From positions 290,743 through 354,742 of the forward strand of contig OY970171.1 in assembly GCA_963707575.1 (NCBI GenBank): DNA of 64,000 bases, read 5' to 3'. Of this stretch, positions 1-64,000 are shown one piece after another (positions within the stretch are counted from its first letter, which is position 1; the number at the start of each line of letters is the position of its first letter). The position numbers and the translations under genes are program-made. Below the pieces are notes generated by a model. It was not told the DNA's origin. It saw only the letters and a list, made by a program, of their open reading frames with translations, and searched no databases. The DNA is from an uncultured Gaiellaceae bacterium. GTDB taxonomy: Bacteria; Actinomycetota; Thermoleophilia; Gaiellales; Gaiellaceae.

Positions 1-1439
1 CCTCCCCGCCCACGCCCACCCTCGCTCCCGGCATCGTCCCCGGCGGCCACGTGATCGAGGTCACCGCTCACTGGGCGCTCGCCGGCACCCCGGTGACCGC
101 GTTTGCGGCACCGCTCGACATCACGATCCCGAATCCGGGTGGCGCGTTCGTCTCGCCGTCCACCTCGGACGACGGGATCACGTGGCGATCGCTCGCGCGT
201 CTCAACGGATCGACGCTGCCGGCCGGCCAGTCCGACGGCTACTACGTCGCCGGCGGCAACGTCCACGTGCTGACCCGCCACCTCAGCTTCTTCGCACTGA
301 TGCTCGACGACGAGGCGCCTACGCCCCCGATCCACATCGCCGGCGTCGTCGCCGATGACGGCCTGACCATCCGCTGGCTCCCCGGCACCGACTCGAGCGG
401 CCACCTCGGCAACGTCATCCTCGTCGTCAACGGCGGCGAGTATCGCCAGTTCGGCCCGACCGAGTACGAGGCGAAGCTCGGCCCGATCGAGCCGGGCGAC
501 ACGCGCCGGTTCCAACTCCTGCAGCTGGACGGAGCCGGCAACAAGAGCATCCTGACCCCCGTCCTGCGCGCGGTTCCGAGCGTCACCGGGCTCGGCGTCG
601 ACGCTGCCCGCGCCGCGCTCGCCGAGCGGGGCTTCCGGCTCGGCCAGGTGCGCGAGGAGATCGTGCCCACCGTCGCCGCAGGCACCGTCGTGGCGCCGGC
701 CGCGCTCACGATGGCGGTCGAGTCGAGCGCGATCGACCTGGTCGTCGCTCGCGGCACCGCCGCCGCCCGGACGAAGTTCGTGCTCCAGGTCGCGAGCGCG
801 CCGACGGTGACGCTGCAGAAGCGCACCAGTCTCGCCGCCCGCGTGAAGGTGACGCGTCCGGCGCAGCTGACCGCAACGCTGTACTCCCCGGCCAAGAAGC
901 GCGTCTCCACCTGGAAGCGGAACGTGAAGGCGGGCAGCACCATCGTCAGGCTCCAGCTGCCGGCGCGGATCAAGCGCCCCGGGACGTACCGCGTCGTCTG
1001 GGTCGCCCGCTCCGGGGCCGAGACGATCCGCCGGACGGTCAACATCCGCCTCGCGGCGCCGAAGCCCCTGAAGCCGCGCTCCCAGCAGCAGAAGGTGGAC
1101 GTCGTGTTCGCGGGCGAGCGCGCCGCGCTCGACTCGATCGCCGCCCAGCTCGCCGGGACGAGGGCGCGTGCCCTCGCGAGGACCGACGACGACGGGACCT
1201 TCGCGCTCGCCTCCTCCCGCTCGCGCAACATCGGGGTAGCGGTCGTGGACGTCGACGACTACGGCGTCGGCGTCGTCCGCGATCTCGGCATCGTCTTCCC
1301 GCGGCTGCAGCTGATCGGGATCGCACGTGACCCGGGCACACGCCAGCGTGCCGTGCGCGCCGGGGCCGTGCTCGCCCTGCCGCGCAGCACCCCTGCGGCG
1401 AAGGCTGCGCGGGCGATCGCGCGCATCGCCGGGCGCTAG
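1..1439 (+). CDS. 3' part of a gene for a large secreted/surface protein with a PASTA-like module (5' end lies upstream of the window)
   Basis: The frame of track ORF 51..1439 stays open back to base 3, so the GTG at 51 is probably internal. The segment VPSVTGLGVDAARAALAERGFRLGQVREEIVPTVAAGTVV...IDLVVARG resembles a PASTA fold. Strong GC3 coding bias. Confidence 0.55.
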   Translation, partial: SPPTPTLAPGIVPGGHVIEVTAHWALAGTPVTAFAAPLDITIPNPGGAFVSPSTSDDGITWRSLARLNGSTLPAGQSDGYYVAGGNVHVLTRHLSFFALMLDDEAPTPPIHIAGVVADDGLTIRWLPGTDSSGHLGNVILVVNGGEYRQFGPTEYEAKLGPIEPGDTRRFQLLQLDGAGNKSILTPVLRAVPSVTGLGVDAARAALAERGFRLGQVREEIVPTVAAGTVVAPAALTMAVESSAIDLVVARGTAAARTKFVLQVASAPTVTLQKRTSLAARVKVTRPAQLTATLYSPAKKRVSTWKRNVKAGSTIVRLQLPARIKRPGTYRVVWVARSGAETIRRTVNIRLAAPKPLKPRSQQQKVDVVFAGERAALDSIAAQLAGTRARALARTDDDGTFALASSRSRNIGVAVVDVDDYGVGVVRDLGIVFPRLQLIGIARDPGTRQRAVRAGAVLALPRSTPAAKAARAIARIAGR

Positions 1440-2179
1440 AGAACGGCCTGCAGCGCGAAGGCGAGCCCGACGGCGACGAGCGTCGCCCCGAGCGCGAGCC
1501 GTAGCGTGCGCTCGGAGACGACGCCGGTCCAGCGCGCGCCCAACCAGCCGCCCGGGATCGCACCGGCGAGGCCCGCCGCCAGGATGCCCCACTCGAGCTC
1601 GAGAGCCGAAGCGTGCGCCGCGAACCCGGCGACTCCCAGCAGGAAGCCGACGACGAGGTTCGTCCCGGCCGCCCGTCGCACATCGAGCCCGACGGAGCGC
1701 ACGAGAGCGGGCATGCGCAGCGTGCCCAGGATCACGCCGACGGCGCCGCCGATCGCGCCGATCGCCCCGCCGGCGACGACGGCCGGCGCCAGCCTGGGCC
1801 GCTCCCGCGTCCGCGCCGCGATCGGCCGGAGGGCGAGATCGATCCCGCTCCAGACGAGCACGGCCGCGATCACGGCGTAGAGGAGCCGCTCCGAGACGTC
1901 ATCCGCGAGCAGTGCACCGACCACTGCGCCGACGATCGACGGCGGCGCCATCCAGGCTACGACCCGCCAGTCGACCCGGCCCTCACGGATGTGGCGCAGG
2001 CTGCCCGCGCCGGCCGCTGCCGCGGAGATCGCGATGTTCGTGCCCGCCGCCGCGAGCGGGCTGCCGGACGCGAGCACGATCAGCGGCAGCCGCAGGGTGC
2101 CGAGCACGAGCCCCAGGGCGGAACCGAAGTAGCCCGCGACGAACGAGCCGACGAAAGCGAGCAGGAGTGACCAGATCAC
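1436..2179 (-). CDS. TauE/SafE (DUF81) family anion/sulfite exporter-like membrane protein
   Basis: 247-aa polytopic Gly/Ala-rich membrane protein. It has the two-halves architecture and length typical of the TauE/SafE family. Confidence 0.75.
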   Translation of the reverse strand: MIWSLLLAFVGSFVAGYFGSALGLVLGTLRLPLIVLASGSPLAAAGTNIAISAAAAGAGSLRHIREGRVDWRVVAWMAPPSIVGAVVGALLADDVSERLLYAVIAAVLVWSGIDLALRPIAARTRERPRLAPAVVAGGAIGAIGGAVGVILGTLRMPALVRSVGLDVRRAAGTNLVVGFLLGVAGFAAHASALELEWGILAAGLAGAIPGGWLGARWTGVVSERTLRLALGATLVAVGLAFALQAVL

Positions 2180-2200
2180 CGTCTCACCTCGCGTTCCTGG

Positions 2201-2277
2201 CGCGTCGCTCGCAGTGCGTAGGCCGGGGTCACAGTATGGGAATACGGGGCGCCGGCTGGAGCACTGCGAGCGACGCG
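2201..2277. repeat. 17-bp perfect inverted repeat flanking a 43-nt lower-GC core, between the pduO-type gene and the tauE-like gene
   Basis: CGCGTCGCTCGCAGTGC (2201..2217) and its exact reverse complement GCACTGCGAGCGACGCG (2261..2277). The core contains CACAGTATGGGAATAC. Confidence 0.7.
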
Positions 2278-2338
2278 AGGCGTCGCCGGAGGCCGGCTCG
2301 GCCGGCCGGGAGGCGGCGCCGGCCAGGGGCGCGAGGCG

Positions 2339-2913
2339 CTAGCGCGAGCTTCCAGGCTTCCAGAGCGGTTCCTCACGACCCGCGCCGGCGTTCGCCGCCC
2401 GCGCGAGGATGAAGAGCAGGTCGGAGAGCCGATTCAAGTAGCGCAGCACGAGCGGGTTCAACTCGAGCTCCTGCGAGGCCACGAGCGCGTCGCGCTCCGC
2501 GCGCCGGCAGAGCGTGCGGGCGACGTGAAGCCGTGCCGCCGCCTCGCTGCCACCGGGGAGCACGAAGCTGCGCAGCTCGGGGAGATCGGCATTGAAGCGG
2601 TCGCACAGCCGCTCGAGCTCGTCGATCATCCCCTGCTCGACCCGGAGCCGGTCGGTGACGCCCCACGGCACCGAGAGGTCGGCGCCGACGTCGAAGAGCT
2701 CGTTCTGGACGCGCTCGAGCGGCGGCCGCAGCTCGGACGGCACGTCGCCGGCGAGCACGACCCCGAGGGCGGAGTTCAGCTCGTCGACCGTCCCGAACGC
2801 GCCGATCCGGCAGTCGAGCTTGGAGACGCGGGAGCCGTCGCCGAGCGACGTCTCGCCCGCGTCGCCGCCGCGGGTGTAGATCCGGGTCAGGCGGACCGGC
2901 TCGTCCCGCGCCC

Positions 2914-2917
<4 letters not shown>
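2339..2917 (-). CDS. PduO-type ATP:cob(I)alamin adenosyltransferase
   Basis: 192 aa from ATG 2917. Motifs present: RIYTRGGDAGETSL, GTVDELNSALG, ELFDVGADL, FVLPGGSEAAARLHVARTLCRRAER. ATGA overlap with the stop of the upstream acyl-CoA dehydrogenase. The rest of the 549-aa track ORF is an out-of-frame artefact. Confidence 0.85.
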
Positions 2918-4077
<1,160 letters not shown>

Positions 4078-4111
4078 GCCGCGCGAGTCTATCGACGGGG
4101 TGAGGCTGCGA

Positions 4112-5179
4112 CTACGCGGCGGCGAGGAAGTCGCGGCGGATCTCGTGCAGGACGTGCTCGCGGTCGCGGAACGCGTCGACGACCTGCGGGTCGAACTGCT
4201 TGCCCGACTCGGCGATGATCACCTTGTGCGCGACGCGCCAGCTCTGCGCGCCGCGGTACGGGCGGTGACTCGTGATCGCGTCGAGCGCGTCGGCGACCGC
4301 GAAGATGCGGGCGCCGAGCGGGATCTCGTCGCCGACGAGGCCGTCGGGATAGCCGGCGCCGTCCCACCGCTCGTGGTGGGAGCGGACGATCTCCACGCCG
4401 GGACCCTGCAGGAACGCAACTCCGCCGAGCATCTGCGCCCCGAGCACGGTGTGCTTCTGCATCAGCCGCCACTCCTGCTCGTTGAGCGCGCTCGGCTTGC
4501 GCAGGATCTGGTCGGGGATGCCGATCTTCCCGATGTCGTGGAGCAGGAACCCGTACTCGACCGACGGGTGTCCTGCGACGATCGGGTCGAGCGCGCGCGC
4601 GAGCTCCATCGCGTAGAGCTGCACGCGCTGCGAGTGCTGCCGGGTGCCGGTGTCCTTCGTCTCGAGCGCGCTGGCGAGCGCCGACACCGTGTCGTGGTAC
4701 GCGCGCTCGAGCAACGCCCGCTGCCCCCGCTCCAGCTCCACGAGGTCGCGCAGATCGCGCGCGTAGAGCAGCAGCTGCTCCTCCTCCGAGCGTCCGCGCG
4801 GCTTGCGCATCGGCACGCCCACCCTGCCTCCCGCGAGCCGCTCCACGACGGCGAGCAGCTCGAGCGGCCGGAACGGCTTCAGCAAGAGCGCGTCCGCACC
4901 GGCGGCGCCGGCCACGTCCTCCACGTCGTCGAGCCCCGTCAGCAGGACGATGCGGATGTCGCGCGTGGCCGGGCTGGCTTTGAGCTCGCGGCAGAACGCG
5001 ATCCCGTCGATCCCGGGCATCCCGACGTCCAGCACGATCACCTCAGGTGCGGACTGCTCGATCAGCTCGGCGGCTTCTGCGGCGCCACCGGCCTCCTCCA
5101 CGTCGACGTCGACGGCCTCGAACGTCGTCCGGAGCAGAGCCCGGAATCTCGCATCGTCGTCTACCAGCAATAGGCGCAT
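4112..5179 (-). CDS. response regulator with HD-GYP (c-di-GMP phosphodiesterase-type) output domain
   Basis: REC domain (MRLLLVDDD...VLDVGMPGIDG) followed by HD-GYP (HDIGKIGIP...HHERWDGAGYPDGL). Start placed at ATG 5179, preceded by GGGGGGA. The track ORF start at 5269 adds a non-conserved leader. Confidence 0.85.
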   Translation of the reverse strand: MRLLLVDDDARFRALLRTTFEAVDVDVEEAGGAAEAAELIEQSAPEVIVLDVGMPGIDGIAFCRELKASPATRDIRIVLLTGLDDVEDVAGAAGADALLLKPFRPLELLAVVERLAGGRVGVPMRKPRGRSEEEQLLLYARDLRDLVELERGQRALLERAYHDTVSALASALETKDTGTRQHSQRVQLYAMELARALDPIVAGHPSVEYGFLLHDIGKIGIPDQILRKPSALNEQEWRLMQKHTVLGAQMLGGVAFLQGPGVEIVRSHHERWDGAGYPDGLVGDEIPLGARIFAVADALDAITSHRPYRGAQSWRVAHKVIIAESGKQFDPQVVDAFRDREHVLHEIRRDFLAAA

Positions 5180-5246
5180 CGTTCCCCCCGGATCTTGTGC
5201 CTTTGCTTCCGCTATCGGCCGACTAGGACCGAAGCTTGAGGAGGAC

Positions 5247-6230
5247 CTACCCCGATCGGGGGGTGCCACGCATCCGGCGCACCGAGCGCGGTGCCCGCCG
5301 GCGTGCCGTCCGCTCGATCCCGCTCGGCGTGAGCAGCCGGCGCAGGCGCCTCGGCGAGAGCTCCGCGCACAGCACCGCGGACGCCGCGGGGCCGCGCTCG
5401 CCGTAGCGGAGGCCCTCGCTCGTGAGTTCCGGCGAGGCGCGCCAGCCCTCCTCCGTGAGCTCGTACACCTCCTGCTCCTCGACGAAGAAGCCGGCCCGCG
5501 TGAAGAGACGCGTCCAGCCGCGGACGTCGTCCTGCCGGAACCAGCCGTAGTTCTCCGGCTCGCCGCACGGCACGGTGATCAGCAGCCGGCCGGCCGGAAC
5601 GAGGACGCGGCGAAGCTCACGCAGCGCCGTCAGCTGGGACGCGGCGTCGTCCTCGGCGCCCAAGCCGTAGCCCGTGTTGTCCGCACCGACGTGCTCGAGA
5701 GTCGAGACGCAGAGGACGAGCTCGAAGGCGCGGTCGTCGAAGGGGAGATCGCGCACATCCGCCTGGACCGTCGTCATCCCCGGCACGTCCGCAGTGGCGA
5801 GGTCGACCCCGGCCAGCTCGTCGAAGCCGGCGCGCAGGAGCGCACCGAGATACGGCGGCTCCGCGAAGGCGTAGCCGACCTCGAGCGCCCGTCCCTTCGG
5901 CAGCCGGGCGAGCACCCACGGGAGCTCGATCACGCGCTCGTCCGTATCCGGTGGGCCCTGCAGCCAGCGCGGACGGTCCCCGCGCTCGCGGGCGCCGCGG
6001 GCGAACGCGACGCCGTCGTCGAGCAACCGCACGCGCTCGGCCTCCTGCGCAGTCGCCAGCTCGTGGAGGAGCGTCGTCCGCGAGAGGGTCCCCTCGGCGA
6101 GCTTCGCCAGCGCCCGCTCGCGCGCCTCCTCGTCGGGCGGTCGGCGCAGGATCGAGCGAAACGCGGACTCGACGAACGCCGAGTCGTCTCCCTCCCCGCC
6201 CTCGAGCCAGGCGCGCAGGCGCTCGTCCAT
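5247..6230 (-). CDS. class I SAM-dependent methyltransferase with DUF4214-like N-terminal region
   Basis: C-terminal 327 aa of track ORF 5247..7163. Methyltransferase motifs: LEVGYA..., DLPFDDRAFELVLCVSTLEHV, LRELRRVLVPAGRLLITVP. Start ATG 6230 overlaps the hbd stop (TGATG). Confidence 0.7.
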   Translation of the reverse strand: MDERLRAWLEGGEGDDSAFVESAFRSILRRPPDEEARERALAKLAEGTLSRTTLLHELATAQEAERVRLLDDGVAFARGARERGDRPRWLQGPPDTDERVIELPWVLARLPKGRALEVGYAFAEPPYLGALLRAGFDELAGVDLATADVPGMTTVQADVRDLPFDDRAFELVLCVSTLEHVGADNTGYGLGAEDDAASQLTALRELRRVLVPAGRLLITVPCGEPENYGWFRQDDVRGWTRLFTRAGFFVEEQEVYELTEEGWRASPELTSEGLRYGERGPAASAVLCAELSPRRLRRLLTPSGIERTARRRAPRSVRRMRGTPRSG

Positions 6231-7063
6231 CAGGAGTAGTCGTGGAAGCCCCGACCGCTCTTTCGGCCGAGCCGCCCGGCGGCGACGTACTGGCGCAGCA
6301 GCGGACAGGGCGCGTACTTCGGGTTGCCGAGCCCCTCGTGCAGCACGTCCATGATCGCCACGCAGGTGTCCAGGCCGATCAGGTCGGCCAGCGCCAGCGG
6401 GCCCATGGGATGGGCGAAGCCGAGCTTCGCGATCGTGTCGATCGCCTCCGGCTCGGCCACCCCCTCGAGCACCGCGTACGCGGCCTCGTTGATGAACGGC
6501 ATCAGGATCCGGTTGGAGACGAAGCCGGGGAAGTCGTTCGCCTCGGCCGGCACCTTCCCGAGCTCCTCGGCGAGGCCGACGATCGCGGCGGCCGTCTCGT
6601 CCGAGGTCTGGACGGCCCTGATCACCTCCACCAGCTTCAACATCGGCACCGGGTTGAAGAAGTGCATCCCGATCACGCGCTCGGGACGTCCCGTGGCCGC
6701 AGCCAGCGAGGTGATCGGAATCGAGGACGTGTTCGAGGCGAGGATCGCCTCCGCGGGCAGGAGCTCGTCGGCGCGGCGGAAGAGCTCCTCCTTCACGGCT
6801 GCGTCCTCGACCACCGCCTCGATCATCAGGTCGGCGACGACGAGGTCGTCGGCAGTGTCGATCCGCGCCAGCACCTCGTCGGGATCGGCCCCGCCCTTGT
6901 CGGCCAGCCGCTCGAGACTCCTGCGGATCCCGGCGAGGCCGCGATCGACCGCGCCGGGAGCGGCGTCGTGGAGCGAGACCCGCCGGCCGGACCCGGCGAC
7001 GACCTGGGCGATCCCGGCGCCCATCTGACCTGCCCCGACGACAAGGACGTGCTCGAAGCGCAT
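6230..7063 (-). CDS. hbd: 3-hydroxybutyryl-CoA dehydrogenase
   Basis: Rossmann motif [14 protein letters not shown] at the N-terminus. Also [25 protein letters not shown] and [14 protein letters not shown]. Start moved to ATG 7063 ([12 protein letters not shown]). Confidence 0.9.
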
Positions 7064-7113
7064 ACTTCGAGCGTACCCCGGAACCCGACCGGCGGGCCCG
7101 GTGTAGCAGCCAC

Positions 7114-8286
7114 ATGAGGCGCCTCGTACCACTCCTCCTTCTCGCCGCCGTGCTCACGGCCACAGCCGGTGCGGCCGCGCCGCCGGACCGCGTGCTCGCG
7201 GTCGAATGGATGGGTGGCGGCGGTCAGCTGCGCTGGGTCTCGGCGCGCACGCTGCAGCCGGCCGGCGGGCCGGTCGTGAACCTCGGCGGCGCGCCGGCAA
7301 ACCTGATCGCAGTCTCGCCCGACGGCCGCACCGGCGCGATCGGCGGCGGGGAGAACGGGCGGCTGCGCCTGCTCGACCTGCGCCGGCCACGCAGCCTCGC
7401 CCTCCTGCGGGTCGGGGACGAGTTCGTGTTCGCTGGGATCTGGCCCGCGCGCGACCGGCTCGTCGTGCTGCTCGGCGGGATGGGCGCCGAAGTCGCCGTG
7501 GTCGACCCCACGGCGCGCCGCGTCGTCTCCCGCCGCACCTTGCGCGGCACGGCTCTGACCACGCTCGCGGCCGGCCGGCGCCTGCTCGCGCTGCTGGCCC
7601 CCCGGGACGCGATCGGAGCGGCGCGGCTGGCGGTGATCGACGCGCGCGGATCGGTGCGCACCGTCGCGCTGCCGGGAATCCAGGCGGGGTTCGCAGCGCC
7701 GCGCACGAGCGACGGCACGGGCAAGCAGGCGTCCCCCGGCCTCGCCGTCAGTCCTGACGGCAGCCGGGCGGCCGTCGTCTCACCCACCCGCGTCGTCGAC
7801 GTCGACCTCGAGACGCTGAAGGCGACGGGCACGCGGATCGCAGTCCGGACGACGTCCCGTGCGGAGAAGCGACTCGAAGGCTGGAGCCGAGCCGCCGTGT
7901 GGGCAGGCCGGGCCACGGTCGCCGTGACCGGATCGGCCGAGTCGTTCGTCGGCGATACGCGCCGCTACACGCCGACAGGCTTGAGCCTGGTGGACGTCCG
8001 CACGGGTGCGGCTCGCGTCCTCGACGGCTCGTCCACCCAGGTCACGCGGGTGGGGACGACGCTCGTCGGGCACGGCGGTGCAGCGATCACCGGCTACCGC
8101 CTGGACGGCTCGGTGCGCTTCGAGGTGCTCGACGACGACGGTGACTCGGGCTACCTCCAGCGGGCCGGCAGCTACCTGTACGTCGGCAGCGGCAACAGCA
8201 CGCGCTTCGTCGTCGTCGACGTCGAGACGGGCCGGATCGTCGGGCACGCCCGGACGACGAAGCCGACTGTCATCCTCGGGCCGTAG
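7114..8286 (+). CDS. secreted hypothetical protein (possible beta-propeller-like repeats)
   Basis: 390 aa. N-terminal signal peptide [22 protein letters not shown]. Repeated SPDG-type strands ([26 protein letters not shown]). Confidence 0.6.
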
Positions 8287-8773
8287 CGCGGCGCGCGCGC
8301 AGCCGGCGCACGAGCAGGAGCAAACCGAGCGCGAGGACCGCCGTGCCGACGACGATCCCGCCCCAGTTGACGATCGGCTCCTCGGTCTCCTCCGCAGCGG
8401 CGATCAGCTCGCCGACGGCCATCTGGCCGCAGAGCCCTCCGATCCAGACGCCGCGGACCGTGTCGCGGCGGAGCAGGATGCCCGTCGCGTCGTCCCGCCG
8501 GAGCTCAAAACCGCAGGCGGCACCACCAAGCGGGCTGACGACCTCGACCCGCTCGTCCAGCTCGCCCTTGACGACGCTGTCGGCCGCGAAGACGTAGACG
8601 AGCTCGCGCTCGCCGTCGCGCGCAGGCGCCGGGCGCGTCTCCAGCAGTCGGCCGATGAAGGCTGCGTCGGCCGAGTCGAGCCGCTGCCGCGCAGGCACCG
8701 CGGCGCAGGTGCACGCGAGGGCGTCGCCCGCGAGAACGAGCGCGACGAGGCCGAAGGCGAGGAGCTTGCTCAG
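8270..8773 (-). CDS. membrane-anchored TIMP/NTR-like (netrin module) protein; probable non-canonical CTG start
   Basis: Track ORF 8270..8698 starts at a GTG. The same frame upstream is open and encodes SKLLAFGLVALVLAGDALA-CTCAAVP, a textbook signal peptide followed by a Cys-X-Cys N-terminus. The only start-like codon there is CTG 8773..8771, overlapping the thiolase TGA. C-terminal TM helix WGGIVVGTAVLALGLLLLV followed by RRLRARR. Confidence 0.55.
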   Translation of the reverse strand: MSKLLAFGLVALVLAGDALACTCAAVPARQRLDSADAAFIGRLLETRPAPARDGERELVYVFAADSVVKGELDERVEVVSPLGGAACGFELRRDDATGILLRRDTVRGVWIGGLCGQMAVGELIAAAEETEEPIVNWGGIVVGTAVLALGLLLLVRRLRARRATARG

Positions 8774-9921
8774 ACCTCGATCAGCAGGGCGTCGCCCTGA
8801 CCACCGCCGGAGCAGATCGCGGCGAGGCCGAGGCCGCCGCCGTTGCGGCGCAGCTCGTGCACCATCGTGCCGACGATCCGGCCGCCGCTCGCCCCGATCG
8901 GATGGCCGAGCGCGACCGCGCCGCCGTTCACGTTCACGATCTCCTCGTCGGCGCCGAGCAGCCGCGTCGAGTTGAGCGCGACCGACGAGAAGGCCTCGTT
9001 GATCTCCACGCGCTTGACGTCGGCGATCGTCTTGCCGGCCTTGTCGAAGGCGACGGCCGCGGCGTTCGCGGGCGTACGCACGAGGTACGCGAACTCGTCC
9101 GCGACGTAGCCCTGGGAGAGGATCGTCGCCAGCACCTCCAGCCCGCGGCGCTGCGCGAACGCCTCCGACGTGACGACGACGCAGGAAGCACCATCGTTGA
9201 CGCCGGGGGCGTTGCCGGCCGTCGTCGTCCCCTCGGGGTCGAAGACGGGCTTCAGCTTCGCCAGCGACTCGGCGGTCGTGTCGCGGCGGATGCCTTCATC
9301 CGCGGCCACGTCGCCCACCGCGACCAGCTCGTCGTCGTAACGCCCCTCGTCCTGTGCGGCCGCCGCCCGCTGGTGCGAGCGCAGCGCCCACGCGTCCTGC
9401 TCCTCGCGGCCAATCCCGAGCTCACGCGAGACCATCGAGTTGTGCTGGACCATGTGCATCGAGTCGTAGGCGTCCGTGAGCCCGTCGAAGATCATCGAGT
9501 CGACGAGCTCGCCGTTCCCGAGGCGGTAGCCGAAGCGGGCCTTCTGCAGCAGGTAGGGAGCGTTCGACATCGACTCCATGCCGCCCGTGACGACGACGTC
9601 GACGTCACCGGCGCGGATCATCGCGTCCGCGATCTGCACGGCGCGGATCGACGACGCGCACACCTTGTTGATCGTGTCGGCAGGCGTCTCCTTGGGCAGT
9701 CCGGCGCCGATCGCAGCCTGCCGCGCAGGCGCCTGGCCGGCTCCGCCCTGCAGCACCTGACCCATGATCACGTACTGCGGCTCGCCGACCTCGAGGCCGA
9801 TCCGGTCGAGCGCGGCCTTGATCACGATCGAGCCGAGCTCGGTCGCCTTGTGGCGTGCCAGGCCGCCCCCGAGCTTCCCGAACGGGGTGCGGACCGCACT
9901 GACGATGACGGAGCGGGACAT
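8770..9921 (-). CDS. acetyl-CoA C-acetyltransferase (thiolase II)
   Basis: 383 aa. Motifs: VRTPFGK, active-site NKVCASS, NVNGGAVALGHPIGASG, CSGGGQG. Confidence 0.92.
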   Translation of the reverse strand: MSRSVIVSAVRTPFGKLGGGLARHKATELGSIVIKAALDRIGLEVGEPQYVIMGQVLQGGAGQAPARQAAIGAGLPKETPADTINKVCASSIRAVQIADAMIRAGDVDVVVTGGMESMSNAPYLLQKARFGYRLGNGELVDSMIFDGLTDAYDSMHMVQHNSMVSRELGIGREEQDAWALRSHQRAAAAQDEGRYDDELVAVGDVAADEGIRRDTTAESLAKLKPVFDPEGTTTAGNAPGVNDGASCVVVTSEAFAQRRGLEVLATILSQGYVADEFAYLVRTPANAAAVAFDKAGKTIADVKRVEINEAFSSVALNSTRLLGADEEIVNVNGGAVALGHPIGASGGRIVGTMVHELRRNGGGLGLAAICSGGGQGDALLIEV

Positions 9922-9950
9922 GCGTTGAGCGTACCCTTCGGAGGGCGGCC

Positions 9951-11179
9951 ATGACTCGGACGACGCACATCCCCACCGACCTCCTCACCCCACTCGGGGC
10001 GTACCTCCGGCTGCGTGAGAGCGGCAGCGCGAGCTTCCTGCTCGAGTCGGTCGAGCACGGGCGACTCGGGCGGCACTCGTTCATCGGCGCCGGCTCGCGC
10101 CTCGTCTCCTTCGAGGAGGCAGAACAGCTCGACGAGCCGGTGGTGGGGTACCTCGCCTACGACCACGTCGCGACCCTGGAGCCGACGGTGCCGCTGCCCG
10201 CCGAGGGGGCCGGACTGCCCGAGAGCCGCTTCGTCGTCGCCGAGACGCTCGTCCGCTACGACCACGGCAGCGGCACGGCCGAGGTGCTCGCGGGCGACCC
10301 GGGCGCGATCGGAGCGCGACTCGAGCAGGAGCTTGTGTTCCAGGAACACAAGCTCCCCTCCGCGCCCGGCCCCGTGCGCCGCTTCCCCACCCAGGCGGCG
10401 TACGAAGCGGGGGTGCGCCGCATCCAGGAGCTGATCCGGGCCGGGGACGCCTTCCAGGTCGTGCTCTCGCAGCGCGCCGAGCGGCCGACCTCGGCGGGCG
10501 CGCTGGAGCTCTACCGCGCGCTCCGGCGCGTGAACCCGTCGCCCTATCTCTTCCTGCTCGAGCTGGACGGGCTCGCGCTCGTCGGCTCGTCACCCGAGAC
10601 CCTCGTCAAGTGCGAGGGCGGGCGTGCCAGCGTGAACCCGATCGCGGGCACGACCCATCCCGGCGAGGGCGACGCCGAGCGGCTGCTCGCCTCGGAGAAG
10701 GACCGCGCGGAGCACGTGATGCTCGTCGACCTCGGCCGCAACGACCTCTCTCGCGTCTGCGCGGCGGGCACCGTCCGCGTCGAGCGCTTCCTCGAGCCGG
10801 AGCGCTTCTCGCACGTGACCCACCTCGTCTCCGAGGTGGTGGGCGAGCTCCGGGAGGGGATCACGCCCTACGACCTGCTCCGGGCCTGCTTCCCGGCCGG
10901 GACCGTCTCCGGCGCGCCCAAGGTGCGGGCGATGCAGATCGTCTCCGAGCTGGAGGGCTACCGGCGCGGGCCGTACGCGGGCGCCGTGGGCTACGCGCTG
11001 CCGAACGGAACGCTCGACACGTGCATCGCGATCCGGACGATCGTGCTCCAGGACGGCGTCGCCCTCCTGCAAGCGGGCGCGGGGATCGTGGCAGACTCGG
11101 ATCCCGCTTCCGAGCACCGCGAGTGCTTGTCCAAGCTCGCTGCGCTCGAGGCGGCGATCGACCTGGCCGAGGAGGAGCT

Positions 11180-11189
<10 letters not shown>
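9951..11189 (+). CDS. trpE: anthranilate synthase component I
   Basis: 412 aa. SFLLESVE feedback motif, chorismate-binding core (GAPKVRAMQIVSELE, GPYAGAVGY, IAIRT). First gene of the trp operon. Confidence 0.9.
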
Positions 11190-11730
<541 letters not shown>

Positions 11731-11734
<4 letters not shown>

Positions 11735-12744
11735 TCCAGGCGGCGCTCGCAGACCTGCTCGAGGGCCGGTCGCTGAGCCGCGCCCAGGCCCACGGCGTGA
11801 TGGACGAGATCATGCGTGGCGAGGCAACCTCGGCGCAGATCGGCGGCTTCCTCGTCGCACTCCGGCTGAAGGGTGAGACGCCCGACGAGATTGCGGGCTG
11901 CGCCGAGGCGATGCGCGAGCACGTCCTCGTCGTACGCCCGAAGCGCGACGATCTCGTCGACACCGCCGGGACGGGTGGCGACGGCGCGAGCACGATCAAC
12001 ATCTCGACGGCAGCGGCGATCGTGGCCGCAGCGGCCGGAGCCGGGGTCGCGAAGCACGGCAACCGCGCGGTCTCGTCCGCCTCCGGCTCGGCCGACGTGC
12101 TCGAGGCGCTCGGCTTCACGCTCGAGCTGCCGCCCGAGCGGATCGCGCGCTCGATCGACGAGCTCGGCTTCGGGTTCATGTTCGCGCCGGCACATCACCC
12201 GGCGATGCGCCATGCCGCGCCCGTCCGGCACGACCTGGCGGCCCGGACCGTGTTCAACGTGCTGGGGCCGCTGACCAACCCCGCGGGCGCACGTGCGCAG
12301 GTGATCGGCGTCTACTCGGCCGCGCTCGTGCGCCCGATCGCAGAGTCGCTCGCGCAGCTCGGCGCGCGCCGCGCCTTCGTCGTCCACGGCGCACACGGGA
12401 TCGACGAGCTCTCGCCGACGGGCGCGAACCTCGTCGGCGAGGTCGTGAACGGCGATGTCTCGGAGCGGGAGGTCGATCCGCTCGACCTCGGGATCGAGCG
12501 CTGCGACCCGGCCGCGCTGCGCGGCGGGTCGCCGGCCGAGAACGCGCAGGCAATCAGGGAGGTCTTCGCGGGCGCCAACGGCGGCCGCCGCGACGCGATC
12601 CTGCTGAACGCCGCTGGCGCGATCGCCGCGGCCGGCCACGCCGCCGACCTGCGGGAGGGGCTCGCCTCGGCGCGCGCCGCGGTCGACTCGGGCGCCGCCG
12701 GCGAGAAGCTCGACGCGCTGGTGAGGTTCTCCCATGCGCTTTAG
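11731..12744 (+). CDS. trpD: anthranilate phosphoribosyltransferase
   Basis: 337 aa. Motifs: DTAGTGGDG, KHGNRAVSS.SGSADVLEALG. GTGA overlap with the trpG stop. Confidence 0.92.
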
Positions 12745-13900
12745 GGACGCGCTCGCCGCCCCGGGCCTCGCTGCGATCGCGGAGATCAAGCGCCGCTCGC
12801 CCTCGCTCGGCCCGATCCGGCCCGACGCCGACCCGTCGCGGATCGCGGCGGGGTACGAGCGCGCCGGCGCGGCAGCCGTCTCCGTGCTCGTCGACGAGCG
12901 CTTCGGCGGGACGTGGGACGATCTGCGTGCGGCACGCGCCGCGGCGACGCTCCCGCTACTGGCGAAGGGGTTCTTCTCCACGGAGGACGATCTGCGCACC
13001 GCGAAGGAGGCGGGCGCCGACGCGGTGCTGCTGTTGCTCCGCGATCTCGACGACGCGACGTGCGCGAGCCTGATGCAGGCGGCCGCGGAGCTCGGGCTGG
13101 AGACGCTCGTCGAGGCCCACGACGCCGGTGAGCTCGTCCGCGCGGCGAAGCTGGCGGCGCCGGTGATCGGGATCAACGCGCGCGATCTCTCCACCTTCAC
13201 GATCGACCGCAGCACCCAGCTCGACCTCGTTTCCCGGAGCAGCGATCTCCCCCACGCGCCCGTCGTCGTCGCCGAGAGCGGCGTGCGCACGCGCGCACAG
13301 GGTGCGGGAGCCGAGCTGGCCGGCGCGGACGCGATCCTCGTCGGCTCCGCCCTGATGCAGGCTCCCGACCCGGCGGAGAAGCTGCGCGAGCTGCTCGCGC
13401 GCCCGCTCGTGAAGGTCTGCGGGTTGACCCGCGAGGAGGACGTGGCGGTCGCGGCCGAGGCCGGAGCCGATCTGGCCGGGTTCATCCTCGCGCGGGAGAG
13501 CCCCCGCCGCGCGGCGGAGGTGCTCCCCGTCCCGGACAGCATGCTCGCCGTCGCCGTCTGGGTGGAGGACCGCCACGAGACGAGCGCGGAGCTCGACCAG
13601 GTCTACGGTCGGACGGGCGATCACCGGAGCCGCGACGCCGTGCTCCTACGCGACGAAGAGGAGGTCGCGCTCGTCGTCGACCTGCCCTGGCAGGACGACG
13701 ATCCGCTGCACCTCACCCGGGCGGCGGCGATCGAAGGGCGCGTGATGCTGGCCGGAGGGCTCTCGGCCGAGAACGTGCAGGGAGCGATCCGCGCCGTGCG
13801 GCCGTGGGCGGTGGACGCGAGCTCGCGACTGGAGGTCGAGCCGGGGATCAAGGACCATGCCAAGGTGCGGGCCTACGTCGAGGCGGCACGGGCATCGTGA
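12734..13900 (+). CDS. trpCF: bifunctional indole-3-glycerol-phosphate synthase / phosphoribosylanthranilate isomerase (TrpC-TrpF fusion)
   Basis: 388 aa. N-terminal half has [16 protein letters not shown] and INARDL (TrpC). C-terminal half has VKVCGLT and [10 protein letters not shown] (TrpF). Confidence 0.85.
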
Positions 13901-15018
13901 GCACGTCCGACACCTACGGCGGCTACGGCGGCCGCTACGTGCCGGAGACGCTGATCCCCGCTCTCGACGAGCTGAGCAGCGCGTGGGAGGCCGCGCAGGC
14001 CGACGACGGCTTCCGCGCGGAGCTGGACGAGCTCGCCCGCACCTACGCGGGCCGGCCCACCCCGCTCACGCGCGCCGAGCGCTTCGCCCCCTCGAAACGG
14101 CTCTACCTGAAGCGCGAGGACCTGCTCCACACCGGCGCGCACAAGCTGAACAACGCGCTCGGGCAGGCGGTGCTGGCGCGCCGGCTCGGCAAGAGCCGGA
14201 TCGTGGCCGAGACGGGCGCCGGCCAGCACGGCGTCGCGACGGCCACCGTCTGCGCGCGCTTCGGGCTGGAATGCGTGGTCTACATGGGCGCCGAGGACAT
14301 GCGCCGACAGCGCCCGAACGTCGAGCGGATGGGCCTCCTGGGCGCCGAGGTGCGGCCGGTCGAGTTCGGCACGCGCACGCTGAAGGAGGCGACGAGCGAG
14401 GCGATCCGCGACTGGATCACGTACGTCGAGACGACGCACTACCTGATCGGCTCGTGCGTGGGCCCTGCGCCGTACCCCGCGATCGTGCGCGAGCTCCAGG
14501 CGGTGATCGGGCGCGAGGCGCGGGCTCAGCTGCTCGAGGCCGAAGGACGCCTGCCGGAGGCCGTGCTCGCGTGCGTCGGCGGCGGCTCGAACGCGATCGG
14601 CATGTTCTCGGGCTTCGTCGACGACGCCGACGTCGAGCTGGTCGGCGTCGAGGCGGCGGGCGCTGCGAGCCTCGGCACCGGCCGTGCCGGTGTCCTCCAC
14701 GGTTCGCGCTCCTCCGTGCTCGCAGACGAGGACGGGCAGATCGCCGACGCTCACTCGATCTCGGCCGGGCTCGACTATCCCGGCGTCGGCCCTGAGCACG
14801 CCTTCCTGCGCGACTCGGGTCGTGCTCGCTACGTGGGCACGACCGACGAGGAGGCGCTCGCCGCGTTCCGGCGGCTGACGCGCACCGAGGGGATCATTCC
14901 GGCGCTCGAGCCGGCGCACGCGCTGGCGCGCGTGGACGAGCTCGACGCCGAGCTCGTCCTCGTCTGCCTCTCCGGCCGCGGCGACAAGGACCTGGCCGAG
15001 GTGCTGGCCCGCGGGTGA
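13897..15018 (+). CDS. trpB: tryptophan synthase beta chain
   Basis: Start at GTG 13897, overlapping the trpCF stop (GTGA). Motifs: [26 protein letters not shown]. Confidence 0.92.
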
Positions 15019-15719
15019 CCAAGACTCTCGTCGTCTACTTGATGTCCGGGCGGGAAACGCCCGCGCTCGCGGAGGCGGCGGTCGAGGGCGGCGCCGATCT
15101 CGTCGAGCTCGGCTTCCCGTTCTCCGACCCGCTCGCGGACGGCCCGACGATCCGGCGCGCCGCGGAGCGGGCGCTCGCGGCCGGGATGCGGACCGCAGCC
15201 TGCCTCGACTGCCTCGCGCAGGTGCGGGCGCGCGTCGACGTGCCCCTCGTGCCGATGACCTACTCGTCGCTCCTCGAGGCGTACGGCTGGGAACGCTTCG
15301 CGCTCGACGCGCACGCGGCAGGCGCCGGCTCGCTGATCGTGGCCGACCTCCCCGTGGACGAACGGCCGGAGCTCCGGCGTGTGCAGCTGGTCGCCCCGAC
15401 CTCAACCGACGAGCGAATCGGGCTCGCGGCGGCGAGCACCGATGGGTGGCTCTACCTGGTCGCCCTCACCGGCACGACCGGTGCGCGCGCGGAGGCCTCG
15501 TCGACGCTCGCGGGCCTGGCGAAACGCGCGCGGCGAGTCGCAGCGGACACGCCGCTGTACGCCGGCTTCGGCATCTCCACGCCCGAGCAGGCACGGGTGG
15601 CGGCCGACGTCACGGATGGAGTCGTTGTCGGCTCCCGTGCCGTCGAGGTCGCCGAGGAGGGACCTGCGGCACTGCGCGCCTACGTGCGCTCGCTGCGCGT
15701 CGCGCTCGACGAGCCCTAA
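15015..15719 (+). CDS. trpA: tryptophan synthase alpha chain
   Basis: 234 aa. Motifs: [29 protein letters not shown] overlap with the trpB stop. Confidence 0.9.
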
Positions 15720-15855
15720 CCCGAATCGGCGATCAGAATCGCGCGGTTCGGGGAGCAGAAACGCGCTCTTCGGGGGATACAGGCCCCGCTGTTCGTCGGC
15801 AACTCTGGTGGGTGCACGTGGACGGGAGTCCACGGCACCGAAACCGGAGGGGAAA

Positions 15856-17472
15856 GTGACTGGGGATTCAGCCGTGCCGCGCCCGTCGCGACGCATCAAG
15901 ATCGTCCTGAGCGTGCTCATCGCGCTCGCCGCCTGGCTCCTGGCGTACGCGCCGGAGCAGGCCGCCGCGGCCGCGTTCGTGCCGCCGTCTCTGCTCGAGC
16001 AGGCCGCCGCCAATCCAGACGAGAGCTTCCACGTGATCGTCGTCGGCACGCCCAAGGGCAAGCTGGCGGCGTCGCTCCGCAAGGAGATCGGCGCGGGTCT
16101 CGGTCGCATCACGCGTGAGTACGCGATCCTGCGCGGCGTCGCAACGGAGCTGAACGGCGCGCAGGTCGTGAAGCTCGCCAAGCGGGACGGGATCGCGTCG
16201 ATCACGCCCGACGGCGCGGTGAAGCCGGCGAGCGTCAACACGGTCTGGCCGCAGGCAGTGAACCTCGCCGGCCTGTCGGCGGCGGCATCCGATGCACCGA
16301 CGATCGCGATCGTCGACTCCGGGATCGACGCCGGCCGCTCCGACTTCGCCGGACGCATCGCCGCGAGCGTCAACCTCAACTCGCGCGAGCCGGGAGCAAC
16401 CGGCGACGACAACGGCCACGGCACGCTCGTCGCGGGCCTCGCGGCAGGAGCCTCGACGACCTACGGCGGCGTCGCGCCGAGCGCGAATCTCGTCTCCCTC
16501 GACGTCGTGGACGCCGACGGGCTGGCGCTGACGAGCGATGTGATCGCCGCAGCCGACTGGATCTTCGAGCACCGCGAGCAGTACGGAATCCGGGTGGCGA
16601 ACTTCTCGCTGCACTCCGCCTACGCGAACTACGGCATGCGGGATCCCCTCTCGACGGCCGTTCGCCGCCTCTGGCTGACGGGAACCGTCGTCGTCGCAGC
16701 GGCCGGCAACGCGGGCCCCCAGCGGATGCTCTACTCGCCCGGAAGCGACCCGTTCGTGATCACGGTAGGCGCGCTCGACGTGAACGGCACGGCCGGCACC
16801 GCCGACGACTTCAATGCCCCGTGGTCGTCCTACGGCGCAACCGCCGAGGGCTTCTCCAAGCCGGAGGTGGCCGCGCCCGGACGCTATCTCGCCGCGCCGG
16901 TGCCAGGCGGCTCGACGCTCGCCACAGCACTCCCGGACCGGGTCGTCGCACCCGGCTACATGTGGATGTCGGGCACGTCCTTCGCCGCACCGATCGTCTC
17001 CGGTGTCGCGGCGCAGCTGCTGGCCCGGCATCCCGGCTGGACGCCCGATCAGGTCAAGGGCGCGTTGATGCTGACCGCCCGAGCCGTGCCGAATGCCGCT
17101 CCCCTCTCGGCCGGCGTCGGCGAGATCGACGCCGGAGCCGCGGCGGCGCTGATCAGTCCGCCGAACCCGAACGAGAACCTCTACGCCTTCGTGGCGCCGG
17201 ACGAGAACGGCACGCCGAGGCTGGATGCCGACGCGTGGAACGCGCACGTCGCCCAGGACGCGAGCTGGACGAGCGCGTCGTGGACGTCGGCCAGCTGGAC
17301 CTCCGCCAGCTGGACCAGCGCCTCCTGGACGTCGGCCTCCTGGACGAGCGCGTCGTGGACGAGCGCTGCGCAGCTCGATGCGTCCTGGACCTCCGCCAGC
17401 TGGACGTCGGCGAGCTGGACGAGCGCCTCGTGGACGTCCGCTTCGTGGACGTCCGCCAGCTGGACGAGCTGA
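15856..17472 (+). CDS. secreted subtilisin-like serine protease (S8) with C-terminal (SWTSA)n repeat tail
   Basis: GTG 15856 preceded by GGAGGGG. TM/signal segment IKIVLSVLIALAAWLLAYA. I9-like propeptide. Catalytic triad motifs IVDSGID, GHGTLVAG, SGTSFAAPIVSG. 13 SWTSA pentapeptides at the C-terminus. Confidence 0.85.
   Translation: MTGDSAVPRPSRRIKIVLSVLIALAAWLLAYAPEQAAAAAFVPPSLLEQAAANPDESFHVIVVGTPKGKLAASLRKEIGAGLGRITREYAILRGVATELNGAQVVKLAKRDGIASITPDGAVKPASVNTVWPQAVNLAGLSAAASDAPTIAIVDSGIDAGRSDFAGRIAASVNLNSREPGATGDDNGHGTLVAGLAAGASTTYGGVAPSANLVSLDVVDADGLALTSDVIAAADWIFEHREQYGIRVANFSLHSAYANYGMRDPLSTAVRRLWLTGTVVVAAAGNAGPQRMLYSPGSDPFVITVGALDVNGTAGTADDFNAPWSSYGATAEGFSKPEVAAPGRYLAAPVPGGSTLATALPDRVVAPGYMWMSGTSFAAPIVSGVAAQLLARHPGWTPDQVKGALMLTARAVPNAAPLSAGVGEIDAGAAAALISPPNPNENLYAFVAPDENGTPRLDADAWNAHVAQDASWTSASWTSASWTSASWTSASWTSASWTSASWTSAAQLDASWTSASWTSASWTSASWTSASWTSASWTS
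17263..17469 (+). repeat. in-frame 15-nt periodic repeat encoding 7 + 6 copies of SWTSA (interrupted by AQLDA)
   Basis: The protein repeat is perfect. The DNA units differ at synonymous positions (agc/tcg/tcc for Ser, gcg/gcc/gct for Ala, etc.). Confidence 0.9.
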
Positions 17473-17481
17473 CCGATGGCG

Positions 17482-17512
17482 CGGGAGGGGCGGCGCACCG
17501 CCGCCCCTCCCG
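17482..17512 (+). terminator. GC-rich hairpin downstream of the S8 protease gene
   Basis: Perfect 14-bp stem CGGGAGGGGCGGCG / CGCCGCCCCTCCCG with a 3-nt loop, 10 nt after the stop codon. No T-tract. Confidence 0.6.
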
Positions 17513-17610
17513 GCCACGGACGAGGTAAATCCGGCGGCGCGGCTGCCGATGACGCGGACGAAGGCGCATCCCACTCCTTCGTCGAATACCGTGCCCAGGT
17601 GCAGCAACCC

Positions 17611-19824
17611 ATGAGCGTCCCTGCCGTTGCGGAGGGGGCAGGCTGGCAGTCCAAGCGGGTTCGCCGGCTGGAGCCGGCCGCCTGGGCGTACAGCTGGCTC
17701 GTCTTCCTCGTCGCCGCCGTCGCGGCGGTCCTTGCGGTCGCCACCGCCGCGGTCCCGACCAGCAGCGAATGGGTCGAGTTCGCGCTGCTCGCCCCGCTCG
17801 CCGCCCTCGCGCCCCTGCTCTCGGTCAGCATCGGCCGCAACCACAGCTTCCACACCGGCGCGGCCTTCATCGTCGCCGGCGCGATCGTCCTGCCCGCTCC
17901 GCTCGTCGTCGTGCTCGCGATCGTCCTGCACCTGCCCGAGTGGGTGAAGGAGCGCTACCCCTGGTACATGCAGGGCTTCAACATCGCGAACTACACGATC
18001 AGCGGACTGGCCGCCTGGTCGGTCGCCACGACGATCGGGAGCGGCAGCGATCTCAGGACGGCCCTCGGCGGAACCGCCGCGGCGGCAACCTTCGTGCTCG
18101 TGAACCATGGCCTGCTGGCGGGGATGCTGAAGCTCGCGCGGGGCCACTCGGTCCGCGGAGGCGGGCTCTTCTCCTCGATCAGCTTCGGCACCGACCTCGT
18201 GCTTGCGACCCTCGGCCTGACGGTAGCCGCCTTCGTCGTCGCGAACCCCTGGCTGCTACCCGCGCTGCTTGCGCCGCTGCTGCTCGCCCACCGCTCGCTC
18301 TCCGTCGTCGCGCTGCTGCGCGGCAGCGAGGAGCGGTTCCGGACGATGTTCGAGTCCGCCGCGACTGCAACCCTGCTCATCGGCGCCAACGGGCGGATCC
18401 TGACTGCCAACCGCGCCGCCGAAGAGCTCTTCAAGCTCGATCTCGCAACGCTCACCCGTATCGACACCGACGCATTGCTCCATCCCGACGAGGCGCCGGC
18501 GGACGATCTCGACAAGCTGCTGCGCGGCGAGCAAGAGCGGTACCGGGCCGAGCGGCGCCTCGTCGACGCCGACGGCGCCGTCATCTTCGCGCGCCTGGCG
18601 GTGTCGCTCGTCCGCGACGCCAACACGCAACCGCAGTACGCAATCGCGATGATCGAGGACGTCACCGAGCAGCACGAGCTCGCCGAGCGGCTGCGCCAGG
18701 CCCAGAAGCTGGAGGCGATCGGCCGCCTCGCCGGCGGCGTCGCGCACGACTTCAACAACATGCTGACGGCGATCGGCGGCTACAACACGTTCGCGCTCGA
18801 GCGCACCGAGCCGGGCACCCCGCTGCACGAGGACCTGCACGAGATCCGCAAGGCGACCGAACGCGCGACGCTGCTGACGCGCCAGCTGCTCGCGTTCAGC
18901 CGCAAGCAGATCCTGCAGCCGGAGCTGCTGAACCTGAACGCCGTCATTCTCGAGCTCGAGTCCATGCTGCGCCCGCTGATCGGAGAGGACGTCGTGTTGA
19001 CGACGAAGCTCGACCCCGCGCTCGGGCCGATCGAGGCGGATCCGGGCCAGCTGCAACAGGTGCTGATGAACCTCGTCGTGAACGCCCGCGACGCGATGCC
19101 CGGCGGCGGCACGATCGTGATCGAGACCGCGAACGCCGAGGTCGGAGACGACAGCGCCACGATCGAGGCCGGCCGCTACGTGACCCTGACGGTGCGGGAC
19201 ACCGGTCACGGCATCGACGCCCAGACCCTGGAGCAGATCTTCGAGCCCTTCTTCACCACGAAGGAGACCGGCAAGGGCACGGGCCTCGGGCTTGCCACGG
19301 TGTACGGGATCGTCAAGCAGAGCGGAGGCTATGTCGCCGTCGAGAGCGAGCCGGACGAAGGCACGGCCTTCACGGTGTACCTGCGCCGCGACGCCGAGGC
19401 GCGGGTGCCGCGGATCGAGCCGGTGCCGGATGACGCGGTGCCGCAGCCGGCGACGCACCCGGCCGCGGAGACCGTGCTCCTCGTCGAGGACGAGGAGGTC
19501 GTGCGCCGCCTCGTCCGGCAGGTGCTCGAGAACGACGGCTATCACGTGCTCGAGGCGCACGACGGCGAGGTCGCGCTCGAGCTCGCCCGTTCCACACCCG
19601 TGGATCTGCTCCTCACGGACCTCGTGATGCCGAAGGTCGGCGGCCGCGAGGTCGCCGACGGGCTGCGCCGCACGAATCCCGACCTGAAGGTGATCTACAT
19701 GTCGGGGTACGCGGACGGCGCCATCCTCGAGAACGGCGTCCTCCAGGCGGGGACCGAGCTGCTCGAGAAGCCGTTCGCCTTCTCCGCGCTGACGGAGAAG
19801 GTGCGCTCCGTCCTCGACGGCTAG
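17611..19824 (+). CDS. hybrid sensor histidine kinase (polytopic membrane domain - PAS - HisKA - HATPase - REC)
   Basis: About 8 predicted TM helices, then a PAS region. H-box GGVAHDFNNMLTAI, then N/G boxes (NLVVNARDAMP, GTGLGLATV). C-terminal receiver (VLLVEDEE...LLLTDLVMP). Start placed at ATG 17611 because the track start 17476 lies inside the upstream terminator hairpin. Confidence 0.8.
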   Translation: MSVPAVAEGAGWQSKRVRRLEPAAWAYSWLVFLVAAVAAVLAVATAAVPTSSEWVEFALLAPLAALAPLLSVSIGRNHSFHTGAAFIVAGAIVLPAPLVVVLAIVLHLPEWVKERYPWYMQGFNIANYTISGLAAWSVATTIGSGSDLRTALGGTAAAATFVLVNHGLLAGMLKLARGHSVRGGGLFSSISFGTDLVLATLGLTVAAFVVANPWLLPALLAPLLLAHRSLSVVALLRGSEERFRTMFESAATATLLIGANGRILTANRAAEELFKLDLATLTRIDTDALLHPDEAPADDLDKLLRGEQERYRAERRLVDADGAVIFARLAVSLVRDANTQPQYAIAMIEDVTEQHELAERLRQAQKLEAIGRLAGGVAHDFNNMLTAIGGYNTFALERTEPGTPLHEDLHEIRKATERATLLTRQLLAFSRKQILQPELLNLNAVILELESMLRPLIGEDVVLTTKLDPALGPIEADPGQLQQVLMNLVVNARDAMPGGGTIVIETANAEVGDDSATIEAGRYVTLTVRDTGHGIDAQTLEQIFEPFFTTKETGKGTGLGLATVYGIVKQSGGYVAVESEPDEGTAFTVYLRRDAEARVPRIEPVPDDAVPQPATHPAAETVLLVEDEEVVRRLVRQVLENDGYHVLEAHDGEVALELARSTPVDLLLTDLVMPKVGGREVADGLRRTNPDLKVIYMSGYADGAILENGVLQAGTELLEKPFAFSALTEKVRSVLDG

Positions 19825-19987
19825 GAGGGTTTGGCGAAATACAGTCTGTGCCGCCGGGCTGCGCTGCTCGCCCCGATGCGGCGTCCTCAGTCGCGCCGAT
19901 AGCTTCGGCTATCGGCGCTCCCGGCGTCCTTGCCTCGAAACGACCAGCGCACCCCGACGACGAGCGGCATTCCGCCAAACCCTCCTA
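19822..19987. repeat. 166-bp near-palindromic element (MITE/REP-like or long bidirectional terminator) between convergent genes
   Basis: Terminal inverted repeats CTAGGAGGGTTTGGCG / CGCCAAACCCTCCTAG are 16/16, or 19/20 when extended. Central 11-bp hairpin GCGCCGATAGC-TTCG-GCTATCGGCGC at 19893..19918. The arms are partly complementary throughout. Both flanking stop codons lie in the terminal CTAG. Confidence 0.7.
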
Positions 19988-21931
19988 GCCCGCCGTGAGC
20001 GCGATCTCGGCCGGCAGCTCGTCGGGCTGGTCTTCCGGCTCGAGCTCGACCCGCGTGCGCGCGTCGAAGTAGACGTACGACGTCGTCAGCGCGACGAAGG
20101 GCATCGAGAGTGCGTAGACGACTCCGGCGACGACGTTCACGAGCCCAAGCGGTGCGTCCGACGCGAAGATCAGGAGGGCGCCGATGAGCGGCCCGGTGAC
20201 GAGCGCGATCAGGCTGCCGGCGACGACGAGCGACGCGACCCGCCACCAGCGGCCGCGCACGAGCTCGCTGCTGCGCTTGAGAGCCGCCCACGACGAGCGC
20301 TGCTCCAGCTCGACCACCTGGGCGAGCAGGGACCAGCGCACGGCGAACCAGAGCGCAACCGGGATGAGCACCGCCGTGAGGGTCAGCGCCACCCAGACCA
20401 CGACGGCGATCGCGATCGCTCCGAGCAGGGGGCGAATCCGGGTCATGGCCTGGGCATAGGCCTCGACCGGGCCGATCGAGCCGCCCTCGTCGATGCGAGC
20501 GAGAGCGCAGGTGGTCGCCGCCTGGACGAGCGAGATCCCGAGCAGCGTCAACGTCGCGCCGATCGCGAACGTGAGCAGCACGAGCGCGCCGGCTGCCTCG
20601 CCCGAGACGTCGCCACCCGTCAGGTCGAGCCCGCCGAGGATCAGAGCCTGGACGAGCGCGATCACCAGTGAGAGCGGGATCAGGACCGCGCCGATGCCGA
20701 GGAAGAGCCGGGCGTGCCCGACGTACATGAGCCCGGCGGCCGAGAGCACCTGCCCCCAGCTCCGTCTCCGCGCAAGGCGCAGCGGCGTTGCCGGGCGCCA
20801 GGTCGTCCTCGTCACGGCGAGCGCGACGAGCGCGAGCAGGGCGGTGAGAGCGAGCAACACCGGGAGCGGGCTCCGCAGGAGCTTTGTCAGCGCTCTCGAC
20901 CCTCCTCCGACCGCGGAGCAGAACAGGTCGGTCGCTCCGGTTCCGAACAAGCCCCCGGTCGGCACGGCATAGGCCTGCGCGCGCCAGTTCTCCGAGATGG
21001 TGATCGGTTCCGTCCACGACCGCTTCAAGTTCGGCCCCGTCGGACCGTTGAAGAACGCCTCCTGCAGCTCGCCCCAGCGCCCTTCGAATGCGATCCAGGG
21101 CAGTGACCGCCGCGCCTCGGACGCGTCGCTCGGGATCGTCACGACGACCGGGTCGAGCTCGACGTGCGGCCCGCGTGTGTCGTCGCAGCCGACGCCCTGC
21201 TCGGCCGAGCTGCCGAGGAAGAGCGCCTCGTCGAAGAAGTTCGCGTGCGAGCCGGCGGCGGGGTAGACGACCGGGCGGCGACCGTCGACCAGCTCGAGCT
21301 TGTCCGCGTCCCAGTCGGCGCGTTCCGACCCCTCGTGCTGGCTGTAGCCGACTGCCACCGGCTCCTCGCCGAGCGCCTCACGCGCGTCGCCGGCGTCGAA
21401 GAGGAGCTGGATGTTCTCCCAGTCACCCTCGTGCAGGTTGTTCCAGTCGTTGAACGAGTAGAAGAGCCAGTACTGGAGCGCCAGCTGCCCCGGGAAGCGC
21501 TCCTCGGTCGCGACGTGGGCGTAGACGGCGGGCGGGTGCCCCTCCGTCAGCCGCCGCGTCCACCGCTCGTAGTCGCACCCCGGGTTGAGCGCGTGGCCGG
21601 GGAAGTCGAGGTGATACTCGTACAGCCCTACGAGCGCCTCCGCATCCGGCCCGACCTCGATCAGGTCGGCGGCGTTCCACGGGCCGCGGAGCGCCACCGT
21701 CGGCTCGTCGAAGAGCAGCTCGACGTCCATCGGCTCGTACGGCTCCCCCGGCCCGCACTCCTCGAGCTGCTCCACGATCCGCACGACCGGGGCATGCCGC
21801 TCCGCGAGCGCGATCTCGTCGTCGAGGTCGGCCGCCGCGACCGGCGCGGCGACGAGGGCCGCCAGCGCGAGCGCGGCGACGACTGCGGATCGCAGCGCCC
21901 GGCGCCAGACGGGTCCTCGAGCGTCGCTCAC
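19985..21931 (-). CDS. membrane protein: secreted Vps62/DUF946-like N-terminal domain fused to a polytopic C-terminal membrane domain
   Basis: 648 aa. Signal peptide AVVAALALAALVAAPVAAA. WLFYSFNDWNNLHEGDWENIQLLF and YPAAGSHANF motifs resemble Vps62 (PF06101)-type domains. The C-terminal half has about 6 TM helices. Confidence 0.65.
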   Translation of the reverse strand: MSDARGPVWRRALRSAVVAALALAALVAAPVAAADLDDEIALAERHAPVVRIVEQLEECGPGEPYEPMDVELLFDEPTVALRGPWNAADLIEVGPDAEALVGLYEYHLDFPGHALNPGCDYERWTRRLTEGHPPAVYAHVATEERFPGQLALQYWLFYSFNDWNNLHEGDWENIQLLFDAGDAREALGEEPVAVGYSQHEGSERADWDADKLELVDGRRPVVYPAAGSHANFFDEALFLGSSAEQGVGCDDTRGPHVELDPVVVTIPSDASEARRSLPWIAFEGRWGELQEAFFNGPTGPNLKRSWTEPITISENWRAQAYAVPTGGLFGTGATDLFCSAVGGGSRALTKLLRSPLPVLLALTALLALVALAVTRTTWRPATPLRLARRRSWGQVLSAAGLMYVGHARLFLGIGAVLIPLSLVIALVQALILGGLDLTGGDVSGEAAGALVLLTFAIGATLTLLGISLVQAATTCALARIDEGGSIGPVEAYAQAMTRIRPLLGAIAIAVVVWVALTLTAVLIPVALWFAVRWSLLAQVVELEQRSSWAALKRSSELVRGRWWRVASLVVAGSLIALVTGPLIGALLIFASDAPLGLVNVVAGVVYALSMPFVALTTSYVYFDARTRVELEPEDQPDELPAEIALTAG

Positions 21932-22003
21932 AAGCAGTCACGTCCCCTACCTCGGTTGCCTCGCCAGGCTACCGCCCGTGCCGGGCCGCGTCGAGCGCTC
22001 CGG

Positions 22004-22366
22004 CTACTGGTGCATCGGCGCCGGGGTGCCCGGGGTATGGAGCAGGTTCTCCACCTCACGGACGCCCCGTACCTTCTGTGTGCGGTTGACGAGCTCGTCG
22101 ATCAGCTCGGGCGACTGGACCTCGCCGCGCAACTGCGTCACGCCGTGCTGGACGTTCACGTTCACGAGTCCCTTGAGCGCGTGCTCCTCGCGGAAGAGCT
22201 CGGACTCCACCTTGGCCTTCAGCGTCTGATCGTCGTAGGTCGGCGGCGGCGTGACCGCCCTGCGCGCGCCTGCGACCACCTTGTGTGTGAACGCACGCAC
22301 GTCTCGCTTCCGCACGACCCACGCGAGTCCCGCACCGACGAGCGCGAGCAATCCCAGCTTCCGCAT
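22004..22366 (-). CDS. BON domain-containing membrane-anchored protein
   Basis: 120 aa. N-terminal TM helix LGLLALVGAGLAWVV. BON-like segment LKAKVESELF...VNVNVQHGVTQLRGEVQS.ELIDELV. Confidence 0.7.
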   Translation of the reverse strand: MRKLGLLALVGAGLAWVVRKRDVRAFTHKVVAGARRAVTPPPTYDDQTLKAKVESELFREEHALKGLVNVNVQHGVTQLRGEVQSPELIDELVNRTQKVRGVREVENLLHTPGTPAPMHQ

Positions 22367-22450
22367 TCCGTTCCTCCTTCGTGGCTGACCTCAGTCCCCT
22401 ACCGCGAGACCGCCGGCCGAAACGTCGGCGGGGCAAGTACCTTTCCGGAC

Positions 22451-22984
22451 ATGAACGGAGATTCGCTCAAGGGAAGCCTGCTCGTGGCGACGCCGGCGCT
22501 CCTCGATCCGAACTTCCGCCGCACGGTCGTCCTCGTCGCCGAGCATGGCGATGCGGGCGCGATGGGAGTGGTGCTCAACCGGCCCTCCGAGACGGCCGTC
22601 GCGGAGGCGATCCCGGAGCTCGTGTCGCTCGCGGGAGACGAGGAGCCCGTGTTCGTGGGCGGGCCGGTGGCGGTCGACTCGCTGCTCGCGCTCGCGGAGG
22701 TCGAGGAGCCCGACGAGACGGTGGAGCTCGTGGTCGGAGCCGTCGCGTTCGTCCGGGATCCCGAGGTTCCGGCCCTGCGGGGGCGGATCTTCGTCGGCTA
22801 CGCCGGCTGGTCGCCGGGCCAGATCGAGGCCGAGCTCGACGAGGAGTCGTGGATCGTCGTCCCCGCCGAGCCGGACGACGTCTTCAGCGAGGACCCGGAC
22901 GAGCTGTGGAGCTCTGTCCTCCGCCGCCAGGGCGGCCCGCTCGCGCTGCTCTCGTCGCTGCCGCCCGACCCGTCGCTGAACTAG
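22451..22984 (+). CDS. YqgE/AlgH family protein (UPF0301)
   Basis: 177 aa from ATG 22451. SLLVATPALLDPNFRRTVVLVAEH...GAMGVVLNRP and FVGYAGWSPGQIEAEL motifs. Confidence 0.85.
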   Translation: MNGDSLKGSLLVATPALLDPNFRRTVVLVAEHGDAGAMGVVLNRPSETAVAEAIPELVSLAGDEEPVFVGGPVAVDSLLALAEVEEPDETVELVVGAVAFVRDPEVPALRGRIFVGYAGWSPGQIEAELDEESWIVVPAEPDDVFSEDPDELWSSVLRRQGGPLALLSSLPPDPSLN

Positions 22985-23018
22985 CGCAGGCTCGTTTCCC
23001 TGGGCTCGTCGCCCTGGG

Positions 23019-24011
23019 CTAATTTCCCTGGGCGACGAGGTCCTTGCGCTCGGCGTCGAGCTCCGCCGCCATCTCGCGCGGCGTGCTCCGGAGCAACAGG
23101 AGGCCGACGAGGAGCAGAAACGCCTCGACCAGCGTGATCGCGAGCCGGTTGAGGACGATCGCACCGAGCGCGACGCCCTCCGACACGACCGCGAGCAGCA
23201 GGCCGTACACGGACGCCTCGCGCACACCGAGCCCCGAGGGGGCGAAGACCGCCAGCACTGCCACGATCGCGCCCACCGCGCTGGCGCCGCCGAGATACGG
23301 GATCGAGGAGATCGGCGGGTCGCCGCCGACCGACCGGAGGAGGAAGAAGAGCGACAGCCCCCCGAGCGGCCACGTGAGCGCATAGAAGCCGAGCAGCTCG
23401 AACGCAGTGCGTGACGGCAGCGGCTCGACGTCCTTCGCGCCGAAGGGTCGCAGCAGCCAGCTCGCGACGGTACGGAAGACCGGAGGCCAGAGCAGGACAC
23501 CCAGCACGATCGCGAAGAGGCCGAGCGGCAGCAGCGGCGCGTCCGCGCCGCCGACGAACGCGAGCCCGAACACGAACACGCCCACGCCCGCGATCGCCGA
23601 GAGCCCGGCCTCGAGCATGATCGACGCCAGCACCACGGGCGTCTCCTTCACCCCGAAGCGGCGCAGCGCGACGACGCGGGCAGCAGGCGTCCAGAACCCG
23701 CCCGGGATGTACTTCGCGAGCATCGAGAGCATCTCCGCCTGGAGCGCGACCGTGTACCGGAGGTGGATCCCGTAGGCGGCGAGGATCCGCATCCAGCCCA
23801 GCACGAACACGAGGTAGTACGCGGCCAGGACGACGAGGGCGATCCCGACCTCGACGGGGTCGGCGTGCCGCAGGAGCGGGGCCGCTTCGGCCCACACGTC
23901 CTGGAACGCCCAGGCGAGGATGCCGAACAGCACCGCGACGAGTACGAGTTGCACCGCGACGACGACGCCGCGCCGGCGCAACGGTGCGGGAACGCGGTCG
24001 CGCAGCGTCAT
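23019..24011 (-). CDS. UPF0104 / lysylphosphatidylglycerol-synthase-TM-region-like (flippase-like) membrane protein
   Basis: 330 aa with about 8 TM helices. The KYIPGGFWTPAARV loop is typical of this family. Confidence 0.65.
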   Translation of the reverse strand: MTLRDRVPAPLRRRGVVVAVQLVLVAVLFGILAWAFQDVWAEAAPLLRHADPVEVGIALVVLAAYYLVFVLGWMRILAAYGIHLRYTVALQAEMLSMLAKYIPGGFWTPAARVVALRRFGVKETPVVLASIMLEAGLSAIAGVGVFVFGLAFVGGADAPLLPLGLFAIVLGVLLWPPVFRTVASWLLRPFGAKDVEPLPSRTAFELLGFYALTWPLGGLSLFFLLRSVGGDPPISSIPYLGGASAVGAIVAVLAVFAPSGLGVREASVYGLLLAVVSEGVALGAIVLNRLAITLVEAFLLLVGLLLLRSTPREMAAELDAERKDLVAQGN

Positions 24012-24015
24012 GCCC

Positions 24016-24621
24016 CTAGCCTACGCGCCGCGTCAGGCGATACAGGCCCCCGTGACTCAACTCCTCCGTGGGAGTCCGCTCCACGAGCCAGTCGTTCCCG
24101 GCTCCGGCGAGGAACTTTTGCAGCGCCGGCCGGCCCGGATCGGCGAGCCGCACCTCGCTGCCGAGCCGCGGGAGCAGCTCGCTCAGCTGGGGGGCGTTGC
24201 GCGCCTCGTAGAGGACGTCGGCCGCAAGCACGAGGTCGAAGGGGGCGCGCGCCACGAGCGCGTTCGGATTCGCCCACGCGACGCGGGCCGTCTCCAGCTC
24301 GGCCCCGTTGTCGCGCGCGTTGCGCTCCGCATAGGCGAGCGCCTCGGACGACCAGTCGGTCGCGAGGGCCCGGGCGCCGCCCAGCGCGGCGGCGATGCTC
24401 GGCAGAGCGAGCCCGCAGCCGAGCTCCACCACCGCGAGCCCGGCCAGCGGGAGCGCCGTCACCGCCCGCGCGAGCGCGATCGAGCTCGGCCACAGCTCGG
24501 CCCAGTAGGGCAGGAACTCCTCTTGATCGAAGGCCGCCTCGTCGATCAGCTCCGTCGCGTCGGGTGGGTGGGTGATCGCGAGGAGGCGGCCGCCGAGCTC
24601 GATCTCGTCCGTCACGTCCAC
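24016..24621 (-). CDS. class I SAM-dependent (protein-lysine-type, Methyltransf_16-like) methyltransferase
   Basis: 201 aa. Motifs: YWAELWPSSIALA, VVELGCGLALPSIAAAL, DLVLAADVLY. Confidence 0.7.
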   Translation of the reverse strand: MDVTDEIELGGRLLAITHPPDATELIDEAAFDQEEFLPYWAELWPSSIALARAVTALPLAGLAVVELGCGLALPSIAAALGGARALATDWSSEALAYAERNARDNGAELETARVAWANPNALVARAPFDLVLAADVLYEARNAPQLSELLPRLGSEVRLADPGRPALQKFLAGAGNDWLVERTPTEELSHGGLYRLTRRVG

Positions 24622-24633
24622 GCTGCCTGCCCG

Positions 24634-25323
24634 CTAGATGAGCCGTTTCTCCAGCATCGCGGCCAGGCGCGTGAGCGGGAAGGAGATCAGGAAGAACATG
24701 ATCGCGACGGCGCCGAAGATCTCGAACGCGTGGATCTCGCCCAGGCCGATCGGCGGGATCGCGGTCAGCCGCTCGTTCTGGCGCTCCGCCGCCTCCAGCA
24801 GCTCGAGCCCGCCGATCACCTGCGCCAGCGTCGAGTTCTGGATGATGTTCACGAGCAGGCTCACGAACGGGGGCAGCAGCCGGCGCAGCGCCTGCGGCAG
24901 GATCACCCAGGAGTGCCGCCGCACCCAGCCGAAGCCGAGCGCCGACGCCGCCTCGTGCTGCTCGCGCGGGATCGACTGGACGGCGCCGCGGGTCGCCTCG
25001 GCCACCTGCGCGCTCCCCCAGAGGACGAGCGCGATCGCCGCGGCCAGCAGTGGGTCGTCGAACTGGAGCCGCGGCGAGACCGACGGCAGCCCGAAGTAGA
25101 CAATGAAGACGGTGACGAGGATCGGCAGGCCGCGGAAGACCTCGATGTAGAGCCGGATCAGCGCCTGCAGCGGCCGGAAGTGGATCGTCATCAGCGTCCC
25201 GAAAACGAGCCCGATGACCGCGCTGCCGACGACGGCGATCGCGGAGACTTTCAGCGTCCCCGGGAGGCCCTCGAAGACGATGTAGCGGGCGACCGGCTCG
25301 ACCCAGTCGGGCAGGTCGATCAT
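24634..25323 (-). CDS. amino-acid ABC transporter permease
   Basis: His/Glu/Gln/Arg-type permease (TLKVS..., EATRGAVQSIPREQHEAA.ALG EAA loop). ATG 25323 overlaps the upstream permease stop (ATGA). Confidence 0.85.
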   Translation of the reverse strand: MIDLPDWVEPVARYIVFEGLPGTLKVSAIAVVGSAVIGLVFGTLMTIHFRPLQALIRLYIEVFRGLPILVTVFIVYFGLPSVSPRLQFDDPLLAAAIALVLWGSAQVAEATRGAVQSIPREQHEAASALGFGWVRRHSWVILPQALRRLLPPFVSLLVNIIQNSTLAQVIGGLELLEAAERQNERLTAIPPIGLGEIHAFEIFGAVAIMFFLISFPLTRLAAMLEKRLI

Positions 25324-25994
25324 CGGGTCTCCGGGAGGGCGAGGTGCGACTCCAACAGGCGAATCAGCGCCGACAGCGTCCACACGAGCGCGAGGTAGAC
25401 GACCGCCAGCACCGTCAGCGCCTCGGTCGTCTGCAGCGTCAGGTTGCTGATGTTGAGCGCCGTCGTCGTCAGCTCCGGATAGCCGATCACGTACATCAAC
25501 GAGGTGTTCTTCAGCACCGAGATGTAGGTGTTGATCGACGACGGCAGCGCAATGCGGCCGCCGATCGGCAGCGTCACGTTGCGGAAGGTCGCGAGCCGGC
25601 CGAAGCCGAGCGCGTCGCCGGCCTCGCGGAAGCGGTACGGAACAGCCTCGAAGCCGGCCCGGAAGTTCTCGCTGTTGAACGCCCCGCCCCAGATCATCAC
25701 CGAGAGCCAGGCGACCGTGAACTGGTCGAAGACGATCCCGAACTGGGGCAGCGCGTAGAAGATCATGAAGATCTGGACGAGGATCGGCGTGTTCCGGATC
25801 ACCTCCACGTAGACCGCCGTGAACTGGCTGACGACGGGGATCCGGTGTGCGCGCGCCGCGCCGAGCACGAGGCCGATCACGAACGAGCCTGCGATCCCGT
25901 AGGCCGACACCTTCAGTGTGTTCTGGAGGCCGTCGACGAGCTCGGCCCGGTACTCCGAGACGAAGGCCCAGAGGTCGTACGTGGCCAGCAGCAT
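25320..25994 (-). CDS. amino-acid ABC transporter permease
   Basis: TLKVSAYGIAGSFVIG..., FRNTPILVQIF, and EAA-like loop FEAVPYRFREAGDALG. Start at ATG 25994 avoids overlap with the binding-protein gene. Confidence 0.85.
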   Translation of the reverse strand: MLLATYDLWAFVSEYRAELVDGLQNTLKVSAYGIAGSFVIGLVLGAARAHRIPVVSQFTAVYVEVIRNTPILVQIFMIFYALPQFGIVFDQFTVAWLSVMIWGGAFNSENFRAGFEAVPYRFREAGDALGFGRLATFRNVTLPIGGRIALPSSINTYISVLKNTSLMYVIGYPELTTTALNISNLTLQTTEALTVLAVVYLALVWTLSALIRLLESHLALPETR

Positions 25995-26055
25995 CAAAGC
26001 GACAGAGAAGCGGCCGCGCGTGCGCGGCCGCTTCTCGTAGTCATGCGGATTGAAA

Positions 26056-26976
26056 CTAGTTGCAAACGGTCTCCGCGGCAGGCGCACTGGCCGGCGCGTA
26101 TCCGAAGTTGACGTTCGGTCGCAGGATGTTCTTCGAGAAGCCGTTCACGAAGCGGGCCGGCACGTTGTTGCGGAGGATGGGCAGAAACAGGTCCTTCTTC
26201 TTCATCAGGTTCAGCCGCGAGTCGACCCAGCGCTTCATCGCGGCGTTGCCCTGCTTGATCCCGATCCCGTACGGCAGCGCGAGGAAGGTGTCCTCGGTCA
26301 GCTTCGCGGTCTGGTCCGCCGCCGCGACGCCGACGAGCACGGTGTCGTCCCACATCAGCGCATCCGCCCGGCCCTGGTTGAAGGCGAGCAGCGCGTTCGT
26401 GAAGCTGTCCGTCACGACCGCCTCGGTCTGCGTAAAGCAGCGCTTCAGCCATGTGTCGTAGATCGAGCCGCTCGTCGTCGCCACCTTGCGGCCAGCGAGG
26501 TTCGAGAGCGACTGCACCGGCGAGTCGTTCTTGACGAGCAGCCGGCCCGTAGCTTTGTAGTACGCCCGCGAGAAGTCGATCCTCGTATCCCGGGCGGCGG
26601 TGTAGGTGAATGTCGAGATGACGAGGTCGACGCGGTTCGTCGTCAGCAACGGCTCGCGGGCCGGCGTCGGGGCGCACACGAACGACACGCGCTGTGCACG
26701 GCCGAACGCGTAGCGGGCGAACCAGCGGGCGATCTCGACGTCGAAGCCGGCGTTCTTGCCCTGCACGTTGATGTACCCGAACGGCGGCGCGTCGCACTTG
26801 ACCCCGACGACCCAGCGCTGGCGCTGCTTCACCTCCGCGGGCAGCGGCGGCAGCTTGGGCGCCGTCGCCTCCGCCCGGGTCGGGCCGGTCGAGCTCGTCG
26901 GCTGGGCGAAGCCTAGCGTCGCGGTACCCACCGCGATGAGGGCGACCCCGGCCGTGGCCAGCAAGATCCTCTTCAT
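26056..26976 (-). CDS. amino-acid ABC transporter substrate-binding protein (family 3 SBP)
   Basis: 306 aa with a signal peptide [24 protein letters not shown]. Motifs: [17 protein letters not shown]....FS..YY. Confidence 0.85.
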
Positions 26977-27812
26977 TCAGCCACTCCTTCTTCGTTGATT
27001 TGCAGTTCGTCCAGCGAGTCCGCGAGCTGGAGCGTGCGGCGCAGGAACCGCCGCGTGCGCTCGTCCCGCGGGTTGTCGAGCACGTCGGTCGGCCGCCCCT
27101 CTTCGACGATCCGTCCCTCGTCCATGAACACGAGCCTGTCGCCGACCTCACGGGCGAATTGCATCTCGTGCGTGACGACGAGCATCGTCATCCCGGTGCG
27201 GGCGAGGTCCCGCATCACGATCAGCACTTCTCCGACGAGCTCGGGATCGAGCGCCGAGGTGACCTCGTCGAAGAGCATCACGTGCGGGTTCATCATCAGC
27301 GCGCGCGCGATCGCCACCCGCTGCTGCTGGCCGCCGGAGAGCTGATGGGGATGCTGCCGCGCCTTCTCGACGAGGCCAACCGAGTCGAGCAGCGCGAGCG
27401 CCCGCTTCTCGGCCTCCGACCGCGGCACCTTCCGGATCTTGCGCGCCGCGAGCGTGACGTTGTCGATCGCACTCAGGTGCGGGAAGAGGTTGAACTGCTG
27501 GAAGACCATGCCGATGCGCTGGCGCACAGCCGAGACGTCGGCGCCCTTGCGAGTGATCTCGTCGCCCTCGAGGAAGATGCGGCCGGAATCGATCGGCTCG
27601 AGCAGGTTCGTGCAGCGCAGCAGCGTGCTCTTGCCGCTGCCGCTCCGGCCGATGATCACGAGCGCCTCGCCCGCGGCGACCTCCAGGTCGATCCCGTCGA
27701 GCACGAGGTTGTCGCCGAAGCTCTTCCGCACGCCCTCGAGCCGGACGGCCGACCCGGGACGAGCCCCGGCTTGCGTTCCGTCGTGCAGGCTGCTGGCCTC
27801 GGCCGCGCTCAT
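26973..27812 (-). CDS. amino-acid ABC transporter ATP-binding protein
   Basis: Walker [10 protein letters not shown], signature [15 protein letters not shown], Walker [17 protein letters not shown] overlap with the SBP gene. Confidence 0.9.
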
Positions 27813-27905
27813 CCGCGCGGGCCCGGCTTGCCGCCCGTATCGCTTTCCACCGACATCAGTGCCACGATCAAAGGAGAAGCGTGGCTGGAAGTCAAGAGCC
27901 GAGGG

Positions 27906-30900
27906 CTACTTGAACTTGAAGCTCGCGACGTGGGTCGAGCCGTCCACGAGGGTGACGATGAGCTGCCGGCACGTGCCCACCCAGGCCTTGTTCGTCTTCC
28001 AGACGTAGTGGTACCGCTGCGAGGCTGCGTCGTAGCTGAGGCCGTTCGCCGCGGGGGAGTCGATCTCCTCGAGCGAGTCGTCCGGCTGGCTGGAGCTGCA
28101 GTTGACGCCGACGGAGGCCGGGCTCCCCGGCGCGAAGATGTTGAGGCCCCGATTTCCTCCGAGGCTGAACTTGATCGGCACGGAGCTGCCCGCCTTGACG
28201 ACATTGACGATCGGGGGATTGTCGACGGGCTCGAAGAAGCCCGTGAACGGCCACACGACGCGATAGGTTCGGGTCGCGGTCGTCGTGTGGCCGACGATGT
28301 CGGTCGCCGTCACCGTGAGCGTCTTCTCGCCGACCGTTCCGGTCGGGAGCGGGCTGCCGTTCGCGGTCGACCCGATGCACGACTTGACGCCGGAACCGGA
28401 GTCGAGGCACCTGAACGCTGCTGCGACGCTCTGGCCGAGCGTGAATGTGGCGTTGGGCGCCGGTGAGGTGATCAGGACCTGAGGCGCCGTCGCGTCGATC
28501 ACGAAGCGCTTCTCCGCGTGCTCGCCGGCCGCCGTGTCGACCTCGACCACGTGCAACCCGTCGCGGGTGACCGACGCGGGCAGCGAGGCAGGCGTCAAGC
28601 CGTCGATCGTCACCGCGGCGCCGTCCGTCGGCGTGACGTCGACGGTGACGGGGCCGGAGAAGTAGTCGGGCAGCCCCGGCGCCTGCGTGCCCGTGAGCTC
28701 GATCGTGATCCCGTTCGGCGGGTCGGCCGGCTCCGGCTGCGCCTGGAAGTAGTGCGCCTTGTTCGTGCTCATCGCGCAGTTCCCGTCGGCGTCGCATGCC
28801 TGCACGATGTACTGCACGTTCGGACCGATCACCGGCGCGCCGCCGGTCCAGCGGCAGCTCCCCGGCGCGTCTGGCAGCAGGTCGACGCCGACCCAGGTGT
28901 CCTGGGTACCGGCGGTGTCGCCGAGGTCGTCGAAGAGGATGAAGACCCGCACGGCCGTGCAGGCGGACACCTCGAAGCCGACGTTCGTCCCGAATCGGGT
29001 CGCCTCGCTCGACACGATCGTCGGCGGCTCGTAGTCGGTGCTCGCGTTGTAGAAGACGCGGCCGCGGATCTGTGTCCAGCGACGCATGACGCTCGCTCCC
29101 TCGCTGCCGGGCGTGTCGTCGGTGAAGTACTGGCTCGTCGCGAGGTTGAGCTGCGAGCGGGTGCCCGTGACGCTCCTCGCAGTCGCCATCGTCGGAATGC
29201 CGCTCGGGAAGCCGATGTCGGTGAACGTCGGCTCGGGCGAGAGCGCCGTCGAGTCCGTCGTCGGCATCAGGAGCGACGGATCCCACGGCGAGTCGTCCTG
29301 CGAGACCAGCGACTCGACCAGGGCCGAGTGCGCGCGCTCGCCGGTCCTCGTCGCCGGCAGGGCGAGCGTCGAGACGAGCGGCCGGTAGTGGACGCCCGTG
29401 ACCTGGCCCGCGTTCGTCCAGAAGTCGCCGAACTCTCGGTTCTCGCGCGTGAAAGCGGGCACGACCGCGAACTCGCCCGAGCGGAGCTGGCTGACGGGAT
29501 CCAGCGTGATCGGGCCCTGGTTCGGAGCGGTTGCGCTCGTCGCACCGGGAATGGTCGTCGGTGCGGGCGGCTGCGGTGGCGGCGGCGAGCCGACGGGGGG
29601 CGGCGCTGAGCCGACACCGAAGAACGGCAGTCCGTAGAGCGTCGCCTGGAGGGTCGTCTTCTGCTCGTAGGCGCTGAAGCTTGCCCGGCCGAGGAAGTAG
29701 TCGGCCTTCGCCTGCGCGAGCGCCTCGCCGATCGTGAGCGAGCCGTTCAGGTTCCCCGCGAGCTCAGCCATCAGCTGCTCCGACCAGGCGATGGAATCGG
29801 TCGAGCCGAGCCCGAAGCCGGTGTTCGCCGCGAAGGCGCTGCGCTGCTCGCCGTACGCCTCGGCCCAGTCGCGCTTGATCGGGCTCGTCTCGCCCACGAT
29901 CACGTTCGCGACGGGGAGTCCTGCGTGGCAGCCGATCGTGAAGACGATCCGCCGCGGCATCGAGCCGGGACGGGCATCGAGGTCGGCAGTCGTGAACAGG
30001 TCGGAGGTGTCCCCCGTCGTGTTCCCGGCTGCCGGCAGCGCGCTGTGGTGGTCGTAGTGGCCGTTCAGCTGGTTGATCCCGGACGCGCCGGTCGTCGGGA
30101 AGAGCGCGCCCAGGAGCCCGACGCGGTTCCAGGTGTCGTCGATGAGCGTGCGCGTATTGGCGGCGCCGACGATTCCCGAGAGCTCCGAGGACGCGGCGGC
30201 GGTACCGTCGCTCGCGAAGTCGTAGCCGGAGCTGAAGGCCGAGTTGCGCGCCAGGATCCCGCTCGCGGCGACGAACTCGTTCAGCTGGCCGATGATCTGG
30301 CCCGGGCTCTCCACCAGCCGGCCGCCCGCGAGATCGGGCACGAAGACCTGCCGGGCGCCGACCTGGATCGGGTCGGTGTCGAGGTACGGGTCGTCCGAGA
30401 GCAGGTTCTCGCGAATGAAGGCGCCCGAGTACTGGTTGCCGGTGAACGTCGAGGCGTTGCCGCTCTCGTTGGCGATCAGCGTCAGGTCCGGGACACGGAA
30501 GAACGGGATCTGGTCGTCGCCGCCCACGAAGACGATGTACTTCAGCGACGGGCGGGTCAGGCGGATCGCGTTCACGGTGGCGGCGATCCCGCTCGCGACC
30601 GCGTTCGCGAGCTCGGGTGCGCACGGGTTCGCGTCCCAGGCGGTGTAGAGCGCGGCGTTGCTCCCGTAGGCCTCGACGGGGACGACGGCGCCGGCGACGC
30701 CGAGCGCGTTCCGGCCGGCGACGTTCGCGAGCGAGGCGAGCACGTCGTTCGCGGGGCCGGTGCCGTACGTCCGGCCGAGCCGGAGCCTGTTGACGAGGAA
30801 GAGCGTGTTCACGTTCGCCGGGATCGCGACCTGCGCACCCGCCGTGCCCTGGGTCGGGAACGGGAAGCTGCGCGGCGCGCACGGCCCGACGGTCGGCGGT

Positions 30901-33900
30901 GGGGTGGTCGTCACGCGCAGGGTGTAGGGCCGCGGCGAGCTCGCGTCGTTGTAGCCCGACACCTGCAGGACGTAGTAGCCGCCCCCGCCGAGCGAGATCG
31001 CCGAGACGTCTTCGGGATCGTTGCCGCGGAAGATCGACTGGCCGGCGATCGGCAGATCGACCGTCGAGATGTCCTGCAGCCCTCCCGGCTCGAGCTGGCG
31101 GCCGAGATCGGTCAGGCCGATCCCGTCGTCCGGGATCGGGGCGTTCTGCAACGGGACGCCGACGGTGCCCGTGTTGACGAGCGGCGGCACCGTCGCCGGG
31201 GCATAGAGCGTCAGGTCGTAGTCCGCGGCCAGGTTCGTCATCCGCACGGTCAGCCGGGTACCGGCCGGCGGGGTCGGGATGCGGTAGAAGTCGGTATCGC
31301 CCTCCTGGTCGAGGTAGGAGAGATCGACCTCGACGTCGGGCTCGACGATCGGCGCGGTCGCCGGATCGTCGTTCGGCTCGAAGACGGTGCGCACGACGAC
31401 GTCGTGGGTGTCGGCCGCCTCGAGCTCGGTGCCCGCGGCGGTGACGGACAGCGACGCGCTCGTCGGCCCGAGATCGATGCCGGGGAGAGCGTCGAAGTCG
31501 AGCCGGTGCTCCACGCCGAAGGCGACGTCCGCGACCGTCCACGTCAGGGTGCGGCCGTCCGTCGAGACGCTCGGGTCCGGTAGCGGGGCCGTGGAGCCGC
31601 CGGCGACGAGCGCTGAGGTGCCCGCGGCGTAGCGCCACCCCTTCGGCAACGTGACGGCCACCGTGGCCTCGCCCGCGCTGCCCTCGTCTCCCGCGAGCGT
31701 GAACGCTGCGTGCCACGTCAGCCCGCCGTTCGTCCCGAAGCTGCCGAGCACGTCCGCGGAGAGCGTCTCCCAGGCGACGCCGGCGCGCGTGATGAAGAGT
31801 GCGAGCAGGTCGTTGAACGTGAGCCCGGAGGGCGTCGGCAGGCCCTCGAGCAGGTCGCCGACGGTCAGCGGCGGCTCGCCGTAGAAGATCAGGTCGCCGA
31901 GCGTGAAGCCGCCGAGCGAACCGGCGAGGTGCGAGAGCGTGGCCGTCTCCTTGATGTGCCCGGCCGCGAAGGCAGCGCCGAGCGTCGCCTCGGTCGTCAC
32001 GGTCAGGACGTCGGCCGGGTTGCGCAGCCCGGCGACGGGAATCGAGCCGAGCGGCGACGAGGTGGCCAGGATCCGGCGCAGCGACAGCTCGCCGAAGCCG
32101 GAGGCTGCGAGGTCGAAGTTGTCGATCGGGAAGTTGTCGATCGGCGACACCGACAACGGCATGTTGTCGATGGGGAAGTTGTCGATCGGCATGTTGTCGA
32201 TCGGGAAGTTGTCGATCGGGAAGTTGTCGATCGGGAAGTTGTCGATCGGGAAGTTGTCGATCGGCGCGCCGGTGAGCGCCGCCCCGAGCACGGTCTGCGA
32301 GCCGATCGTCTGCGCCCGGTTGGCGGGCGTGCAGTTGACGGGCGGGCCGCTCAGGGCGGCGCACCAGTCGGTCAGCGCGTCTCCCCCGCCCAGCGGGTTG
32401 ATCTGCGAGAGCGGGATCGCGCCGACGGCGAGCGCCTCGAAGCCGAGCCGCCGCAGCTTCGAGCTGCCGAAGTCCAGCTGCTCGAACAGGAGCTGCGGCG
32501 TGCTGCTGCCCGGCGTGAGCGCCGGCGAGGGCGGCGTGGCGAGCACGAGCTGCGCCAGCGAGACGCTTTGCGGAGGCACACCGGCGTACCGCGAGCCCTC
32601 GAGCACCTTCGGCCAGCCACCGGGATACGTGATCCCGATCGTCGAGAGCGGCACGTCGTCGAGCTCGGAGGCGACCGTCGGCGCATCGAACGGGAAGTTG
32701 TCGATCGGGAAGTTGTCGATGGGGAAGTTGTCGATCGGGAAGTTGTCGATCGGGAAGTTGTCGATCGGGAAGTTGTCGATCGGAAAGTTGTCAATGGGGA
32801 AGTTGTCGATCGGGAAGTTGTCGATCGGCGCCGGGGCGACGGCGGATGCGGGAGCCGGCTGGAGGATCGAGAGCGGGAAGTTGTCGATCGGCAGCTGACT
32901 GGCGCCGGCCTCGGTCGAGTCCGCATCGGTGGTCAGCGCGGCGGTGATCCCCGTCGGCGTGGCCGCCGGGCTGAGGTCGCGCACGAAGACGTCGATGGCC
33001 GCGTTCGTGTCCTCCTCAGGCCCCAGCAGGTCGTCCGCCGCAGAGGAGAACGTCACATGGCGGCCGTCGGCGCTGAGGGCGGACAGCAGCCCGTTGTGGC
33101 TGGAGCCGTTCCCGGCGACGCCGGCCGGAGTCAGGTCGACGACGCGCGTGGTACCGCCCGCGAGGTCGCGGGCGTAGACGTGGATCCCGCCCGCGTCGGT
33201 CAGCGGGCTCAGGTTGGACGCGGCCGAGGTGAACGAGACGATCAGGCCGTCGTCGCTGAGCGCAGGCGCCGAGGCCTGCGCGTTCCCGCGCTCACCCGTC
33301 CCGCTCAGGTCTGCGATCTCGGTCGTCGCGGCCGCGAGGTCGCGCACGAAGACGTGGCCGTTCGAATCGGCCGGAATGCCCGGCGCGAGGTTCTCGGCGT
33401 TCGAGAGGAAGGCGATCCTGCTTCCGTCGGCACTGAGCGAGGGCGGCCACGCCGGCGAGCTGTCCGCGTCGCCCTGAGCCCCCGCGGAGGAGATGCTGAC
33501 GCGCGTCGTCTCGCCGGTCTCGCGGTCGTGCACGAACACGTCTGTCGCTCCGTTTGTGTCGTTCTCGACGAGGTTGCTCGCGGCCGAGGCGAAGGCGACG
33601 AAGCGCCCGTTGCCGCTCAGCGCGGGATAAAAGCTCGGCCCGTTCGCCTGGACGCCGGCGCTCGAGACGCTGACCCGCTCCGGGCCGGCGCTGCCCAGCT
33701 CGCGCACGTAGACGTCGGACACGCCGTTCGAGTCCTCGCCCTCGGCCAGGAGGTTGGTCGCGACAGTGTCGAACGCGACGGCGTTGCCTGCGGCGGAGAT
33801 CGAGGGGTGCTGGCTCGAGCCGTTTGCGATCGACGCGCCGACCGCATCGACGAGCTGCGTGGAGCCCGCGTCGAGGCTGCGCCGGTAAACGTGCCAGGTA

Positions 33901-36002
33901 CCCGTCCCGGGGACGCAGCTCTCGCCGACGCACGCGAGGTTCGAGGCGAGCGACTGGAACGCGGCGAAGCCGCCGCCGCCCGCGACCTGAACCCAGCCGC
34001 TGTTCGCGTTGCCGGGCTGGACGCCGTCCGGGTTCGGGATGCTCGAGCTGAGCAACGTCGTGGTGCCGGCCGCGCGGTCGCGCGCATAGGCCTGGACGAG
34101 CTCGAGGCTCCCGATCGGGGTGAGGTTCAGCGCCGCGGACTCGAAGCCGACGAGGTTCCCGTCGTCGCTCAGGGACGGGAAGACGCTCGCGCCGCCGTTC
34201 ACCTGGATCCCCGCAGCGGACAGGCTGGCGATGAACGTCTCGCCGGTCACATCCGGGGCGGGCGCGGCCAGGATCGTCCAGGTGCGCACTTCCGGGGTCG
34301 CGTCCGTGTTGCCGGACGGGTCGGTCGCCTGCGCCGTGAAGGTGTGCTCGCCGAGCCCGAGCTCCGAGAAGAACTCGGTGCCCTCGCAGCCGTCCACCAG
34401 CTCGCCGTCGAGCGTGCAGGCGAACGTCGAGCCTTCCTCGTTCGAGCCGACCGTAAAGGAGGCGACCGTGTCGGTCGTCGACTCGCCGGGGCCACCCGCG
34501 ATCTCGGTCACCGGCGGCGTCCGGTCGAGGTCGACCTCGATCGAGTTCACATAGGACGCCCCACCCTCCTCGAGCGCACGCGCGGTGACGATCGCGCCGT
34601 CTCCGACGACGTCGCCGGCCTCGAAGCTCGCCTCGTAGGGAGCCTCGGAGTCGGTTCCGAGCGCGTGCGTGCCGGCGTCGTCCGTGTAGGAGAACTGCAT
34701 CTGGATGATCGCGTGCACGTCGCCCCCGGAGGCGCTGACGGCGACCGTGCCCACGACCGTCGTCCCGGCGACCGGCGCGGAGATCGCCGGCACCGGCTGC
34801 CAGTCGGGGAAGCCGTTGCGCGCGCCCGCGACGACCTGCGTGGGATCGCCGCCGTCGGCGCTGATCGTGGCGAGGTCGAAGTTGCTGTTGCCGAACCGCG
34901 TCGTGACGTAGGCGACGCGAGACCCGTCGGGCGACCAGGCGGGATCGGCGTTGTACGCGCCGTCCGCCGTCAGCGGGGTGGCGACCGGCTCCGCGGTCAC
35001 CGGGTCGACCGTCCACAGCTCGTGCTGGTCGCCGGCGCCGGCCCGGACGAAGACGATCTTCCCGCGCACTCCCCAGTCGGGGTCGGTGTCGCTCTGCGGT
35101 CCGCTGGTGAGGACCCGCAGGTCGCCGGTCAGGTCGACACGCTTCGTGAAGATCTGGCAGGGCTGGCCCGCTGGGCAGTACTGGAATGTCAGCTCGTCTC
35201 CGTTGGGGGAGAAGGATGGCGCGCCGGCGGGGTGCTCGCCCCGGAAGATCGTGGTGACTGCGCGCGTGGCGACGTCCATGACGTAGATCCCGTTGAAACC
35301 GACGACTCGGTCACTCTCGAAGGCGATCAAGCGTCCGTCGGGAGACCAGGCAGGTGCGCCGTCGTAGCGGTCGTTGTTCGTCAGCTGAACGCGCCCATCC
35401 GGCCCATCGAGGTACAGCTCGAAGGCGCTGGCCGGGTCCGCGACGTCCTTGGAGGCGAACACGGTGCGGGAGCCGTCAGGCGAGACCGCAACCAGCTGGT
35501 CGGCAGACGGATCGGTGACGACGCCCTGCAGACCGCTGCCGACCGGGCGAACGGAGTAGATGTCGTGGTTCTGGTCGGGAAGGCTCGTCGAGCGGAGGAA
35601 GAAGATCCGGCCGTTGCCCGGCAGCTCGAGCGGCTGGATCGTGTAGCTCTGGTCGAGCGCCTCGGAGAGCACGTAGCCGAGGCAGTTGCCCGCCTTGTCC
35701 ACGGCGACCCACGGATGTGTGAGCCAGGTGGGCTGCGAGTAGCCGGCGCCGTCCTGCAGCGTCGCATAGTGGATGCGGTCACCCTCGTAGTCGAGCCAGT
35801 AGATGTCCACCTCCGTGCCGCTCTCGTTCACGAAGGTGATCTGCGAGGGCGTCGAGCCGTCGATCGATTGCGCCTGCGTGACGTGGCAGTTCGGGTTCAC
35901 GACGGCCGAGCCCGACGGCACGACGACGGCAGCGGCCAGGGCAACCGCCATCAAGCCGAGCGCAGCCACCGTCCAGGTGTGACGGCGTAGCGAAGCCCTC
36001 AA
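27906..36002 (-). CDS. giant (~2,698 aa) secreted multidomain protein: signal peptide, VHL-beta-like domain, TolB/PD40-type propellers, Ig-like domains, two PIDNF repeat arrays, PPC domain, C25 (gingipain)-like peptidase domain, Ig-like/C-terminal beta-sandwich domains
   Basis: Uninterrupted ORF 27906..36281. Start proposed at TTG 36002 (MRASLRRHTWTVAALGLMAVALAAAVVVPSGSA). Farther upstream the ORF overlaps the divergent cyclase gene and encodes low-complexity sequence. Domain motifs are quoted in the findings. Confidence 0.8.
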   Translation of the reverse strand: MRASLRRHTWTVAALGLMAVALAAAVVVPSGSAVVNPNCHVTQAQSIDGSTPSQITFVNESGTEVDIYWLDYEGDRIHYATLQDGAGYSQPTWLTHPWVAVDKAGNCLGYVLSEALDQSYTIQPLELPGNGRIFFLRSTSLPDQNHDIYSVRPVGSGLQGVVTDPSADQLVAVSPDGSRTVFASKDVADPASAFELYLDGPDGRVQLTNNDRYDGAPAWSPDGRLIAFESDRVVGFNGIYVMDVATRAVTTIFRGEHPAGAPSFSPNGDELTFQYCPAGQPCQIFTKRVDLTGDLRVLTSGPQSDTDPDWGVRGKIVFVRAGAGDQHELWTVDPVTAEPVATPLTADGAYNADPAWSPDGSRVAYVTTRFGNSNFDLATISADGGDPTQVVAGARNGFPDWQPVPAISAPVAGTTVVGTVAVSASGGDVHAIIQMQFSYTDDAGTHALGTDSEAPYEASFEAGDVVGDGAIVTARALEEGGASYVNSIEVDLDRTPPVTEIAGGPGESTTDTVASFTVGSNEEGSTFACTLDGELVDGCEGTEFFSELGLGEHTFTAQATDPSGNTDATPEVRTWTILAAPAPDVTGETFIASLSAAGIQVNGGASVFPSLSDDGNLVGFESAALNLTPIGSLELVQAYARDRAAGTTTLLSSSIPNPDGVQPGNANSGWVQVAGGGGFAAFQSLASNLACVGESCVPGTGTWHVYRRSLDAGSTQLVDAVGASIANGSSQHPSISAAGNAVAFDTVATNLLAEGEDSNGVSDVYVRELGSAGPERVSVSSAGVQANGPSFYPALSGNGRFVAFASAASNLVENDTNGATDVFVHDRETGETTRVSISSAGAQGDADSSPAWPPSLSADGSRIAFLSNAENLAPGIPADSNGHVFVRDLAAATTEIADLSGTGERGNAQASAPALSDDGLIVSFTSAASNLSPLTDAGGIHVYARDLAGGTTRVVDLTPAGVAGNGSSHNGLLSALSADGRHVTFSSAADDLLGPEEDTNAAIDVFVRDLSPAATPTGITAALTTDADSTEAGASQLPIDNFPLSILQPAPASAVAPAPIDNFPIDNFPIDNFPIDNFPIDNFPIDNFPIDNFPIDNFPIDNFPFDAPTVASELDDVPLSTIGITYPGGWPKVLEGSRYAGVPPQSVSLAQLVLATPPSPALTPGSSTPQLLFEQLDFGSSKLRRLGFEALAVGAIPLSQINPLGGGDALTDWCAALSGPPVNCTPANRAQTIGSQTVLGAALTGAPIDNFPIDNFPIDNFPIDNFPIDNMPIDNFPIDNMPLSVSPIDNFPIDNFDLAASGFGELSLRRILATSSPLGSIPVAGLRNPADVLTVTTEATLGAAFAAGHIKETATLSHLAGSLGGFTLGDLIFYGEPPLTVGDLLEGLPTPSGLTFNDLLALFITRAGVAWETLSADVLGSFGTNGGLTWHAAFTLAGDEGSAGEATVAVTLPKGWRYAAGTSALVAGGSTAPLPDPSVSTDGRTLTWTVADVAFGVEHRLDFDALPGIDLGPTSASLSVTAAGTELEAADTHDVVVRTVFEPNDDPATAPIVEPDVEVDLSYLDQEGDTDFYRIPTPPAGTRLTVRMTNLAADYDLTLYAPATVPPLVNTGTVGVPLQNAPIPDDGIGLTDLGRQLEPGGLQDISTVDLPIAGQSIFRGNDPEDVSAISLGGGGYYVLQVSGYNDASSPRPYTLRVTTTPPPTVGPCAPRSFPFPTQGTAGAQVAIPANVNTLFLVNRLRLGRTYGTGPANDVLASLANVAGRNALGVAGAVVPVEAYGSNAALYTAWDANPCAPELANAVASGIAATVNAIRLTRPSLKYIVFVGGDDQIPFFRVPDLTLIANESGNASTFTGNQYSGAFIRENLLSDDPYLDTDPIQVGARQVFVPDLAGGRLVESPGQIIGQLNEFVAASGILARNSAFSSGYDFASDGTAAASSELSGIVGAANTRTLIDDTWNRVGLLGALFPTTGASGINQLNGHYDHHSALPAAGNTTGDTSDLFTTADLDARPGSMPRRIVFTIGCHAGLPVANVIVGETSPIKRDWAEAYGEQRSAFAANTGFGLGSTDSIAWSEQLMAELAGNLNGSLTIGEALAQAKADYFLGRASFSAYEQKTTLQATLYGLPFFGVGSAPPPVGSPPPPQPPAPTTIPGATSATAPNQGPITLDPVSQLRSGEFAVVPAFTRENREFGDFWTNAGQVTGVHYRPLVSTLALPATRTGERAHSALVESLVSQDDSPWDPSLLMPTTDSTALSPEPTFTDIGFPSGIPTMATARSVTGTRSQLNLATSQYFTDDTPGSEGASVMRRWTQIRGRVFYNASTDYEPPTIVSSEATRFGTNVGFEVSACTAVRVFILFDDLGDTAGTQDTWVGVDLLPDAPGSCRWTGGAPVIGPNVQYIVQACDADGNCAMSTNKAHYFQAQPEPADPPNGITIELTGTQAPGLPDYFSGPVTVDVTPTDGAAVTIDGLTPASLPASVTRDGLHVVEVDTAAGEHAEKRFVIDATAPQVLITSPAPNATFTLGQSVAAAFRCLDSGSGVKSCIGSTANGSPLPTGTVGEKTLTVTATDIVGHTTTATRTYRVVWPFTGFFEPVDNPPIVNVVKAGSSVPIKFSLGGNRGLNIFAPGSPASVGVNCSSSQPDDSLEEIDSPAANGLSYDAASQRYHYVWKTNKAWVGTCRQLIVTLVDGSTHVASFKFK
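32115..32264 (-). repeat. tandem 15-bp repeat array 1 inside the giant gene (10 units; PIDNF/PIDNM, one degenerate PLSVS unit)
   Basis: Plus-strand unit GAAGTTGTCGATCGG. 6 units are identical. Variants are CATGTTGTCGATCGG, CATGTTGTCGATGGG and CGACACCGACAACGG. Confidence 0.95.
32692..32826 (-). repeat. tandem 15-bp repeat array 2 inside the giant gene (9 units, all PIDNF), plus one isolated unit at 32876..32890
   Basis: Plus-strand unit GGGAAGTTGTCGATC. 7 of 9 units are identical; the others differ by 1 and 3 nt. Confidence 0.95.
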
Positions 36003-36105
36003 TTTGTCGAGCCTGCCGCAGATCCTGGCCCCTCCTCCCGTTGCCGCCGACCCTACTCCTCTCCGCCGGGATTTCCTAGAGATTTCGTCGCTTTCGTGCG
36101 CAACA

Positions 36106-39100
36106 ATGGGTAGCTCGGTGACGCAGACGCTGACGCAGCCGGGCCTCGAGCCGTACGTCCCGCGCCTCGTGCGCACGTGGAACGACGTGCGCGGAGGGGT
36201 CGACGCGATCGAGGTGGACGGCACGCTCGTCTCCGTCGACCTGGCCGGCTTCACCGCGCTCTCGGAGCGGCTGGCCGCCAAGGGCCGCGCCGGCGCCGAG
36301 GAGCTGATCCTCCTGATCAGCGGCGTCTACGAGGGGCTGATCGGGATCGCAGGGCGCCGCGGCGGCGACGTGCTCAAGTTCCGCGGCGACGCGCTCCTGA
36401 TCTTCTTCGAGGACGACGACCACGCCCTCCGCGCCTGCATCGCCGCGGGCGAGATGCAGTGGTTGATCGAAGAGACGGGCCGCACGCGCAGCTCGGTCGG
36501 CGCCGTCGAGCTGACGATGGCGGTCGGCATCCACTCCGGCCCGTGCCACTTCTTCCTCTCCGGCCGCTCGCACCGCGAGCTCGTGATCGCCGGGCCGGCC
36601 GCGACGGGGACGCTGCGGCTCGAGGACGCGGCGAGCTCCCGGGAGATCCTCGTCAGCGCTGCGACCGCGCACGCGCTCGACCCGGGCTGGCTCGGGGCCG
36701 CGCGCGACGGCGCGGTGCTGCTGAAGCCCGGCCTCCACAACGGGGTGCCGGACGAGCCCGGCGCCCCCGACGAGCCGGCCACGGACGCCGACCTCGTCGA
36801 GTTCGTCCCGCTTCCGCTACGACCCGTGCTGGCCTCCGGGGCGGCCGAGGCCGAGCACCGGCAGGCGACGGTCGCCTTCGTGAAGTTCACGGGCGCCGAC
36901 GAGCTGCTCGCTCGGGAGGGCATCGACGGGCTCGGCGAGCGGATCACACGCCTCGGCGACATCGTCGACGGGACGGTCGACGGGCTCGGGATCACCTGGC
37001 TCGAGTCGGACATCGACCTCGACGGGGGCAAGGTCTATCTCACGGCGGGGGCGCCGGCGACGCCTGGAGGCGACGAGGAGAGGATGCTGCTGGCGCTCCG
37101 CGCGATCCTCGACGAGGAGTGCGGCCTCACGCTGCGCGCCGGGGTCAACCGCGGCCACGTCTTCGCGGGCGAGATCGGCGCCGAGCGCCGGCGCACCTAC
37201 GCCGTGATGGGCGACACGGTCAATCTCGCCGCCCGCCTCGCAGGACGTGCTCAGCCGGGCCAGATCCTCGCCACCGGGGACGTGCTCGAGCGGGCCCGCA
37301 CCCGCTTCGAGACGAGCTCTCAGCCGTTCCTGATGAAAGGCAAGGAGCGTGCCGTCACCGCGTACAGCGTCGGCGCCGTCGTCGGCCTCCGCGAGGAGCA
37401 GCTGCCGGAGCGCCTGCCGCTCATCGGCCGCGAATCGGAGCTCACTGCGCTGCGCGAGGCGGTCGACTCGGCACGCCAGCGCCAGAGCCGCCTGATCGAG
37501 CTCGTCGGCGAGCCGGGAATCGGCAAGACGCGGTTGATCGACGAGCTGACCGCGCTCTCGCTGGGCTTCACGCAGCTCGTGGCGCGCTCGGAGGCCTATG
37601 CGACGGCGGCGCCGTACTTCGTCTTCCGCCCGCTGCTGCGGCAGCTGGCGGGGATCCTGCCGACCGCCGCCCGAGACGACGCCGGCCAGCAGCTCACTGC
37701 GTGGGTGCAGGGGGTGATGCCGGATCAGCTGCCGTGGTTGCCGCTGCTCGGTGTCGCGTTCGACGCGGAGGTCGAACCGACGCCCGAGACCGATGCACTC
37801 GCGGCGTCGATGCGGCGACAGCGGCTGCACGAGGCGGTCGAGCAATTCCTCGTGCGCATCCTGATGATGCCGACCCTGCTCGTCTTCGAGGACACCCACT
37901 GGCTTGACGACGCCTCACGTGAGCTGCTGCTGCACCTCGCGCTGAGACCGTCTCCGCGCCCGTGGCTGATCTGCGTGACTCGCCGCCCACGTGGCGCGTC
38001 CTTCGTCGAGGAGGGCGGCGCGGAAGGGCTCGTGATCGCGCTCGAGCCACTCGCGCCGGAGCTGACTGCGTCGCTCGCCCGGATCGTCGACAACGAGCTG
38101 TCGCTGTCCGAGGACGAGCTCGAATCGCTGGTTGCGCGCGCAGGCGGCAATCCGCTGTTCGTTCGTGAGCTCGTCGCTGCGATCCGCCGCGGCGCAGCCG
38201 GCGAGCTGCCCGAGACGGTCGAGCGCCTGATGACCGAGCGCATCGACACGCTCGACCCCGAGGACCGGCTGCTCCTCCGCGTCGCCGCCGTGGTCGGCCC
38301 GCGCTTCGACCTCGAGCTGATGCGGGAGCTGCTCGGCGACGAGCTCGGCGACGTCGGCGAGATCGAGCGCTGGCACCGTCTCGGCGAGTTTGTCGAGTGG
38401 CGCGGCGAGGACACGCTCCGGTTCCGCCACGACCTCTTCCGCGCCGCAGCCTACGAAGGACTGTCCTTCCAGCGTCGACACGACGTGCATGCGCGCGTCG
38501 GCGCGGCGCTCGAGCGCCGCGCGGGCGAGCGAACCGACGAGGCGGCGGGGCTGCTCTCGCTCCACTTCCTCGAGGGCCGCGAGCCCGAGAAGGCCTGGCG
38601 CTACTCGGTCGCCGCGGGCCGGCGTGCCCAGGGGCTGTGGTCGAACGTCGATGCGGCCGAGTTCTACGAGCGCGCCCTGAGCGCGGCCGACGACCTCGAC
38701 GGGGCCGACCCGGTGGAGGTGTCGGCCGTCGCCGAGTCGCTCGGAGACGTCTGCGAGCTCGCCGCTCGCTACGACGAGGCGAGCGAGGCCTACGGCCGCG
38801 CCCGCGCGCTCGTCGGCGACGACGTCGTCGCGTCGGCTCGGCTGCTGCGCAAGGAGGGTGTCCTGCACGAGCGCCACGGCGGCTACGACGGCGCGCTCGA
38901 GCTCTACCGCCGGGCACTGGAGTTGCTCGACTTTCCGGCCGGCGGCGGCGCCCCGGCCTCGGACCGGGTCGAGCTCGAGCTCGAATACGCAACCGTGCTC
39001 TTCCGGCAGGGGCACTTCGAGGAGTGCCTGGGCTGGGCGGAGCGGGCGGCCGAGCACGCGCAGGACGCAGACGACCGGCCCGGCCTCGCCCACGCCTACC

Positions 39101-39894
39101 GGGTCCTGAACACGGCCCATCGAGAGCTCGGCGGCACCGAGACGCGCTGGTTCGAGCTCGCGCTCCCCATTTACGAGGAGCTCGGAGACCGGGTCGGCAA
39201 GGCGATCGTGCTCAACAATCTCGGCGTCAGCGCGTACTTCGCCGGCCGCTGGGACGAGGCGATGACGTACTACGAGCAGAGCGTCGAGGAGGAGCACGCG
39301 GCCGGCGACCCCATCCGTGCCGCGAACTCGTCGAACAACGTCGCCGAGATCCTGCTCGACCAAGGCCGGCTCGAGCCGGCCGTCGAGCTCCTGCGGGAGG
39401 CGCTCCGCGTCTACAACGCCGCCGGGTACATGCTGGGGGCGGGCGTGGCGAAGAAGAACCTCGCCCGGGCAGCGGCGGCGGTCGGGGCCTTCGACGAGGC
39501 ACACGCGCTCTTCGACGAGGCGCTCGCGCATCTGGAGGAGATCGGCGCGGGCACGTTCGTCCACGAGGCGAAGGCGCGGAAGGCGGAGTGCTTCGTGCTG
39601 GAGGGAAGCCACCGCGAGGCGCTCGCGCTGGCGCAGGACGTGCTCACCGAGGCGCCCGACGCGCTCGTCGAGCGGCTCGTCGGCTACGCGCTCGCGCAGG
39701 CCCGGCGACCCGAGGAGGCGCGGCCGCACTTCGAGGAGAGCCTGCGCCTGGCCCGGGAGCGCGGCGCCCGCTACGAGGTCGCGCGCACGTTGCGCGCGCT
39801 CGCGGACACGGGAGCGCCCGAGCACGGCGCGGAGGCGCAGGAGCTGCTCGCCTCGCTCGGCGTCGTCTCGCTGCCGCGCGTGCCGCTGCCCTGA
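36106..39894 (+). CDS. large signalling ATPase: two tandem class III adenylate/guanylate cyclase homology domains + AAA/P-loop NTPase + TPR repeats
   Basis: CHD1: VSVDLAGFTALSE...GDVLKFRGDALLIFF. CHD2: ATVAFVKFTG...RAGVNRGHVFAGEIG...YAVMGDTVNLAARL. P-loop GEPGIGKTRL. C-terminal TPR-like helices. Start at ATG 36106. Confidence 0.85.
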   Translation: MGSSVTQTLTQPGLEPYVPRLVRTWNDVRGGVDAIEVDGTLVSVDLAGFTALSERLAAKGRAGAEELILLISGVYEGLIGIAGRRGGDVLKFRGDALLIFFEDDDHALRACIAAGEMQWLIEETGRTRSSVGAVELTMAVGIHSGPCHFFLSGRSHRELVIAGPAATGTLRLEDAASSREILVSAATAHALDPGWLGAARDGAVLLKPGLHNGVPDEPGAPDEPATDADLVEFVPLPLRPVLASGAAEAEHRQATVAFVKFTGADELLAREGIDGLGERITRLGDIVDGTVDGLGITWLESDIDLDGGKVYLTAGAPATPGGDEERMLLALRAILDEECGLTLRAGVNRGHVFAGEIGAERRRTYAVMGDTVNLAARLAGRAQPGQILATGDVLERARTRFETSSQPFLMKGKERAVTAYSVGAVVGLREEQLPERLPLIGRESELTALREAVDSARQRQSRLIELVGEPGIGKTRLIDELTALSLGFTQLVARSEAYATAAPYFVFRPLLRQLAGILPTAARDDAGQQLTAWVQGVMPDQLPWLPLLGVAFDAEVEPTPETDALAASMRRQRLHEAVEQFLVRILMMPTLLVFEDTHWLDDASRELLLHLALRPSPRPWLICVTRRPRGASFVEEGGAEGLVIALEPLAPELTASLARIVDNELSLSEDELESLVARAGGNPLFVRELVAAIRRGAAGELPETVERLMTERIDTLDPEDRLLLRVAAVVGPRFDLELMRELLGDELGDVGEIERWHRLGEFVEWRGEDTLRFRHDLFRAAAYEGLSFQRRHDVHARVGAALERRAGERTDEAAGLLSLHFLEGREPEKAWRYSVAAGRRAQGLWSNVDAAEFYERALSAADDLDGADPVEVSAVAESLGDVCELAARYDEASEAYGRARALVGDDVVASARLLRKEGVLHERHGGYDGALELYRRALELLDFPAGGGAPASDRVELELEYATVLFRQGHFEECLGWAERAAEHAQDADDRPGLAHAYRVLNTAHRELGGTETRWFELALPIYEELGDRVGKAIVLNNLGVSAYFAGRWDEAMTYYEQSVEEEHAAGDPIRAANSSNNVAEILLDQGRLEPAVELLREALRVYNAAGYMLGAGVAKKNLARAAAAVGAFDEAHALFDEALAHLEEIGAGTFVHEAKARKAECFVLEGSHREALALAQDVLTEAPDALVERLVGYALAQARRPEEARPHFEESLRLARERGARYEVARTLRALADTGAPEHGAEAQELLASLGVVSLPRVPLP

Positions 39895-39919
39895 CGCGCA
39901 GCCGCTGCCCTGACGAGCG

Positions 39920-40348
39920 CTAGCTCGAGGTGGTCTGGCGGGCTTCGACCTCGCGCAGCTTGCCCGCGAGCGACTGCAGCAGCTTCCAGGCGATGCTAGG
40001 GCTCGACTCGACGAGCGGGCGGAACTCCCACACCGTCAGCCCGTAGGTGACGAGGTCGGTGTCGGCCGTCACGGTCGCCGAGCGGGAGTGCTGCTCGTCG
40101 ATCAGGGCCACCTCGCCGAAGTAGTCGCCCTTCTTCAGCTTGCCGACCTCACGGTCGCCCACGGTCACCGTCGCCTCGCCGTCGCCGATGACGAAGAAGC
40201 CGACGCCGCCCGTGCCGGCCGTCGCGATCGCGTCGCCGGCCTTGAAGGTGCGGTCGTGGAAGGAGTTCGCCAGGCGCTCGAGCTCACGCTTGTCGAGGTC
40301 TGCGAACAGGGGCACTTGAGCGATCAGCTCTGGGGTGGGTGAGGACAT
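39920..40348 (-). CDS. stand-alone cyclic-nucleotide-binding (CAP_ED) domain protein, no HTH
   Basis: 142 aa. Motifs: VPLFADLDKRELERLA, GDYFGEVALID...RSATV. Confidence 0.85.
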   Translation of the reverse strand: MSSPTPELIAQVPLFADLDKRELERLANSFHDRTFKAGDAIATAGTGGVGFFVIGDGEATVTVGDREVGKLKKGDYFGEVALIDEQHSRSATVTADTDLVTYGLTVWEFRPLVESSPSIAWKLLQSLAGKLREVEARQTTSS

Positions 40349-40371
40349 GGCAGCGATCCTAGTCCGTTCGG

Positions 40372-42036
40372 CTACGTGGGCGCTACCCCGGGGCTGAAGG
40401 AGCCGAGGCGTCCGGCGACGACGTCGTCCGCCGCGCTGCGGCTGTAGGGATCGCGCGTGACGGCGGCGAGGAAGTCGTCTCGGTCGAGCGCGAGCAGCTG
40501 CGCGTCGGTGCGGGCGACCACGGTCGCGGTGCGCGGGACGTCGCGGAGCAAGGCGATCTCCCCGAAGCCGTCGCCGGGCCCGAGCACGGCGACGCGGTCG
40601 TCGAGCTGCGCCTCGACCTCGCCCGACTCGACGAGGTAGAAGTGGTCGCCGAGGTCGCCGCGCCGAATGATCTCGCCGCCGGCGCTCACGGAGACCGGGG
40701 TCAGCCGGCCGGCGAGATGCTCGATCGTGGCCGGGGGCAGCGGCGCGAAGATCGGGTGCGCGGCCACGAGCGCGATCCGCTCCGCCGGGACCCGAGCGCG
40801 CGTGTCGATGCGCGCGAGCGCAGGCGCCGAGAGCAGGACGACCGCGGGCAGGAAGCCGCCGGCGACGACGAGCGCGGTCTCGATCCCCACCGTCTCGACG
40901 AGCACAGGCCCCAGTACGGCTCCCAGGCCGAGACAGCCGAGCAGGACGCTCTCGAGCGCGCCGAAGGCCCGCGCGAGCACCTCGTCCGGCACGGCGCGTT
41001 GCATCAACGTCAGGGCGGCGACGTCGGTGAGCGTGTTGCCGACGCCCACGAGCGCCATCAGGACGAGGGCCGCCAGCGGCTCCTGCCAGACGACGACGAG
41101 TGCGAGCGGGCCGCCGTAGAGGGCTACCCCGAGCGCAAAGTCCGTCGCGAGGCGCCCGCGCATCGCGAGCGCGAGCGCCAGCGCGGCGCCGACGAACCCG
41201 CCGATCCCGACCGCGGAGTTGAGGAACCCGAAGCCCGCTTCTCCCATGTCCAGCAGCTCGAGCGAGGCCACCACCATCAGCACCGTGAACGCCCCGGCGA
41301 CGATCGTCTGCGCGCCGTACAGGACCACGATCAGGCGCAGGTCGCGCTCGACCGCGAACGTGCGGAAGCCGGCACCGACCTCCCGTCTGAACGAGCCGCG
41401 CTCGGCCGGCTCGGCCGGCTCGTGGGCGACCCGCCGGATCCCGGCCACCATCAGCGCCGACCAGACGAACGTGAGCCCGTTGACACCGAAGACGACCTCC
41501 GGGCTCGTGGCCGCTAGCAGGATTCCGCCGAGCGCGGGCCCGATGAACGTGCCGATGCTCTCCACGGTGGACGACGTCACGTTGGCGGCGCTCAGCTCCT
41601 CCGGCGTGCGCGCGAGCGAGGGCGTCAGCGCCGCCTGAGCCGGGCGAAACGCGGTCCCGACGACGCTCGTCAGGCCGACCGCGAGATACACGATCGCCGC
41701 GGGGCCGTCCCAGAGGATCGTCAGCGCCACGACCGCCATCAGCGGGACCCGGATCAGGTCGGTCACGACCATCACGCGCTCGCGCGGGAACCGGTCGGCC
41801 GCCACCGCGACGAACGGCGCCGCCAACGCCGAGGGCAAGAGCCGGATCACCCCGACGAGCCCGACGGCTGCCGCGCCGCCCTCCCCGTAGGCGTAGACGG
41901 CGAGCGCGACGAGGTAGGCCCAGCTGCCGATCACCGAGCCGACCCAGGCGAGCTCCAGTCGGCGCAGGTCACGGTTGCGGAAGACCGCGGCGAGCGCCCC
42001 CGCGGACTGCGACATCCTCGTCAGCGCCGACCGCAT
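40372..42036 (-). CDS. MFS transporter fused to a C-terminal cyclic-nucleotide-binding domain
   Basis: About 12 TM helices (MFS_3/EntS-like: DRFPRERVMVVTDLIR), then IFAPLPPATIEHLA...GDGFGEIALLRDVPRTATV. Start ATG 42036 preceded by GAAGG. Confidence 0.8.
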   Translation of the reverse strand: MRSALTRMSQSAGALAAVFRNRDLRRLELAWVGSVIGSWAYLVALAVYAYGEGGAAAVGLVGVIRLLPSALAAPFVAVAADRFPRERVMVVTDLIRVPLMAVVALTILWDGPAAIVYLAVGLTSVVGTAFRPAQAALTPSLARTPEELSAANVTSSTVESIGTFIGPALGGILLAATSPEVVFGVNGLTFVWSALMVAGIRRVAHEPAEPAERGSFRREVGAGFRTFAVERDLRLIVVLYGAQTIVAGAFTVLMVVASLELLDMGEAGFGFLNSAVGIGGFVGAALALALAMRGRLATDFALGVALYGGPLALVVVWQEPLAALVLMALVGVGNTLTDVAALTLMQRAVPDEVLARAFGALESVLLGCLGLGAVLGPVLVETVGIETALVVAGGFLPAVVLLSAPALARIDTRARVPAERIALVAAHPIFAPLPPATIEHLAGRLTPVSVSAGGEIIRRGDLGDHFYLVESGEVEAQLDDRVAVLGPGDGFGEIALLRDVPRTATVVARTDAQLLALDRDDFLAAVTRDPYSRSAADDVVAGRLGSFSPGVAPT

Positions 42037-42156
42037 CGGCAGACCTTCGCAGCATTTGTTGCGATTGGAAAGCACTGGTGGGAAGATCGTGGCGTCGATG
42101 CACGTCTTGTGATCAACGCGCCCGATCCCGAGGCGCCCGAGTTGAAGGAGAGGCAC

Positions 42157-42348
42157 ATGTCGGATCGTGAGAGGCACGAGCGCGACAGAGCTGAGAGCCT
42201 GAAGGACGAGGGCGACTCCAGCACCGAGGAGACACCGGACGTCGAGGCGCATCGCTTCGAGACCGGGTCCGAGGCGGCGCGGGCCGACCATGGCCGCGCC
42301 GATCAGGGCACCGAGCCCGAGGATCGCCACCGGAACGAGTCGGTCTAG
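42157..42348 (+). CDS. small (63 aa) highly charged hypothetical protein
   Basis: ATG 42157 lies 6 nt after AAGGAGAGG. GC3-rich codons. Followed by a strong hairpin. The sequence MSDRERHERDRAESLKDEGD... has no recognisable family. Confidence 0.4.
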   Translation: MSDRERHERDRAESLKDEGDSSTEETPDVEAHRFETGSEAARADHGRADQGTEPEDRHRNESV

Positions 42349-42377
42349 CAGCAGGCAGCAGCTTGGCACTTGCGGCC

Positions 42378-42412
42378 GCGGGGCCGGGAGGAGACGCTCC
42401 TCCCGGCCCCGC
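42378..42412. terminator. bidirectional GC-rich hairpin between convergent genes
   Basis: Perfect 16-bp stem GCGGGGCCGGGAGGAG / CTCCTCCCGGCCCCGC with a 3-nt loop. Confidence 0.6.
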
Positions 42413-42423
42413 GTTGCCGAGCG

Positions 42424-43062
42424 TCACTCTTTTCGAAGCACCTGCTCGAGGGCCTGCAGCAGGGTCGCACCTGCCTCGCGCCGGTCGCCGTCCAATCCGT
42501 CGAGCGCCGAAGCGAGCGCGGCAACGGCGGCGATGTCACCGCCCCCGCCTTCGATCACCGCGCGAGCACGACGCGTGCTGCGCAGCAGGTCGAGCGCAAT
42601 CGCTGCCTGGTTCGCGAACAGGCCGAGCAGCTCCATCCCGGCCAGGCCGGCGTGTGCATCGGCCTGACGGTCGAGCACCTGGAGCACGCCGAGCGCGCGC
42701 TCCTCGTACAGGAGCGGCACCGCCATCAGGGCGCTCGGCACGTAGCCGGTCCGCTCCGCGAGGTCGCGGGCGAAGCGGGGGTCGTTGGCGAGGTCGTCCA
42801 GGACGAGCGGCTGCCGCGTCACGAGCACCCAGCCTGCGATCCCCGTGCTCGACGGGATCCGCAGTCCCAGCACCTCGCCGGAGCGCTCGCCGGCGGCGGC
42901 TTCGAAGACGAGCTCGTCCGTCTCCTCGTCGTGCAGGAAGATCGACGCGGCGTGGGCCGAGAAGATGGCGCGCGCGGCCTCGACGATCGACTGGAGCAGT
43001 GCCCGGTGCTGCGCCTCGTCCGGCAGGATCCCGGCGGCCGCCGCGAGCGAAGGGTCGGTCAT
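42424..43062 (-). CDS. GAF domain-containing protein
   Basis: 212 aa from ATG 43062 (ATGA overlap with the S8 stop). GAF-like core: ASIFLHDEETDELVFEAAAG...GIAGWVL..RQPLVLDDL..DPRF. Confidence 0.8.
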   Translation of the reverse strand: MTDPSLAAAAGILPDEAQHRALLQSIVEAARAIFSAHAASIFLHDEETDELVFEAAAGERSGEVLGLRIPSSTGIAGWVLVTRQPLVLDDLANDPRFARDLAERTGYVPSALMAVPLLYEERALGVLQVLDRQADAHAGLAGMELLGLFANQAAIALDLLRSTRRARAVIEGGGGDIAAVAALASALDGLDGDRREAGATLLQALEQVLRKE

Positions 43063-43874
43063 CGGTCGGCTCCACTGACGTTGGCGGCGGTGAGGTACAG
43101 CAGGTGCTTGACCTGGAACGGCGCCAGCTGCGGATGCTTCGCCAGGGCGAGCGCGCAGAGGCCGCTGACGTGGGGCGTCGCGAAGCTGTTGCCCGTGCAG
43201 CGCAGCGTGCCGCCGCCGGGCCAGGCGACGTCGAGGTCGACGCCGCGCGCGAAGAACTCGACGGGCGGATCGGGATTGGCGTAGAGGAGGCGCGGATCGG
43301 CCTCCTCGTGGCTGCCGACGGAGATCACCGACGAGAAGCGCCACGGGTAGCTGTCGACCGCCAGGTTGTGCGCGGAGGCGACGAGGATGGTGCGGCCGAA
43401 GTAGGCGCTGTCGGCGAGCTCGTGGAGCACGGCTGCGAACTTGCTCTTCGTGGTCGAGATGCTCATGTTGATCACGTCGAAGCCCTGTTCGATCGCCCAG
43501 TGGAGCCCGGCCAGGAGCACGTCGCCGCTCCCCGTGTAGCCCGCGCCGAGCACGCGCACGCTGTGCAGGCTGCACTCGGGGGCCAGCTGCCTCACGATCC
43601 CGGCGCACGCCGTGCCGTGCCCGCAGAGATCGCCCTCCGGGTCGTCGACGACCTCGAACCCGTCCGCCGCCGCGACGACCGCTACGGACTGCTCCACGGC
43701 GCCGACGAGCGGGTGGTCGCGGTCGACGCCGCTGTCCAGGATGCAGACGCGGACCCCCGCCCCCTTCGACTCTCCGTACGCCCACTCCGCCGTGACGACC
43801 GCGGGCCACTCCTGTGCGATCTCGATCTTGCCGCGCTCCCCCGTCGGCAGGCTCCACGCGGGCAGCGAGCTCAT
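43059..43874 (-). CDS. S8 family serine peptidase, apparently cytoplasmic (no signal peptide or propeptide)
   Basis: 271 aa from ATG 43874. Triad motifs CILDSGVD, CGHGTACAG, GNSFATPHVSG. ATGA overlaps at both ends. Confidence 0.85.
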   Translation of the reverse strand: MSSLPAWSLPTGERGKIEIAQEWPAVVTAEWAYGESKGAGVRVCILDSGVDRDHPLVGAVEQSVAVVAAADGFEVVDDPEGDLCGHGTACAGIVRQLAPECSLHSVRVLGAGYTGSGDVLLAGLHWAIEQGFDVINMSISTTKSKFAAVLHELADSAYFGRTILVASAHNLAVDSYPWRFSSVISVGSHEEADPRLLYANPDPPVEFFARGVDLDVAWPGGGTLRCTGNSFATPHVSGLCALALAKHPQLAPFQVKHLLYLTAANVSGADR

Positions 43875-44431
43875 GCGCGGGCCTGTGCGCGGCGGGAGGC
43901 CTCCGCAGCATGGGCGGCCACGGCGCGCGCCTGGAGCACGCGCGGATCTCGCTCGCCGGTGGCCAGGTTGATCTCGACGAGGTGGACGGCCACGCGGACC
44001 GCCGACTCCGCGAGCACCGCTGCGGCGAGGACGTCGCCGCGCACGCTGCCGACGCACTCCTCGGCGGAGTAGGCGGCGAGCACCACCGTGTCGGCAGCCG
44101 CCTCGGCGATCGCGAGCGGCAACTCGGCGGCGCGCCCCAGGGCGAAGCCGAGGCGGATGTCGCGCTCGTCCGGATCCAGGTCGCCGTCGGGCCCGAGTGC
44201 ATCGAGCACGCGCGCATAGGCCTCGGAATCCGCGAGGGCAAGGGCCATCAGGCGCGTCCGCACCACCCGCACCTGCGCCAGAACGCCGCCGGCTCCCTGC
44301 CAGTCCGGCGAGGAACGAGCCGTCATGCCCACGAGGCTCGCCGCCATCGCGGCCGAGATCGCGGCAGCTGCGCCGCCCGCGGGAATCGGCCCCTCGGCTG
44401 CGAGCCCGTCGAGTAGGTCGACGAGCCGCAG
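43871..44431 (-). CDS. cyclodeaminase/cyclohydrolase (FTCD_C) family protein; start uncertain (canonical ATG at 44347, homology extends upstream)
   Basis: Track ORF 43871..44347. The same frame upstream encodes LLELRLVDLLDGLAAEGPIPAGGAAAAISAA, the conserved N-terminal PGGG-type motif of this family. There is no ATG/GTG/TTG there; CTG at 44431 is the only start-like codon. Confidence 0.55.
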   Translation of the reverse strand: MRLVDLLDGLAAEGPIPAGGAAAAISAAMAASLVGMTARSSPDWQGAGGVLAQVRVVRTRLMALALADSEAYARVLDALGPDGDLDPDERDIRLGFALGRAAELPLAIAEAAADTVVLAAYSAEECVGSVRGDVLAAAVLAESAVRVAVHLVEINLATGERDPRVLQARAVAAHAAEASRRAQARA

Positions 44432-44466
44432 CTCGAGGAGGTCGCGGGGGCCGCCCGCTCCCGTGG

Positions 44467-44721
44467 CTACGCCGGAAACCGTCGGCGCAGCTCCTCGATG
44501 ACGAAACGATTCGGTTCGTGGCCGCCCACCCGAAGCGCTGTCTCGAGGTCATCGATGAGAGCGCGCCGAAATTCGGCGTCAGCCTGGGCGAGCTCGACGA
44601 TCCGATCGAGCTCTCGACGACTTCGCGGTAGCTCCTTCGCAGCCGTTACCAGGCCCGCGGGTACCGCAGGGAGGGCGCTCAGGAGCTCCCCCATCCGCTC
44701 GTCATCGTTTCTCATCGACAT
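44467..44721 (-). CDS. hypothetical 84-aa protein co-transcribed with the ECF sigma factor
   Basis: ATG lies 4 nt after the sigma stop. Helical and charged (ELDRIVELAQADAEFRRALIDDLETALR). No TM helix and no HxxxCxxC zinc motif. Confidence 0.5.
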   Translation of the reverse strand: MSMRNDDERMGELLSALPAVPAGLVTAAKELPRSRRELDRIVELAQADAEFRRALIDDLETALRVGGHEPNRFVIEELRRRFPA

Positions 44722-44725
44722 GCCC

Positions 44726-45313
44726 TCAAGACTCCACGGCGAGCGATTTTCTTCCCTCGAGTTGCTCTCGGAGCCGGCCGAGGCACCGGGAGATGCGGCT
44801 CGCGATCGTCCCGGGCGGCAGGTCGAGCGCCTCGCCGATCGCGCGGTAGCTCTCGTCGCGCGTGAAGAAGCGGTCGAGGATCTCGCGGCAGTTCCCGGAC
44901 AACGTCTCGAGCGCGTCGCGGACGGCGAGCGCCTCCTCGAGCCGGTGCAGCTCGTCCGCGGCCTCCTCGGCGATCGTCTCCTCGTTCAGCTCGGCGTCGC
45001 GCGAGGTCAGGCGCAGGCGGTCGATGCAGAGCCGCCGCGTCAGCTGCGCCAGCCAGGGCCGGAACGCCTCGTCGTCGCGCAGCGTCCCCAGCCGCTCGTA
45101 GACGCGCGCGAACGTGTCCTGGAAGACGTCCTCGGCGTCCGAGGGCGGCAGGCGGAAGGCCTGTACGGCGATCGCGAACACGTAGCGGGAGTAGCGGTCG
45201 ACGAGCTCCGCCCACGCGGCCTCGTCGCCGGCGCGGCAGCGCGCCAGAACGTCGGCGTCGCCGCCCGCGCTCACCCCCTGAACGTCATCCACGAATGCGA
45301 CTCTAAACGCCAT
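44726..45313 (-). CDS. ECF-type RNA polymerase sigma-70 family factor
   Basis: Region 2 (VDRYSRYVFAIAV...EDVFQDTFARVY) and region 4 (SYRAIGEALDLPPGTIASRISRCL). Start placed at ATG 45313. Confidence 0.85.
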   Translation of the reverse strand: MAFRVAFVDDVQGVSAGGDADVLARCRAGDEAAWAELVDRYSRYVFAIAVQAFRLPPSDAEDVFQDTFARVYERLGTLRDDEAFRPWLAQLTRRLCIDRLRLTSRDAELNEETIAEEAADELHRLEEALAVRDALETLSGNCREILDRFFTRDESYRAIGEALDLPPGTIASRISRCLGRLREQLEGRKSLAVES

Positions 45314-45323
45314 CCCGCTGACT

Positions 45324-45693
45324 TTAGGCGTCGGCGGCGTCCCAGCGTCCGTCGGCCCGCGCCCGCTCGACCTCACGCAGCCCGGCGGGACGCATCTCGC
45401 CGCGCTCGATCAGCGCCTCGGCCCTGGCCCGGTTGAGCTTCGACCAGTTGCTTCGGGCCCGGCGGGGCGTGAACCGCTGCAGGTGCCAGTGCTCGTCGAG
45501 CCCCTTCGCCAGACCGTCGATCCAGCCGTGGCAGAGCGCAACCTCCACGGCCTCCGGGTAGGTGACGCTCGGGCTGGCCCGAGCCCTTCTTGGCCAGCTT
45601 GACCCAGACCTCCTGGGCCGCGGAGCCATGCTGCTCGAGCCAGGCGTGCCACGCCGCTCGGTCCTCGAAGGCGATCGGGTTGCCGGCCTCCAT
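45324..45693 (-). pseudogene. YdeI/OmpD-associated family gene interrupted by a +1 frameshift
   Basis: N-terminal part MEAGNPIAFEDRAAWHAWLEQHGSAAQEVWVKLAKKGSGQP is in one frame (track ORF 45373..45693). The C-terminal part SVTYPEAVEVALCHGWIDGL...FTPRRARSNWS...GEMRPAGL is in the next frame (track ORF 45324..45698). They join at the GGG run 45571..45573. Confidence 0.7.
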
Positions 45694-45715
45694 GCCACCC
45701 GATCATCGCAGGGGC

Positions 45716-46676
45716 TCAGATCCAGTCGCGCCGCTTGGCCACGACGATCACGAGGGGTGCGAGGGCGACGATCAGTGCGACCACCACGTAGAAGATCCAG
45801 TTGGTCTCGAACAGCCCGACTTTGAAGTTCATCCCCAGCACGCCGGCCACGAGCGCTCCGGGCAGCAGGATCACCGAGGCGAGCGTCAGCACCTTCATGA
45901 TCTCGTTCGTGCGCTGGCCCGTCCGCGCGATCAGCACGTCGAAGGAGCCGACCACGGCCTCGCGCGCATCCCGCGCCTCCTGGACCGTCGACTCGAAGCG
46001 GCGCAGCAGCGCCTGGAAGCGCTCGCCCGAGTGGTGGTCTCCGAGCGCCTCCAGCTCGGGATAGGTGAGCGCCACGAGCGGCGAGCGGTGATGGGCGAGC
46101 GCGCGGCGCAGGACGCCGACCTCCTGACGAATCGCGATCAGACGTTCGATGTCCTCCTCGGGATCGGCGTCACCTCGCATCGCGCGAACCTCGAACTCCT
46201 CCAGGCGCTCCTCGATGCGCTCGAAGGCATCCGTGTACGCCCCGAGCACCCAGTCCAGCAGCGCCGCGAGGAACGACGGGCCGTCGAGCTCGCCCGGTGT
46301 GCCCCGAGCCGGAGACGCGCTCCGTGAACTCGTCCAGCACGGGCACCGGACGGTCGTGGGCGGTGAGCACCCAGTTCTCGCCCACGACGCACTCGAGCGG
46401 CACCAGCTTGCCGTCCTCCGCGTCGGGCGCGAACGCGGTCACGTGGATGTACGCGCCGTGATCGGAGAAGACGGCGGCCGCCGACGACGTCGACGCGAGC
46501 CCGTCGCGCGTGTCGTGATCGAGACCGAACTCGTCGGCGACCGCCTGCGCGCTCTCCTCCGAGGCGCGGTCGACGTCCACCCAGAGCAGCATCGAGCCAC
46601 GCAGCCGCCGCGGCCGCTCGGTGAGACCGCCGAGCTGGTGGACTCGGTCTCGATCGAAGAGGATCACGTCGCTCAC
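45716..46676 (-). pseudogene. corA: CorA-family magnesium/cobalt transporter interrupted by a +1 frameshift
   Basis: The N-terminal cytoplasmic domain is in ORF 46170..46676. The C-terminal part, with LGMNF (GMN motif) and two TM helices, is in ORF 45716..46249. Removing one C from the CCCC run 46302..46305 restores ...ERVSGSGTPGELDGPSFLAALLDWVLGAYTDAF... Confidence 0.75.
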
Positions 46677-46715
46677 GACCTAGTCGCCCTACCCCACGCG
46701 CCGAGACCGAACCAC

Positions 46716-47366
46716 CTACCCGGGCAGCGGGTCGTCGCGAGCGCCGACCACCGGGGCGTCGACCCGCGTTCGCGAGCGCTCGATCAGCACGGCCGCGGCG
46801 GCGAAGCAGACGAGCCCGACCGGGCCGATCGGCGGCGGGTGGATCGCGAACAGCGCTGCTCCTCCGACGAGCAACGTCACCGGCCAGCCCGCTCCGGAGC
46901 GGCGGAACGCGACCGCGGCGGCGATGGTCGCCACGACCCAGCTCAGGACAGTCACGATCAACGCGACCGACGGGTCGGTGACGAGCCAGTGCTCGTTGTA
47001 GTCCTGGATCGCGTCGGCGACGACGGCCTGCTCGGCGGCAGGCAGCCCGTTCGCGTACTGGACGAGGATGCCGGTGCCGACGCCGACGGACACCTCGTAG
47101 GCGGTGAAGAAGACGAGGAAGAAGGCAACGGCGACGCGGCTCACCAGCGCGGCGCCGCCTTCGAGGCCTCGCAACAGGACGAAGACGGCGATGCCCAGCA
47201 GCGGCAGCAGGAAGAGCATCCCGGCGTGCACGAACAACCAGGCGTCCACGTCGCCACGTACGCCCTCGTAGACGTTGCTGCCGCCGGCGGGATGCCACAA
47301 CAAGATGACTGCAAGCGCCAGCGGGATCGCCACGAGGAACGCGAGCCGAAGGCGGACGAAGGTCAT
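46716..47366 (-). CDS. hypothetical polytopic membrane protein
   Basis: 216 aa with about 6 TM helices. Starts 10 nt downstream of the hydrolase gene stop. Confidence 0.6.
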   Translation of the reverse strand: MTFVRLRLAFLVAIPLALAVILLWHPAGGSNVYEGVRGDVDAWLFVHAGMLFLLPLLGIAVFVLLRGLEGGAALVSRVAVAFFLVFFTAYEVSVGVGTGILVQYANGLPAAEQAVVADAIQDYNEHWLVTDPSVALIVTVLSWVVATIAAAVAFRRSGAGWPVTLLVGGAALFAIHPPPIGPVGLVCFAAAAVLIERSRTRVDAPVVGARDDPLPG

Positions 47367-47376
47367 CGGCTGCGCG

Positions 47377-48675
47377 TCAGCGCTCGAGCAGCGCGTCGTC
47401 GAGGAAGCCCACGACGCGGCGCTCGTACTCCTCCGGCGCGGTGGTGATCCCTGCGACGTGCTGGCCGTTCGGGACCTCCCAGATCCCCTTCGGCTCGCGC
47501 GCGGCCGCGTAGAAGCCCTGGTTCGGCACGGTCTCCGTGCCGCCCTGGCCGTGCTCGCCGTAGACGAAGAGCACGGGCGTCGGCGAGATCTTCGACACGT
47601 CGCTGTGCAGGCTCGGTGGAGGAAGCTGGTTCGTGAAAACGGTCAGGGCAGACGTGAGCACGACCTGGGTCGGGAAATCGAGGAGCCGATCCGACAGTCC
47701 GGGGTTGTCGAGCTCGTCGCGCAGCGACTGACCGCTCGCTCCCTCGGAGACGACGGCCGCGAACGCATCGGAGTCGGCCGCCGCGTGGATCAGCATCTCG
47801 CCGCCCACTGAGAGGCCGATCGCGCCGATCCGGTCGGGGTCGACGTCGTCGCGCGACTGGAGGTATGCGGCCGCGGCGTGCAGGTCGCGGTCGCCGCCCC
47901 AGCCGAAGATGTTCGGATCGCCGTCGCTCGCACCCTCGCCACGGCGGTCGAAGAGCAGCACCCCGTAGCCGTTGCGGACGAGCATCCGCGTCTGCTTCTG
48001 GGGGCCGGAGCGGCCGGGGACGACCATCACCGTCGCGCCGTTTCTCGACGGGACGAACCAGCCCTGGAGCCGGAGGCCGTCGGAGGTCGTGAACGACACG
48101 TCCTCGTGGGCGGCGCCGAGGTCCGGCGTCGGGACGTGCGCTCGGAACGTGTGCGTGACGACTTGGGCGATCACGACGGGGAACATGATCTGGGTCGCCA
48201 CGAGCAGGCCGGCGATCGTGAGCAGGAGGCGCCTTCCGTACCGCCACCGCCGGCTGTCGTCCGTGCGGCGTGTCCTCCAGAGCGTCACGATTCCGAGGCC
48301 GACGAGCACGACGCCGGCAGCGAGCGACAGCCACCCGGTGAAGTCGTCGCCCGAAGCGCCGCCGTTGATGGTGTAGTACACCGCCTCCACGCCGCTCGCG
48401 ATCCCGAAGACGCCGAGGACGAGAGCCCACGCCGCACGTGCGCCGGGCCGCAGGCGGCGATAGACGACTGCGATCCCCACGACGAGGGCGATCGGCAGGA
48501 GCATCAGGTAGTGGTCGCCCGCCGACACGCCCGGCTCGGGTTGGAGGAAGGCGTCGTCGACCAGGTGCAGGGCGACGACGGCAAGCGCCGTCTGCGCCAG
48601 CCCGGCCTCTGTCGCCACCCACGCCCACGCCTCGCCGAGCGACCGCGGGACGTCCTGGTGGGCGACGTGGGTCAC
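47377..48675 (-). CDS. membrane-anchored alpha/beta hydrolase (paralog 1)
   Basis: N-terminal ~4-TM domain, then an alpha/beta-hydrolase/dienelactone-hydrolase-like domain (LLFDRRGEGASDG, nucleophile elbow GLSVGG). GTG 48675 overlaps the mmpL stop (GTGA). Confidence 0.8.
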   Translation of the reverse strand: MTHVAHQDVPRSLGEAWAWVATEAGLAQTALAVVALHLVDDAFLQPEPGVSAGDHYLMLLPIALVVGIAVVYRRLRPGARAAWALVLGVFGIASGVEAVYYTINGGASGDDFTGWLSLAAGVVLVGLGIVTLWRTRRTDDSRRWRYGRRLLLTIAGLLVATQIMFPVVIAQVVTHTFRAHVPTPDLGAAHEDVSFTTSDGLRLQGWFVPSRNGATVMVVPGRSGPQKQTRMLVRNGYGVLLFDRRGEGASDGDPNIFGWGGDRDLHAAAAYLQSRDDVDPDRIGAIGLSVGGEMLIHAAADSDAFAAVVSEGASGQSLRDELDNPGLSDRLLDFPTQVVLTSALTVFTNQLPPPSLHSDVSKISPTPVLFVYGEHGQGGTETVPNQGFYAAAREPKGIWEVPNGQHVAGITTAPEEYERRVVGFLDDALLER

Positions 48676-50915
48676 GACGCGGGCACCGGCGGGGCCTCGA
48701 CGGGCTCGAGCTGCTCGCCGTGCTCGAGATGCGGCAGCCACTCCAGCCACTTCGGCAGGTACCAGTTCCACTCGCCGAGCAGCTTCATCGAGGCCGGCAG
48801 CAGCACGCCGCGGATGATCGTCGCGTCGATCAGGACCGCGGTCGCGAGCCCCACGCCGAACTGCTTGAAGATCATCATCCCGAGCGTGGCGAAGACGGAG
48901 AAGACGGCGACCATGACGATCGCCGCGCTCGTGACGACGCCGGCGGTCGACTTGATCCCGTGCGAGATCGCCTCGTCGGTCGTGGCGCCGCCGTCGTAGG
49001 TCTCGCGGATCCGGCTCAGGATGAAGACGTGGTAGTCCATCGAGAGCCCGAACAGGATCACGAACAGCAGGATGGGCAGGAACGGGTCGATCCCGGCCGT
49101 CGACTCGAAGTCGAGCAGCCCCTTGCCGTAGCCGTGCTGGAAGACGAGCACGAGCACGCCGTAGGCGGCGCCGACCGACAGCAGGTTGAGCACGATCGCC
49201 TTGAGCGCGATCACGATCGAGCGGAACGCGAACAGCATGAGCAGGAACGCGAAGACGAGCACGAATCCGAACACGAGCGGCACGACCGACCTCAGCTTCG
49301 TGCTGAAGTCCTTCGACTCCGCCGTCAGCCCGGTCACACCGGACTCGACGCCCGGGACGGCCCCCAGCGTTGCCGGAAGGATGTCGTCACGCAGCGCCGC
49401 CAGCGCGGCGTTCGAGGCGGCGTCGGTGCCGTTGCCGTCGATCGGGATGGCGATGTTGGCGACGGTCGCGTCCTCGTTCAGGTCGACGGTGATCGGCTGG
49501 TGCATCCCTCCCGCGGCGAGCGCGCTCTCCTTCAGGTCGTCGATCGCCGCACGCACCTCCGGTGCGTTCACGTTCGGCGCCCCGACGACGACGTTGGCGG
49601 GGATCTCCGTGCCGGGGAAGGCCGCCTGGAGCCGCTGGTAGGTCTGCATCACCGGGAGCGACTGCGGGTACGAGTCTGGGCCCGCGAAGACGGTGCGCAG
49701 CTGCAAGGCGGGGATGGCGAGCGTGACGAGCAACCCGCCGGCCAGGACGACCGACAGCACCGGACGGCGCAGGACGCGGTCGATGATCGCGCCCCAGATC
49801 CGGCCCTCGCCGCGGTCGCGCCGCAGTCGGCCGACGAACGGGACGCGTAGCCGGTCGACGTTGTCGCCGAGCTTGGACAGCACGGCGGGCAGGACCGTCA
49901 GGGAGCCGACCATGGCGACGGCGACGACGAGCATCGTCGCGAGCCCGAACGAGGCGAAGCCCTTGTCGCCCGTCAGGAACATGCCGCCCATGGCGACCAT
50001 CACGGTCAGCCCCGAGATGAGCACCGAGCGGCCCGACGTGGCGGCTGCGGCCTCGAGCGCCGCTTGCTCGCTGCGGCCGGCGGCCCGCTCCTCGCGCTCT
50101 CGCTTGAGGTAGAAGAGCGAGTAGTCGACCCCGACTGCGAGTCCGATCAGGAGCACGATCGCGGGCACCGACTCGTCCATCGGCAAGAGGTAGCTCAGCG
50201 GCCCGAGCAGCCCGAGCGTCGCGAACACGGCGGTCAGGGCGAGCAGCAACGGGATCCCGGCGGCCACGAGCGCTCCGAAGGCGATCACGAGGATGAGCAG
50301 GGTGATCGGGACGGAGATCATGCCGGCCTTCTTCAGGTCGTCCAAGAACGAGGCCGTCAACGCCTTGTCGGCGCTCGCATCCCCGAAGCCTCCGACGAAG
50401 AGCTCGGGGTGGGCGCTCTGGACCTTCTCGATCGAGGCAGTGACGGGATCGATCAGATCGGCCGCCTTGTCCGAGTCGCCGCGGATCTGGTACTCGACGA
50501 GGGCGGAGCGGCCGTCCTCGGAGATCTGGCCGGCGTTCTCGCTCACGAGCGGCGAGCGGATCTTCGTCACGGCGTCCTGAAGGACGAGCGCGGCCACGAC
50601 GTCGTCGATCGCCGCCTCGAAGGCAGGATCGTCGGCCTGCAGCGAGGAGCTCTGGACGAGCACGCTCTCGCCGGCCGGCTGCTCGAAGCCTTCGGCCAGA
50701 AGCTTGTCGACGCGGCCCGACTCGCCCGGGCCGGCGGTGTCGAGATCGATCGTCTGCGTCCCGACGGCAGTGCCGATCGCGAACGCGACCACGACGAACC
50801 CGAGCCAGCCAAAGATGGCGATCTTGCGGTGTCGCGCGCTCCAGCGCGCCATTCGGGCGGCGATGTTCGTCGCGGGCCTCTGGGTCGCCTCGTCGTGGTT
50901 CACACGCGTCGTCAT
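48672..50915 (-). CDS. MMPL family RND-type transporter
   Basis: 747 aa with 12-TM, two-periplasmic-loop architecture. VDYSLFYL and MDYHVFILSRIRE motifs. SD GAGAGGAG upstream. Confidence 0.9.
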   Translation of the reverse strand: MTTRVNHDEATQRPATNIAARMARWSARHRKIAIFGWLGFVVVAFAIGTAVGTQTIDLDTAGPGESGRVDKLLAEGFEQPAGESVLVQSSSLQADDPAFEAAIDDVVAALVLQDAVTKIRSPLVSENAGQISEDGRSALVEYQIRGDSDKAADLIDPVTASIEKVQSAHPELFVGGFGDASADKALTASFLDDLKKAGMISVPITLLILVIAFGALVAAGIPLLLALTAVFATLGLLGPLSYLLPMDESVPAIVLLIGLAVGVDYSLFYLKREREERAAGRSEQAALEAAAATSGRSVLISGLTVMVAMGGMFLTGDKGFASFGLATMLVVAVAMVGSLTVLPAVLSKLGDNVDRLRVPFVGRLRRDRGEGRIWGAIIDRVLRRPVLSVVLAGGLLVTLAIPALQLRTVFAGPDSYPQSLPVMQTYQRLQAAFPGTEIPANVVVGAPNVNAPEVRAAIDDLKESALAAGGMHQPITVDLNEDATVANIAIPIDGNGTDAASNAALAALRDDILPATLGAVPGVESGVTGLTAESKDFSTKLRSVVPLVFGFVLVFAFLLMLFAFRSIVIALKAIVLNLLSVGAAYGVLVLVFQHGYGKGLLDFESTAGIDPFLPILLFVILFGLSMDYHVFILSRIRETYDGGATTDEAISHGIKSTAGVVTSAAIVMVAVFSVFATLGMMIFKQFGVGLATAVLIDATIIRGVLLPASMKLLGEWNWYLPKWLEWLPHLEHGEQLEPVEAPPVPAS

Positions 50916-50944
50916 CGGTGCTCCTCTCGGCCGTGCGCAGGTGA

Positions 50945-51017
50945 CTTCACGTTCGCACCGGGGCCGCCGCCCAGGAAGGCGGGAGACTTCCGGTTTCGAG
51001 GGGCGGGTTTCTGGTGG
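50945..51017 (-). promoter_or_regulatory. conserved upstream module, copy 1 (44-nt box + 22-nt spacer + CGTGAAG), upstream of mmpL
   Basis: Minus strand: CCACCAGAAACCCGCCCCTCGAAACCGGAAGTCTCCCGCCTTCC-N22-CGTGAAG. Begins immediately after the response-regulator stop codon. 29 nt separate it from the mmpL ATG. Confidence 0.6.
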
Positions 51018-51662
51018 CTACGAGCGCAGGTACATGAGCACCGCGAGCACGCGGCGCGACTCGGTGCCCGTGGAGGGCAGCCCGAGCTTTCCGAACACGC
51101 TGGAGACGTACTTCTCCGCCGAGCGCAGCGTGATCACGAGCTTGTCGGCGATCCCCTGGTTGGAGCGGCCCTCCGCCATCAGCTCGAGCACCTCCCGCTC
51201 GCGCGGCGTCAGCTCGGCGAGCGGGTCGTCGCTGCGCCGCTTCGCGATCAGGGTCGAGACGATGGTCGGATCGATGGCCGAGCCGCCGGCACCCACACGC
51301 CGGACGGCGCCGACGAACTCGTCCACATCGCCGATCCGGTCCTTGAGCAGGTAGCCCACGCCTTCCGCGGAGTCGGCGAGCAGCTTCATCGCCAGCCCCA
51401 GCTCCATGTACTGCGAGACCACGAGGACGCCCACCGACGGGTGGGCGGCGCGGATCTCGACGGCCGCCCGGATGCCCTCGTCGCTGTGGGTCGGTGGCAG
51501 GCGGATGTCGACGATCGCCACGTCGGGCGCGTAGCTGCGCACTTTCAGCATCAGCTCCTCGGCGGTCGCGCAACTGCCCACGACGTCGAGCCCTGCGCTC
51601 TCGAGCACATGTCCGATCCCCTCGCGCAGCAGCACGCTGTCCTCGGCGATCACGGCACGCAT
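51018..51662 (-). CDS. NarL/LuxR-family response regulator
   Basis: 214 aa. REC domain (VIAEDSVLLREG...VDIRLPP) plus a LuxR HTH (LTPREREVLELMAEGRSNQGIADKL.IT..S.EKYV). Confidence 0.9.
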   Translation of the reverse strand: MRAVIAEDSVLLREGIGHVLESAGLDVVGSCATAEELMLKVRSYAPDVAIVDIRLPPTHSDEGIRAAVEIRAAHPSVGVLVVSQYMELGLAMKLLADSAEGVGYLLKDRIGDVDEFVGAVRRVGAGGSAIDPTIVSTLIAKRRSDDPLAELTPREREVLELMAEGRSNQGIADKLVITLRSAEKYVSSVFGKLGLPSTGTESRRVLAVLMYLRS

Positions 51663-53431
51663 GGGATCTCCGCCCTCACCCGCGTTCCGCCTCCCTGCGG
51701 GCTCCACACCCGCAGGCGGCCGTCGAGCGTCTCGACGCGGTCGGCCAGCCCGCGCAGCCCCGTGCCGCGCTCGGTATCGGCGCCGCCCAGGCCGTCGTCG
51801 ACGACCTCGATCACGACGACGCCGTCCTCCCGTGTCACCTCGACGGACGCCGAGGACGCCGCCGCGTACTTGCCGATGTTCGTGAGGCACTCCGACACGA
51901 GGTAGTACGCGGCCACCTCGATCGCCTCGGACAGGCGGCCGTCGGTGGTCACCGTGAGCAGCACGGGGACCGGCGCCCGCACCGTGAGCGATTCGAGGGC
52001 GACCTCCAGCCCATGGCCGCTGACGACGGCCGGGTGCAGCCCGCGCGCGAGCTCGCGGAGCTCCTCGAGCGACGCGCCCACCTCGCGGCGTGCGAGATCG
52101 AGCCGCCGGCGCGCATCCTCGTCGTGGCCGAGCCGCTCCTCCAGCATCCGCAGCTCGAGCGACAGCGCGACGAGGCGCTGCTGCGCGCCGTCGTGCAGGT
52201 TCCGCTCCAGCCGCTGCCGCTCCTTCAGCCCTGCCTCGACGATCCGCGCCCGCGAGCCACGCAGCTCCAGGAGACGTGCCCGCAGGTCGACGTGCAGGCG
52301 TGCGTTCTCGATCGCGATCGCCGCCGCCGCTTTGACCGCGAACAGCAGCTCGGGCTCGTCGAGCAGCGACCGGTCGTGCACGAGCGCCGCCACGTGATCC
52401 CCGTCGCGGTCGATCAGAGTCGTGGCCTGGCGGCCGTTCCCGTCCGGGAGGTCGACGGGAAGAGCCTCCAGGTCGGCGTAGCGACCGAACTCCGGCAGCC
52501 AGTAGGCGAGCGTCGCGGAGGGGTCGCGCAGCGCACGTGCGATCGCTGCCCGCAGCTCGGCCGGAGCCGGATCGGAGCGCAGCTCGACGAACAGCTCTCC
52601 GACGGACGAGCGGGCCAGGCGCGAGTGCAGCAGACCAACCAGGAAGGCGATGGGCGCCAGCCCGAGCGTGACGAAGGTGGCCCAGCGGATCTGCGGGACC
52701 GCGGGGCCGCCGAAGACGAGGGAAACGAAGAGGAACGAGATCATCAGCAGCCCGAGCGCGAACGCATCGACGAGCAGCGCGAGCGAGCGGCGCAAGGGCC
52801 GCCCGGAACGCCGTCTGCGGACGGCGAGGACGGCGACGCCGGCCAGGCACGCGCCGCTCACGATCAGAAGCTGCGTGTGCGTGGCCCAGTCGGTCACGCC
52901 CTGGTTCGCCGAGAGCTCGAGCAGGTTGCGCGGCCCGAAGCCGCCGAAGGCCAGCCGGAAGAACTGGAGCCCGATCGCGGCCGCGTAGGCGGTGCCCACG
53001 AGACGGCGCTCGAACCGCGTTTCCAGCCGGCCGCTCGGGAAGGCCAAGAACACGTGCAGGAAGAGCACGGGCGGCAGCAGGTCGAAGACCTGCCCGATCG
53101 TGAAGGCGACGTCGTTCGTCGTCCACGAGAGCGTCGTGACGTAGTTCACGAAGCCCGCCACGATCATCAGCGGCCCGAACCGGCTCTCGGGCCGCCGCCA
53201 CCACGCGATCAGGCCGCAGAAGACGTAGGAGAGGGTGATCCAGTCCGCGAGCAGCGCGATCACGAGCGGCTCGCCCAGCTCGGTCCCGATCGCCTCGTTC
53301 CGCAGCGCGAAGACCAGCGAGGACGCGCCGGCGGCACAGCCGGCGAGCGTGAGCGCCCAGAGCGCGGCGGGCGTCGGCGGTCGGCCGGCGACGGGTTCAG
53401 CGAGAGAAGCGGGCGCAGCGATGGTCGCCAT
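51650..53431 (-). CDS. sensor histidine kinase (HisKA_3/NarX-LiaS type) with large polytopic N-terminal membrane domain
   Basis: 593 aa with about 8 TM helices. H-box ERNLHDGAQQRLVAL. HATPase_c (CLTNIGKYA, DDGLGGA, GTGLRGLADRV). 13-nt overlap with the RR gene. Confidence 0.85.
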   Translation of the reverse strand: MATIAAPASLAEPVAGRPPTPAALWALTLAGCAAGASSLVFALRNEAIGTELGEPLVIALLADWITLSYVFCGLIAWWRRPESRFGPLMIVAGFVNYVTTLSWTTNDVAFTIGQVFDLLPPVLFLHVFLAFPSGRLETRFERRLVGTAYAAAIGLQFFRLAFGGFGPRNLLELSANQGVTDWATHTQLLIVSGACLAGVAVLAVRRRRSGRPLRRSLALLVDAFALGLLMISFLFVSLVFGGPAVPQIRWATFVTLGLAPIAFLVGLLHSRLARSSVGELFVELRSDPAPAELRAAIARALRDPSATLAYWLPEFGRYADLEALPVDLPDGNGRQATTLIDRDGDHVAALVHDRSLLDEPELLFAVKAAAAIAIENARLHVDLRARLLELRGSRARIVEAGLKERQRLERNLHDGAQQRLVALSLELRMLEERLGHDEDARRRLDLARREVGASLEELRELARGLHPAVVSGHGLEVALESLTVRAPVPVLLTVTTDGRLSEAIEVAAYYLVSECLTNIGKYAAASSASVEVTREDGVVVIEVVDDGLGGADTERGTGLRGLADRVETLDGRLRVWSPQGGGTRVRAEIPCVP

Positions 53432-53556
53432 CGTGGGCTCCGTCCTGCAGGGAACGAGGTAGGCCCCAACATCGACACTAGCGCTGCTTCCGCGCGATTA
53501 CCAGCGTGGCGGCCCGGGGAGCGAAGCGTTGAGTTCCACGATCCGAGGAGGATGGA

Positions 53557-53952
53557 ATGGCCGGTTACACCAAGCTCAACCTGAAGCAAGACGTGAAGGA
53601 CATGGCCCCGGAGTTCGGGCTCTCGCCGGGCCTCGAGTCGCGGTTCGGCCGCGTCCCGCTCGAGCTCGAGCAGACGGGGCTGAGCTACTTCAAGATCGGT
53701 CCGGAGTTCCGCACGCCGTTCGGGCACCGGCACACCGAGCAGGAGGAGCTCTATCTCGTCGTCGCCGGCAGCGCCCGCGTCAAGCTCGACGACGACGTCG
53801 TCGAGCTGCAGCAATGGGACGTCGTCCGGATCCCGCCCGGGACGATGCGGGCCCTCGAAGGCGGCCCCGACGGCGCCGAGGTGGTCGCCTTCAGCGCGCC
53901 GAACAACGAGAACAAGGACATCGAGATGGAACAGGGCTGGTGGAGCGACTGA
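53557..53952 (+). CDS. cupin domain protein
   Basis: 131 aa. Cupin motifs GHRHTEQEELYLVVAG and WDVVRIPPGT. SD GAGGAGGA upstream. Confidence 0.8.
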   Translation: MAGYTKLNLKQDVKDMAPEFGLSPGLESRFGRVPLELEQTGLSYFKIGPEFRTPFGHRHTEQEELYLVVAGSARVKLDDDVVELQQWDVVRIPPGTMRALEGGPDGAEVVAFSAPNNENKDIEMEQGWWSD

Positions 53953-53983
53953 CACGACCCTCCGGCAGGAATAGGATCGCGTC

Positions 53984-54400
53984 ATGCGGCTGCGCAAGGA
54001 CGCGAAGATCGAGTTGATCGCACGGGTGCCGCTCTTCGGGCACTGCACGAAGAAGGAGCTCGGAGCGATCGCGGCGCGGGCCGACGAGCTGTCGCTGCCC
54101 GAGGGTAGGGAGCTGGTGCGGCAGGGCGAGCGCGGCCGGGAGTTCGTCGTGATCGTCGACGGGGCAGCCGACGTGCGCAGGAACGGACGCAAGATCAACG
54201 AGCTCGGGCGCGGAGACTTCCTCGGCGAGATCGCCCTGCTCTCGGGTGCCCCGCGCACCGCCACCGTCACGACGACGACCCCGACGCGGATCCTCGTCCT
54301 TACCGACAGCGCCTTCAAGAGCGTCACCACCGAGCTGCCGTCCGTGCAGACGAGGCTGCTCGCCGCGCTCTCGGCGCGCCTGCACGACGACGCCTTCTAG
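53984..54400 (+). CDS. stand-alone cyclic-nucleotide-binding domain protein
   Basis: 138 aa. Motifs: VPLFGHCTKKELGAIA, GDFLGEIALLSGAPRTATV. Confidence 0.85.
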   Translation: MRLRKDAKIELIARVPLFGHCTKKELGAIAARADELSLPEGRELVRQGERGREFVVIVDGAADVRRNGRKINELGRGDFLGEIALLSGAPRTATVTTTTPTRILVLTDSAFKSVTTELPSVQTRLLAALSARLHDDAF

Positions 54401-55197
54401 TCGATCAGCTTCCGCGTCATGGCGCCGATCGCGACCCGCCAGAGGGCGAGCCCGAAGAGCACGAGCGCGCCGACGCGCAGGAGATCTGTCCAGCCCTCGA
54501 AGCCGAAGACCGCGTGCCGCACGAGCTCGACGGTGTGGTAGAGCGGGTTGAAGTTCGCCAGGAACTGCGCCCAGCCGGGCAGGGTGTCGATGGGGAAGAA
54601 CGTCCCCGCGACGAGGAAGAGCGGCGTCAGGACGGCGCTGACGACGTAGTTGAAGTTCTCGAAGGACTTGGAGAACCCGGCGACGGAGATCCCGAAGCAC
54701 GCCCAGCCGAAGCCGGAGATCCAGGCGATGTAGGGCACGAGGAGCATCCCCCACGACGGATCGAGCCCGAAGACCATCGCCACGAGCATGGGCACGCACC
54801 CGTACACGCCGGCACGCGTGGCGATCCAGAGCGCCTCGGCGGTGACAAGCTCCTCGGTGTCCACGGGCGCGGCGAGAATCGCGTCGTACGTGCGCTGGAA
54901 CTGGTACTTGACGAACGTCCCGAACATGGCCGGGAAGGCGCTCGAGAAGAGCACGGCCGTCGCGACGGTGCCGGTCCCGACGAACTCCACGTACTCGTAG
55001 CCGCCGATCTGGCCGACAAGCGCCCCGAAGCCGAAGCCGAACGCGAGCAGGTAGATCGTCGGCTCCACGGTCGACGAGAACGTGGAGGACTTCCAGTACG
55101 ACGAGAAGTTGACGACCTCGCGCACGAGCACGCCGGTGAGAGCAGAGCGCTCGAACCGGCCGAGTCGGCGGGGTCGTGGCTGGGTCGCAGCCTCCAT
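54397..55197 (-). CDS. ABC-2 type exporter permease (DrrB/NodJ-like)
   Basis: 266 aa with 6 TM helices. ATGA overlap with the upstream ATPase gene. Confidence 0.85.
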   Translation of the reverse strand: MEAATQPRPRRLGRFERSALTGVLVREVVNFSSYWKSSTFSSTVEPTIYLLAFGFGFGALVGQIGGYEYVEFVGTGTVATAVLFSSAFPAMFGTFVKYQFQRTYDAILAAPVDTEELVTAEALWIATRAGVYGCVPMLVAMVFGLDPSWGMLLVPYIAWISGFGWACFGISVAGFSKSFENFNYVVSAVLTPLFLVAGTFFPIDTLPGWAQFLANFNPLYHTVELVRHAVFGFEGWTDLLRVGALVLFGLALWRVAIGAMTRKLID

Positions 55198-56093
55198 CAG
55201 GCGATCTCCTCGCCGGTGAGGAGCACGAAGACGTCCTCGAGGTTCGCCGGACGCCGCTCGCCCTCGATGCCGAGGCCGTTGCCGTTGTCGATCCCGAGGA
55301 TGGAGACGCTCGTGCCGGTTCGGCGGGTCCGCAGCCCCGACGCGCTCGCCTCGCCCTCGACCTCCGCCAGTCGCGCCGGCGGGCCGTACACCTCGAGCAC
55401 CTCGTTCCCGGCGTGCTCGCTGACGAGCGCCGAGGGCGAGCCCGCGGCGACGGCCTTGCCGTGCGACATGATCAACACCGTGTCCGCGAGGCGCTCCGCC
55501 TCCTCGATGTAGTGCGTCGACATCAGGATCGTCGTGCCCTCGCTGCGGAGCGCGTCGATCAGCGCCCAGAGCTCCTGGCGCACCTGCGGGTCGAGCCCCA
55601 CCGTCGGCTCGTCCAGGAGCACGAGCCGGGGCCGGTGCACGAGCGCCCGGGCGATCAACAGCCGCCGGCGCATGCCGCCGGAGAGCTTGTCGACGCGGGT
55701 GTCCCGCCGGTCGACGAGCTTGGCCATCACGAGCGCGCGCTCGATCGCCTCGCGCCGGTCCGCACGGCCGATCCGGTACAGGTGCGCGAACACGAGCAGG
55801 TTCTGCTCGACCGTGAGCGTGACGTCGAGGTTGTCCAGCTGAGGCGTCACGCCGAGCTGTGCGCGCGCCTGCTTCGACTCCTCGGGCAGCTTGAAGCCGA
55901 GCACGTCCAGCTCGCCCTCGTCGGCGATCGCCTGCGCCGTCAGCAGCCGCATCGTCGTCGATTTGCCCGCGCCGTTCGGGCCGAGCAGGCCGACGCACGT
56001 GCCCTCGGGCACGTCGAGGTCGAGCCCGGCGACGGCGGTGATCGCGCCGTAGCGCTTCACCGCGCCGCGCAGCCGGATCGCCAGCTGGGTCAC
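55197..56093 (-). CDS. ABC exporter ATP-binding protein (DrrA/NodI-like)
   Basis: Walker A GPNGAGKST, signature LSGGMRRRL, Walker B LVLLDEPTVGLD. GTG start at 56093. Confidence 0.9.
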   Translation of the reverse strand: MTQLAIRLRGAVKRYGAITAVAGLDLDVPEGTCVGLLGPNGAGKSTTMRLLTAQAIADEGELDVLGFKLPEESKQARAQLGVTPQLDNLDVTLTVEQNLLVFAHLYRIGRADRREAIERALVMAKLVDRRDTRVDKLSGGMRRRLLIARALVHRPRLVLLDEPTVGLDPQVRQELWALIDALRSEGTTILMSTHYIEEAERLADTVLIMSHGKAVAAGSPSALVSEHAGNEVLEVYGPPARLAEVEGEASASGLRTRRTGTSVSILGIDNGNGLGIEGERRPANLEDVFVLLTGEEIA

Positions 56094-56118
56094 CTGTTCA
56101 CCTTACTGACGGCCCCGC

Positions 56119-57564
56119 TCAGTCGGCCTGCGCCCCCGCGGGCTCCCCGATCGCGCCTTCGCCGCCGTGCTCGGGCGCGTAGGCACCGGCGCGCAGGAGC
56201 GTGCCGCCGATCACGGCCGCGGCTGCTGCGAACAGGGCTCCGAGGAGGAAGGCCGCGTGGTAGCCGGTCGTCAGCGCCTCCAGCGAGTCGCCGTTCGTGC
56301 GGGCCGCGGCGACGCTCGCCAGGACGGCGAGGCCGAGCGCACCGCCCATCATGAACGACGTGTTGACGACTCCCGACGCCAGCCCGGCCTCGCTCGGCTC
56401 CACGTCGCTCATGGCTGCGAGGAGCACCGGGTTGAACGCCATCCCGGCGCCGAGCCCGAGCAGGATCATGCTCGGCAGCACGTCGATCACGAAGTTCCCG
56501 TCCACCGGGGCGCGAGCGAACAGCAGCAGGCCCAGGGCCGCGATCATCAGCCCGGTGAACAGCGGCGGCCTGAAGCCGAAGCGCATCACGAGCTTCGCGG
56601 AGAGGCCCACTGAGAGGATGCCCATGATCAGGTTGCCCGGCAGGAAGGCGAGGCCGACCTGCAGGGGGCTGTAGCCGAGCACGAGCTGGAGGTAGAGCGC
56701 CGAGAGGAAGAACCACGCGAACATGGCCGCGGCCCAGAGGATGCCGACGACGTTGGAGACCGCGACGTTGCGCAGCCGGAAGAGGCCGAGGGGCATGAGC
56801 GGGGACGGGACGCGCGACTCGATCACGAGGAAGACCCCCAGCAGCAGCGCCGAGACGCCGAGGAGCCCGAGCGTCTGGGCGGACGTCCACCCTTCCTGGT
56901 TGCCGTTCACGATCGCGTAGACCGCCAGCATGAGCGAGGCCGTGATGGTGACAGCGCCCGCAATGTCGAGACGCGCATCCGGGGTGACCACAGGAGCCGC
57001 CGGCACGAGCTTCAGCGTCAGGACGACGACGAGCACACCGACCGGCACGTTGACGAGGAAGATCCAGTGCCAGTTGAGGATGTCGGTCAGGATGCCGCCG
57101 AGAATCACCCCCATGCTGCCGCCGCCCGAGGCGACGAAGCCGAAGATGCCCATCGCCTTGGCGCGTTCGCCCGCCTCCGTGAACAGCGTCATCATCAGCG
57201 AGAGCGCGACCGCGGAGACGACGGCGGCGCCGAGGCCCTGTACGGCTCGCGCCCCGACCAGCAGCTCTTGCGAGTTGGCGAGGCCGCAGGCGAGCGAGGC
57301 CGCCGTGAAGAGCGCCGTGCCGATGATGAAGAGGCGCCGATGCCCGAAGAGGTCGCCCAGCCGCCCGCCGAGGAGCAGGAAGCCTCCGAAGGTGAGCAGG
57401 TACGCGTTCACGATCCAGGCGAGCGACGTCTCGGAGAACCCGAGGTCCTCGCGGATCGACGGCAGCGCGACGCCGACGATCGAGACGTCCAGGACGATCA
57501 TCAGGTCCCCAAGGCAGAGGACGTACAGCGCGAGCCAGCGGGTGCGGCTGTCCAGGTTGCTCAT
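56119..57564 (-). CDS. MFS transporter, DHA2 (EmrB/QacA, 14-TM) drug:H+ antiporter type
   Basis: 481 aa. Motifs: LDVSIVGVALPSI, GGRLGDLFGHRR. Confidence 0.9.
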   Translation of the reverse strand: MSNLDSRTRWLALYVLCLGDLMIVLDVSIVGVALPSIREDLGFSETSLAWIVNAYLLTFGGFLLLGGRLGDLFGHRRLFIIGTALFTAASLACGLANSQELLVGARAVQGLGAAVVSAVALSLMMTLFTEAGERAKAMGIFGFVASGGGSMGVILGGILTDILNWHWIFLVNVPVGVLVVVLTLKLVPAAPVVTPDARLDIAGAVTITASLMLAVYAIVNGNQEGWTSAQTLGLLGVSALLLGVFLVIESRVPSPLMPLGLFRLRNVAVSNVVGILWAAAMFAWFFLSALYLQLVLGYSPLQVGLAFLPGNLIMGILSVGLSAKLVMRFGFRPPLFTGLMIAALGLLLFARAPVDGNFVIDVLPSMILLGLGAGMAFNPVLLAAMSDVEPSEAGLASGVVNTSFMMGGALGLAVLASVAAARTNGDSLEALTTGYHAAFLLGALFAAAAAVIGGTLLRAGAYAPEHGGEGAIGEPAGAQAD

Positions 57565-57679
57565 CTCATCACCTCTCGGGCTGGTGTGTTCGGTTCATGA
57601 AGCGTTAGACGGCCTTGCGGGCGTGAACTCATCGGTGCTGCGCCGATGAGTTTCGTCCAGGCCCGAGGTCTTGTTTGGG

Positions 57680-57970
57680 ATGGCTACGCCAGCGCCGCAC
57701 GCGGTCCACTTTGCGATCCGCGGCCCGATCGACCGCACCGACGTTCCCGGGCTGTGCGACCGCGTGTGCGCACTGCTGCGCGAGAGCGGCACCAGCCTCG
57801 TCCTGTGCGACGTGAGCGGCGTCGAGCCGAGCGTCGTCACGGTCGACGCACTGGCGCGGCTTCAGCTCGGCGCGCAGCGGAGCGGCTGCCGGATCCGCCT
57901 GCGCAACGCGTCGAGCGCGCTCCGTGAGCTCGTCGCCTTCATGGGGCTCGGCGACGTCCTGCCGGAGTAG
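57680..57970 (+). CDS. STAS domain protein (anti-sigma-factor-antagonist-like)
   Basis: About 96 aa with a STAS-like pattern (...LVLCDVSGVE.SVVTVDALARLQL...LRNAS..LRELVAFMGL). The track ORF starts at TTG 57671; ATG 57680 is preferred. Confidence 0.65.
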   Translation: MATPAPHAVHFAIRGPIDRTDVPGLCDRVCALLRESGTSLVLCDVSGVEPSVVTVDALARLQLGAQRSGCRIRLRNASSALRELVAFMGLGDVLPE

Positions 57971-57978
57971 CGGCCCTC

Positions 57979-58992
57979 CTAGACGGCGAACTGCAGCGGC
58001 AGGCCGAAGAGCGGGAAGACGGCCTCGGTGTCCAGGAAGAAGGTGAAACCGACGATCTTGCCCCGCTCGAGCTCGAGCACCTGAAGCGCCCACGGCACGT
58101 GGCCCTCGCCGTCGGGGTTCGGCTTGTACTGCCCGAACGCCGGTGACCCGTTGGCCGTGACCGTGGGGATCACCCGCGAGTCGCGGCAGCCGGCGCCCGG
58201 GCCTACCCACCAGGCGAGGATGTCGTCGCGCCCGCTCACCCACAGCGCGAACGGCGGCATCGACTGCGTCGCGTCCTCGTGGATCAGCGACGTGAGCGCC
58301 TCCATGTCGTAGCGCTCGAACGCCTCCACGTAACGCGCCAGCAGCTCGGCGTCCGCCTCGTCCAGTGACGTCGTTCCCGGGCTCAGGTCGCTCGCCTCCA
58401 GGGTCGCGCGCGCCCTCTGCAGGGCGCTGTTGACCGAGGCGACGCTCGTCTCCAGGAGCTCGGCCACCTCCGCCGCCTTCCAACGCAGGACCTCGCAGAG
58501 GATCAGGACGGCACGCTGCCGGGGCGGCAGGTGCTGGAGCGCAGCCACGAACGCCAGCCGGATCGTCTCGCGCGCGACCGCCACCTCCGCCGGATCACCC
58601 TCGGCAGGGACGACGCGGGCATCGGGCATCGGCTCGATCCACGTCACCTCGGGCAGCGTCGGGCCCGGCTCGAGGGCGCCGGAGCTCGCCGGGCCGAGGT
58701 CCATCGGGAGCGCGCGGCGCTTCCTCCCCTCCAACATGTCGAGACAGACGTTGGTCGCGATGCGGTAGAGCCAGGAGCGCAGCGCCGCCCGGCCTTCGAA
58801 GCGGTCGTAGCTCCGCCAGGCCCGCACCATCGTCTCCTGCACGGCGTCCTCCGCCTCGAAGGAGGAGCCCAGCATCCGGTAGCAGTAGCCGGTCAGCTCC
58901 GAGCGGTACTGCTCGAGCTTGAGCTCCAGCTCTCGGGATCCGCCTCGCGCCGCGGTCTCGGGCGCGTCGGCTGTCGCTTCGAGGTCGGTCAC
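57979..58992 (-). CDS. ECF-type sigma factor with C-terminal SnoaL/NTF2-like extension (SigG/SigJ-like)
   Basis: 337 aa. Region 2 ([22 protein letters not shown]), region 4 ([36 protein letters not shown]), then a ~130-aa SnoaL-like tail. Confidence 0.85.
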
Positions 58993-59014
58993 CCACCGAA
59001 GGGTACCGGGCCGT

Positions 59015-59046
59015 GCTCCCCGGCCGACGTGTTCCGGCCGGGGAGC
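59015..59046 (-). terminator. GC-rich hairpin downstream of the FtsX-type permease gene
   Basis: Perfect 12-bp stem GCTCCCCGGCCG / CGGCCGGGGAGC with an 8-nt loop, 12 nt after the stop codon. Confidence 0.5.
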
Positions 59047-59057
59047 AGCCTGTCGCC

Positions 59058-61613
59058 CTACTCGTACTGGAGGGCCTCCAGCACGTTCAGCCTCGACGCA
59101 CGCCGTGCCGGCAGGATCGCGGCCAGCATCCCCGCCAGGATCGCGACGAAGACGAAGACTGCGAGCGTCCCGGCCGGCACCGACAGAACGATCCCGTAGT
59201 CGGAGAGGGCCAGCGTCGTGATGAACGCCAGGAACAGCCCGACGGCGATTCCGAGTGCCGCCCCGATCAACGCGGTGACGATGCTCTCGTGCCGGATCAT
59301 CCTGCGCACCTGGCGGCGGGTCATGCCGATCGCCCGCAGCATCCCCAGCTCGCGTGTTCGCTCGAAGACCGAGAGCACGAGCGTGTTGATGACGCCGAAC
59401 AGGCTGACGATGACGGACAGCCCGAGCAGGACGTAGAGCACGTTCAGCGTCGTCGTCAGCTCGGCGAGCTGACCGTCCTTGAACTCGTCGCGCGTCTCGA
59501 CCGAGACGTCGGGGAACGCGACGAGCGCCTGCTCGAGCCTGGCGGTGTTCGCGTCGGACGGGCCGCCGCTGATGTTCAGCAGCGTCAGCTCGTTGTCGTG
59601 ATTCGTGAACGCGTCGTCGAAGGTCTCCTTGGAGATCGTCACGCCGTCGCTGAAGGGGGAGCCGCCCTTCGGCTCGTCGAAGACTCCCTCGATCTGCAGC
59701 TCGAGCGTCTGCCCCGCCGGCGTCTCGACGGTGATGGGGGAGCCGACCTTCAGCCCGTTCTCCTCGGCGTAGCGGTCGGTGACGAACGCGCCGTCGCGGC
59801 CGAGCCTGCCGGGCACAGTGGTGGAGCCCTCCGTCCAGGCCATCTCGACGGTCCTGCTGAGGTTGCGGTCGACGCCCGTGACGTGGATCGCGTCGCCGTT
59901 GCGCTTGGCGTCGGCACCGCGGATCTCGGAGACCACGGTCCCCGGCTCACCGGCCACGGTCTCCGCGGCCTGGCTCGACACCTTCTCGGCGTCGGCCGTG
60001 AGTGCATAGTCGGCCACGAAGAGCTCGTTCACGGCACTCGTGAACGACGTGCGCACGCCCTGGCCGAGCACAGCGACGAAGGTGATCAGGGCCAGCCCGA
60101 TCATCACTGCAGCCGCGGTGGAGGCGGTGCGGGTCGGGTTCCGCACCGCGTTCTGGCGTGCCAGCGCGCCGGCGGTGCCGCCGAGCCGCGCGCCGGGGGC
60201 TCCCAGCACGAAGGCAAGCGGACGCACCACGCGTGAGGCGACCATCGACACGCTCACGAAGAGCAGCAGCACGCCGAGCACGAGCGCGACGATGCGCACG
60301 ATCGTCTCGAGCCCACTCGCGAACACGCCGTAGGAGAAGAGCGCGAGCGCGGCCACGAAGACGACCGCGGACACGCGCACCGCATAGCGCGCGAAGCGCG
60401 ATGCAGGCATGACGGCGCCCTCGCGAACCGCCGCGATCGGCGGGATCCGGGTCGCGCGAACTGCGGGCCGAAGGCTCGCCAGGAGCGCGATCAGCGTCCC
60501 GACGGCGAGGCTGACGATGATCGTCCGGGGCGCGAAGACGAGCCCGCCACTTGGCAGCTCGATCCCCAGCGTCTCCAAGAGCGCCATCAGCCCCACGGCG
60601 ATGCCGAGCCCGAGGAAGAGGCCCAGCAACGAGCCGACGATCCCGATTGCCACCGACTCGAGCACCACCGAGCGGAGCACCTGGCCCCGCGAGGCGCCGA
60701 GCGTCCGCAGCGTGGCGAGCTCGCGCATCCGTTGCGCGACGGTGATCGCGAGCGTGTTCGCGATCACGAAGCTGCCGACGAAGAGCGAGATCCCGCCGAA
60801 GCCGAGCAGGACGTACTTGATGATGTCCATGCCCTCCTGGGTCTCCTTGCTGTCCGCGGCCGCCTGGGCCTCCGCGCCCTGGACCTGCGTCGTCTCGGAG
60901 AGGAGCGGCTGGATCTGGGTCACGAGCTCGGCCTCCGAGACGCCGGGATCGGCGCCGACACGGATCAGGTCGAACTTGGCCCGCTTGTCGAACAGCTTCT
61001 GGGCGGTGCCGAGATCGAAGACGGAGATGGACGACCCGCCGAGCGAGTCGGCCGCGCCGAACGTGACGATCCCGGTGATCCGGTACTGGTCGACTGCGCC
61101 GCTGCCGAACGCCCCCACCGTCTGCCCGACGGTGAAGTCCTGCTTCTCGGCGGTCGCCTTGTCGATCGCGATCTCGCCGTCGCCGCTGGGCCAATCGCCC
61201 TGGGCGAGCTCGAGCGGGTTCAGGCTCTGGTCGGCCGAGGCCTCGACCCCCCAGGCGATACCGCTACCGGCCTTGCCGATCGGCGTTCCGTCCTTGTCGA
61301 CCAGTCTGGCCTCGTCCTCGATCGAGCCCTGCGCGACGCGAACGCCCGGCAGGGTCTCGACCTCGCGCAGGACGGCGGCCGAGAAGGCCGGTGCCTCCGT
61401 CTCGCCGTCGTCGGTCTCGATCGCCTGCTTCGAGCTGATGATCGCGTCCGTCGCTGCGTAGGACTCGTCGTAGACGCTGTCGAAGCTCTTGCTCAACGTG
61501 TCGGTGAGCACGTAGCTGCCGCTGATCATCGCGACGCCGAGCACGATCGCAAAGCCGGTCAGGATAGCGCGCAGCTTGCGGCCGAGCAACCCTTTGAGCG
61601 CGACCCCGATCAT
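59058..61613 (-). CDS. ABC transporter permease, FtsX/MacB-type (two FtsX modules, 851 aa)
   Basis: N-terminal TM, large extracytoplasmic domain and FtsX 3-TM bundle, all duplicated. Motifs: [15 protein letters not shown] and [15 protein letters not shown]. Confidence 0.9.
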
Positions 61614-62383
61614 GGCGCCGCCACCTCCTCCAGCGCCGCGAGGATCTCGTGCGTCGTCGAGGGCCCCACGTCCTTGACGATCTGGCCGTCGGCGAGGAAG
61701 AGGATGCGATCGGCAATCGCCGCCGCGTGCGGATCGTGCGTGACCATCACGGTCGTCTGGCCGTAGCCGTCGACGGACTCGCGCAGGAGCGAGAGGATCT
61801 CCGTCCCGGTACGCGAGTCCAGGTTGCCGGTCGGTTCGTCGGCGAACATCACCGTCGGCTTCGAGACGAGGGCCCGAGCGATCGCGACGCGCTGCTGCTG
61901 GCCGCCGGAGAGCTCCGAGGGCCGGTGGGTGAGCCGGTCCTTGAGCCCGACCGTCGTCGTCAGCTCGTCGAGCCAGGCCGGATCCACCTTCTCACCGGCG
62001 ATCGAGAGCGGCAGGACGATATTCTCCTTCGCGCTCAGCATCGGCAGCAGGTTGAAGAACTGGAAGATGAAGCCGATGTGTTCGCGCCGCAGTTTCGTCA
62101 GCTGCGTGTCGTTCAGCTCCCCGAGCGCCGTCCCGGAGATCCAGACGGCGCCTTCGGTCGGCTTGTCGAGGCCGGCGAAGATGTGCATCAGCGTCGACTT
62201 GCCGGACCCCGACGGGCCCATGACGGCGGTGAGCTTGCCGCTCAGCACCTCCACCGAGACGCCGCGCAGAGCGTCGACGGCGGTCTCGCCCTCCCCGTAG
62301 CGCCTGGTGATGCCCGCGCCTGCGACGACCGGGACGGAACGTGCCGGCGCCTGCTGATCGCTCTGGACGACAACCGATCTCAT
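61610..62383 (-). CDS. ABC transporter ATP-binding protein (MacB/LolD-type)
   Basis: Walker [10 protein letters not shown], signature [15 protein letters not shown], Walker [13 protein letters not shown]. Start at ATG 62383 preceded by GGAAGGGGAG. Confidence 0.9.
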
Positions 62384-62431
62384 CGCTCTGCTCCCCTTCC
62401 ACGTGGCCCAGCGCGAAGGCGCGGGATCCTG

Positions 62432-62505
62432 CTTCCACGCTCCCACCCGCGGCGCCCGCGCGGAAGGCGGGTATCTGGCGGTTCGAGGGGCGGGTTTTCT
62501 GGTGT
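62432..62505 (-). promoter_or_regulatory. conserved upstream module, copy 2, upstream of the MacB-type ABC operon
   Basis: Minus strand: ACACCAGAAAACCCGCCCCTCGAACCGCCAGATACCCGCCTTCC-N22-CGTGGAAG. Starts 5 nt after the hydrolase-2 stop. 48 nt separate it from the ATG. Confidence 0.6.
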
Positions 62506-62510
62506 CTCGG

Positions 62511-63833
62511 CTACCCGCCGAGGAGCGCGCCGTCGAGGAAGTCGACGACGCGGCGCTCGTACTCGGCGGGCCGTACGTCGATGCCGCCCGTGTGCTCGGC
62601 CCCGGGCACCTTCCAGATCGACTTGGGCTCGCCGGCGGCGGCGAAGTACTTCGGCTGCCTGACGTCTTCGCCGCCCATCCCCGGCTCCGTGTAGATCAGG
62701 AAGACGGAGCGCGGTGCGATCCGGCCGATGCGGTCGACGATGCGGGGCGGCGGCGCGTGGTTCGCGAAGACGGTCGCCGCGGAGCGCATCACGACCTGGA
62801 GCGGCGCGAACACGATGCCCTCCGGCCCGGGCACATCGGCGTCGCCGAGCGGGAAGCCGGCTCCCTCCGAGACGACCGCCTTGAAGGCATCGGACTCCGC
62901 CGCGGCCACGAGCAGGATCTCACCGCCGACCGACGAGCCGAAGCCGCCGATCCGGTCGGGATCCACATCGGACCGGCCCTGCAGGTACTCGGCGCCCGCG
63001 ATCAGGTCGCGGTCGCCGGCCCAGCGGACGAGATCGCCTTCGCTCCCGCCCTGCCCGCGCGGATCGAGCAGCAGCACGCCGTACCCGTTCCGAGCCAGCA
63101 TCCGCGCCTCCTTGACCGCTGAGGCACCGGGGAAGACGACGACCGCGGCGCGGTTCTTGGAGGGAACGTAGGTCGCCGTGAGCTCGAGCGAGTCGCTCGT
63201 CGTGATCGTGACCGTCTCGTGCGGCAGGCCGATCGGATCCGCCGGCGCCGTACGGCCGATGTGGGTGTAGCCGTACGCGAAGGCGATGGGGAAGACCACG
63301 AGGACCAGGATCGCCAGCGCCGCGACTGCGCCGACGACCGTCGCCAGCGCGCGACGCGCCAAGCGGCGCCGCCGCGACCCGCCGCGCTTGCGCGCCTTCC
63401 AGAGCGTGACCGGCCCGGTCCCGATCAGGATCGCGCCCGCCGCGATCGCGAGCAGGCCGGTGTAGTGGGCGCCCTCGGCACTGCCGTCGAGCACGTAGTA
63501 GGCGCCCGGGAAGCCGACGGCGATCCCGAGCGCGCCGAACGTCATCGCGGTCGCGGCACGCAGCCACGCCGGCAGCCGCGGGTAGGCGGCGGCGACGCCC
63601 AGCAGGATCGCAACGGGGATGAGCCCGCTCGCCAGGTGGTCCGCGCCGGAGGTCCCGGGCTGGGGTTGCAGATAGTTCTCGTCGACCACGTGGAGCGCTA
63701 TCGCACCGAGCGCGAGCCGCACCAGGCCGATCTCCGTACGCGCGAAAGCGGCCGCTCGGGAGAGCCCGCTGCGCCACGCTACTCCGGATGCGCTGCTAGC
63801 GTCGGGCGGATTCGCGAGCGAGTGGTCGGTCAT
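62511..63833 (-). CDS. membrane-anchored alpha/beta hydrolase (paralog 2)
   Basis: Collinear with 47377..48675: LHVVDENYLQPQPG vs LHLVDDAFLQPEPG, LLLDPRGQGGSEGD, GSSVGGE, and C-terminal EYERRVVDFLDGALL. ATG 63833; an alternative GTG lies at 63845. Confidence 0.8.
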   Translation of the reverse strand: MTDHSLANPPDASSASGVAWRSGLSRAAAFARTEIGLVRLALGAIALHVVDENYLQPQPGTSGADHLASGLIPVAILLGVAAAYPRLPAWLRAATAMTFGALGIAVGFPGAYYVLDGSAEGAHYTGLLAIAAGAILIGTGPVTLWKARKRGGSRRRRLARRALATVVGAVAALAILVLVVFPIAFAYGYTHIGRTAPADPIGLPHETVTITTSDSLELTATYVPSKNRAAVVVFPGASAVKEARMLARNGYGVLLLDPRGQGGSEGDLVRWAGDRDLIAGAEYLQGRSDVDPDRIGGFGSSVGGEILLVAAAESDAFKAVVSEGAGFPLGDADVPGPEGIVFAPLQVVMRSAATVFANHAPPPRIVDRIGRIAPRSVFLIYTEPGMGGEDVRQPKYFAAAGEPKSIWKVPGAEHTGGIDVRPAEYERRVVDFLDGALLGG

Positions 63834-63837
63834 CCCG

Positions 63838-63910
63838 ATCCACACTCGCAGCCCTGCTCGCCGGGTGGAAGGCGGGAGACCGCCCGTTCACGGGTACGGG
63901 TTTCTGGTGT
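63838..63910 (-). promoter_or_regulatory. conserved upstream module, copy 3, upstream of hydrolase paralog 2
   Basis: Minus strand: ACACCAGAAACCCGTACCCGTGAACGGGCGGTCTCCCGCCTTCC-N22-TGTGGAT. Only 4 nt separate it from ATG 63833. Confidence 0.6.
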
Positions 63911-64000
63911 GTTGGCATCGACGGCACCGGGCCGGGCGCGCGCAGCCGCTCGCGGCGCTTGCGCGCGCGCAGCCACTCCGCCCCGAAGTAGCTCCCGATC

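Follow-up and report, generated by a model that had tools for sequence, protein, structure and literature searches.

A probable giant secreted C25-type cysteine peptidase and its adjacent cyclase gene in a Gaiellaceae-like actinomycete

To our knowledge, C25 peptidases are known almost entirely from Bacteroidota, as gingipains and PorU. Gingipains (MEROPS C25) have strict P1 specificity, for Arg or Lys, whereas PorU cleaves the C-terminal domains of cargo of the type IX secretion system (T9SS), attaching that cargo to a cell-envelope polymer. On the signaling side, mycobacterial multidomain adenylyl cyclases of the Rv0386 type combine a cyclase, an ATPase, TPR repeats, and a LuxR helix-turn-helix (HTH). 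The locus described here lies in a 64,000-nucleotide window, which is the whole stretch of DNA that was analyzed, and it brings features of both groups side by side. We favor, with a probability of about 0.7, the reading that its giant protein is a secreted C25-type cysteine endopeptidase that is functionally coupled to the adjacent cyclase protein.

Gene, export signal, and N-terminal modules

The gene and the N-terminal part of the protein carry the following features.

27906..36002, minus strand: complete coding sequence for the giant protein; stop codon 27906-27908, reading frame open upstream to 36281
35904..36002, minus strand: signal peptide, aa 1-33, read off the sequence, its pattern kept in orthologues
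35697..35867, minus strand: VHL-beta-like beta-sandwich, aa 46-102 (Pfam PF01847)
34797..35615, minus strand: first PD40/TolB-type beta-propeller, aa ~130-402 (Pfam PD40, TIGR02800)
34248..34796, minus strand: two Ig-like modules, aa 403-585, including the GEHTFTAQATDPSGN motif (motif and weak profile matches only)
32958..34247, minus strand: second PD40-type propeller, aa 586-1015 (S.DG..V.F.S.A.NL blades; Pfam PD40)

The minus-strand frame runs without interruption from 27906 to 36281 (2,791 codons, counted from the first possible start), and translation from the TTG at 36002 yields a protein of 2,698 residues. A codon-position GC content of 0.64/0.54/0.93, in a window with an overall GC of 71%, identifies the frame as a real gene; long antisense frames such as 31710-35990 on the plus strand were rejected as the usual high-GC artefacts. 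The initial annotation of this DNA had described a single uninterrupted frame, and 27906-36002 is intact both here and in six full-length orthologues from independent assemblies (75-95% identity to the giant protein), so the frame is not split by frameshifts elsewhere.

The N-termini of the orthologues retain SLRR(H/R)TW, a hydrophobic stretch, and VP(A/S/T)G(S/T)A running directly into (I/V)VNPNCH, a pattern that places the start of translation at or just upstream of TTG 36002. In the giant protein, the signal peptide consists of MRASLRRHTW, a hydrophobic core, and PSGSA, with putative cleavage directly before VVNPNC. It is probably of the Sec type, and the N-termini of the distant relatives P0010 and P0013 are likewise signal-like. 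An RR-containing signal peptide had been proposed; the signal stands as a conserved pattern, but its RR pair, kept in some orthologues and absent from P0002, fits the Tat consensus poorly on direct reading (S-L-R-R-H-T-W versus S/T-R-R-x-F-L-K). Tat export of a folded protein of ~2,700 residues is unlikely.

Three of the modules expected in this region are recovered by profile searches. The VHL beta profile scores 28.2 bits (cut-off 21, E = 1.9e-6), and the module is also present in the relatives P0001, P0003, P0006, P0007, and P0019. The first propeller matches PD40 (PF07676) with 85.7 bits over three stretches (cut-off 20.9) and, in part, the TIGR02800 TolB propeller (1.7e-29). The second propeller, scanned alone, scores 36.8 bits against the same PD40 cut-off and aligns repeatedly with PD40-rich giants, for example P0017 and P0021. 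The Ig-like modules between the propellers are assigned tentatively, from the motif and from profile matches over aa 403-585 that are all sub-threshold (Big_7, 20.5 bits; Big_13, 14.8 bits; OmpL47-type, 18.5 bits).

The conserved core and its C25-like domain

The remainder of the protein comprises the core and a C-terminal module.

32679..32828, minus strand: pentapeptide array 1, aa 1059-1108, nine PIDNF units and one PFDAP
32265..32678, minus strand: inter-array segment, aa 1109-1246, conserved in the core alignment
32115..32264, minus strand: pentapeptide array 2, aa 1247-1296, PIDNF/PIDNM units and one PLSVS
31722..32114, minus strand: repeat region of short helices, aa 1297-1427, in which T(L/V)GDLL recurs; conserved across the core alignment
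31383..31721, minus strand: DUF11-like beta-sandwich, aa 1428-1540 (model strands; weak DUF11 match of a relative)
30903..31370, minus strand: PPC/collagen-binding-domain-like beta-sandwich, aa 1545-1700 (Foldseek)
29613..30815, minus strand: C25-like (clan CD) cysteine peptidase domain, aa ~1730-2130 (profile, dyad, model, Foldseek)
30057-30059 and 29928-29930, minus strand: codons of the putative catalytic residues His1982 and Cys2025, respectively
28245..29555, minus strand: Pro-rich linker, then about four Ig/FN3-like beta-sandwiches, aa 2150-2586 (model, Foldseek)
27909..28244, minus strand: PxKF ('rightmost') domain, aa 2587-2698 (NCBIfam NF038114)

Members of the family have differing termini and share a core of ~1,570 residues (1015-2585 of the giant protein), which is ~34% identical across at least 15 giants. 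At least 549 family loci are found among species-representative genomes, and the C25-like domain family amounts to ~2,057 clusters at E ≤ 1e-30, where the clusters (~2,000) are defined at 50% identity. Its hosts are Gaiellales and other Thermoleophilia, Acidimicrobiia, Nocardioides, and Chloroflexota from soil and freshwater, and the domain always resides within secreted-type proteins of 1,500-5,000 residues. The architecture, which the initial annotation did not recognize from any characterized protein, is not unique to this gene: the core is common to a large family with relatives that NCBI annotates as 'C25 family cysteine peptidase'. In the literature searched, we found no characterized member of this giant C25-like family and no functionally characterized full-length homologue.

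Assignment of the catalytic domain draws on the relatives as much as on the protein itself. Peptidase_C25 (PF01364) scores 20.3 bits against the giant protein, below its cut-off of 23 (E = 3.6e-4; the alignment spans 65-368 of the 374 profile positions), and matches 16 of 18 aligned relatives (best E = 1.1e-13); by profile, C25 membership would hold at the level of the family and is borderline for the giant protein. A sequence search against solved structures (PDB) gave no match for the giant protein. The His1982/Cys2025 dyad is present in 80 of 81 relatives (39-88% identity), with N-G-H around the histidine and G-C-H-x-G around the cysteine, and Asp1829, Asp1839, Asp1870, Arg1895, and His2026 are conserved alongside it. 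It is tempting to speculate that the invariant acidic residues Asp1829, Asp1839, Asp1870, and Glu1846 line an S1 pocket.

The AlphaFold model of aa 1700-2590 (pLDDT 90.2, pTM 0.89) places His1982 directly after the strand 277-280 and Cys2025 after the strand 320-322 (model numbering), as in clan CD. As modeled, the domain has the caspase-hemoglobinase alpha/beta fold of that clan. A Foldseek search with the whole model returned PorU (6za2, E = 3.8e-7) at ranks 2-3, the sole C25-family structure among the matches; its TM-score is low (0.20) because the model is multi-domain. Caspase-7 (1f1j) was found with a TMt of 0.49 and separase (5u1t) with an rmsd of 5.2 over 252 columns. A gingipain-like C25 domain, as first proposed, is thus supported in divergent form by the profile matches of the relatives, the dyad, the model, and the Foldseek results.

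The N-terminal half of the core is harder to interpret. Both predicted PIDNF arrays are there, with 10 units each, and at the DNA level they are 15-bp tandem repeats (array 1, 32686-32828, 9.5 copies, 92% match; array 2, 32115-32264, 10 copies, 81% match). Array position and the 5-residue period are constant across the family; the unit varies by lineage (PIDNF, PINGL, PLGAI, PLSSI, and others, all of the pattern P-Φ-x-x-Φ) and is uniform within each protein. Identity with the right-handed beta-helix of Pfam pentapeptide repeats (PF00805) was rejected: that profile has no match in the giant protein, P-Φ-x-x-Φ misfits A(D/N)LXX, and array 1 is modeled with a pLDDT of 24-32 and no predicted fold or helix. 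Between the arrays, Trp1130, Trp1213, and Cys1214 are invariant in the alignment, and the motifs LDLSxSPLGxLPxxALALGxxPLSxI are LRR-like by eye only; aa 1109-1246 match no Pfam family, and part of the segment is modeled at a pLDDT of 60-83. The region of aa 1297-1427, also without a match in the Pfam scan, appears as a series of short helices (pLDDT 60-85 in part). Beta strands follow at aa 1428-1540 (pLDDT 67-87), and the equivalent region of P0010 has a sub-threshold DUF11 match (E = 0.007). The PPC domain placed next in the initial annotation finds support in its fold and not in its sequence: Foldseek superposes aa 1545-1700 on the PPC-type collagen-binding domains of clostridial collagenases, ColG s3b and ColH s3 (TMt 0.70-0.77, rmsd 2.6-3.7 Å, from a model of medium confidence with a local pLDDT of 68-87), whereas the PPC profile (PF04151) yields E = 0.24 and 12.7 bits against a cut-off of 25.9. 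With this half of the core poorly modeled overall (pLDDT 55) and the arrays without a fold, any roles given to these segments are guesses.

Downstream of the catalytic domain, aa 2150-2586 are modeled as all-beta with high pLDDT, and Foldseek matches these sandwiches to tandem Ig-like adhesins, among them SiiE and RTX adhesins; Big_7 is sub-threshold at aa 2507-2568. What had been called Ig/HYR-like modules can therefore be kept as Ig-like by fold but not as HYR, given that PF02494 matches neither the full-length protein nor aa 2141-2590 when these are searched alone. The conserved C-terminal beta-sandwich noted earlier turns out to be the curated NCBIfam PxKF domain (137 bits versus a cut-off of 35, full profile 1-113, motif P-I-K-F present), which joins the VHL-beta module and the two PD40 propellers as the named domains found by domain searches. 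PxKF homologues, 50-66% identical, stand at protein ends in Acidobacteriota, Chloroflexota, and Deinococcus. Within the family, only ~10 of 80 members have PxKF at the C-terminus, and the remainder end in PD40 propellers or other modules.

The cyclase partner and competing explanations

Upstream of the giant gene lie two further features.

36048..36058, minus strand: GAGTAGGGTCG box within the 106 nt between the two genes, invariant in six orthologous intergenic regions
36109..39894, plus strand: partner gene, encoding a 1,261-aa cytoplasmic protein (Pfam: Guanylate_cyc twice, AAA_16, TPR)

The divergent cyclase/AAA/TPR gene was expected ~100 nt away, and the measured distance between starts is 106 nt (TTG 36002 to 36109). 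By Pfam, its product has two tandem class III cyclase domains, an AAA_16 (STAND-type) ATPase, and TPR repeats, and Pfam detects no HTH or other DNA-binding domain in it. Alignment shows the metal-binding Asp44 and Asp94 in the first cyclase domain, Lys308, Asp369, Asn372, and Arg376 in the second, a retained Walker A motif, and a conserved PYVPRL motif at the N-terminus. Each of the two cyclase domains carries part of the predicted catalytic set, and the Lys/Asp pair is typical of adenylyl cyclases.

A full-length partner homologue adjoins the giant gene at 63 of 80 genomic loci in two phyla and also at L083 and L084, where the other neighbors differ, and no other gene of the window is conserved alongside the giant gene. 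The orientation of the partner may be divergent, convergent, or co-directional. Of the co-regulation first suggested for the gene pair, the link between the genes is borne out by this adjacency, but a shared divergent promoter is not a conserved feature. The converse pairing fails: most close regulator homologues, on metagenome contigs, adjoin other secreted proteins and not a C25 giant. The GAGTAGGGTCG box is invariant even in lineages with ~70% identity to the giant protein in the C25 region and could possibly serve the giant gene as a promoter -10 element (TAGGGT); a sigma-70 consensus scan found nothing. A gene-specific cAMP link to the giant protein is argued against by the regulator having no DNA-binding domain and by the nature of cAMP, a diffusible, non-specific signal.

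Several other explanations of the giant protein were weighed. As PorU alone represents the C25 family among the Foldseek matches, the protein could be a PorU-like sortase or transpeptidase that would cut a C-terminal sorting domain (its own PxKF or that of other proteins) and join the cargo to an envelope polymer instead of degrading external substrates; PxKF, which in many secreted proteins is invariably the last domain, is a formal counterpart of the T9SS C-terminal domain. We consider this unlikely, given the small fraction of family members that end in PxKF, the occurrence of PxKF proteins in phyla where the giant C25 family is not seen, the low TM-score of the PorU alignment, and a monoderm actinomycete host, in which, as far as we know, no T9SS is expected. 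That the C25-like domain is instead a dead scaffold in a non-enzymatic adhesin or surface-layer protein, serving attachment only, would agree with binding-type modules over most of the length (propellers, Ig-like sandwiches, and the collagen-binding-like domain) and with a score below the C25 cut-off. The dyad and its surrounding residues, however, are maintained across nearly all relatives at identities as low as 39%, which is unexpected for a pseudo-enzyme and leaves this proposal with a very small chance of being right. The least credible proposal is an intracellular conflict or defense module directed against phage, built either from a STAND NTPase and a caspase-like protease effector or, in the manner of Pycsar, from a cyclase and a membrane effector that binds cNMP. 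Pairings of STAND ATPases with caspase-fold proteases are known in conflict systems, PADLOC models of the PycC cyclase pick up the regulator (best 1.5e-16), and Pycsar effector models pick up the cNMP-binding domain of a nearby MFS protein. However, these matches reflect generic folds (the class III cyclase fold), the Lys/Asp pair is of the adenylyl-cyclase type, the MFS gene recurs at few loci only, and the giant protein has no PADLOC match and carries a signal peptide and extracellular-type modules.

The arrays raise the more unusual prospect of a peptide-signal polyprotein, in which the ~20 pentapeptides would be excised by the built-in protease or by others, re-imported, and bound by the TPR of the partner, whose cyclase would translate their concentration into cAMP in the manner of RRNPP-type quorum sensing. 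Fixed array position and period, units that are lineage-specific yet uniform per protein, and the frequent adjacency of a TPR-containing partner are all compatible with such a scheme, as is a slightly raised TPR identity (residual +0.025 to +0.038) in pairs with units at most one residue apart, against ~0 where 2-4 positions differ. This co-variation is nonetheless weak and inconsistent, with negative residuals for the three PLGAI pairs. Clan CD enzymes require a fixed P1 residue, but the units share none, only Pro and the next hydrophobic residue being constant; regulators beside non-C25 secreted proteins have partners without such arrays; and slippage alone would yield near-identical 15-bp repeats. 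We judge the scheme improbable, and hold out a similarly slender hope for a related idea, that giant and partner form a novel outside-to-inside unit in which the protein's own C25 domain or a competitor's protease would free PIDNF for the TPR to read and the adjacent cyclase to convert into cAMP.

A secreted C25-type endopeptidase coupled to the cyclase remains the reading that we prefer, and the description of the protein in the initial annotation as a surface or extracellular protease/adhesin agrees with it on the basis of the conserved signal peptide, the binding-type modules, and the C25-like domain with its His/Cys dyad. We predict that the giant protein is Sec-exported and is an extracellular or wall-associated peptidase of the gingipain/PorU type (MEROPS C25, clan CD) of a Gaiellaceae-like host. 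The variable N-terminal ~1,000 residues and the C-terminal PxKF domain would be interchangeable targeting or binding modules, and the ~1,570-residue core, with the short-helix region and two P-Φ-x-x-Φ arrays on either side of the LRR-like segment, would perform a family-specific job. Within the core, the DUF11-like and PPC/collagen-binding-like sandwiches may present substrate, His1982 and Cys2025 would cut peptide bonds, and the terminal ~four Ig-like domains could serve as spacers. In the partner, the two cyclase domains would complement each other to form one adenylyl-cyclase site controlled by the STAND ATPase and a TPR sensor. The coupling would most likely consist of cAMP-dependent control of, or response to, the secreted giant.

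Significance and comparison with known systems

These proteins represent a second, very large branch of C25, with ~2,000 clusters at 50% identity, in abundant and little-studied soil and freshwater lineages. Should the protease prove active, it would be a candidate for a major extracellular proteolytic or adhesive factor of the organisms that carry it. The pairing with a cyclase offers a testable entry to what multidomain actinobacterial adenylyl cyclases sense; were the peptide-signal reading true, the arrays would amount to a kin-specific signal, encoded as a polyprotein, that feeds into a second messenger rather than a transcription factor. Family members occur in two cultured species, Nocardioides marmorisolisilvae and Ilumatobacter nonamiensis, so experiments are feasible.

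Like the gingipains RgpB and Kgp of Porphyromonas gingivalis, the giant protein is a multi-domain, putatively secreted and putative cysteine peptidase. In its model, the His-then-Cys dyad, each residue directly following a strand in a caspase-type alpha/beta fold, an Ig-like sandwich directly after the catalytic domain, adhesin-type modules, and a C-terminal beta-sandwich all parallel the gingipains. Unlike them, it is three to five times larger, shows marginal sequence similarity to C25 (20.3 bits, no PDB sequence match), places PPC- and DUF11-like domains and the arrays ahead of the catalytic domain, is accompanied by a conserved gene for a cyclase, and comes from a monoderm host, with PxKF in place of the T9SS C-terminal domain. 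Membership among T9SS cargo or sortases was rejected on the basis of this C-terminus and of the closest genomes, which are Gaiellaceae and other Thermoleophilia, monoderm Actinomycetota. The PorU alignment covers both the catalytic domain and the beta domains that follow, but PorU works within an outer-membrane T9SS complex, which this lineage lacks, and the TM-score is 0.20.

Individual parts of the locus have their own counterparts. The sandwich of aa 1545-1700 superposes on ColG s3b and ColH s3 (4hpk, 1nqd, 3jqw) and, as in those proteins, accompanies a protease domain, but it is N-terminal and not C-terminal to the catalytic domain; this likeness of modeled fold does not imply that the giant protein binds collagen. 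As in NF038114 proteins, a full-length, high-scoring PxKF domain occupies the extreme C-terminus. PxKF is a module shuffled among many unrelated secreted proteins in several phyla and thus does not define the giant protein. The partner follows the Rv0386 type in its domain order, from class III cyclase through AAA/STAND ATPase to TPR, and departs from that type in having, by Pfam, no C-terminal LuxR-type helix-turn-helix and in its two tandem cyclase domains, its PYVPRL motif, and its conserved secreted-protein neighbor.

The giant gene and its modules

The minus-strand ORF runs uninterrupted from 36281 to the stop codon at 27906–27908 and encodes, from TTG 36002, a giant protein of 2,698 residues. 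GC content in the window is 70–74%, and spurious long ORFs occur on every strand (e.g. a 1,426-codon antisense ORF); a GC3 of 0.93 together with a GC2 of 0.54, the mark of real genes here, is found in the minus-strand frame only. Six orthologues of 2,670–2,691 residues (75–95% identity), from independent assemblies, align end to end. Codon-position GC and these full-length orthologues bear out the single intact ORF of the initial annotation, and the idea that the ORF might be split by frameshifts in other assemblies therefore fails.

Gene callers place the starts of the orthologues differently. At the protein level, a peptide consisting of ...SLRR(H/R)TW, a hydrophobic stretch and VP[AST]G[ST]A directly followed by [IV]VNPNCH is kept, upstream of some called starts. 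By this conserved peptide, translation probably begins at TTG 36002 or slightly upstream of it, with a typical signal peptide as the result. The RR-containing signal peptide noted initially is thus conserved, but its RR lies outside the Tat consensus, and Sec export is the more likely route. Scans of both gene ends for a sigma-70 consensus and for terminators gave no match. The intergenic region (36003–36108) holds the following elements.

36048–36058, minus strand: GAGTAGGGTCG box, ~48 nt upstream of TTG 36002
Upstream of this box: A/T-rich block GAAATCTCTAGGAAAT
36020–36040, minus strand: GGGAGGAGGGG, the only strong Shine-Dalgarno-like run, 24–34 nt upstream of TTG 36002

Six orthologous intergenic regions, down to lineages of ~70% identity, carry the GAGTAGGGTCG box without change; it looks like a putative actinobacterial −10 element (TAGGGT). 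The GGGAGGAGGGG run is too far from TTG 36002 to serve it; an in-frame ATC, kept in locus L081 of an orthologue, lies at a normal distance after the run. An intergenic CTCTAG motif of close and distant relatives was dropped because many copies are in-frame TAG stops at gene ends.

Modules of the giant protein (aa positions)
46–102: VHL-beta, 28.2 bits against a cut-off of 21
First propeller: PD40, 85.7 bits
403–585 and 2150–2586: Ig-like sandwiches, Big_7 and Big_13 matches below threshold
586–1015: second propeller, PD40, 36.8 bits with the region scanned alone
PPC domain: sequence match E 0.24; fold match to the ColG/ColH collagen-binding domains, TM 0.70–0.77
~1730–2130: C25-like domain
C-terminal sandwich: NCBIfam NF038114 'PxKF domain', 137 bits against a cut-off of 35

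Curated profiles confirm the VHL-beta module and the first PD40/TolB-type propeller, identify the second propeller-like run as PD40, and name the conserved C-terminal beta-sandwich as PxKF. The PPC domain is supported by its fold but not by its sequence. Similarly, a confident all-beta model of residues 2150–2586, which resembles tandem Ig-like adhesins, supports the Ig-like modules there, whereas their profile matches stay below threshold; HYR-like modules, also proposed, were not detected in the giant protein. A whole-protein match to 'Extensin_1' is an artefact of Pro-rich repeats, and Pfam scans of residues 1104–1545 in six diverse members returned spurious Extensin_1 or Pentapeptide_2 matches and one sub-threshold DUF11. 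The AlphaFold model of residues 1040–1720 is weak (pLDDT 55), and its PPC part alone was used. PxKF, PD40 and VHL are known families. The PxKF domain (27909–28244, minus strand) is unusually well conserved, at 50–66% identity, in otherwise unrelated secreted proteins (P0113–P0232) from Acidobacteriota, Chloroflexota, Deinococcus and Actinomycetota. It behaves as a shuffled module would, either recognising a universal target or serving as one for a common machinery.

A conserved core with pentapeptide arrays

By BLAST, the retrieved homologues fall into two tiers, orthologues (n = 6) and core-sharing giants. About 15 giants of 2,000–4,500 residues have only residues ~1015–2585 in common (~34% identity), and their termini vary (CSLREA or beta-helix at the N terminus, PD40 or PxKF at the C terminus), so that the unit of conservation is a 1,570-aa core. 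Array 1 opens this core, followed by an LRR-like segment, array 2 and a short-helix repeat region; then come the DUF11-like and PPC-like sandwiches, the C25 domain and four Ig-like domains. At least 549 loci with the C25-like domain turned up when one genome per species was scanned by pattern, and in almost all of them the ORF carrying it spans 1,500–5,200 codons. They occur in Gaiellaceae, other Thermoleophilia, Acidimicrobiia, Nocardioidaceae and Chloroflexota, with Nocardioides marmorisolisilvae and Ilumatobacter nonamiensis as cultured carriers; the closest C25 region in the scan, 88% to that of the window, comes from an uncultured Gaiellaceae MAG, which probably places the window in this family. 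Among 1.84 billion cluster representatives, an exhaustive profile search gave 2,057 proteins at E ≤ 1e-30; relaxing the threshold to 1e-3 raised the number to 3,706. The architecture was at first not recognised from any characterised protein; its core recurs in a large family.

The two PIDNF arrays are evident straight from the sequence, as initially described, and anatomically they stand out more than any other feature. Each has ten pentapeptides (PIDNF, with variants PIDNM, PLSVS and PFDAP) encoded by near-perfect 15-bp tandem repeats. Arrays are present in at least 37 of 80 loci. Their place in the core is constant across the family, while the unit changes by lineage and is uniform within a protein, in both arrays. 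The units seen are PIDNF, PINGL, PINQL, PVNQS/T, PVNET, PLGAI, PLGDT, PLSSI, PLRSV, PMSAI and PIASI, with the consensus P-[ILMV]-x-x-[ILVFT]; they fall outside the A(D/N)LXX pentapeptide-repeat family, and Pfam places no family over the arrays or the surrounding segments. Array 1 (32679–32828) counts nine PIDNF units; P0002 (83% identity) and P0006 (75%), both orthologues, have eight, and the copy number of the 15-bp repeat thus varies between close relatives. The nearly identical DNA repeats indicate that the arrays evolve by slippage or conversion, with period, position and the first two unit residues kept under constraint. The lineage's unit recurs in the inter-array segment as well, at conserved 'PLxxI' positions scattered through it; to the eye, this segment resembles putative leucine-rich repeats. 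The arrays are unstructured in AlphaFold (pLDDT 24–32); a conservative reading is that they form a semi-rigid spacer or wall-spanning stalk.

The C25-like domain and the adjoining cyclase gene

The gingipain-like C25 domain of the initial annotation was missed by the whole-protein Pfam scan, and neither the C25 region alone nor an 18-sequence profile gave a meaningful match in PDB sequence searches. When residues 1700–2140 were aligned with 17 relatives and the members scanned one by one, Peptidase_C25 matched 16 of 18 (best E 1.1e-13); the giant protein itself matches nearly the whole profile at 20.3 bits, just below the cut-off of 23. Fragments of relatives appear at NCBI under the name 'C25 family cysteine peptidase'. 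Fold, dyad and family-level profile thus support the assignment, whereas the protein's own score is borderline, and the lack of a PDB sequence match suggests a remote branch of C25.

The AlphaFold model of residues 1700–2590 (46 sequences) is confident (pLDDT 90.2, pTM 0.89) and comprises an alpha/beta domain followed by beta-sandwiches. His1982 (N-G-H) and Cys2025 (G-C-H-x-G), the putative catalytic dyad, each directly follow a beta-strand, which, as modelled, is the clan CD arrangement. Foldseek matches include PorU, caspase-7 and separase. Of 81 family sequences (39–88% identity), 80 have the His and 80 the Cys; R1895 and E1898 likewise occur in 80 each, and D1829, D1839, D1870, Y1927, F1929 and H2026 are invariant. 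By sequence, this conservation is the predicted signature of an active enzyme rather than a scaffold.

Other genes of the window
36109–39894, plus strand, divergent: regulator with two class III cyclase domains, an AAA_16 STAND-type ATPase and TPR repeats
40372–42369, minus strand: MFS_3-type transporter with C-terminal cyclic-nucleotide-binding domain, adjoining the cyclase gene, convergent
25320–27812, minus strand: amino-acid-type ABC transporter (ATPase, family-3 solute-binding protein, permease)
19985–21937, minus strand: 650-aa ORF, sole match a borderline Vps62 (22.0 bits against a cut-off of 22.1), no NCBIfam match

The entire neighbourhood is syntenic in close orthologues, which proves little about pairing. 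With only 35% identity in the core, P0010 and P0013 otherwise have different neighbours, yet the regulator, of 1,212–1,264 residues, still adjoins the giant gene. A regulator homologue (35–89% identity, mostly full-length) is present in 63 of 80 giant-gene loci; a contig end cuts 14 of the 17 loci that lack it, truncating the giant ORF in 13 of these 14. No other window gene is as conserved beside the giant gene. The regulator's orientation varies (divergent, convergent or co-directional). Of the co-regulation proposed initially, the adjacency therefore stands, but the divergent layout is not a conserved feature. The ABC transporter, a methyltransferase and other neighbours were rejected as part of the unit, being syntenic in close relatives only; the ABC transporter, on the same strand and beginning 93 nt past the stop of the giant gene, is thus probably unrelated. 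Only a minority of loci (L014, L015, L030, L052, L071 and L084) have an MFS/cNMP gene like that of the window close to the pair. The MFS/cNMP gene is outside the conserved pair, and its product is a plausible, putative local cAMP target; its cNMP-binding domain has weak matches to Pycsar effector models.

Aligned together, 17 regulators form a tight family (mean column identity 52%) and carry PYVPRL as an N-terminal motif. Both metal-binding Asp residues are retained in the first cyclase domain, and K308, D369, N372 and R376 in the second; we read these four as the predicted substrate Lys/Asp and transition-state Asn/Arg. With catalytic residues split over two domains, the regulator is predicted to form a pseudo-heterodimer with one adenylyl-cyclase site. 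Its Walker A motif is intact, and no DNA-binding domain was found in its domain content. The cyclase and ATPase part has a partial match to TIGR03903, 'TOMM system kinase/cyclase fusion protein' (163 bits against a cut-off of 706), and the regulator also matches TPR parts of AfsR and the RiPP-associated HaaT, which may tie it loosely to regulators beside peptide natural-product clusters. At the P0006 locus (L081:6039–9819), the giant gene is intact and the regulator is called as three or four ORFs (462, 291 and 254 aa, with a 171-aa ORF between on the opposite strand), through either pseudogenisation or long-read frameshift errors.

In the reverse direction, the 20 metagenome loci whose regulators match best (36–42% identity, mostly full-length) include only 2 with the C25 core adjacent, indicating that the regulator is not dedicated to the giant protein. 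Four more distant regulators (27–30% identity) have an adjacent C25-like gene. Many other regulator loci have as neighbour a different gene whose product carries an N-terminal signal peptide and is DUF11-rich, an RCC1 propeller or without known domain.

Alternative-partner genes (loci L085–L100), examples
L085:4420–5775, minus strand
L088:6395–9247, minus strand
L097:7129–9726, minus strand

A comparison among these partners and with the giant protein found no common domain (no blastp match to the giant protein; hhalign probability 1.4%), and they contain no pentapeptide arrays. The cyclase-STAND family thus appears to pair generally with secreted proteins, of which the C25 giants would be one partner class, one that appears almost never without a cyclase-STAND gene.

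Proposed function and comparison with known systems

The initial reading of a surface or extracellular protease/adhesin agrees with the export signal, binding-type modules and conserved dyad, from which we infer export and proteolysis. An intact gene of a large family, in a conserved pair, encodes these features, and the dyad sits in a confidently modelled clan CD fold. The giant protein would be exported and act as an extracellular or wall-associated endopeptidase, targeted by its variable terminal modules and aided in substrate binding by the PPC-like and DUF11-like sandwiches. The neighbouring cyclase could control, or respond to, the giant protein via cAMP.

Other roles can be considered. 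PorU, a C25-family sortase, is among the Foldseek matches, and a PorU-like sortase role is possible; however, the PxKF end is confined to ~10 of 80 members, and a T9SS is lacking. An adhesin with an inactive C25-like domain is contradicted by conservation of the dyad. An attractive proposal is that the giant protein is a peptide-signal polyprotein whose pentapeptides are read by the TPR sensor, but the units have no common P1 residue, their co-variation with the TPR sequence is weak and inconsistent, and the regulator's other partners have no arrays. A defence system is rejected: the giant protein has extracellular hallmarks and no PADLOC match, and the regulator's PADLOC matches reflect the generic cyclase fold. 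An exported endopeptidase is the reading we retain.

A literature search found no publication on the 1,570-aa core, the P-Φ-x-x-Φ arrays or the cyclase-STAND pairing, and nothing relevant on PxKF, CSLREA or C25 in Actinobacteria/Gaiella. What is new is the core, its lineage-specific P-Φ-x-x-Φ arrays and the near-obligate pairing with a tandem-cyclase STAND gene; the system is not categorically new, and the findings should interest specialists in proteases and actinobacterial signalling. The catalytic domain shares its fold and dyad with gingipain-type C25 peptidases, whereas the giant protein lacks the T9SS features of the gingipain/PorU type. It is predicted to work like a gingipain-type peptidase, with a catalytic domain that is a remote member of C25.

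What the first reader, a model, noticed from the sequence alone, without database searches (positions are those of the whole stretch)
32115..32890. Two arrays of near-identical 15-bp tandem repeats encoding (PIDNF)n inside the giant gene
Seen: array 1 (32115..32264) has 10 units and array 2 (32692..32826) has 9 units, plus a solitary unit at 32876..32890. The arrays lie ~430 bp apart. Most units are identical at the nucleotide level (minus strand CCG/CCC ATC GAC AAC TTC).

They are in-frame and have no spacers, so they are not CRISPR. Nucleotide-level identity implies recent expansion or ongoing homogenisation. This makes the locus a candidate for slipped-strand copy-number variation, which would always preserve the frame because each unit is 15 bp.

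Inference: with period 5 and an N-F core, the peptide loosely fits the pentapeptide-repeat A(D/N)(L/F)XX pattern (D-N-F-P-I). It could form a short quadrilateral beta-helix or a Pro-rich spacer.
Basis: partly seen in the sequence, partly recalled or inferred. Interest (0 to 1): 0.7.

Follow-up and report, generated by a model that had tools for sequence, protein, structure and literature searches.

The report
Proline-type pentapeptide repeats in surface protease
The two (PIDNF)n arrays are real and belong to a large, undescribed family of giant secreted bacterial proteases whose proline-containing five-residue repeats are identical within a protein but differ between lineages, and they probably form a short rigid beta-helix whose length differs slightly between strains.

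Summary
There are 9 in-frame units at 32694..32828, 10 at 32115..32264 (7 PIDNF, 2 PIDNM, 1 PLSVS) and one solitary unit at 32877..32891. All lie in a ~2,700-aa secreted protein of a soil Gaiellaceae bacterium.

The arrays are not a local oddity. An exhaustive HMMER search found 813 protein clusters that share the surrounding module: array A, a 143-aa domain, array B, a helical segment, a pilin-like beta-sandwich, a PPC domain and a C25-like cysteine peptidase. Of the top 150 hits, 133 carry period-5 arrays at the same places. The unit follows P-[LIV]-x-x-hydrophobic, is uniform within a protein and differs between lineages (78 types), which points to concerted evolution.

The 5-residue phase survives interruptions. 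The interrupting units resemble canonical pentapeptide repeats, a profile of the module matches solved pentapeptide-repeat proteins, and one homologue's array passes Pfam Pentapeptide_4. The window's own arrays fail every Pentapeptide HMM, and AlphaFold2 leaves them unstructured (pLDDT 24-29).

Extreme GC3 codon bias explains most of the nucleotide identity. Copy number is 8-9 and 9-10 across species. In five 99.7-99.9 % identical proteins it is 7-8 and 9-11, and this is their only length difference.

Interest is moderate.

The parts
27906..36002 (-). Giant gene. The longest ORF runs to 36281 (2,791 codons). The likely start is the TTG at 36002, giving about 2,698 aa and an N-terminal signal-peptide-like segment at 35904..35987.
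   Evidence: ORF list, translation, GC3 of 0.93, candidate starts.
32877..32891 (-). Solitary PIDNF unit (aa 1131-1135), followed by a degenerate PLSIL unit.
   Evidence: It is present in L001, L003, L004 and L007. In L005 and L006 it has diverged to IADF / IAGF.
32694..32828 (-). Array A: 9 x PIDNF (aa 1152-1196). Seven units read CCGATCGACAACTTC, one reads CCCATTGACAACTTT and one reads CCCATCGACAACTTC. A degenerate PFDAP unit follows at 32679..32693.
   Evidence: Relatives carry 7-9 units.
32265..32693 (-). Inter-array domain of 143 aa; its 429-nt length is the same in all ten related assemblies examined. It holds a degenerate six-unit mini-array (DFGSS KLRRL GFEAL AVGAI PLSQI NPLGG, 32385..32474) and a conserved Trp-Cys...Cys segment (32331..32369).
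   Evidence: In relatives the mini-array is made of true units.
32115..32264 (-). Array B: 10 units (aa 1340-1389), in the order PIDNF x4, PIDNM, PIDNF, PIDNM, PLSVS, PIDNF x2.
   Evidence: The same internal pattern occurs in L001 and L003-L006. L007 has 9 units with PIDNM spread to 6 of them. Strain variants have 9-11 units.
32025..32114 (-). Six degenerate units in phase with array B (DLAAS GFGEL SLRRI LATSS PLGSI PVAGL). Three more lie upstream at 32265..32309 (TIGSQ TVLGA ALTGA).
   Evidence: Position 2 is hydrophobic in 8 of these 9 flanking units, p=1e-4. DLAAS is the commonest interrupting unit in the family.
31392..31721 (-). Beta-sandwich domain of the module (aa ~1521-1630). It follows a helical 'FTLGDL...TVGDLL...FNDLL' segment at 31791..31907.
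   Evidence: AlphaFold2 pLDDT is 70-87 here. Foldseek matches collagen-adhesin and pilin CnaB-type domains, E down to 7e-5.
30906..31298 (-). PPC-like (pre-peptidase C-terminal) domain with a long loop insert at 31020..31190. This is a third array site. It is degenerate here (VPLQNAPIPDD, DLPIAGQSI) but carries true units in P0002 and P0005.
   Evidence: Pfam PPC is weak, E=0.012. Alignments with P0002. P0005 sequence.
29700..30905 (-). C25-like (gingipain-type, clan CD) cysteine peptidase domain. The putative catalytic motifs are NGHYDHH (30045..30065) and TIGCHAG (29919..29939).
   Evidence: It is 47 % identical to the region of P0019 that passes Pfam Peptidase_C25. The window protein itself gives no C25 hit.
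27909..28244 (-). C-terminal PxKF ('rightmost') domain.
   Evidence: NCBIfam NF038114, E=2.8e-40, 137 bits against a cut-off of 35.
32892..35867 (-). N-terminal half of the protein. It holds a VHL-beta-like domain (35697..35867), two blocks of PD40/TolB-type beta-propeller repeats and Ig-like domains.
   Evidence: Pfam PD40 E=1e-27, VHL 28-29 bits against a cut-off of 21, and Big_7. TolB-like hits in NCBIfam.

Best explanation
The arrays encode a proline-type variant of the pentapeptide repeat. In PRP notation the unit is F(i-2) P(i-1) I(i) D(i+1) N(i+2).

They are the local form of a conserved ~500-aa module. The module sits between variable N-terminal binding domains (here a VHL-like domain and PD40 propellers) and a PPC plus C25-like cysteine peptidase. 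It occurs in a large family of giant secreted or surface proteins of soil Actinomycetota and other phyla.

Inferred: each run of units, together with its in-phase degenerate flanking units, most likely folds into a short four-sided right-handed beta-helix, either the Rfr fold or a wider relative. Ile and Phe would fill the core, and Pro, Asp and Asn would face outward. The run would then act as a rigid scaffold or spacer with a lineage-specific surface.

Shown: three processes together keep the units identical:
- purifying selection on the pattern P-[LIV]-x-x-hydrophobic;
- extreme GC3 codon bias, which leaves essentially one codon for each of I, D, N and F;
- occasional unequal recombination, slippage or gene conversion between 15-bp units.

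The last process adds or removes whole units, always in frame. Array A has 7-9 units and array B 9-11 in close relatives. It can also spread a variant unit, as with PIDNM in L007. Over long times it has replaced the unit type in all arrays of a protein, which is concerted evolution.

What is shown: repeat anatomy, family membership, concerted evolution and copy-number differences between assemblies. What is inferred: the fold and the scaffold role.
For: **Family**
- An exhaustive HMMER search with aa 1108-1640 gave 813 representatives at E<=1e-3 and 255 at E<=1e-10.
- Of the top 150, 133 have at least 3 perfect period-5 units. There are 78 unit types, and 73 start with P.
- Position 2 is always L, I or V. 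Position 5 is mostly I, T, V, L or F.
- Array positions are conserved. This includes the interruption 'xxSxS-P' followed by two units and 'DLAxS' in array B.

**Structural periodicity**
- Short gaps between in-phase units are multiples of 5: gap 10 occurs 363 times, 15 occurs 33 times, 20 and 25 occur 19 times each. Every gap length from 6 to 23 that is not a multiple of 5 occurs at most 10 times; gap 24 occurs 13 times.
- The interrupting pentamers have the consensus [D/N/A]-[L/I/V]-[A/G/S]-[G/A/S]-[S/T/A], which is PRP-like.
- In the window, position 2 of the flanking degenerate units is hydrophobic in 8 of 9, p=1e-4.

**Link to PRPs**
- The profile of the module matches solved structures, and the top 9 hits are all PRPs or PRP-based designs: 4yfo E=8.6e-5, 2j8k E=0.022. 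The alignment pairs P with D/N and position 2 with the central Leu.
- Array A of homologue P0146 (unit QLANT) passes Pfam Pentapeptide_4 at 48.1 bits against a cut-off of 38. It also gives weak HetL and Alr5209 hits.

**Selection and codon bias**
- The same unit is kept in seven genomes whose flanks are 70-98 % identical.
- The expected probability of the exact 15-mer is 0.52; the observed count is 15 of 17.
- PIESS units in L002 mix TCG, TCC and AGC serine codons.

**Copy-number change and conversion**
- Counts for arrays A and B are given.
- PIDNM has spread across units in L007.

**Context**
- Pilin/CnaB-like beta-sandwich.
- C25 homology.
- PxKF domain.
Against: - The window's arrays match no Pfam Pentapeptide model even at E<=10.
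- Only 2 of 5 positions fit the published PRP consensus (PMC8145042).
- AlphaFold2 gives pLDDT 24-37 and no secondary structure for both arrays, alone and with a 10-sequence alignment. The alignment is shallow, however.
- The predicted core residues Ile+Phe occupy about 357 cubic angstroms per unit, against 255-279 for canonical Ala+Leu/Phe. This volume ranges from 229 to 357 across the family, which is odd for one tight fold.
- PIDNF falls marginally on the disordered side of a charge-hydropathy plot.
- In a rigid Rfr helix each added unit would turn the chain exit by about 90 degrees. Tolerance of +/-1-2 units between strains therefore fits a flexible element at least as well.
- E-values between repetitive sequences are inflated.
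- The strain-level copy-number differences come from short-read SPAdes contigs.
Confidence: 0.5

Rival explanations
1. The arrays are not folded. They would be extended, flexible or elastic hydrophobic-proline tethers, comparable to extensin, elastin-like or PT-type linkers. They would set the reach between the N-terminal binding domains and the peptidase, and copy-number change would tune that length.
For: - AlphaFold2 pLDDT is 24-29 with no secondary structure.
- Pfam gives only sub-threshold Extensin_1 hits.
- There is one Pro in every five residues.
- Strains tolerate +/-1-2 units.
- Array length ranges from 3 to about 30 units across the family.
- PIDNF is borderline disordered on charge-hydropathy.
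Against: - The units are 40 % bulky hydrophobic. Position 2 is L, I or V in all 73 P-type unit types, which is unlike known linkers.
- 56 of 68 unit types fall on the folded side of the charge-hydropathy plot. 52 of 68 fall below the Pro+Gly level that I recall as typical of elastomers.
- The strict preservation of the 5-residue phase through interruptions, and the PRP-like interrupting units, are not expected of a disordered tether.
- One homologue's array is a Pfam-grade pentapeptide repeat.
Confidence: 0.3
2. The units are multivalent short linear motifs. They would be repeated docking or processing sites read by a co-evolving partner: the protein's own C25-like peptidase (autoprocessing), its VHL-like domain (possibly after proline hydroxylation), or another protein. 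That would explain why all copies in a protein carry the same sequence and change together.
For: - Unit sequence is uniform within a protein and differs between lineages. This includes units placed singly in loops, for example the PPC loop in P0002 and P0005.
- A clan-CD-type peptidase lies in the same chain.
- The VHL-beta-like domain retains the residues that bind hydroxyproline in human VHL (plus my recollection of the pocket residues).
Against: - Positions 3 and 4 range over G, S, D, N, R, H, A, Q and E. No residue type is conserved at a would-be scissile or recognised position.
- The VHL-like domain occurs only in the PIDNF clade, whereas arrays occur family-wide with quite different N-terminal domains such as NosD beta-helix, SBP_bac_5 and DUF642.
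- No prolyl hydroxylase was found among the 27 neighbouring ORFs scanned.
- Gene conversion alone can explain the uniformity.
Confidence: 0.1
3. The locus is an adaptive contingency locus. Rapid slipped-strand change of copy number would create functionally distinct surface variants, for example to escape phage or predators.
For: In five 99.7-99.9 % identical proteins the arrays are the only sites of length difference. Marker units differ as well.
Against: - The range is narrow: 7-9 and 9-11 units.
- Array B's internal pattern is identical in six genomes whose flanks are down to 70 % identical.
- Every change is in frame, so there is no on/off switching.
- The longest perfectly periodic stretches are only 62-72 nt.
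- The strain-level evidence comes from short-read assemblies.
Confidence: 0.05
4. The arrays are an assembly collapse or expansion artefact, or are not translated.
For: Short-read unitigs from soil metagenomes break at both arrays. No RNA run could be listed.
Against: - The arrays have the same structure, spacing and frame in eleven independent assemblies made with three kinds of assembler.
- GC3 is 0.93 through the region.
- The arrays are conserved as peptide in homologues of 24-85 % identity.
Confidence: 0.01

Closest known systems
Pentapeptide repeat proteins (Rfr fold; Pfam PF00805 / PF13599; e.g. MfpA, Qnr, HetL, Np275/Np276, Rfr32)
   Same: - The period is 5, with at least 8 contiguous units.
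- Hydrophobic residues occupy the two inward positions (i and i-2), and small or polar residues occupy i+1 and i+2.
- Interrupting units have the form (S/T/A)(D/N)Lxx.
- The module profile matches solved PRPs.
- One homologue passes Pentapeptide_4.
- PRP domains also occur as scaffolds inside larger secreted proteins such as NleL/SopA and SV2 (PMC8145042).
   Different: - Pro replaces the D/N at i-1 in nearly every unit.
- Position i-2 is bulky (F or I) instead of A, S or T.
- The centre is I rather than L or F.
- Units are perfectly identical within a protein and are replaced in concert between lineages. Canonical PRPs have heterogeneous units.
- There is no Pfam hit for this protein, and the fold is not predicted by AlphaFold2.
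Gingipain-type (Peptidase_C25, clan CD) multidomain surface proteases
   Same: The protein is large and secreted. It combines a C25-like His/Cys domain with Ig-like and adhesin-like domains.
   Different: - The host is an actinobacterium (Gaiellaceae), not Bacteroidota.
- There is no type IX secretion CTD; the C-terminus is a PxKF domain.
- The peptidase is preceded by the pentapeptide-array module and a PPC domain.
- The window protein itself falls below the Pfam C25 threshold.
In-frame tandem-repeat surface proteins with copy-number variation and concerted evolution (e.g. streptococcal alpha-C/Rib, fungal Als, Plasmodium CSP NANP repeats)
   Same: Units are identical or nearly so, are kept uniform within a gene, vary in whole units between strains and always stay in frame.
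   Different: - The unit is only 5 residues, not a folded domain of 70-100 aa.
- The copy-number range is very narrow.
- The unit pattern is conserved across a very large and divergent family.
Pro-rich repetitive linkers and elastomers (extensin SPPPP, elastin VPGXG, TonB EP/KP, PT linkers)
   Same: Proline recurs at a regular spacing in a short repeat. Pfam gives sub-threshold Extensin_1 hits. The AlphaFold2 confidence is low.
   Different: - There are two bulky hydrophobic residues per five, and no Pro-Gly turn motif.
- The phase is preserved through non-proline interruptions.
- The similarity to PRPs is absent from these linkers.

Membership tests
Pentapeptide repeat proteins (PRP, Rfr fold) | [quoted passage not shown] | tested here: met
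   There are 9 uninterrupted units in array A. Array B has 10 in-phase units, plus 9 in-phase degenerate flanking units.
Pentapeptide repeat proteins (PRP, Rfr fold) | Units fit the consensus (A/C/S/V/T/L/I)(D/N/S/K/E/I/R)(L/F)(S/T/R/E/Q/K/V/D)(G/D/E/N/R/Q/K) (PMC8145042) | tested here: not met
In register F-P-I-D-N only i+1 (D) and i+2 (N) fit.
Pentapeptide repeat proteins (PRP, Rfr fold) | Match to the Pfam Pentapeptide models (PF00805, PF13576, PF13599) above the gathering score | tested here: not met
   The window segment gives no hit at E<=10. In the family, P0146 passes PF13599 (48.1 bits against 38) and reaches 20.1 against 20.2 for PF00805. Two of 12 module sequences give weak PF13599 hits.
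Pentapeptide repeat proteins (PRP, Rfr fold) | Sequence-profile similarity to PRPs of solved structure | tested here: met
   Profile A3 against the PDB: the top 9 hits are all PRPs or PRP-based designs, with E from 8.6e-5 to 0.17, and the alignment runs ungapped over ~160 positions. Caveat: both sides are repetitive, so the E-values are optimistic.
Pentapeptide repeat proteins (PRP, Rfr fold) | [quoted passage not shown] | tested here: inconclusive
   AlphaFold2 on the single sequence and on a 10-sequence alignment gives pLDDT 24-37 and coil for the arrays. This neither supports nor excludes the fold, because the alignment is shallow.
Peptidase family C25 (gingipain-like, clan CD) | Match to Pfam PF01364, with a catalytic His and Cys | tested here: inconclusive
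   The window protein gives no PF01364 hit at E<=10. However, aa 1732-2194 are 47 % identical to the stretch of P0019 that passes PF01364 (48.8 bits against 23). The motifs NGHYDH and GCHAG align with NSHFDH and GCHSG. Catalytic activity is not testable here.
Slipped-strand / unequal-recombination variable tandem repeat | Copy number differs between closely related genomes while the flanks are conserved | tested here: met
   Five proteins that are 99.7-99.9 % identical differ only by 7 or 8 units in array A and 9, 10 or 11 units in array B, and marker units differ too. Species-level counts are 8-9 and 9-10. Caveat: the five are from short-read SPAdes contigs.
CRISPR array | Direct repeats separated by unique spacers, non-coding | tested here: not met
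   The units are contiguous, have no spacers and lie in frame within a coding ORF.

The most novel reading that the evidence does not exclude
The P-[LIV]-x-x-hydrophobic arrays define a repeat class of their own, with a fold not yet represented among solved structures. It could be a wider or differently wound proline-cornered solenoid, or an ordered hydrophobic-proline spring. Their within-protein uniformity would be functionally required, for instance because identical units stack into ladders, or because a co-evolving reader in the same protein recognises them.
Probability: 0.12. Interest if true: 0.8.

Novelty: new variant of a known kind. Interest (0 to 1): 0.55.

Why it matters
If this reading holds, pentapeptide repeats extend to a proline-containing class that the current Pfam and NCBIfam models miss. 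The class is perfectly homogenised within each protein and occurs in more than 800 clusters of giant secreted peptidase proteins, found largely in metagenome assemblies (the organisms identified here are soil Gaiellaceae/Actinomycetes and Acidimicrobiales MAGs).

The family offers three things:
- a natural series of 78 unit types on one scaffold for studying how beta-solenoid or linker sequence relates to structure;
- a clean case of concerted evolution of a 15-bp coding repeat under extreme codon bias;
- a cautionary example that nucleotide-identical repeats in high-GC genomes need not be young.

Tried and rejected
- **Pfam and NCBIfam on the arrays.** No Pentapeptide hit. The only matches were sub-threshold Extensin_1 and a spurious CefA hit.
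- **Literature.** Full-text searches for PIDNF and for doubled units of six types found nothing relevant. A search for PxKF also found nothing.
- **Word-indexed homologue search.** It returned only 2-5 hits in each of three attempts.
- **AlphaFold2.** Both runs left the arrays at pLDDT below 40. Foldseek on the model was informative only for the beta-sandwich.
- **Read-level copy number.** Short-read unitigs from soil runs X1 and X2 stop at the arrays. No Nanopore run and no RNA run could be listed.
- **One continuous solenoid from array A to array B.** Rejected. Arrays A and B are out of phase by 3. Across the family, the distance over the Trp-Cys...Cys segment shows no mod-5 preference: 26, 21, 18, 18, 17.
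Rejected; see the interpretation field.
- **Protease-site idea with a conserved P1 residue.** Not supported, because positions 3 and 4 vary too much.
- **Nearby prolyl hydroxylase.** None found among the 27 neighbouring ORFs scanned. About 15 ORFs of the window were not scanned.
- **Antisense ORF 31903..32898 (+).** Dismissed as a mirror of the coding frame. Its GC1 is 0.47 against about 0.7 for real genes.
Full report
**1. The observation**

The window is high-GC (about 70-74 %). The region lies in a minus-strand ORF, 27906..36281, of 2,791 codons with GC3 of 0.93. The likely start is the TTG at 36002, ahead of a signal-peptide-like segment.

Tandem Repeats Finder reports two period-15 arrays, at 32115..32264 and 32686..32828. 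In the reading frame they are:
- array A: 9 x PIDNF (32694..32828, aa 1152-1196);
- array B: 10 units (32115..32264, aa 1340-1389), in the order PIDNF x4, PIDNM, PIDNF, PIDNM, PLSVS, PIDNF x2;
- a solitary PIDNF at 32877..32891.

Fifteen of the 20 units read exactly CCGATCGACAACTTC. That 15-mer occurs nowhere else in the window.

**2. The host protein and organism**

From the N-terminus, the protein contains:
- a VHL-beta-like domain, two blocks of PD40/TolB-type propeller repeats and Ig-like domains;
- the array region;
- a helical segment and a beta-sandwich that Foldseek matches to collagen-adhesin and pilin CnaB-type domains;
- a weak PPC domain;
- a region 47 % identical to the Pfam-positive Peptidase_C25 domain of homologue P0019, with aligned His and Cys motifs;
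- a C-terminal PxKF domain.

The neighbouring genes are an adenylate/guanylate-cyclase-AAA-TPR regulator, cNMP-binding proteins and an amino-acid ABC transporter.

The closest genomes are uncultured Gaiellaceae and Actinomycetes MAGs from soil. Soil and permafrost metagenomes hold 16-37 % of the region's 31-mers.

**3. The arrays are a family trait**

The word-indexed protein search found almost nothing. It did find P0002, which is 32 % identical and has the same layout with the unit PIESS instead of PIDNF.

The exhaustive HMMER search with aa 1108-1640 found 813 cluster representatives at E<=1e-3 and 255 at E<=1e-10. Among the best 150:
- 133 carry at least three perfect period-5 units;
- each protein uses one unit type throughout all its arrays, up to 15 arrays in P0007;
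- the type differs between proteins, with 78 types seen: PIDNF, PIAQQ, PIQNL, PINTL, PINGL, PLGSI, PLSSI, PLDSI, PVGSI, PLRSI and others.

Position 1 is Pro in 73 types. Position 2 is always L, I or V. Positions 3 and 4 are small or polar. Position 5 is mostly I, T, V, L or F.

Array positions and substructure are conserved. This includes the interruption in array B followed by two units and 'DLAxS'. A third array site lies in a loop of the PPC domain.

The pattern is concerted evolution on top of a conserved structural template. Neither Pfam nor NCBIfam has a model covering the arrays. The literature search found no description.

**4. What the repeat is**

Four observations tie it to the pentapeptide-repeat (PRP) class.

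- (a) *Phase.* Short gaps between in-phase units are overwhelmingly multiples of five: 363, 33, 19 and 19 cases for gaps of 10, 15, 20 and 25. Every gap length from 6 to 23 that is not a multiple of five occurs at most 10 times; gap 24 occurs 13 times.
- (b) *Interrupting units.* The 455 interrupting pentamers have the consensus [D/N/A]-[L/I/V]-[A/G/S]-[G/A/S]-[S/T/A]. Where Pro is absent, its place is taken mainly by Asp or Asn, the hallmark of PRP position i-1 (consensus from PMC8145042).
- (c) *Profile.* A profile of the module matches solved structures, and its nine best hits are all PRPs or PRP-based designs: 4yfo E=8.6e-5, 2j8k E=0.022. Pro aligns with D/N and position 2 with the central Leu.
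- (d) *A homologue.* In P0146 the unit is QLANT, and array A passes Pfam Pentapeptide_4 at 48.1 bits against 38.

In the window itself, nine degenerate units flank array B in phase. Position 2 is hydrophobic in eight of them, p=1e-4.

The register is therefore F(i-2) P(i-1) I(i) D(i+1) N(i+2).

Evidence against membership:
- The window's arrays fail every Pentapeptide HMM at E<=10.
- They fit the published consensus at only 2 of 5 positions.
- AlphaFold2 leaves them as low-confidence coil, with pLDDT 24-37.
- The would-be core (Ile+Phe) is about 30-40 % bulkier than canonical cores and varies widely across the family.

I therefore rate a PRP-like beta-helix as the most likely fold, at about one in two. 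A non-globular hydrophobic-proline tether is the main rival.

Arrays A and B are not one continuous solenoid. They are out of phase by 3, and the Trp-Cys...Cys segment between them shows no mod-5 constraint across the family.

**5. Why the units are identical, and whether copy number varies**

With this gene's codon usage (ATC 95 %, GAC 87 %, AAC 96 %, TTC 98 %, CCG 67 %), a PIDNF unit is expected to be the exact 15-mer 52 % of the time. The observed count is 15 of 17, p=0.002. Codon bias explains most of the nucleotide identity, though not all.

The same 15-mer dominates the arrays of seven genomes whose flanking protein is 70-98 % identical. The unit is therefore old and under peptide-level selection, not newly expanded.

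Two internal controls agree:
- The PIESS units of L002 mix TCG, TCC and AGC serine codons.
- A second pentapeptide array in this window, (ASWTS)13, is perfect as peptide but scrambled in its synonymous codons.

DNA-level exchange still occurs. In L007 the PIDNM variant, which differs by two nucleotide changes, occupies six units where other genomes have PIDNF. Over long times, the whole unit type has been replaced in every array of a protein.

Copy numbers for arrays A and B are:

| Assembly | A / B |
|---|---|
| window, L001 | 9 / 10 |
| L003, L004 | 8 / 10 |
| L005, L006 | 9 / 10 |
| L007 | 8 / 9 |

The inter-array spacing is 429 nt in all of them.

Within one 90 % cluster, five proteins that are 99.7-99.9 % identical over about 2,660 residues differ in length only at the arrays. 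Array A has 7 or 8 units and array B has 9, 10 or 11. These come from SPAdes short-read contigs, so some caution is needed. However, the variants also differ in marker units, and the perfectly periodic stretches (47-69 nt) are shorter than a typical ~150-nt short read.

Whole-unit, frame-preserving copy-number change is therefore real but narrow. That criterion is not met.

**6. Function**

What is shown:
- The arrays are a conserved part of a module that always precedes PPC plus a C25-like peptidase.
- The proteins that carry it have interchangeable N-terminal domains: PD40 propellers and a VHL-like domain here, and NosD beta-helix, SBP_bac_5 or DUF642 elsewhere.
- The module sits among adhesin- and pilin-like domains.

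What is inferred: the arrays act as a structural scaffold or spacer, either a rigid short beta-helix or a tether, with a lineage-specific exposed surface. That surface is acidic here, and basic or neutral in other lineages.

A role as repeated docking or cleavage motifs cannot be excluded. It is disfavoured because positions 3 and 4 are unconstrained.

**7. Novelty and verdict**

The repeat class and the protein family appear to be undescribed. No model in Pfam or NCBIfam and no paper in the searched library covers them. The best reading places them as a variant of a known kind, the pentapeptide repeat, rather than something categorically new.

It was right about the frame, about copy-number change and about a loose kinship with PRPs. 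It was wrong about the register and about what nucleotide identity implies. The specific Pfam test it proposed is negative.

Noticed in passing
window 17266..17472 (+), C-terminus of ORF 15379..17472: A second pentapeptide array. A subtilase (Pfam Peptidase_S8, E=5e-44) ends in 13 perfect A-S-W-T-S units, 7 and 6 separated by AAQLD. The units are perfect as peptide, but their Ala, Ser and Thr codons are scrambled (AGC/TCG/TCC, GCG/GCC/GCT, ACG/ACC), so the DNA is only 68 % periodic. This implies strong peptide-level selection on a Trp-every-fifth repeat. The gene lies directly downstream of the trp operon. Its function is unknown.
   Followed up: partly
window 35697..35867 (-), aa 139-195 of the giant protein: A VHL-beta-like domain (Pfam PF01847, 28-29 bits against a cut-off of 21). 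It aligns without gaps to human VHL (E=1.6e-4). The residues I recall as the hydroxyproline pocket (W88, Y98, S111, H115, W117) are matched by W, Y, T, H and W. It is notable in a protein whose repeats carry one Pro per unit. No prolyl hydroxylase was found among the 27 neighbouring ORFs scanned.
   Followed up: partly
window 31020..31190 (-), loop inside the PPC-like domain: A third array site. Homologues P0002 and P0005 carry true units here (PIESS x3 plus 1, and PVAQQ/PIAQQ x3). The window has only degenerate remnants (VPLQNAPIPDD, DLPIAGQSI). Units can therefore sit in a loop of a folded domain.
   Followed up: partly
L001 9920..9935 and further along the locus: The 95.7 %-identical contig L001 (ENA ERZ25039536) has about 60 gap openings over 21 kb relative to the window. 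One is an extra G just after array B, which splits the giant gene into fragments such as P0001. This looks like uncorrected long-read indel error rather than pseudogenisation.
   Followed up: partly
P0005 array B versus window array B (32115..32264): Units 5-7 keep Met or Phe at position 5 in both lineages (PIDNM/PIDNF/PIDNM against PIAQM/PIAQM/PIAQF). Positions 3-4 changed in every unit (DN to AQ), and position 5 became Gln elsewhere in P0005. Whole-unit homogenisation alone does not explain this. It suggests short-tract conversion or position-specific selection.
   Followed up: no
P0061 aa 2175-2377 and P0069 aa 2349-2534 (family members): Some family members carry canonical pentapeptide repeats of the A(N/D)L(S/T)G type near the C-terminus, in addition to the proline-type arrays.
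   Followed up: no
window 9951..15719 (+) and 17476..19824 (+): A complete-looking tryptophan biosynthesis cluster: anthranilate synthase, TrpD, a TrpC/F fusion, TrpB and TrpA. After the subtilase comes a hybrid PAS histidine kinase-response regulator.
   Followed up: no
L008 741..950 (Marinilabiliaceae MAG contig): A weak match (38 %, query residues 41-306) in a Bacteroidota genome. It probably reflects period-5 arrays outside Actinomycetota. It was not examined.
   Followed up: no

What the first reader, a model, noticed from the sequence alone, without database searches (positions are those of the whole stretch)
50945..51017. Conserved ~73-nt upstream module present three times: candidate regulon of the adjacent two-component system
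Seen: three same-orientation copies on the minus strand at 50945..51017, 62432..62505 and 63838..63910. Each has a 44-nt box:
- CCACCAGAAACCCGCCCCTCGAAACCGGAAGTCTCCCGCCTTCC
- ACACCAGAAAACCCGCCCCTCGAACCGCCAGATACCCGCCTTCC
- ACACCAGAAACCCGTACCCGTGAACGGGCGGTCTCCCGCCTTCC

The invariant parts are CACCAGAAA, CCCG and CCCGCCTTCC. Each box is followed by exactly 22 non-conserved nt, then CGTGAAG / CGTGGAAG / TGTGGAT.

The distance from that last box to the start codon varies (29, 48 and 4 nt). That fits a promoter with an upstream activator site better than a translated or leader-RNA element.

The copies precede mmpL-hydrolase1, the MacB-type ABC operon and hydrolase2. The NarL-type RR/HK pair (51018..53431) sits directly upstream of copy 1.

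Inference: this is an envelope-stress or efflux regulon driven by this RR, or by one of the two ECF sigmas in the window.
Basis: partly seen in the sequence, partly recalled or inferred. Interest (0 to 1): 0.7.

Follow-up and report, generated by a model that had tools for sequence, protein, structure and literature searches.

The report
Response-regulator promoter module, three copies
The repeated ~80-base sequence is a conserved promoter with binding boxes, most likely for the neighbouring two-component response regulator, that switches on membrane-defence genes in uncultured soil Actinomycetota; many of its target proteins also share an unexplained seven-residue N-terminal tag.

Summary
There are three minus-strand copies of CACCAGAAA-N24-CCCGCCTTCC, where shuffles expect none.

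The module is a DNA-level promoter and operator, not an RNA element.
- Box A (AGAAAmCCG) and box B (aaGTyTCCCGnCTTCC) form a direct repeat AG-N4-CCG, 23-24 bp apart.
- They are followed by an invariant 16-nt spacer of free sequence.
- An extended -10-like TGnGAnnnT comes next.
- Start codons lie either 6-8 nt behind it with no Shine-Dalgarno (leaderless), or about 30 nt behind it with GAGAGGAG.

The element tracks the adjacent NarL-type response regulator (RR).
- In metagenome loci collected by RR similarity alone, 29 of 36 loci with RR at 72% identity or more carry it 4-25 nt after the RR stop.
- None of 38 loci with more distant RRs carry it (p=3e-14).
- Those paralogues carry a different module and a different recognition helix (EKHVTS instead of EKYVSS).

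Targets are MmpL, a MacB-type ABC transporter, membrane alpha/beta-hydrolases, and elsewhere MprF-like, beta-lactamase-like and CPBP proteins. This is an envelope-defence regulon.

An ECF-sigma reading is not supported.

Unexpected: most leadered targets carry a conserved N-terminal peptide MKTRVIQ(D/N)(D/E)P, and they include non-homologous proteins. Selection acts on the peptide, not the RNA.

RR binding and transcription start sites remain untested.

The parts
50949..51016 (-). Copy 1 promoter module. Box A CACCAGAAACCCG at 51016-51004. Box B AAGTCTCCCGCCTTCC at 50989-50974. 16-nt spacer at 50973-50958. TGC at 50957-50955. -10-like GAACGT at 50954-50949. Begins 1 nt after the RR stop codon (51020-51018). 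Followed by a 33-nt leader with GAGAGGAG and the mmpL ATG at 50915.
62437..62504 (-). Copy 2 promoter module. Box A CACCAGAAAACCCG at 62504-62491. Box B CAGATACCCGCCTTCC at 62477-62462. Spacer at 62461-62446. TGG at 62445-62443. -10-like GAGCGT at 62442-62437. Starts 6 nt after the hydrolase2 stop (62513-62511). A 53-nt leader precedes the ABC ATPase ATG at 62383, whose N-terminus is [11 protein letters not shown].
63842..63909 (-). Copy 3 promoter module. Box A at 63909-63897. Box B at 63882-63867. Spacer at 63866-63851. TGC at 63850-63848. -10-like GAGTGT at 63847-63842. The hydrolase2 ATG (63833) lies 8 nt behind the hexamer with no Shine-Dalgarno, so the mRNA is predicted to be leaderless. 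The module lies inside the last ~68 codons of the upstream FTR1-like ORF, whose stop is at 63798-63796.
51018..51662 (-). NarL/FixJ-type response regulator (REC + GerE HTH). Recognition-helix signature ITLRSAEKYVSSVF, plus a C-terminal tail ...ESRRVLAVLMYLRS. Proposed binder of boxes A and B.
51650..53431 (-). Histidine kinase. The N-terminal ~270 aa hold 6-8 hydrophobic segments with short loops. Then a cytoplasmic linker, HisKA_3 and HATPase_c.
48672..50915 (-). Target 1a: MmpL-family RND transporter. Its N-terminus MTTRVNHDE is a degenerate form of the MKTRVIQ tag.
47377..48650 (-). Target 1b: membrane-anchored alpha/beta-hydrolase ('hydrolase1'), 50% identical to hydrolase2. It directly follows mmpL. 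The start is approximate.
61610..62383 (-). Target 2a: ABC ATPase with an N-terminal tag variant, MRSVVVQ.
59058..61613 (-). Target 2b: MacB-type permease (MacB_PCD + FtsX, duplicated). The TIGR02960-family ECF sigma at 57979-58992 follows 65 nt downstream and may be co-transcribed.
62511..63833 (-). Target 3: membrane-anchored alpha/beta-hydrolase ('hydrolase2'; S9/S15/Hydrolase_4 hits), predicted to be leaderless.

Best explanation
Each copy is an activator-dependent promoter.

Anatomy. If the invariant T of the hexamer is taken as -7 (inferred), the layout is:
- TGn-GAnnnT forms an extended -10 at -15 to -7.
- A 16-bp spacer of free sequence follows upstream.
- Box B (aaGTyTCCCGnCTTCC) covers -47 to -32, and its AG-N4-CCG core is centred near -41.5.
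- Box A (CACC-AGAAAmCCG) covers about -74 to -62, centred near -65.

The two boxes are a direct repeat, AG-N4-CCG, 23-24 bp apart.

Proposed mechanism (inferred):
- The multi-pass membrane histidine kinase senses a membrane or envelope perturbation.
- It phosphorylates the NarL-type RR encoded immediately upstream.
- RR~P binds boxes A and B. By occupying the -35 region of a promoter with only a vestigial -35 (TTCC) and a sub-optimal -10 (G instead of T at -12), it recruits RNA polymerase in class-II fashion.
- In this window that switches on mmpL-hydrolase1, the MacB-type ABC operon and hydrolase2.

Transcripts are either leaderless (hydrolase2) or carry a ~25-45 nt leader with a strong Shine-Dalgarno.

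Shown: the anatomy, its conservation, co-inheritance with the RR, and the absence of RNA structure.

Inferred: the -10 assignment and numbering, RR binding, and activation rather than repression.
For: Observation and chance:
- 3 copies where 0 are expected.

Synteny:
- An exact-pattern scan of 596 Gb of genomes gave 24 true family loci in Thermoleophilia, Gaiellaceae and 'Actinomycetes' MAGs.
- In 21 of them, plus weaker second copies in L045 and L046, the box sits directly behind an orthologous RR with the HK upstream. MmpL with or without a hydrolase lies downstream in most.

Element-blind test:
- 80 metagenome loci were fetched by RR similarity only.
- With RR at 72% identity or more, 29 of 36 loci have the element 4-25 nt after the RR.
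- With RR below 72%, 0 of 38 do (Fisher p=2.7e-14).

Specificity:
- Element-positive RRs carry the helix signature ITLRAVEKYVSS...(D/E)SRRV.
- Element-negative paralogues carry TERAVEKHVTS...DHRRV and have a different module after their stop: GGTGCGG-N4-CCGCACC, then cAGACGCC, then GCCgCATT, N16-17, and (G/C)AnnnT.
- L156 is only 66% identical overall, yet it has the KYVSS signature and an element elsewhere in its locus, about 3.8 kb upstream of the RR.

Promoter anatomy in 56 distinct instances:
- A66 and T70 are 100% conserved; T62 and G63 are 96-98%.
- The spacer length is fixed at 16 with low information content.
- This matches the ANNNT -10 of actinobacterial promoters, where VANNNT variants are weaker than TANNNT (PMC6448022).

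Position relative to genes:
- In 9 or more instances an ATG without a Shine-Dalgarno follows the hexamer by 6-8 nt, as expected for leaderless mRNAs. The boxes therefore lie upstream of the transcript.

No RNA structure:
- RNAalifold predicts 0 pairs for the boxes and for leader plus early codons.
- Rfam finds nothing.

Regulon content:
- MmpL, MacB-ABC, hydrolases, MprF-like, beta-lactamase/PBP-like and CPBP protease.
Against: - There is no experimental datum: no mapped TSS and no binding assay. The two RNA-like soil runs that touch the locus are too sparse and too divergent to show 5' ends.
- The 23-24 bp offset of the half-sites is not an integral number of helical turns, and their spacing varies by 1 bp.
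- The -12 position is G in 95% of instances. That is unusual for a housekeeping -10 and could point to a dedicated sigma factor.
- A strict sigma-70 consensus scan finds no promoter at copy 1.
- Seven of 36 close RR loci lack a full-scoring adjacent element. Four of these have degenerate or partial copies, one has it 729 nt away, one has little room, and one (L102) has none.
- Adjacency is association, not proof of binding.
- No copy was found upstream of the HK-RR genes in the window, so autoregulation, if any, is not through this box.
Confidence: 0.72

Rival explanations
1. The module is the promoter of an alternative (ECF) sigma factor. Candidates are the TIGR02960-family sigma at 57979-58992, just downstream of the MacB operon, or the sigma at 44726-45409. 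Box B would act as its -35 and TGnGAnnnT as its -10.
For: - Two ECF sigma genes are in the window.
- One lies 65 nt behind the permease of the copy-2 operon, an arrangement compatible with autoregulation.
- G at -12 is 95% conserved and box B is nearly invariant, as for a specialised sigma.
Against: - No sigma gene is syntenic with the element in the related loci. Only L009 has a weak 28%-identity hit, about 5 kb away. The RR, by contrast, is adjacent almost always.
- The -10 keeps A at -11 and T at -7 with TGn. It does not keep a CGT core: C68 is 54% and G69 is 45%.
- With box B read as CCTTCC, the distance to the hexamer is 19 bp, longer than the usual 16-17 bp.
- The module type switches with the RR recognition helix.
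Confidence: 0.08
2. It is a promoter plus operator, but the boxes are bound by some other transcription factor encoded elsewhere, or by the adjacent RR acting as a repressor rather than an activator.
For: - Box B overlaps the -35 region, a position from which a bound protein can also occlude RNA polymerase.
- Binding was not tested.
- Only 8-20 kb around each element could be inspected.
Against: - The RR/HK pair is the only regulator consistently adjacent.
- The helix signature co-varies with the module type.
- The poor -35 and the non-T at -12 are typical of promoters that need an activator (inference).
Confidence: 0.1
3. It is an RNA-level element: a 5' leader or riboswitch, an attenuator, or the 3' UTR or terminator of the upstream gene.
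For: - Every copy starts within a few nt of the stop codon of the upstream gene, or inside its tail.
- The variable centre of the box often contains short self-complementary runs, for example CCTCG-GAA-CGAGG in L086.
Against: - RNAalifold predicts no consensus pair in 56 instances, nor in leader plus first codons.
- There are no Rfam hits at gathering threshold.
- No terminator-like site was found at copy 1.
- In leaderless targets the start codon is 6-8 nt after the hexamer, so the boxes cannot be part of that mRNA's leader.
Confidence: 0.03
4. It is a dispersed repeat or mobile or recombination element (MITE/REP-like, or a cassette attachment site) that happens to sit between genes.
For: - Several copies lie within 13 kb.
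- The sequence is present in many genomes.
- The promoter plus first codons appear on non-homologous genes, which suggests past recombination.
Against: - There are only 3 copies in 64 kb, and usually 1-3 per fetched locus.
- Each copy has the same orientation as the gene behind it, at a fixed distance from a -10.
- The genomic position (after the RR) is conserved across genomes whose RRs have diverged to about 72% identity.
- I saw no terminal inverted repeats or target duplications in the alignments, though I ran no dedicated test.
Confidence: 0.02

Closest known systems
Envelope-stress two-component regulons with NarL-type regulators (LiaFSR/VraSR), and the MadRS antimicrobial-peptide defence system of Enterococcus faecalis
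   Same: - The RR is REC + GerE. VraR is among the nearest solved relatives (E=3e-19), and the best NCBIfam model is MadR.
- Targets include an ABC transporter and envelope-modifying functions. mprF and dlt are discussed for MadRS/LiaFSR in PMC12262736, and an MprF-like target is found here.
   Different: - The RR scores 113.6 bits against the MadR cut-off of 300, so it is not a member.
- I saw no LiaF-like gene next to the pair (not systematically tested).
- The HK has 6-8 membrane segments.
- The cis motif is unrelated to any I know.
- The host is uncultured Thermoleophilia or Gaiellaceae.
ChrSA-hrtBA of Corynebacterium (heme-responsive)
   Same: - A HisKA_3 kinase with a multi-pass membrane sensor lacking large loops, proposed to sense within the membrane.
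- A cognate RR that activates the adjacent hrtBA exporter operon (PMC5812335).
   Different: - The signal here is unknown.
- Several promoters and different target classes are controlled (MmpL, hydrolases, MprF-like and others).
- No orthology was shown.
DevR/DosR of Mycobacterium tuberculosis
   Same: - It is the nearest solved homologue of the RR (3c3w, E=4e-23).
- From memory, not tested here: DevR activates from tandem sites, the proximal one overlapping -35.
   Different: - The DosR box is a 20-bp palindrome (from memory); here the boxes are a direct repeat 23-24 bp apart.
- The regulon content is different.
- The kinase is membrane-embedded rather than a soluble GAF kinase.
Class II activator-dependent promoters (activator centred at -41.5, weak -35, extended -10)
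   Same: - Box B is centred near -41.5 if the hexamer T is -7.
- The -35 is vestigial.
- A TGn extension is present.
   Different: The numbering rests on inferred transcription start sites, and the activator family differs from CRP/FNR.

Membership tests
Two-component (NarL/FixJ-type) regulon promoter | Adjacent response regulator with a receiver domain and a LuxR/GerE HTH | tested here: met
   Pfam Response_reg 2.6e-13 and GerE 4.7e-12. PDB relatives are DevR, VraR, DesR and NarL.
Two-component (NarL/FixJ-type) regulon promoter | Cognate HisKA_3 histidine kinase in the same operon | tested here: met
   HisKA_3 and HATPase_c. HK orthologues lie upstream of the RR in related loci.
Two-component (NarL/FixJ-type) regulon promoter | Cis element co-inherited with the regulator orthogroup and changing with its DNA-reading helix | tested here: met
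   29/36 versus 0/38, p=2.7e-14. The EKYVSS versus EKHVTS signature matches the module type.
Two-component (NarL/FixJ-type) regulon promoter | Repeated half-sites for a dimeric or oligomeric regulator | tested here: inconclusive
   A direct repeat AG-N4-CCG lies at columns 7-15 and 31-39, offset 23-24 bp. The offset is not a whole number of helical turns, and no palindrome is present.
Two-component (NarL/FixJ-type) regulon promoter | Physical binding of the phosphorylated regulator, and regulator-dependent transcription | not testable with these tools
   Needs EMSA, footprinting, DAP-seq or reporter assays.
Housekeeping-type (ANNNT) bacterial promoter | -10 hexamer with invariant A at position 2 and T at position 6 | tested here: met
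   A66 and T70 are conserved in 56/56 instances, with TG upstream in 96-98%. Compare ANNNT in 79% of M. smegmatis promoters (PMC6448022).
Housekeeping-type (ANNNT) bacterial promoter | -35 hexamer close to TTGACA at 16-18 bp | tested here: not met
   Only TTCCnn is found at the 17-bp position. The consensus scan finds no promoter at copy 1.
Housekeeping-type (ANNNT) bacterial promoter | Mapped transcription start 6-8 nt downstream of the hexamer | tested here: inconclusive
   Indirect only: start codons without a Shine-Dalgarno lie 6-8 nt behind the hexamer in 9 or more instances. The RNA runs were uninformative.
ECF sigma-dependent promoter | Conserved AAC-type -35 and CGT-type -10 at 16-17 bp, with the sigma gene linked to the promoter | tested here: not met
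   C68 is 54% and G69 is 45%. No syntenic sigma gene is found in related loci.
Cis-regulatory RNA (riboswitch, leader or attenuator) | Conserved secondary structure with covariation, or a match to a described family | tested here: not met
   RNAalifold predicts 0 pairs. Rfam gives 0 hits at gathering score.
MadRS / LiaFSR named families | Score above the curated family cut-off | tested here: not met
   MadR scores 113.6 bits against a cut-off of 300. For the HK, MadS scores 41 against 500 and LiaS 46 against 450.

The most novel reading that the evidence does not exclude
The module is not only a promoter. Together with it, most leadered targets inherit a conserved cytoplasmic N-terminal peptide, M-K-T-R-V-I-Q-(D/N)-(D/E)-P, followed by a variable acidic, proline-rich linker.

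The peptide heads non-homologous proteins: MmpL, ABC ATPase, MprF-like, beta-lactamase/PBP-like, CPBP protease and a 220-aa membrane protein. It also occurs in variant form (METIVIQ, MQTVLIQ) on targets of the paralogous two-component systems.

The most novel reading is that this is a regulon-wide post-translational handle. It could be a degron that clears the stress proteins when the signal ends, or a docking peptide through which the kinase or a partner senses its own output. If so, transcriptional and post-translational control would be packaged in one portable 5' cassette.
Probability: 0.3. Interest if true: 0.72.

Novelty: new member of a known kind. Interest (0 to 1): 0.5.

Why it matters
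- It gives a precise, testable binding site, promoter architecture and first regulon for a two-component system of Thermoleophilia and Gaiellaceae. This is an abundant, almost uncultured soil lineage in which no promoter or regulon has, to my knowledge, been defined.
- The regulon content points to an intrinsic membrane and antimicrobial defence response: MmpL, MacB-type ABC, MprF-like, beta-lactamase/PBP-like, CPBP and membrane hydrolases.
- The paired signatures, recognition helix and module type, across paralogous systems offer a natural data set for learning the DNA-recognition code of this RR family.
- The shared N-terminal tag, if functional, would be an unusual coupling of a promoter with a protein-level signal.

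Tried and rejected
- **Rfam, whole window at gathering score:** nothing.
- **First pattern search:** it used the wrong gap length (25) and found nothing; corrected.
- **The individual boxes alone:** CCCGCCTTCC or CACCAGAAA with 1 mismatch are not enriched over shuffles. Only the combination is significant.
- **Exact-pattern genome scan:** most of the 91 loci are unrelated coincidences, chiefly one conserved coding sequence in Rhodobacteraceae and relatives. These were discarded.
- **Sigma-70 consensus and terminator scan at copy 1:** nothing.
- **RNA structure of the boxes, and of leader plus early codons:** no consensus pairs.
- **Public RNA runs:** two soil runs hold fragments at 90-95% likeness. 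They show no usable 5' ends.
- **Covariation of the variable base in the two half-sites (columns 16 and 40):** no general association. Only one small clade (L095, L106, L110; helix ERHVST) has CCGG in both boxes.
- **Search for the tag as a peptide:**
  - The query was too short for the protein search.
  - A profile of N-termini returned only short fragments, mostly ABC-ATPase N-termini with or without tag variants.
  - A literature string search for MKTRVIQ gave 0 papers.
- **ORF 47363-48628 as hydrolase1:** wrong frame.
- **ORF 45716-46249 as the second ECF sigma:** my initial guess was wrong; it is CorA-like.
- **L092:** the public contig encoding the identical RR is not identical to the window. 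The spacer of copy 1 differs.

Full report
**1. Observation**

The composite pattern CACCAGAAA-N24-CCCGCCTTCC occurs 3 times even with 3 mismatches allowed. In 100 dinucleotide-preserving shuffles it occurs 0.00 times on average. Either box alone is not enriched. A profile HMM built from 27 copies finds no further copy in the 64 kb; the next best hit has E=3.7.

Gene calls around the copies were confirmed:
- NarL-type RR at 51018-51662
- HisKA_3 kinase at 51650-53431
- MmpL at 48672-50915
- ABC ATPase at 61610-62383
- MacB/FtsX permease at 59058-61613
- alpha/beta-hydrolase at 62511-63833
- ECF sigmas at 57979-58992 (TIGR02960 family) and 44726-45409

These rest. 'Hydrolase1' is real but lies in the frame 47377 to about 48650, where it is 50% identical to hydrolase2. 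The ORF 47363-48628 is the wrong frame.

**2. Where else the box occurs**

An exact-pattern scan of one genome per species (596 Gb) returned 91 loci. Reading them showed two groups:
- Unrelated coincidences, mostly one conserved coding sequence of Rhodobacteraceae and relatives.
- 24 true relatives, all in MAGs labelled Thermoleophilia, Gaiellaceae, Thermoleophilaceae or 'uncultured Actinomycetes'.

In 21 of the 24, the box starts a few nt after the stop codon of an orthologue of the window's RR (74-94% identity). The HK lies upstream, and in most an MmpL follows, often with a hydrolase2-like gene.

The remaining three fit the same picture:
- L028 is the hydrolase2/ABC copy of the same Gaiellaceae MAG that holds L086, the closest relative found.
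- L045 and L046 carry a strong copy divergent from HK-RR, plus a weaker copy behind the RR.

**3. An element-blind test**

The scan above selected for the box. I therefore fetched 80 metagenome loci by similarity to the RR protein alone, at 62-95% identity, and searched them with the HMM. Only loci with at least 115 nt after the RR were counted.

| RR identity | Loci with the element 4-25 nt after the RR | Loci counted |
|---|---|---|
| 72% or more | 29 | 36 |
| below 72% | 0 | 38 |

Fisher's exact test gives p=2.7e-14.

Of the 7 exceptions in the first group:
- 4 have degenerate or partial copies (L094, L105, L115, L121).
- L136 has the element 729 nt away, behind an inserted gene.
- L130 has almost no room.
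- Only L102 has nothing.

**4. The paralogues are informative**

RRs at 62-71% identity are followed by a different but related module:
- a palindrome GGTGCGG-N4-CCGCACC,
- then cAGACGCC,
- then GCCgCATT,
- then N16-17 and (G/C)AnnnT, often with an ATG 6-8 nt later.

The recognition helices split the same way. Element-positive RRs read ITLRAVEKYVSSIFGKLGLPS.G..SRRVLAVL. The others read (V/I)TERAVEKHVTSIF.KLRLP....DHRRVLAVL.

L156 is only 66% identical overall. It nevertheless has the KYVSS signature and carries an element elsewhere in its locus, about 3.8 kb upstream of the RR.

This co-variation of a DNA-reading helix with the cis module is the best available argument that the adjacent RR is the binder. 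It remains an inference.

**5. Anatomy**

I aligned 56 distinct instances. Column conservation is as follows:
- Invariant or nearly so: A7 G8 A9 A10 A11, C13 C14 G15, C18 C19. This is box A, (g)aCACC-AGAAAmCCGnCCC.
- Low information in the centre, which also varies in length by 1 nt.
- Then G32 T33, C37 C38 G39, C41 T42 T43 C44 C45. This is box B, aaGTyTCCCGnCTTCC.
- 16 columns of low information whose length is constant in all but one assembly.
- T62 G63 n G65 A66 n n n T70, with A66 and T70 conserved in 56 of 56.

AG-N4-CCG occurs in both boxes in the same internal register, 23-24 bp apart, so the boxes are a direct repeat.

TGn-GAnnnT has the register of an extended -10. In Mycobacterium smegmatis, 79% of mapped promoters have ANNNT at -13 to -6. 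VANNNT promoters are weaker than TANNNT ones, and 24% of transcripts are leaderless (PMC6448022).

With T70 taken as -7 (my assumption), the AG-N4-CCG core of box B is centred near -41.5. Box A is centred near -65. The -35 position holds only TTCC.

**6. DNA element, not RNA**

Downstream of the hexamer there are two classes.
- Leaderless class. An ATG follows after 6-8 nt with no Shine-Dalgarno. This covers window copy 3/hydrolase2, L028, the 220-aa membrane protein in L001, L011, L012, L027, L047 and L080, and an ABC ATPase in L111. That is the geometry of leaderless mRNAs, and it places the boxes upstream of the transcript.
- Leadered class. About 26-34 nt follow, with GAGAGGAG 5-7 nt before the ATG (53 nt in window copy 2).

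RNAalifold predicts no consensus base pair in the boxes or in leader plus first 11 codons. Rfam has no hit. No terminator-like site lies at copy 1. Two RNA-like soil runs touch the locus only with sparse contigs at 90-95% likeness and give no 5' ends.

**7. Which regulator?**

The ECF alternative is weak, for three reasons:
- No sigma gene travels with the element.
- The -10 lacks a conserved CGT.
- The module type follows the RR helix.

It is not excluded. The TIGR02960-family sigma sits 65 nt behind the copy-2 operon, and G at -12 is oddly conserved.

The kinase has 6-8 hydrophobic segments with short loops and no recognisable extracytoplasmic domain. It resembles kinases proposed to sense within the membrane, such as ChrS and HrrS (PMC5812335).

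The RR's nearest solved relatives are DevR, VraR, DesR and NarL. Its best NCBIfam models (MadR, MctR, NarL) are all far below their cut-offs.

**8. Regulon theme**

In the window the targets are mmpL-hydrolase1, ABC ATPase-MacB permease (possibly with the ECF sigma), and hydrolase2.

In other genomes the same module also precedes:
- an MprF-like protein (LPG_synthase_C; L045 and L046),
- membrane-anchored beta-lactamase/PBP-like proteins (L060, L096),
- a CPBP/Rce1-like protease (L096),
- a 220-aa membrane protein of unknown family.

This is the gene repertoire of envelope and antimicrobial defence systems. MadRS and LiaFSR are a comparison, with mprF and dlt named as resistance genes in PMC12262736. 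Which signal is sensed is unknown.

**9. Unexpected: a shared N-terminal peptide**

Nearly all leadered targets begin M-K-T-R-V-I-Q-(D/N)-(D/E)-P, followed by a variable acidic, proline-rich linker.

The peptide heads non-homologous proteins: MmpL, ABC ATPase, MprF-like, beta-lactamase-like, CPBP and relatives of the 220-aa protein. Variants occur on targets of the paralogous systems (METIVIQ, MQTVLIQ, MKSVVIQ). The window has two forms: ABC ATPase [11 protein letters not shown], and MmpL MTTRVNHDE, which is degenerate.

Occurrence:
- In the family loci, 52 of 53 occurrences of the motif at an ORF start lie directly behind a module.
- In 512 kb of unrelated control loci the loose motif occurs 5 times, none of them in such a context.

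Selection acts on the peptide:
- Synonymous codons vary freely: Thr is ACG, ACC, ACA or ACT; Arg is CGT, CGC, CGA or CGG; Val is GTG or GTC.
- In codons 2-7, 59% of differing codon pairs are synonymous, against 6% in codons 11-20. The set was selected by the motif, so the first figure is inflated.
- No RNA structure is conserved there.

Leaderless targets lack the tag. Homologous ABC ATPase N-termini exist both with and without it. The string is absent from the searchable literature.

I cannot explain it. Possibilities are a degron, a docking peptide for the kinase or another partner, or a nascent-peptide effect. None was testable here.

**10. Verdict**

The ECF-sigma alternative is unlikely.

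As a kind of thing it is ordinary: a response-regulator-controlled promoter family. As an instance it is new, and unusually well defined for an uncultured lineage. The shared N-terminal tag is the part that deserves a closer look.

Noticed in passing
window 62363-62383 (-) and 50895-50915 (-); L023, L045, L060, L068, L096, L110, L123 and others (first codons of the genes behind the module): A conserved N-terminal peptide MKTRVIQ(D/N)(D/E)P, followed by a variable acidic/Pro linker, heads non-homologous target proteins: MmpL, ABC ATPase, MprF-like, beta-lactamase-like, CPBP and a 220-aa membrane protein. The window forms are [11 protein letters not shown] (ABC ATPase) and MTTRVNHDE (MmpL). Synonymous sites vary, so selection is on the peptide. 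Leaderless targets lack it.
   Followed up: partly
L131, L133, L137, L138, L140-L142, L144, L146, L155, L162, L164, L166, L170, L172 (first ~100 nt after the RR stop): Paralogous RRs (62-71% identity, helix EKHVTS...DHRRV) are followed by a different module: a palindrome GGTGCGG-N4-CCGCACC, then cAGACGCC, then GCCgCATT, N16-17 and (G/C)AnnnT, often with a leaderless ATG. The arms of the palindrome co-vary between loci (GTGCGT/ACGCAC, GTGCGG/CCGCAC).
   Followed up: partly
window 63796-64000 (-): The upstream gene is FTR1 iron-permease-like; its orthologue in L028 is about 879 aa. It has no stop codon before copy 3. Its reading frame runs through the whole module and 38 nt into hydrolase2, with the stop at 63798-63796. 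The same arrangement is found in L028.
   Followed up: partly
window 47363-48628 (-) versus 47377-48771 (-): Two long overlapping ORFs lie on the same strand. The Arg/Pro-rich one (47363-48628) is a wrong-frame artefact of the 71% G+C. The other is the real membrane-anchored alpha/beta-hydrolase, a paralogue of hydrolase2.
   Followed up: yes
L060 and L096 (1-462, -) N-termini; L110: Beyond the tag, the beta-lactamase-like proteins also share the MmpL-type juxtamembrane motif (..NLAGR.G.W.ARYRKI..) before their first membrane helix. L110 shows this motif in front of an ABC ATPase. This suggests that whole 5' cassettes (promoter, tag, anchor) have been swapped between genes. An assembly artefact in L110 is not excluded.
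   Followed up: no
window 51018-51095 (-), RR residues ~190-214: The RR has a conserved ~25-residue extension beyond the GerE domain (LPSTGTESRRVLAVLMYLRS). The motif (D/E)SRRV versus DHRRV separates the orthogroup from its paralogues as cleanly as the recognition helix does.
   Followed up: no
window 57650-57970 (+) and 57979-58992 (-): A STAS-domain protein (anti-sigma-antagonist-like) is encoded convergently, right beside the TIGR02960-family ECF sigma that follows the MacB operon.
   Followed up: no
window 27906-36326 (-) and 35983-39894 (+): One open frame of 2806 codons has PD40 beta-propeller repeats and extensin-like low-complexity sequence. The neighbouring ~1300-aa protein has adenylate/guanylate cyclase, AAA_16 and TPR domains. 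Several cNMP-binding proteins are also in the window (53975-54400; an MFS-cNMP fusion at 40372-42423).
   Followed up: no
L092 versus window 50958-50973: The public contig that encodes the identical RR protein (ENA ERZ25039494 contig_17453) differs from the window in the 16-nt spacer of copy 1 (tcgcc... versus tgggc...), while the boxes and the -10 are identical. Variation at strain level is thus confined to the spacer.
   Followed up: no
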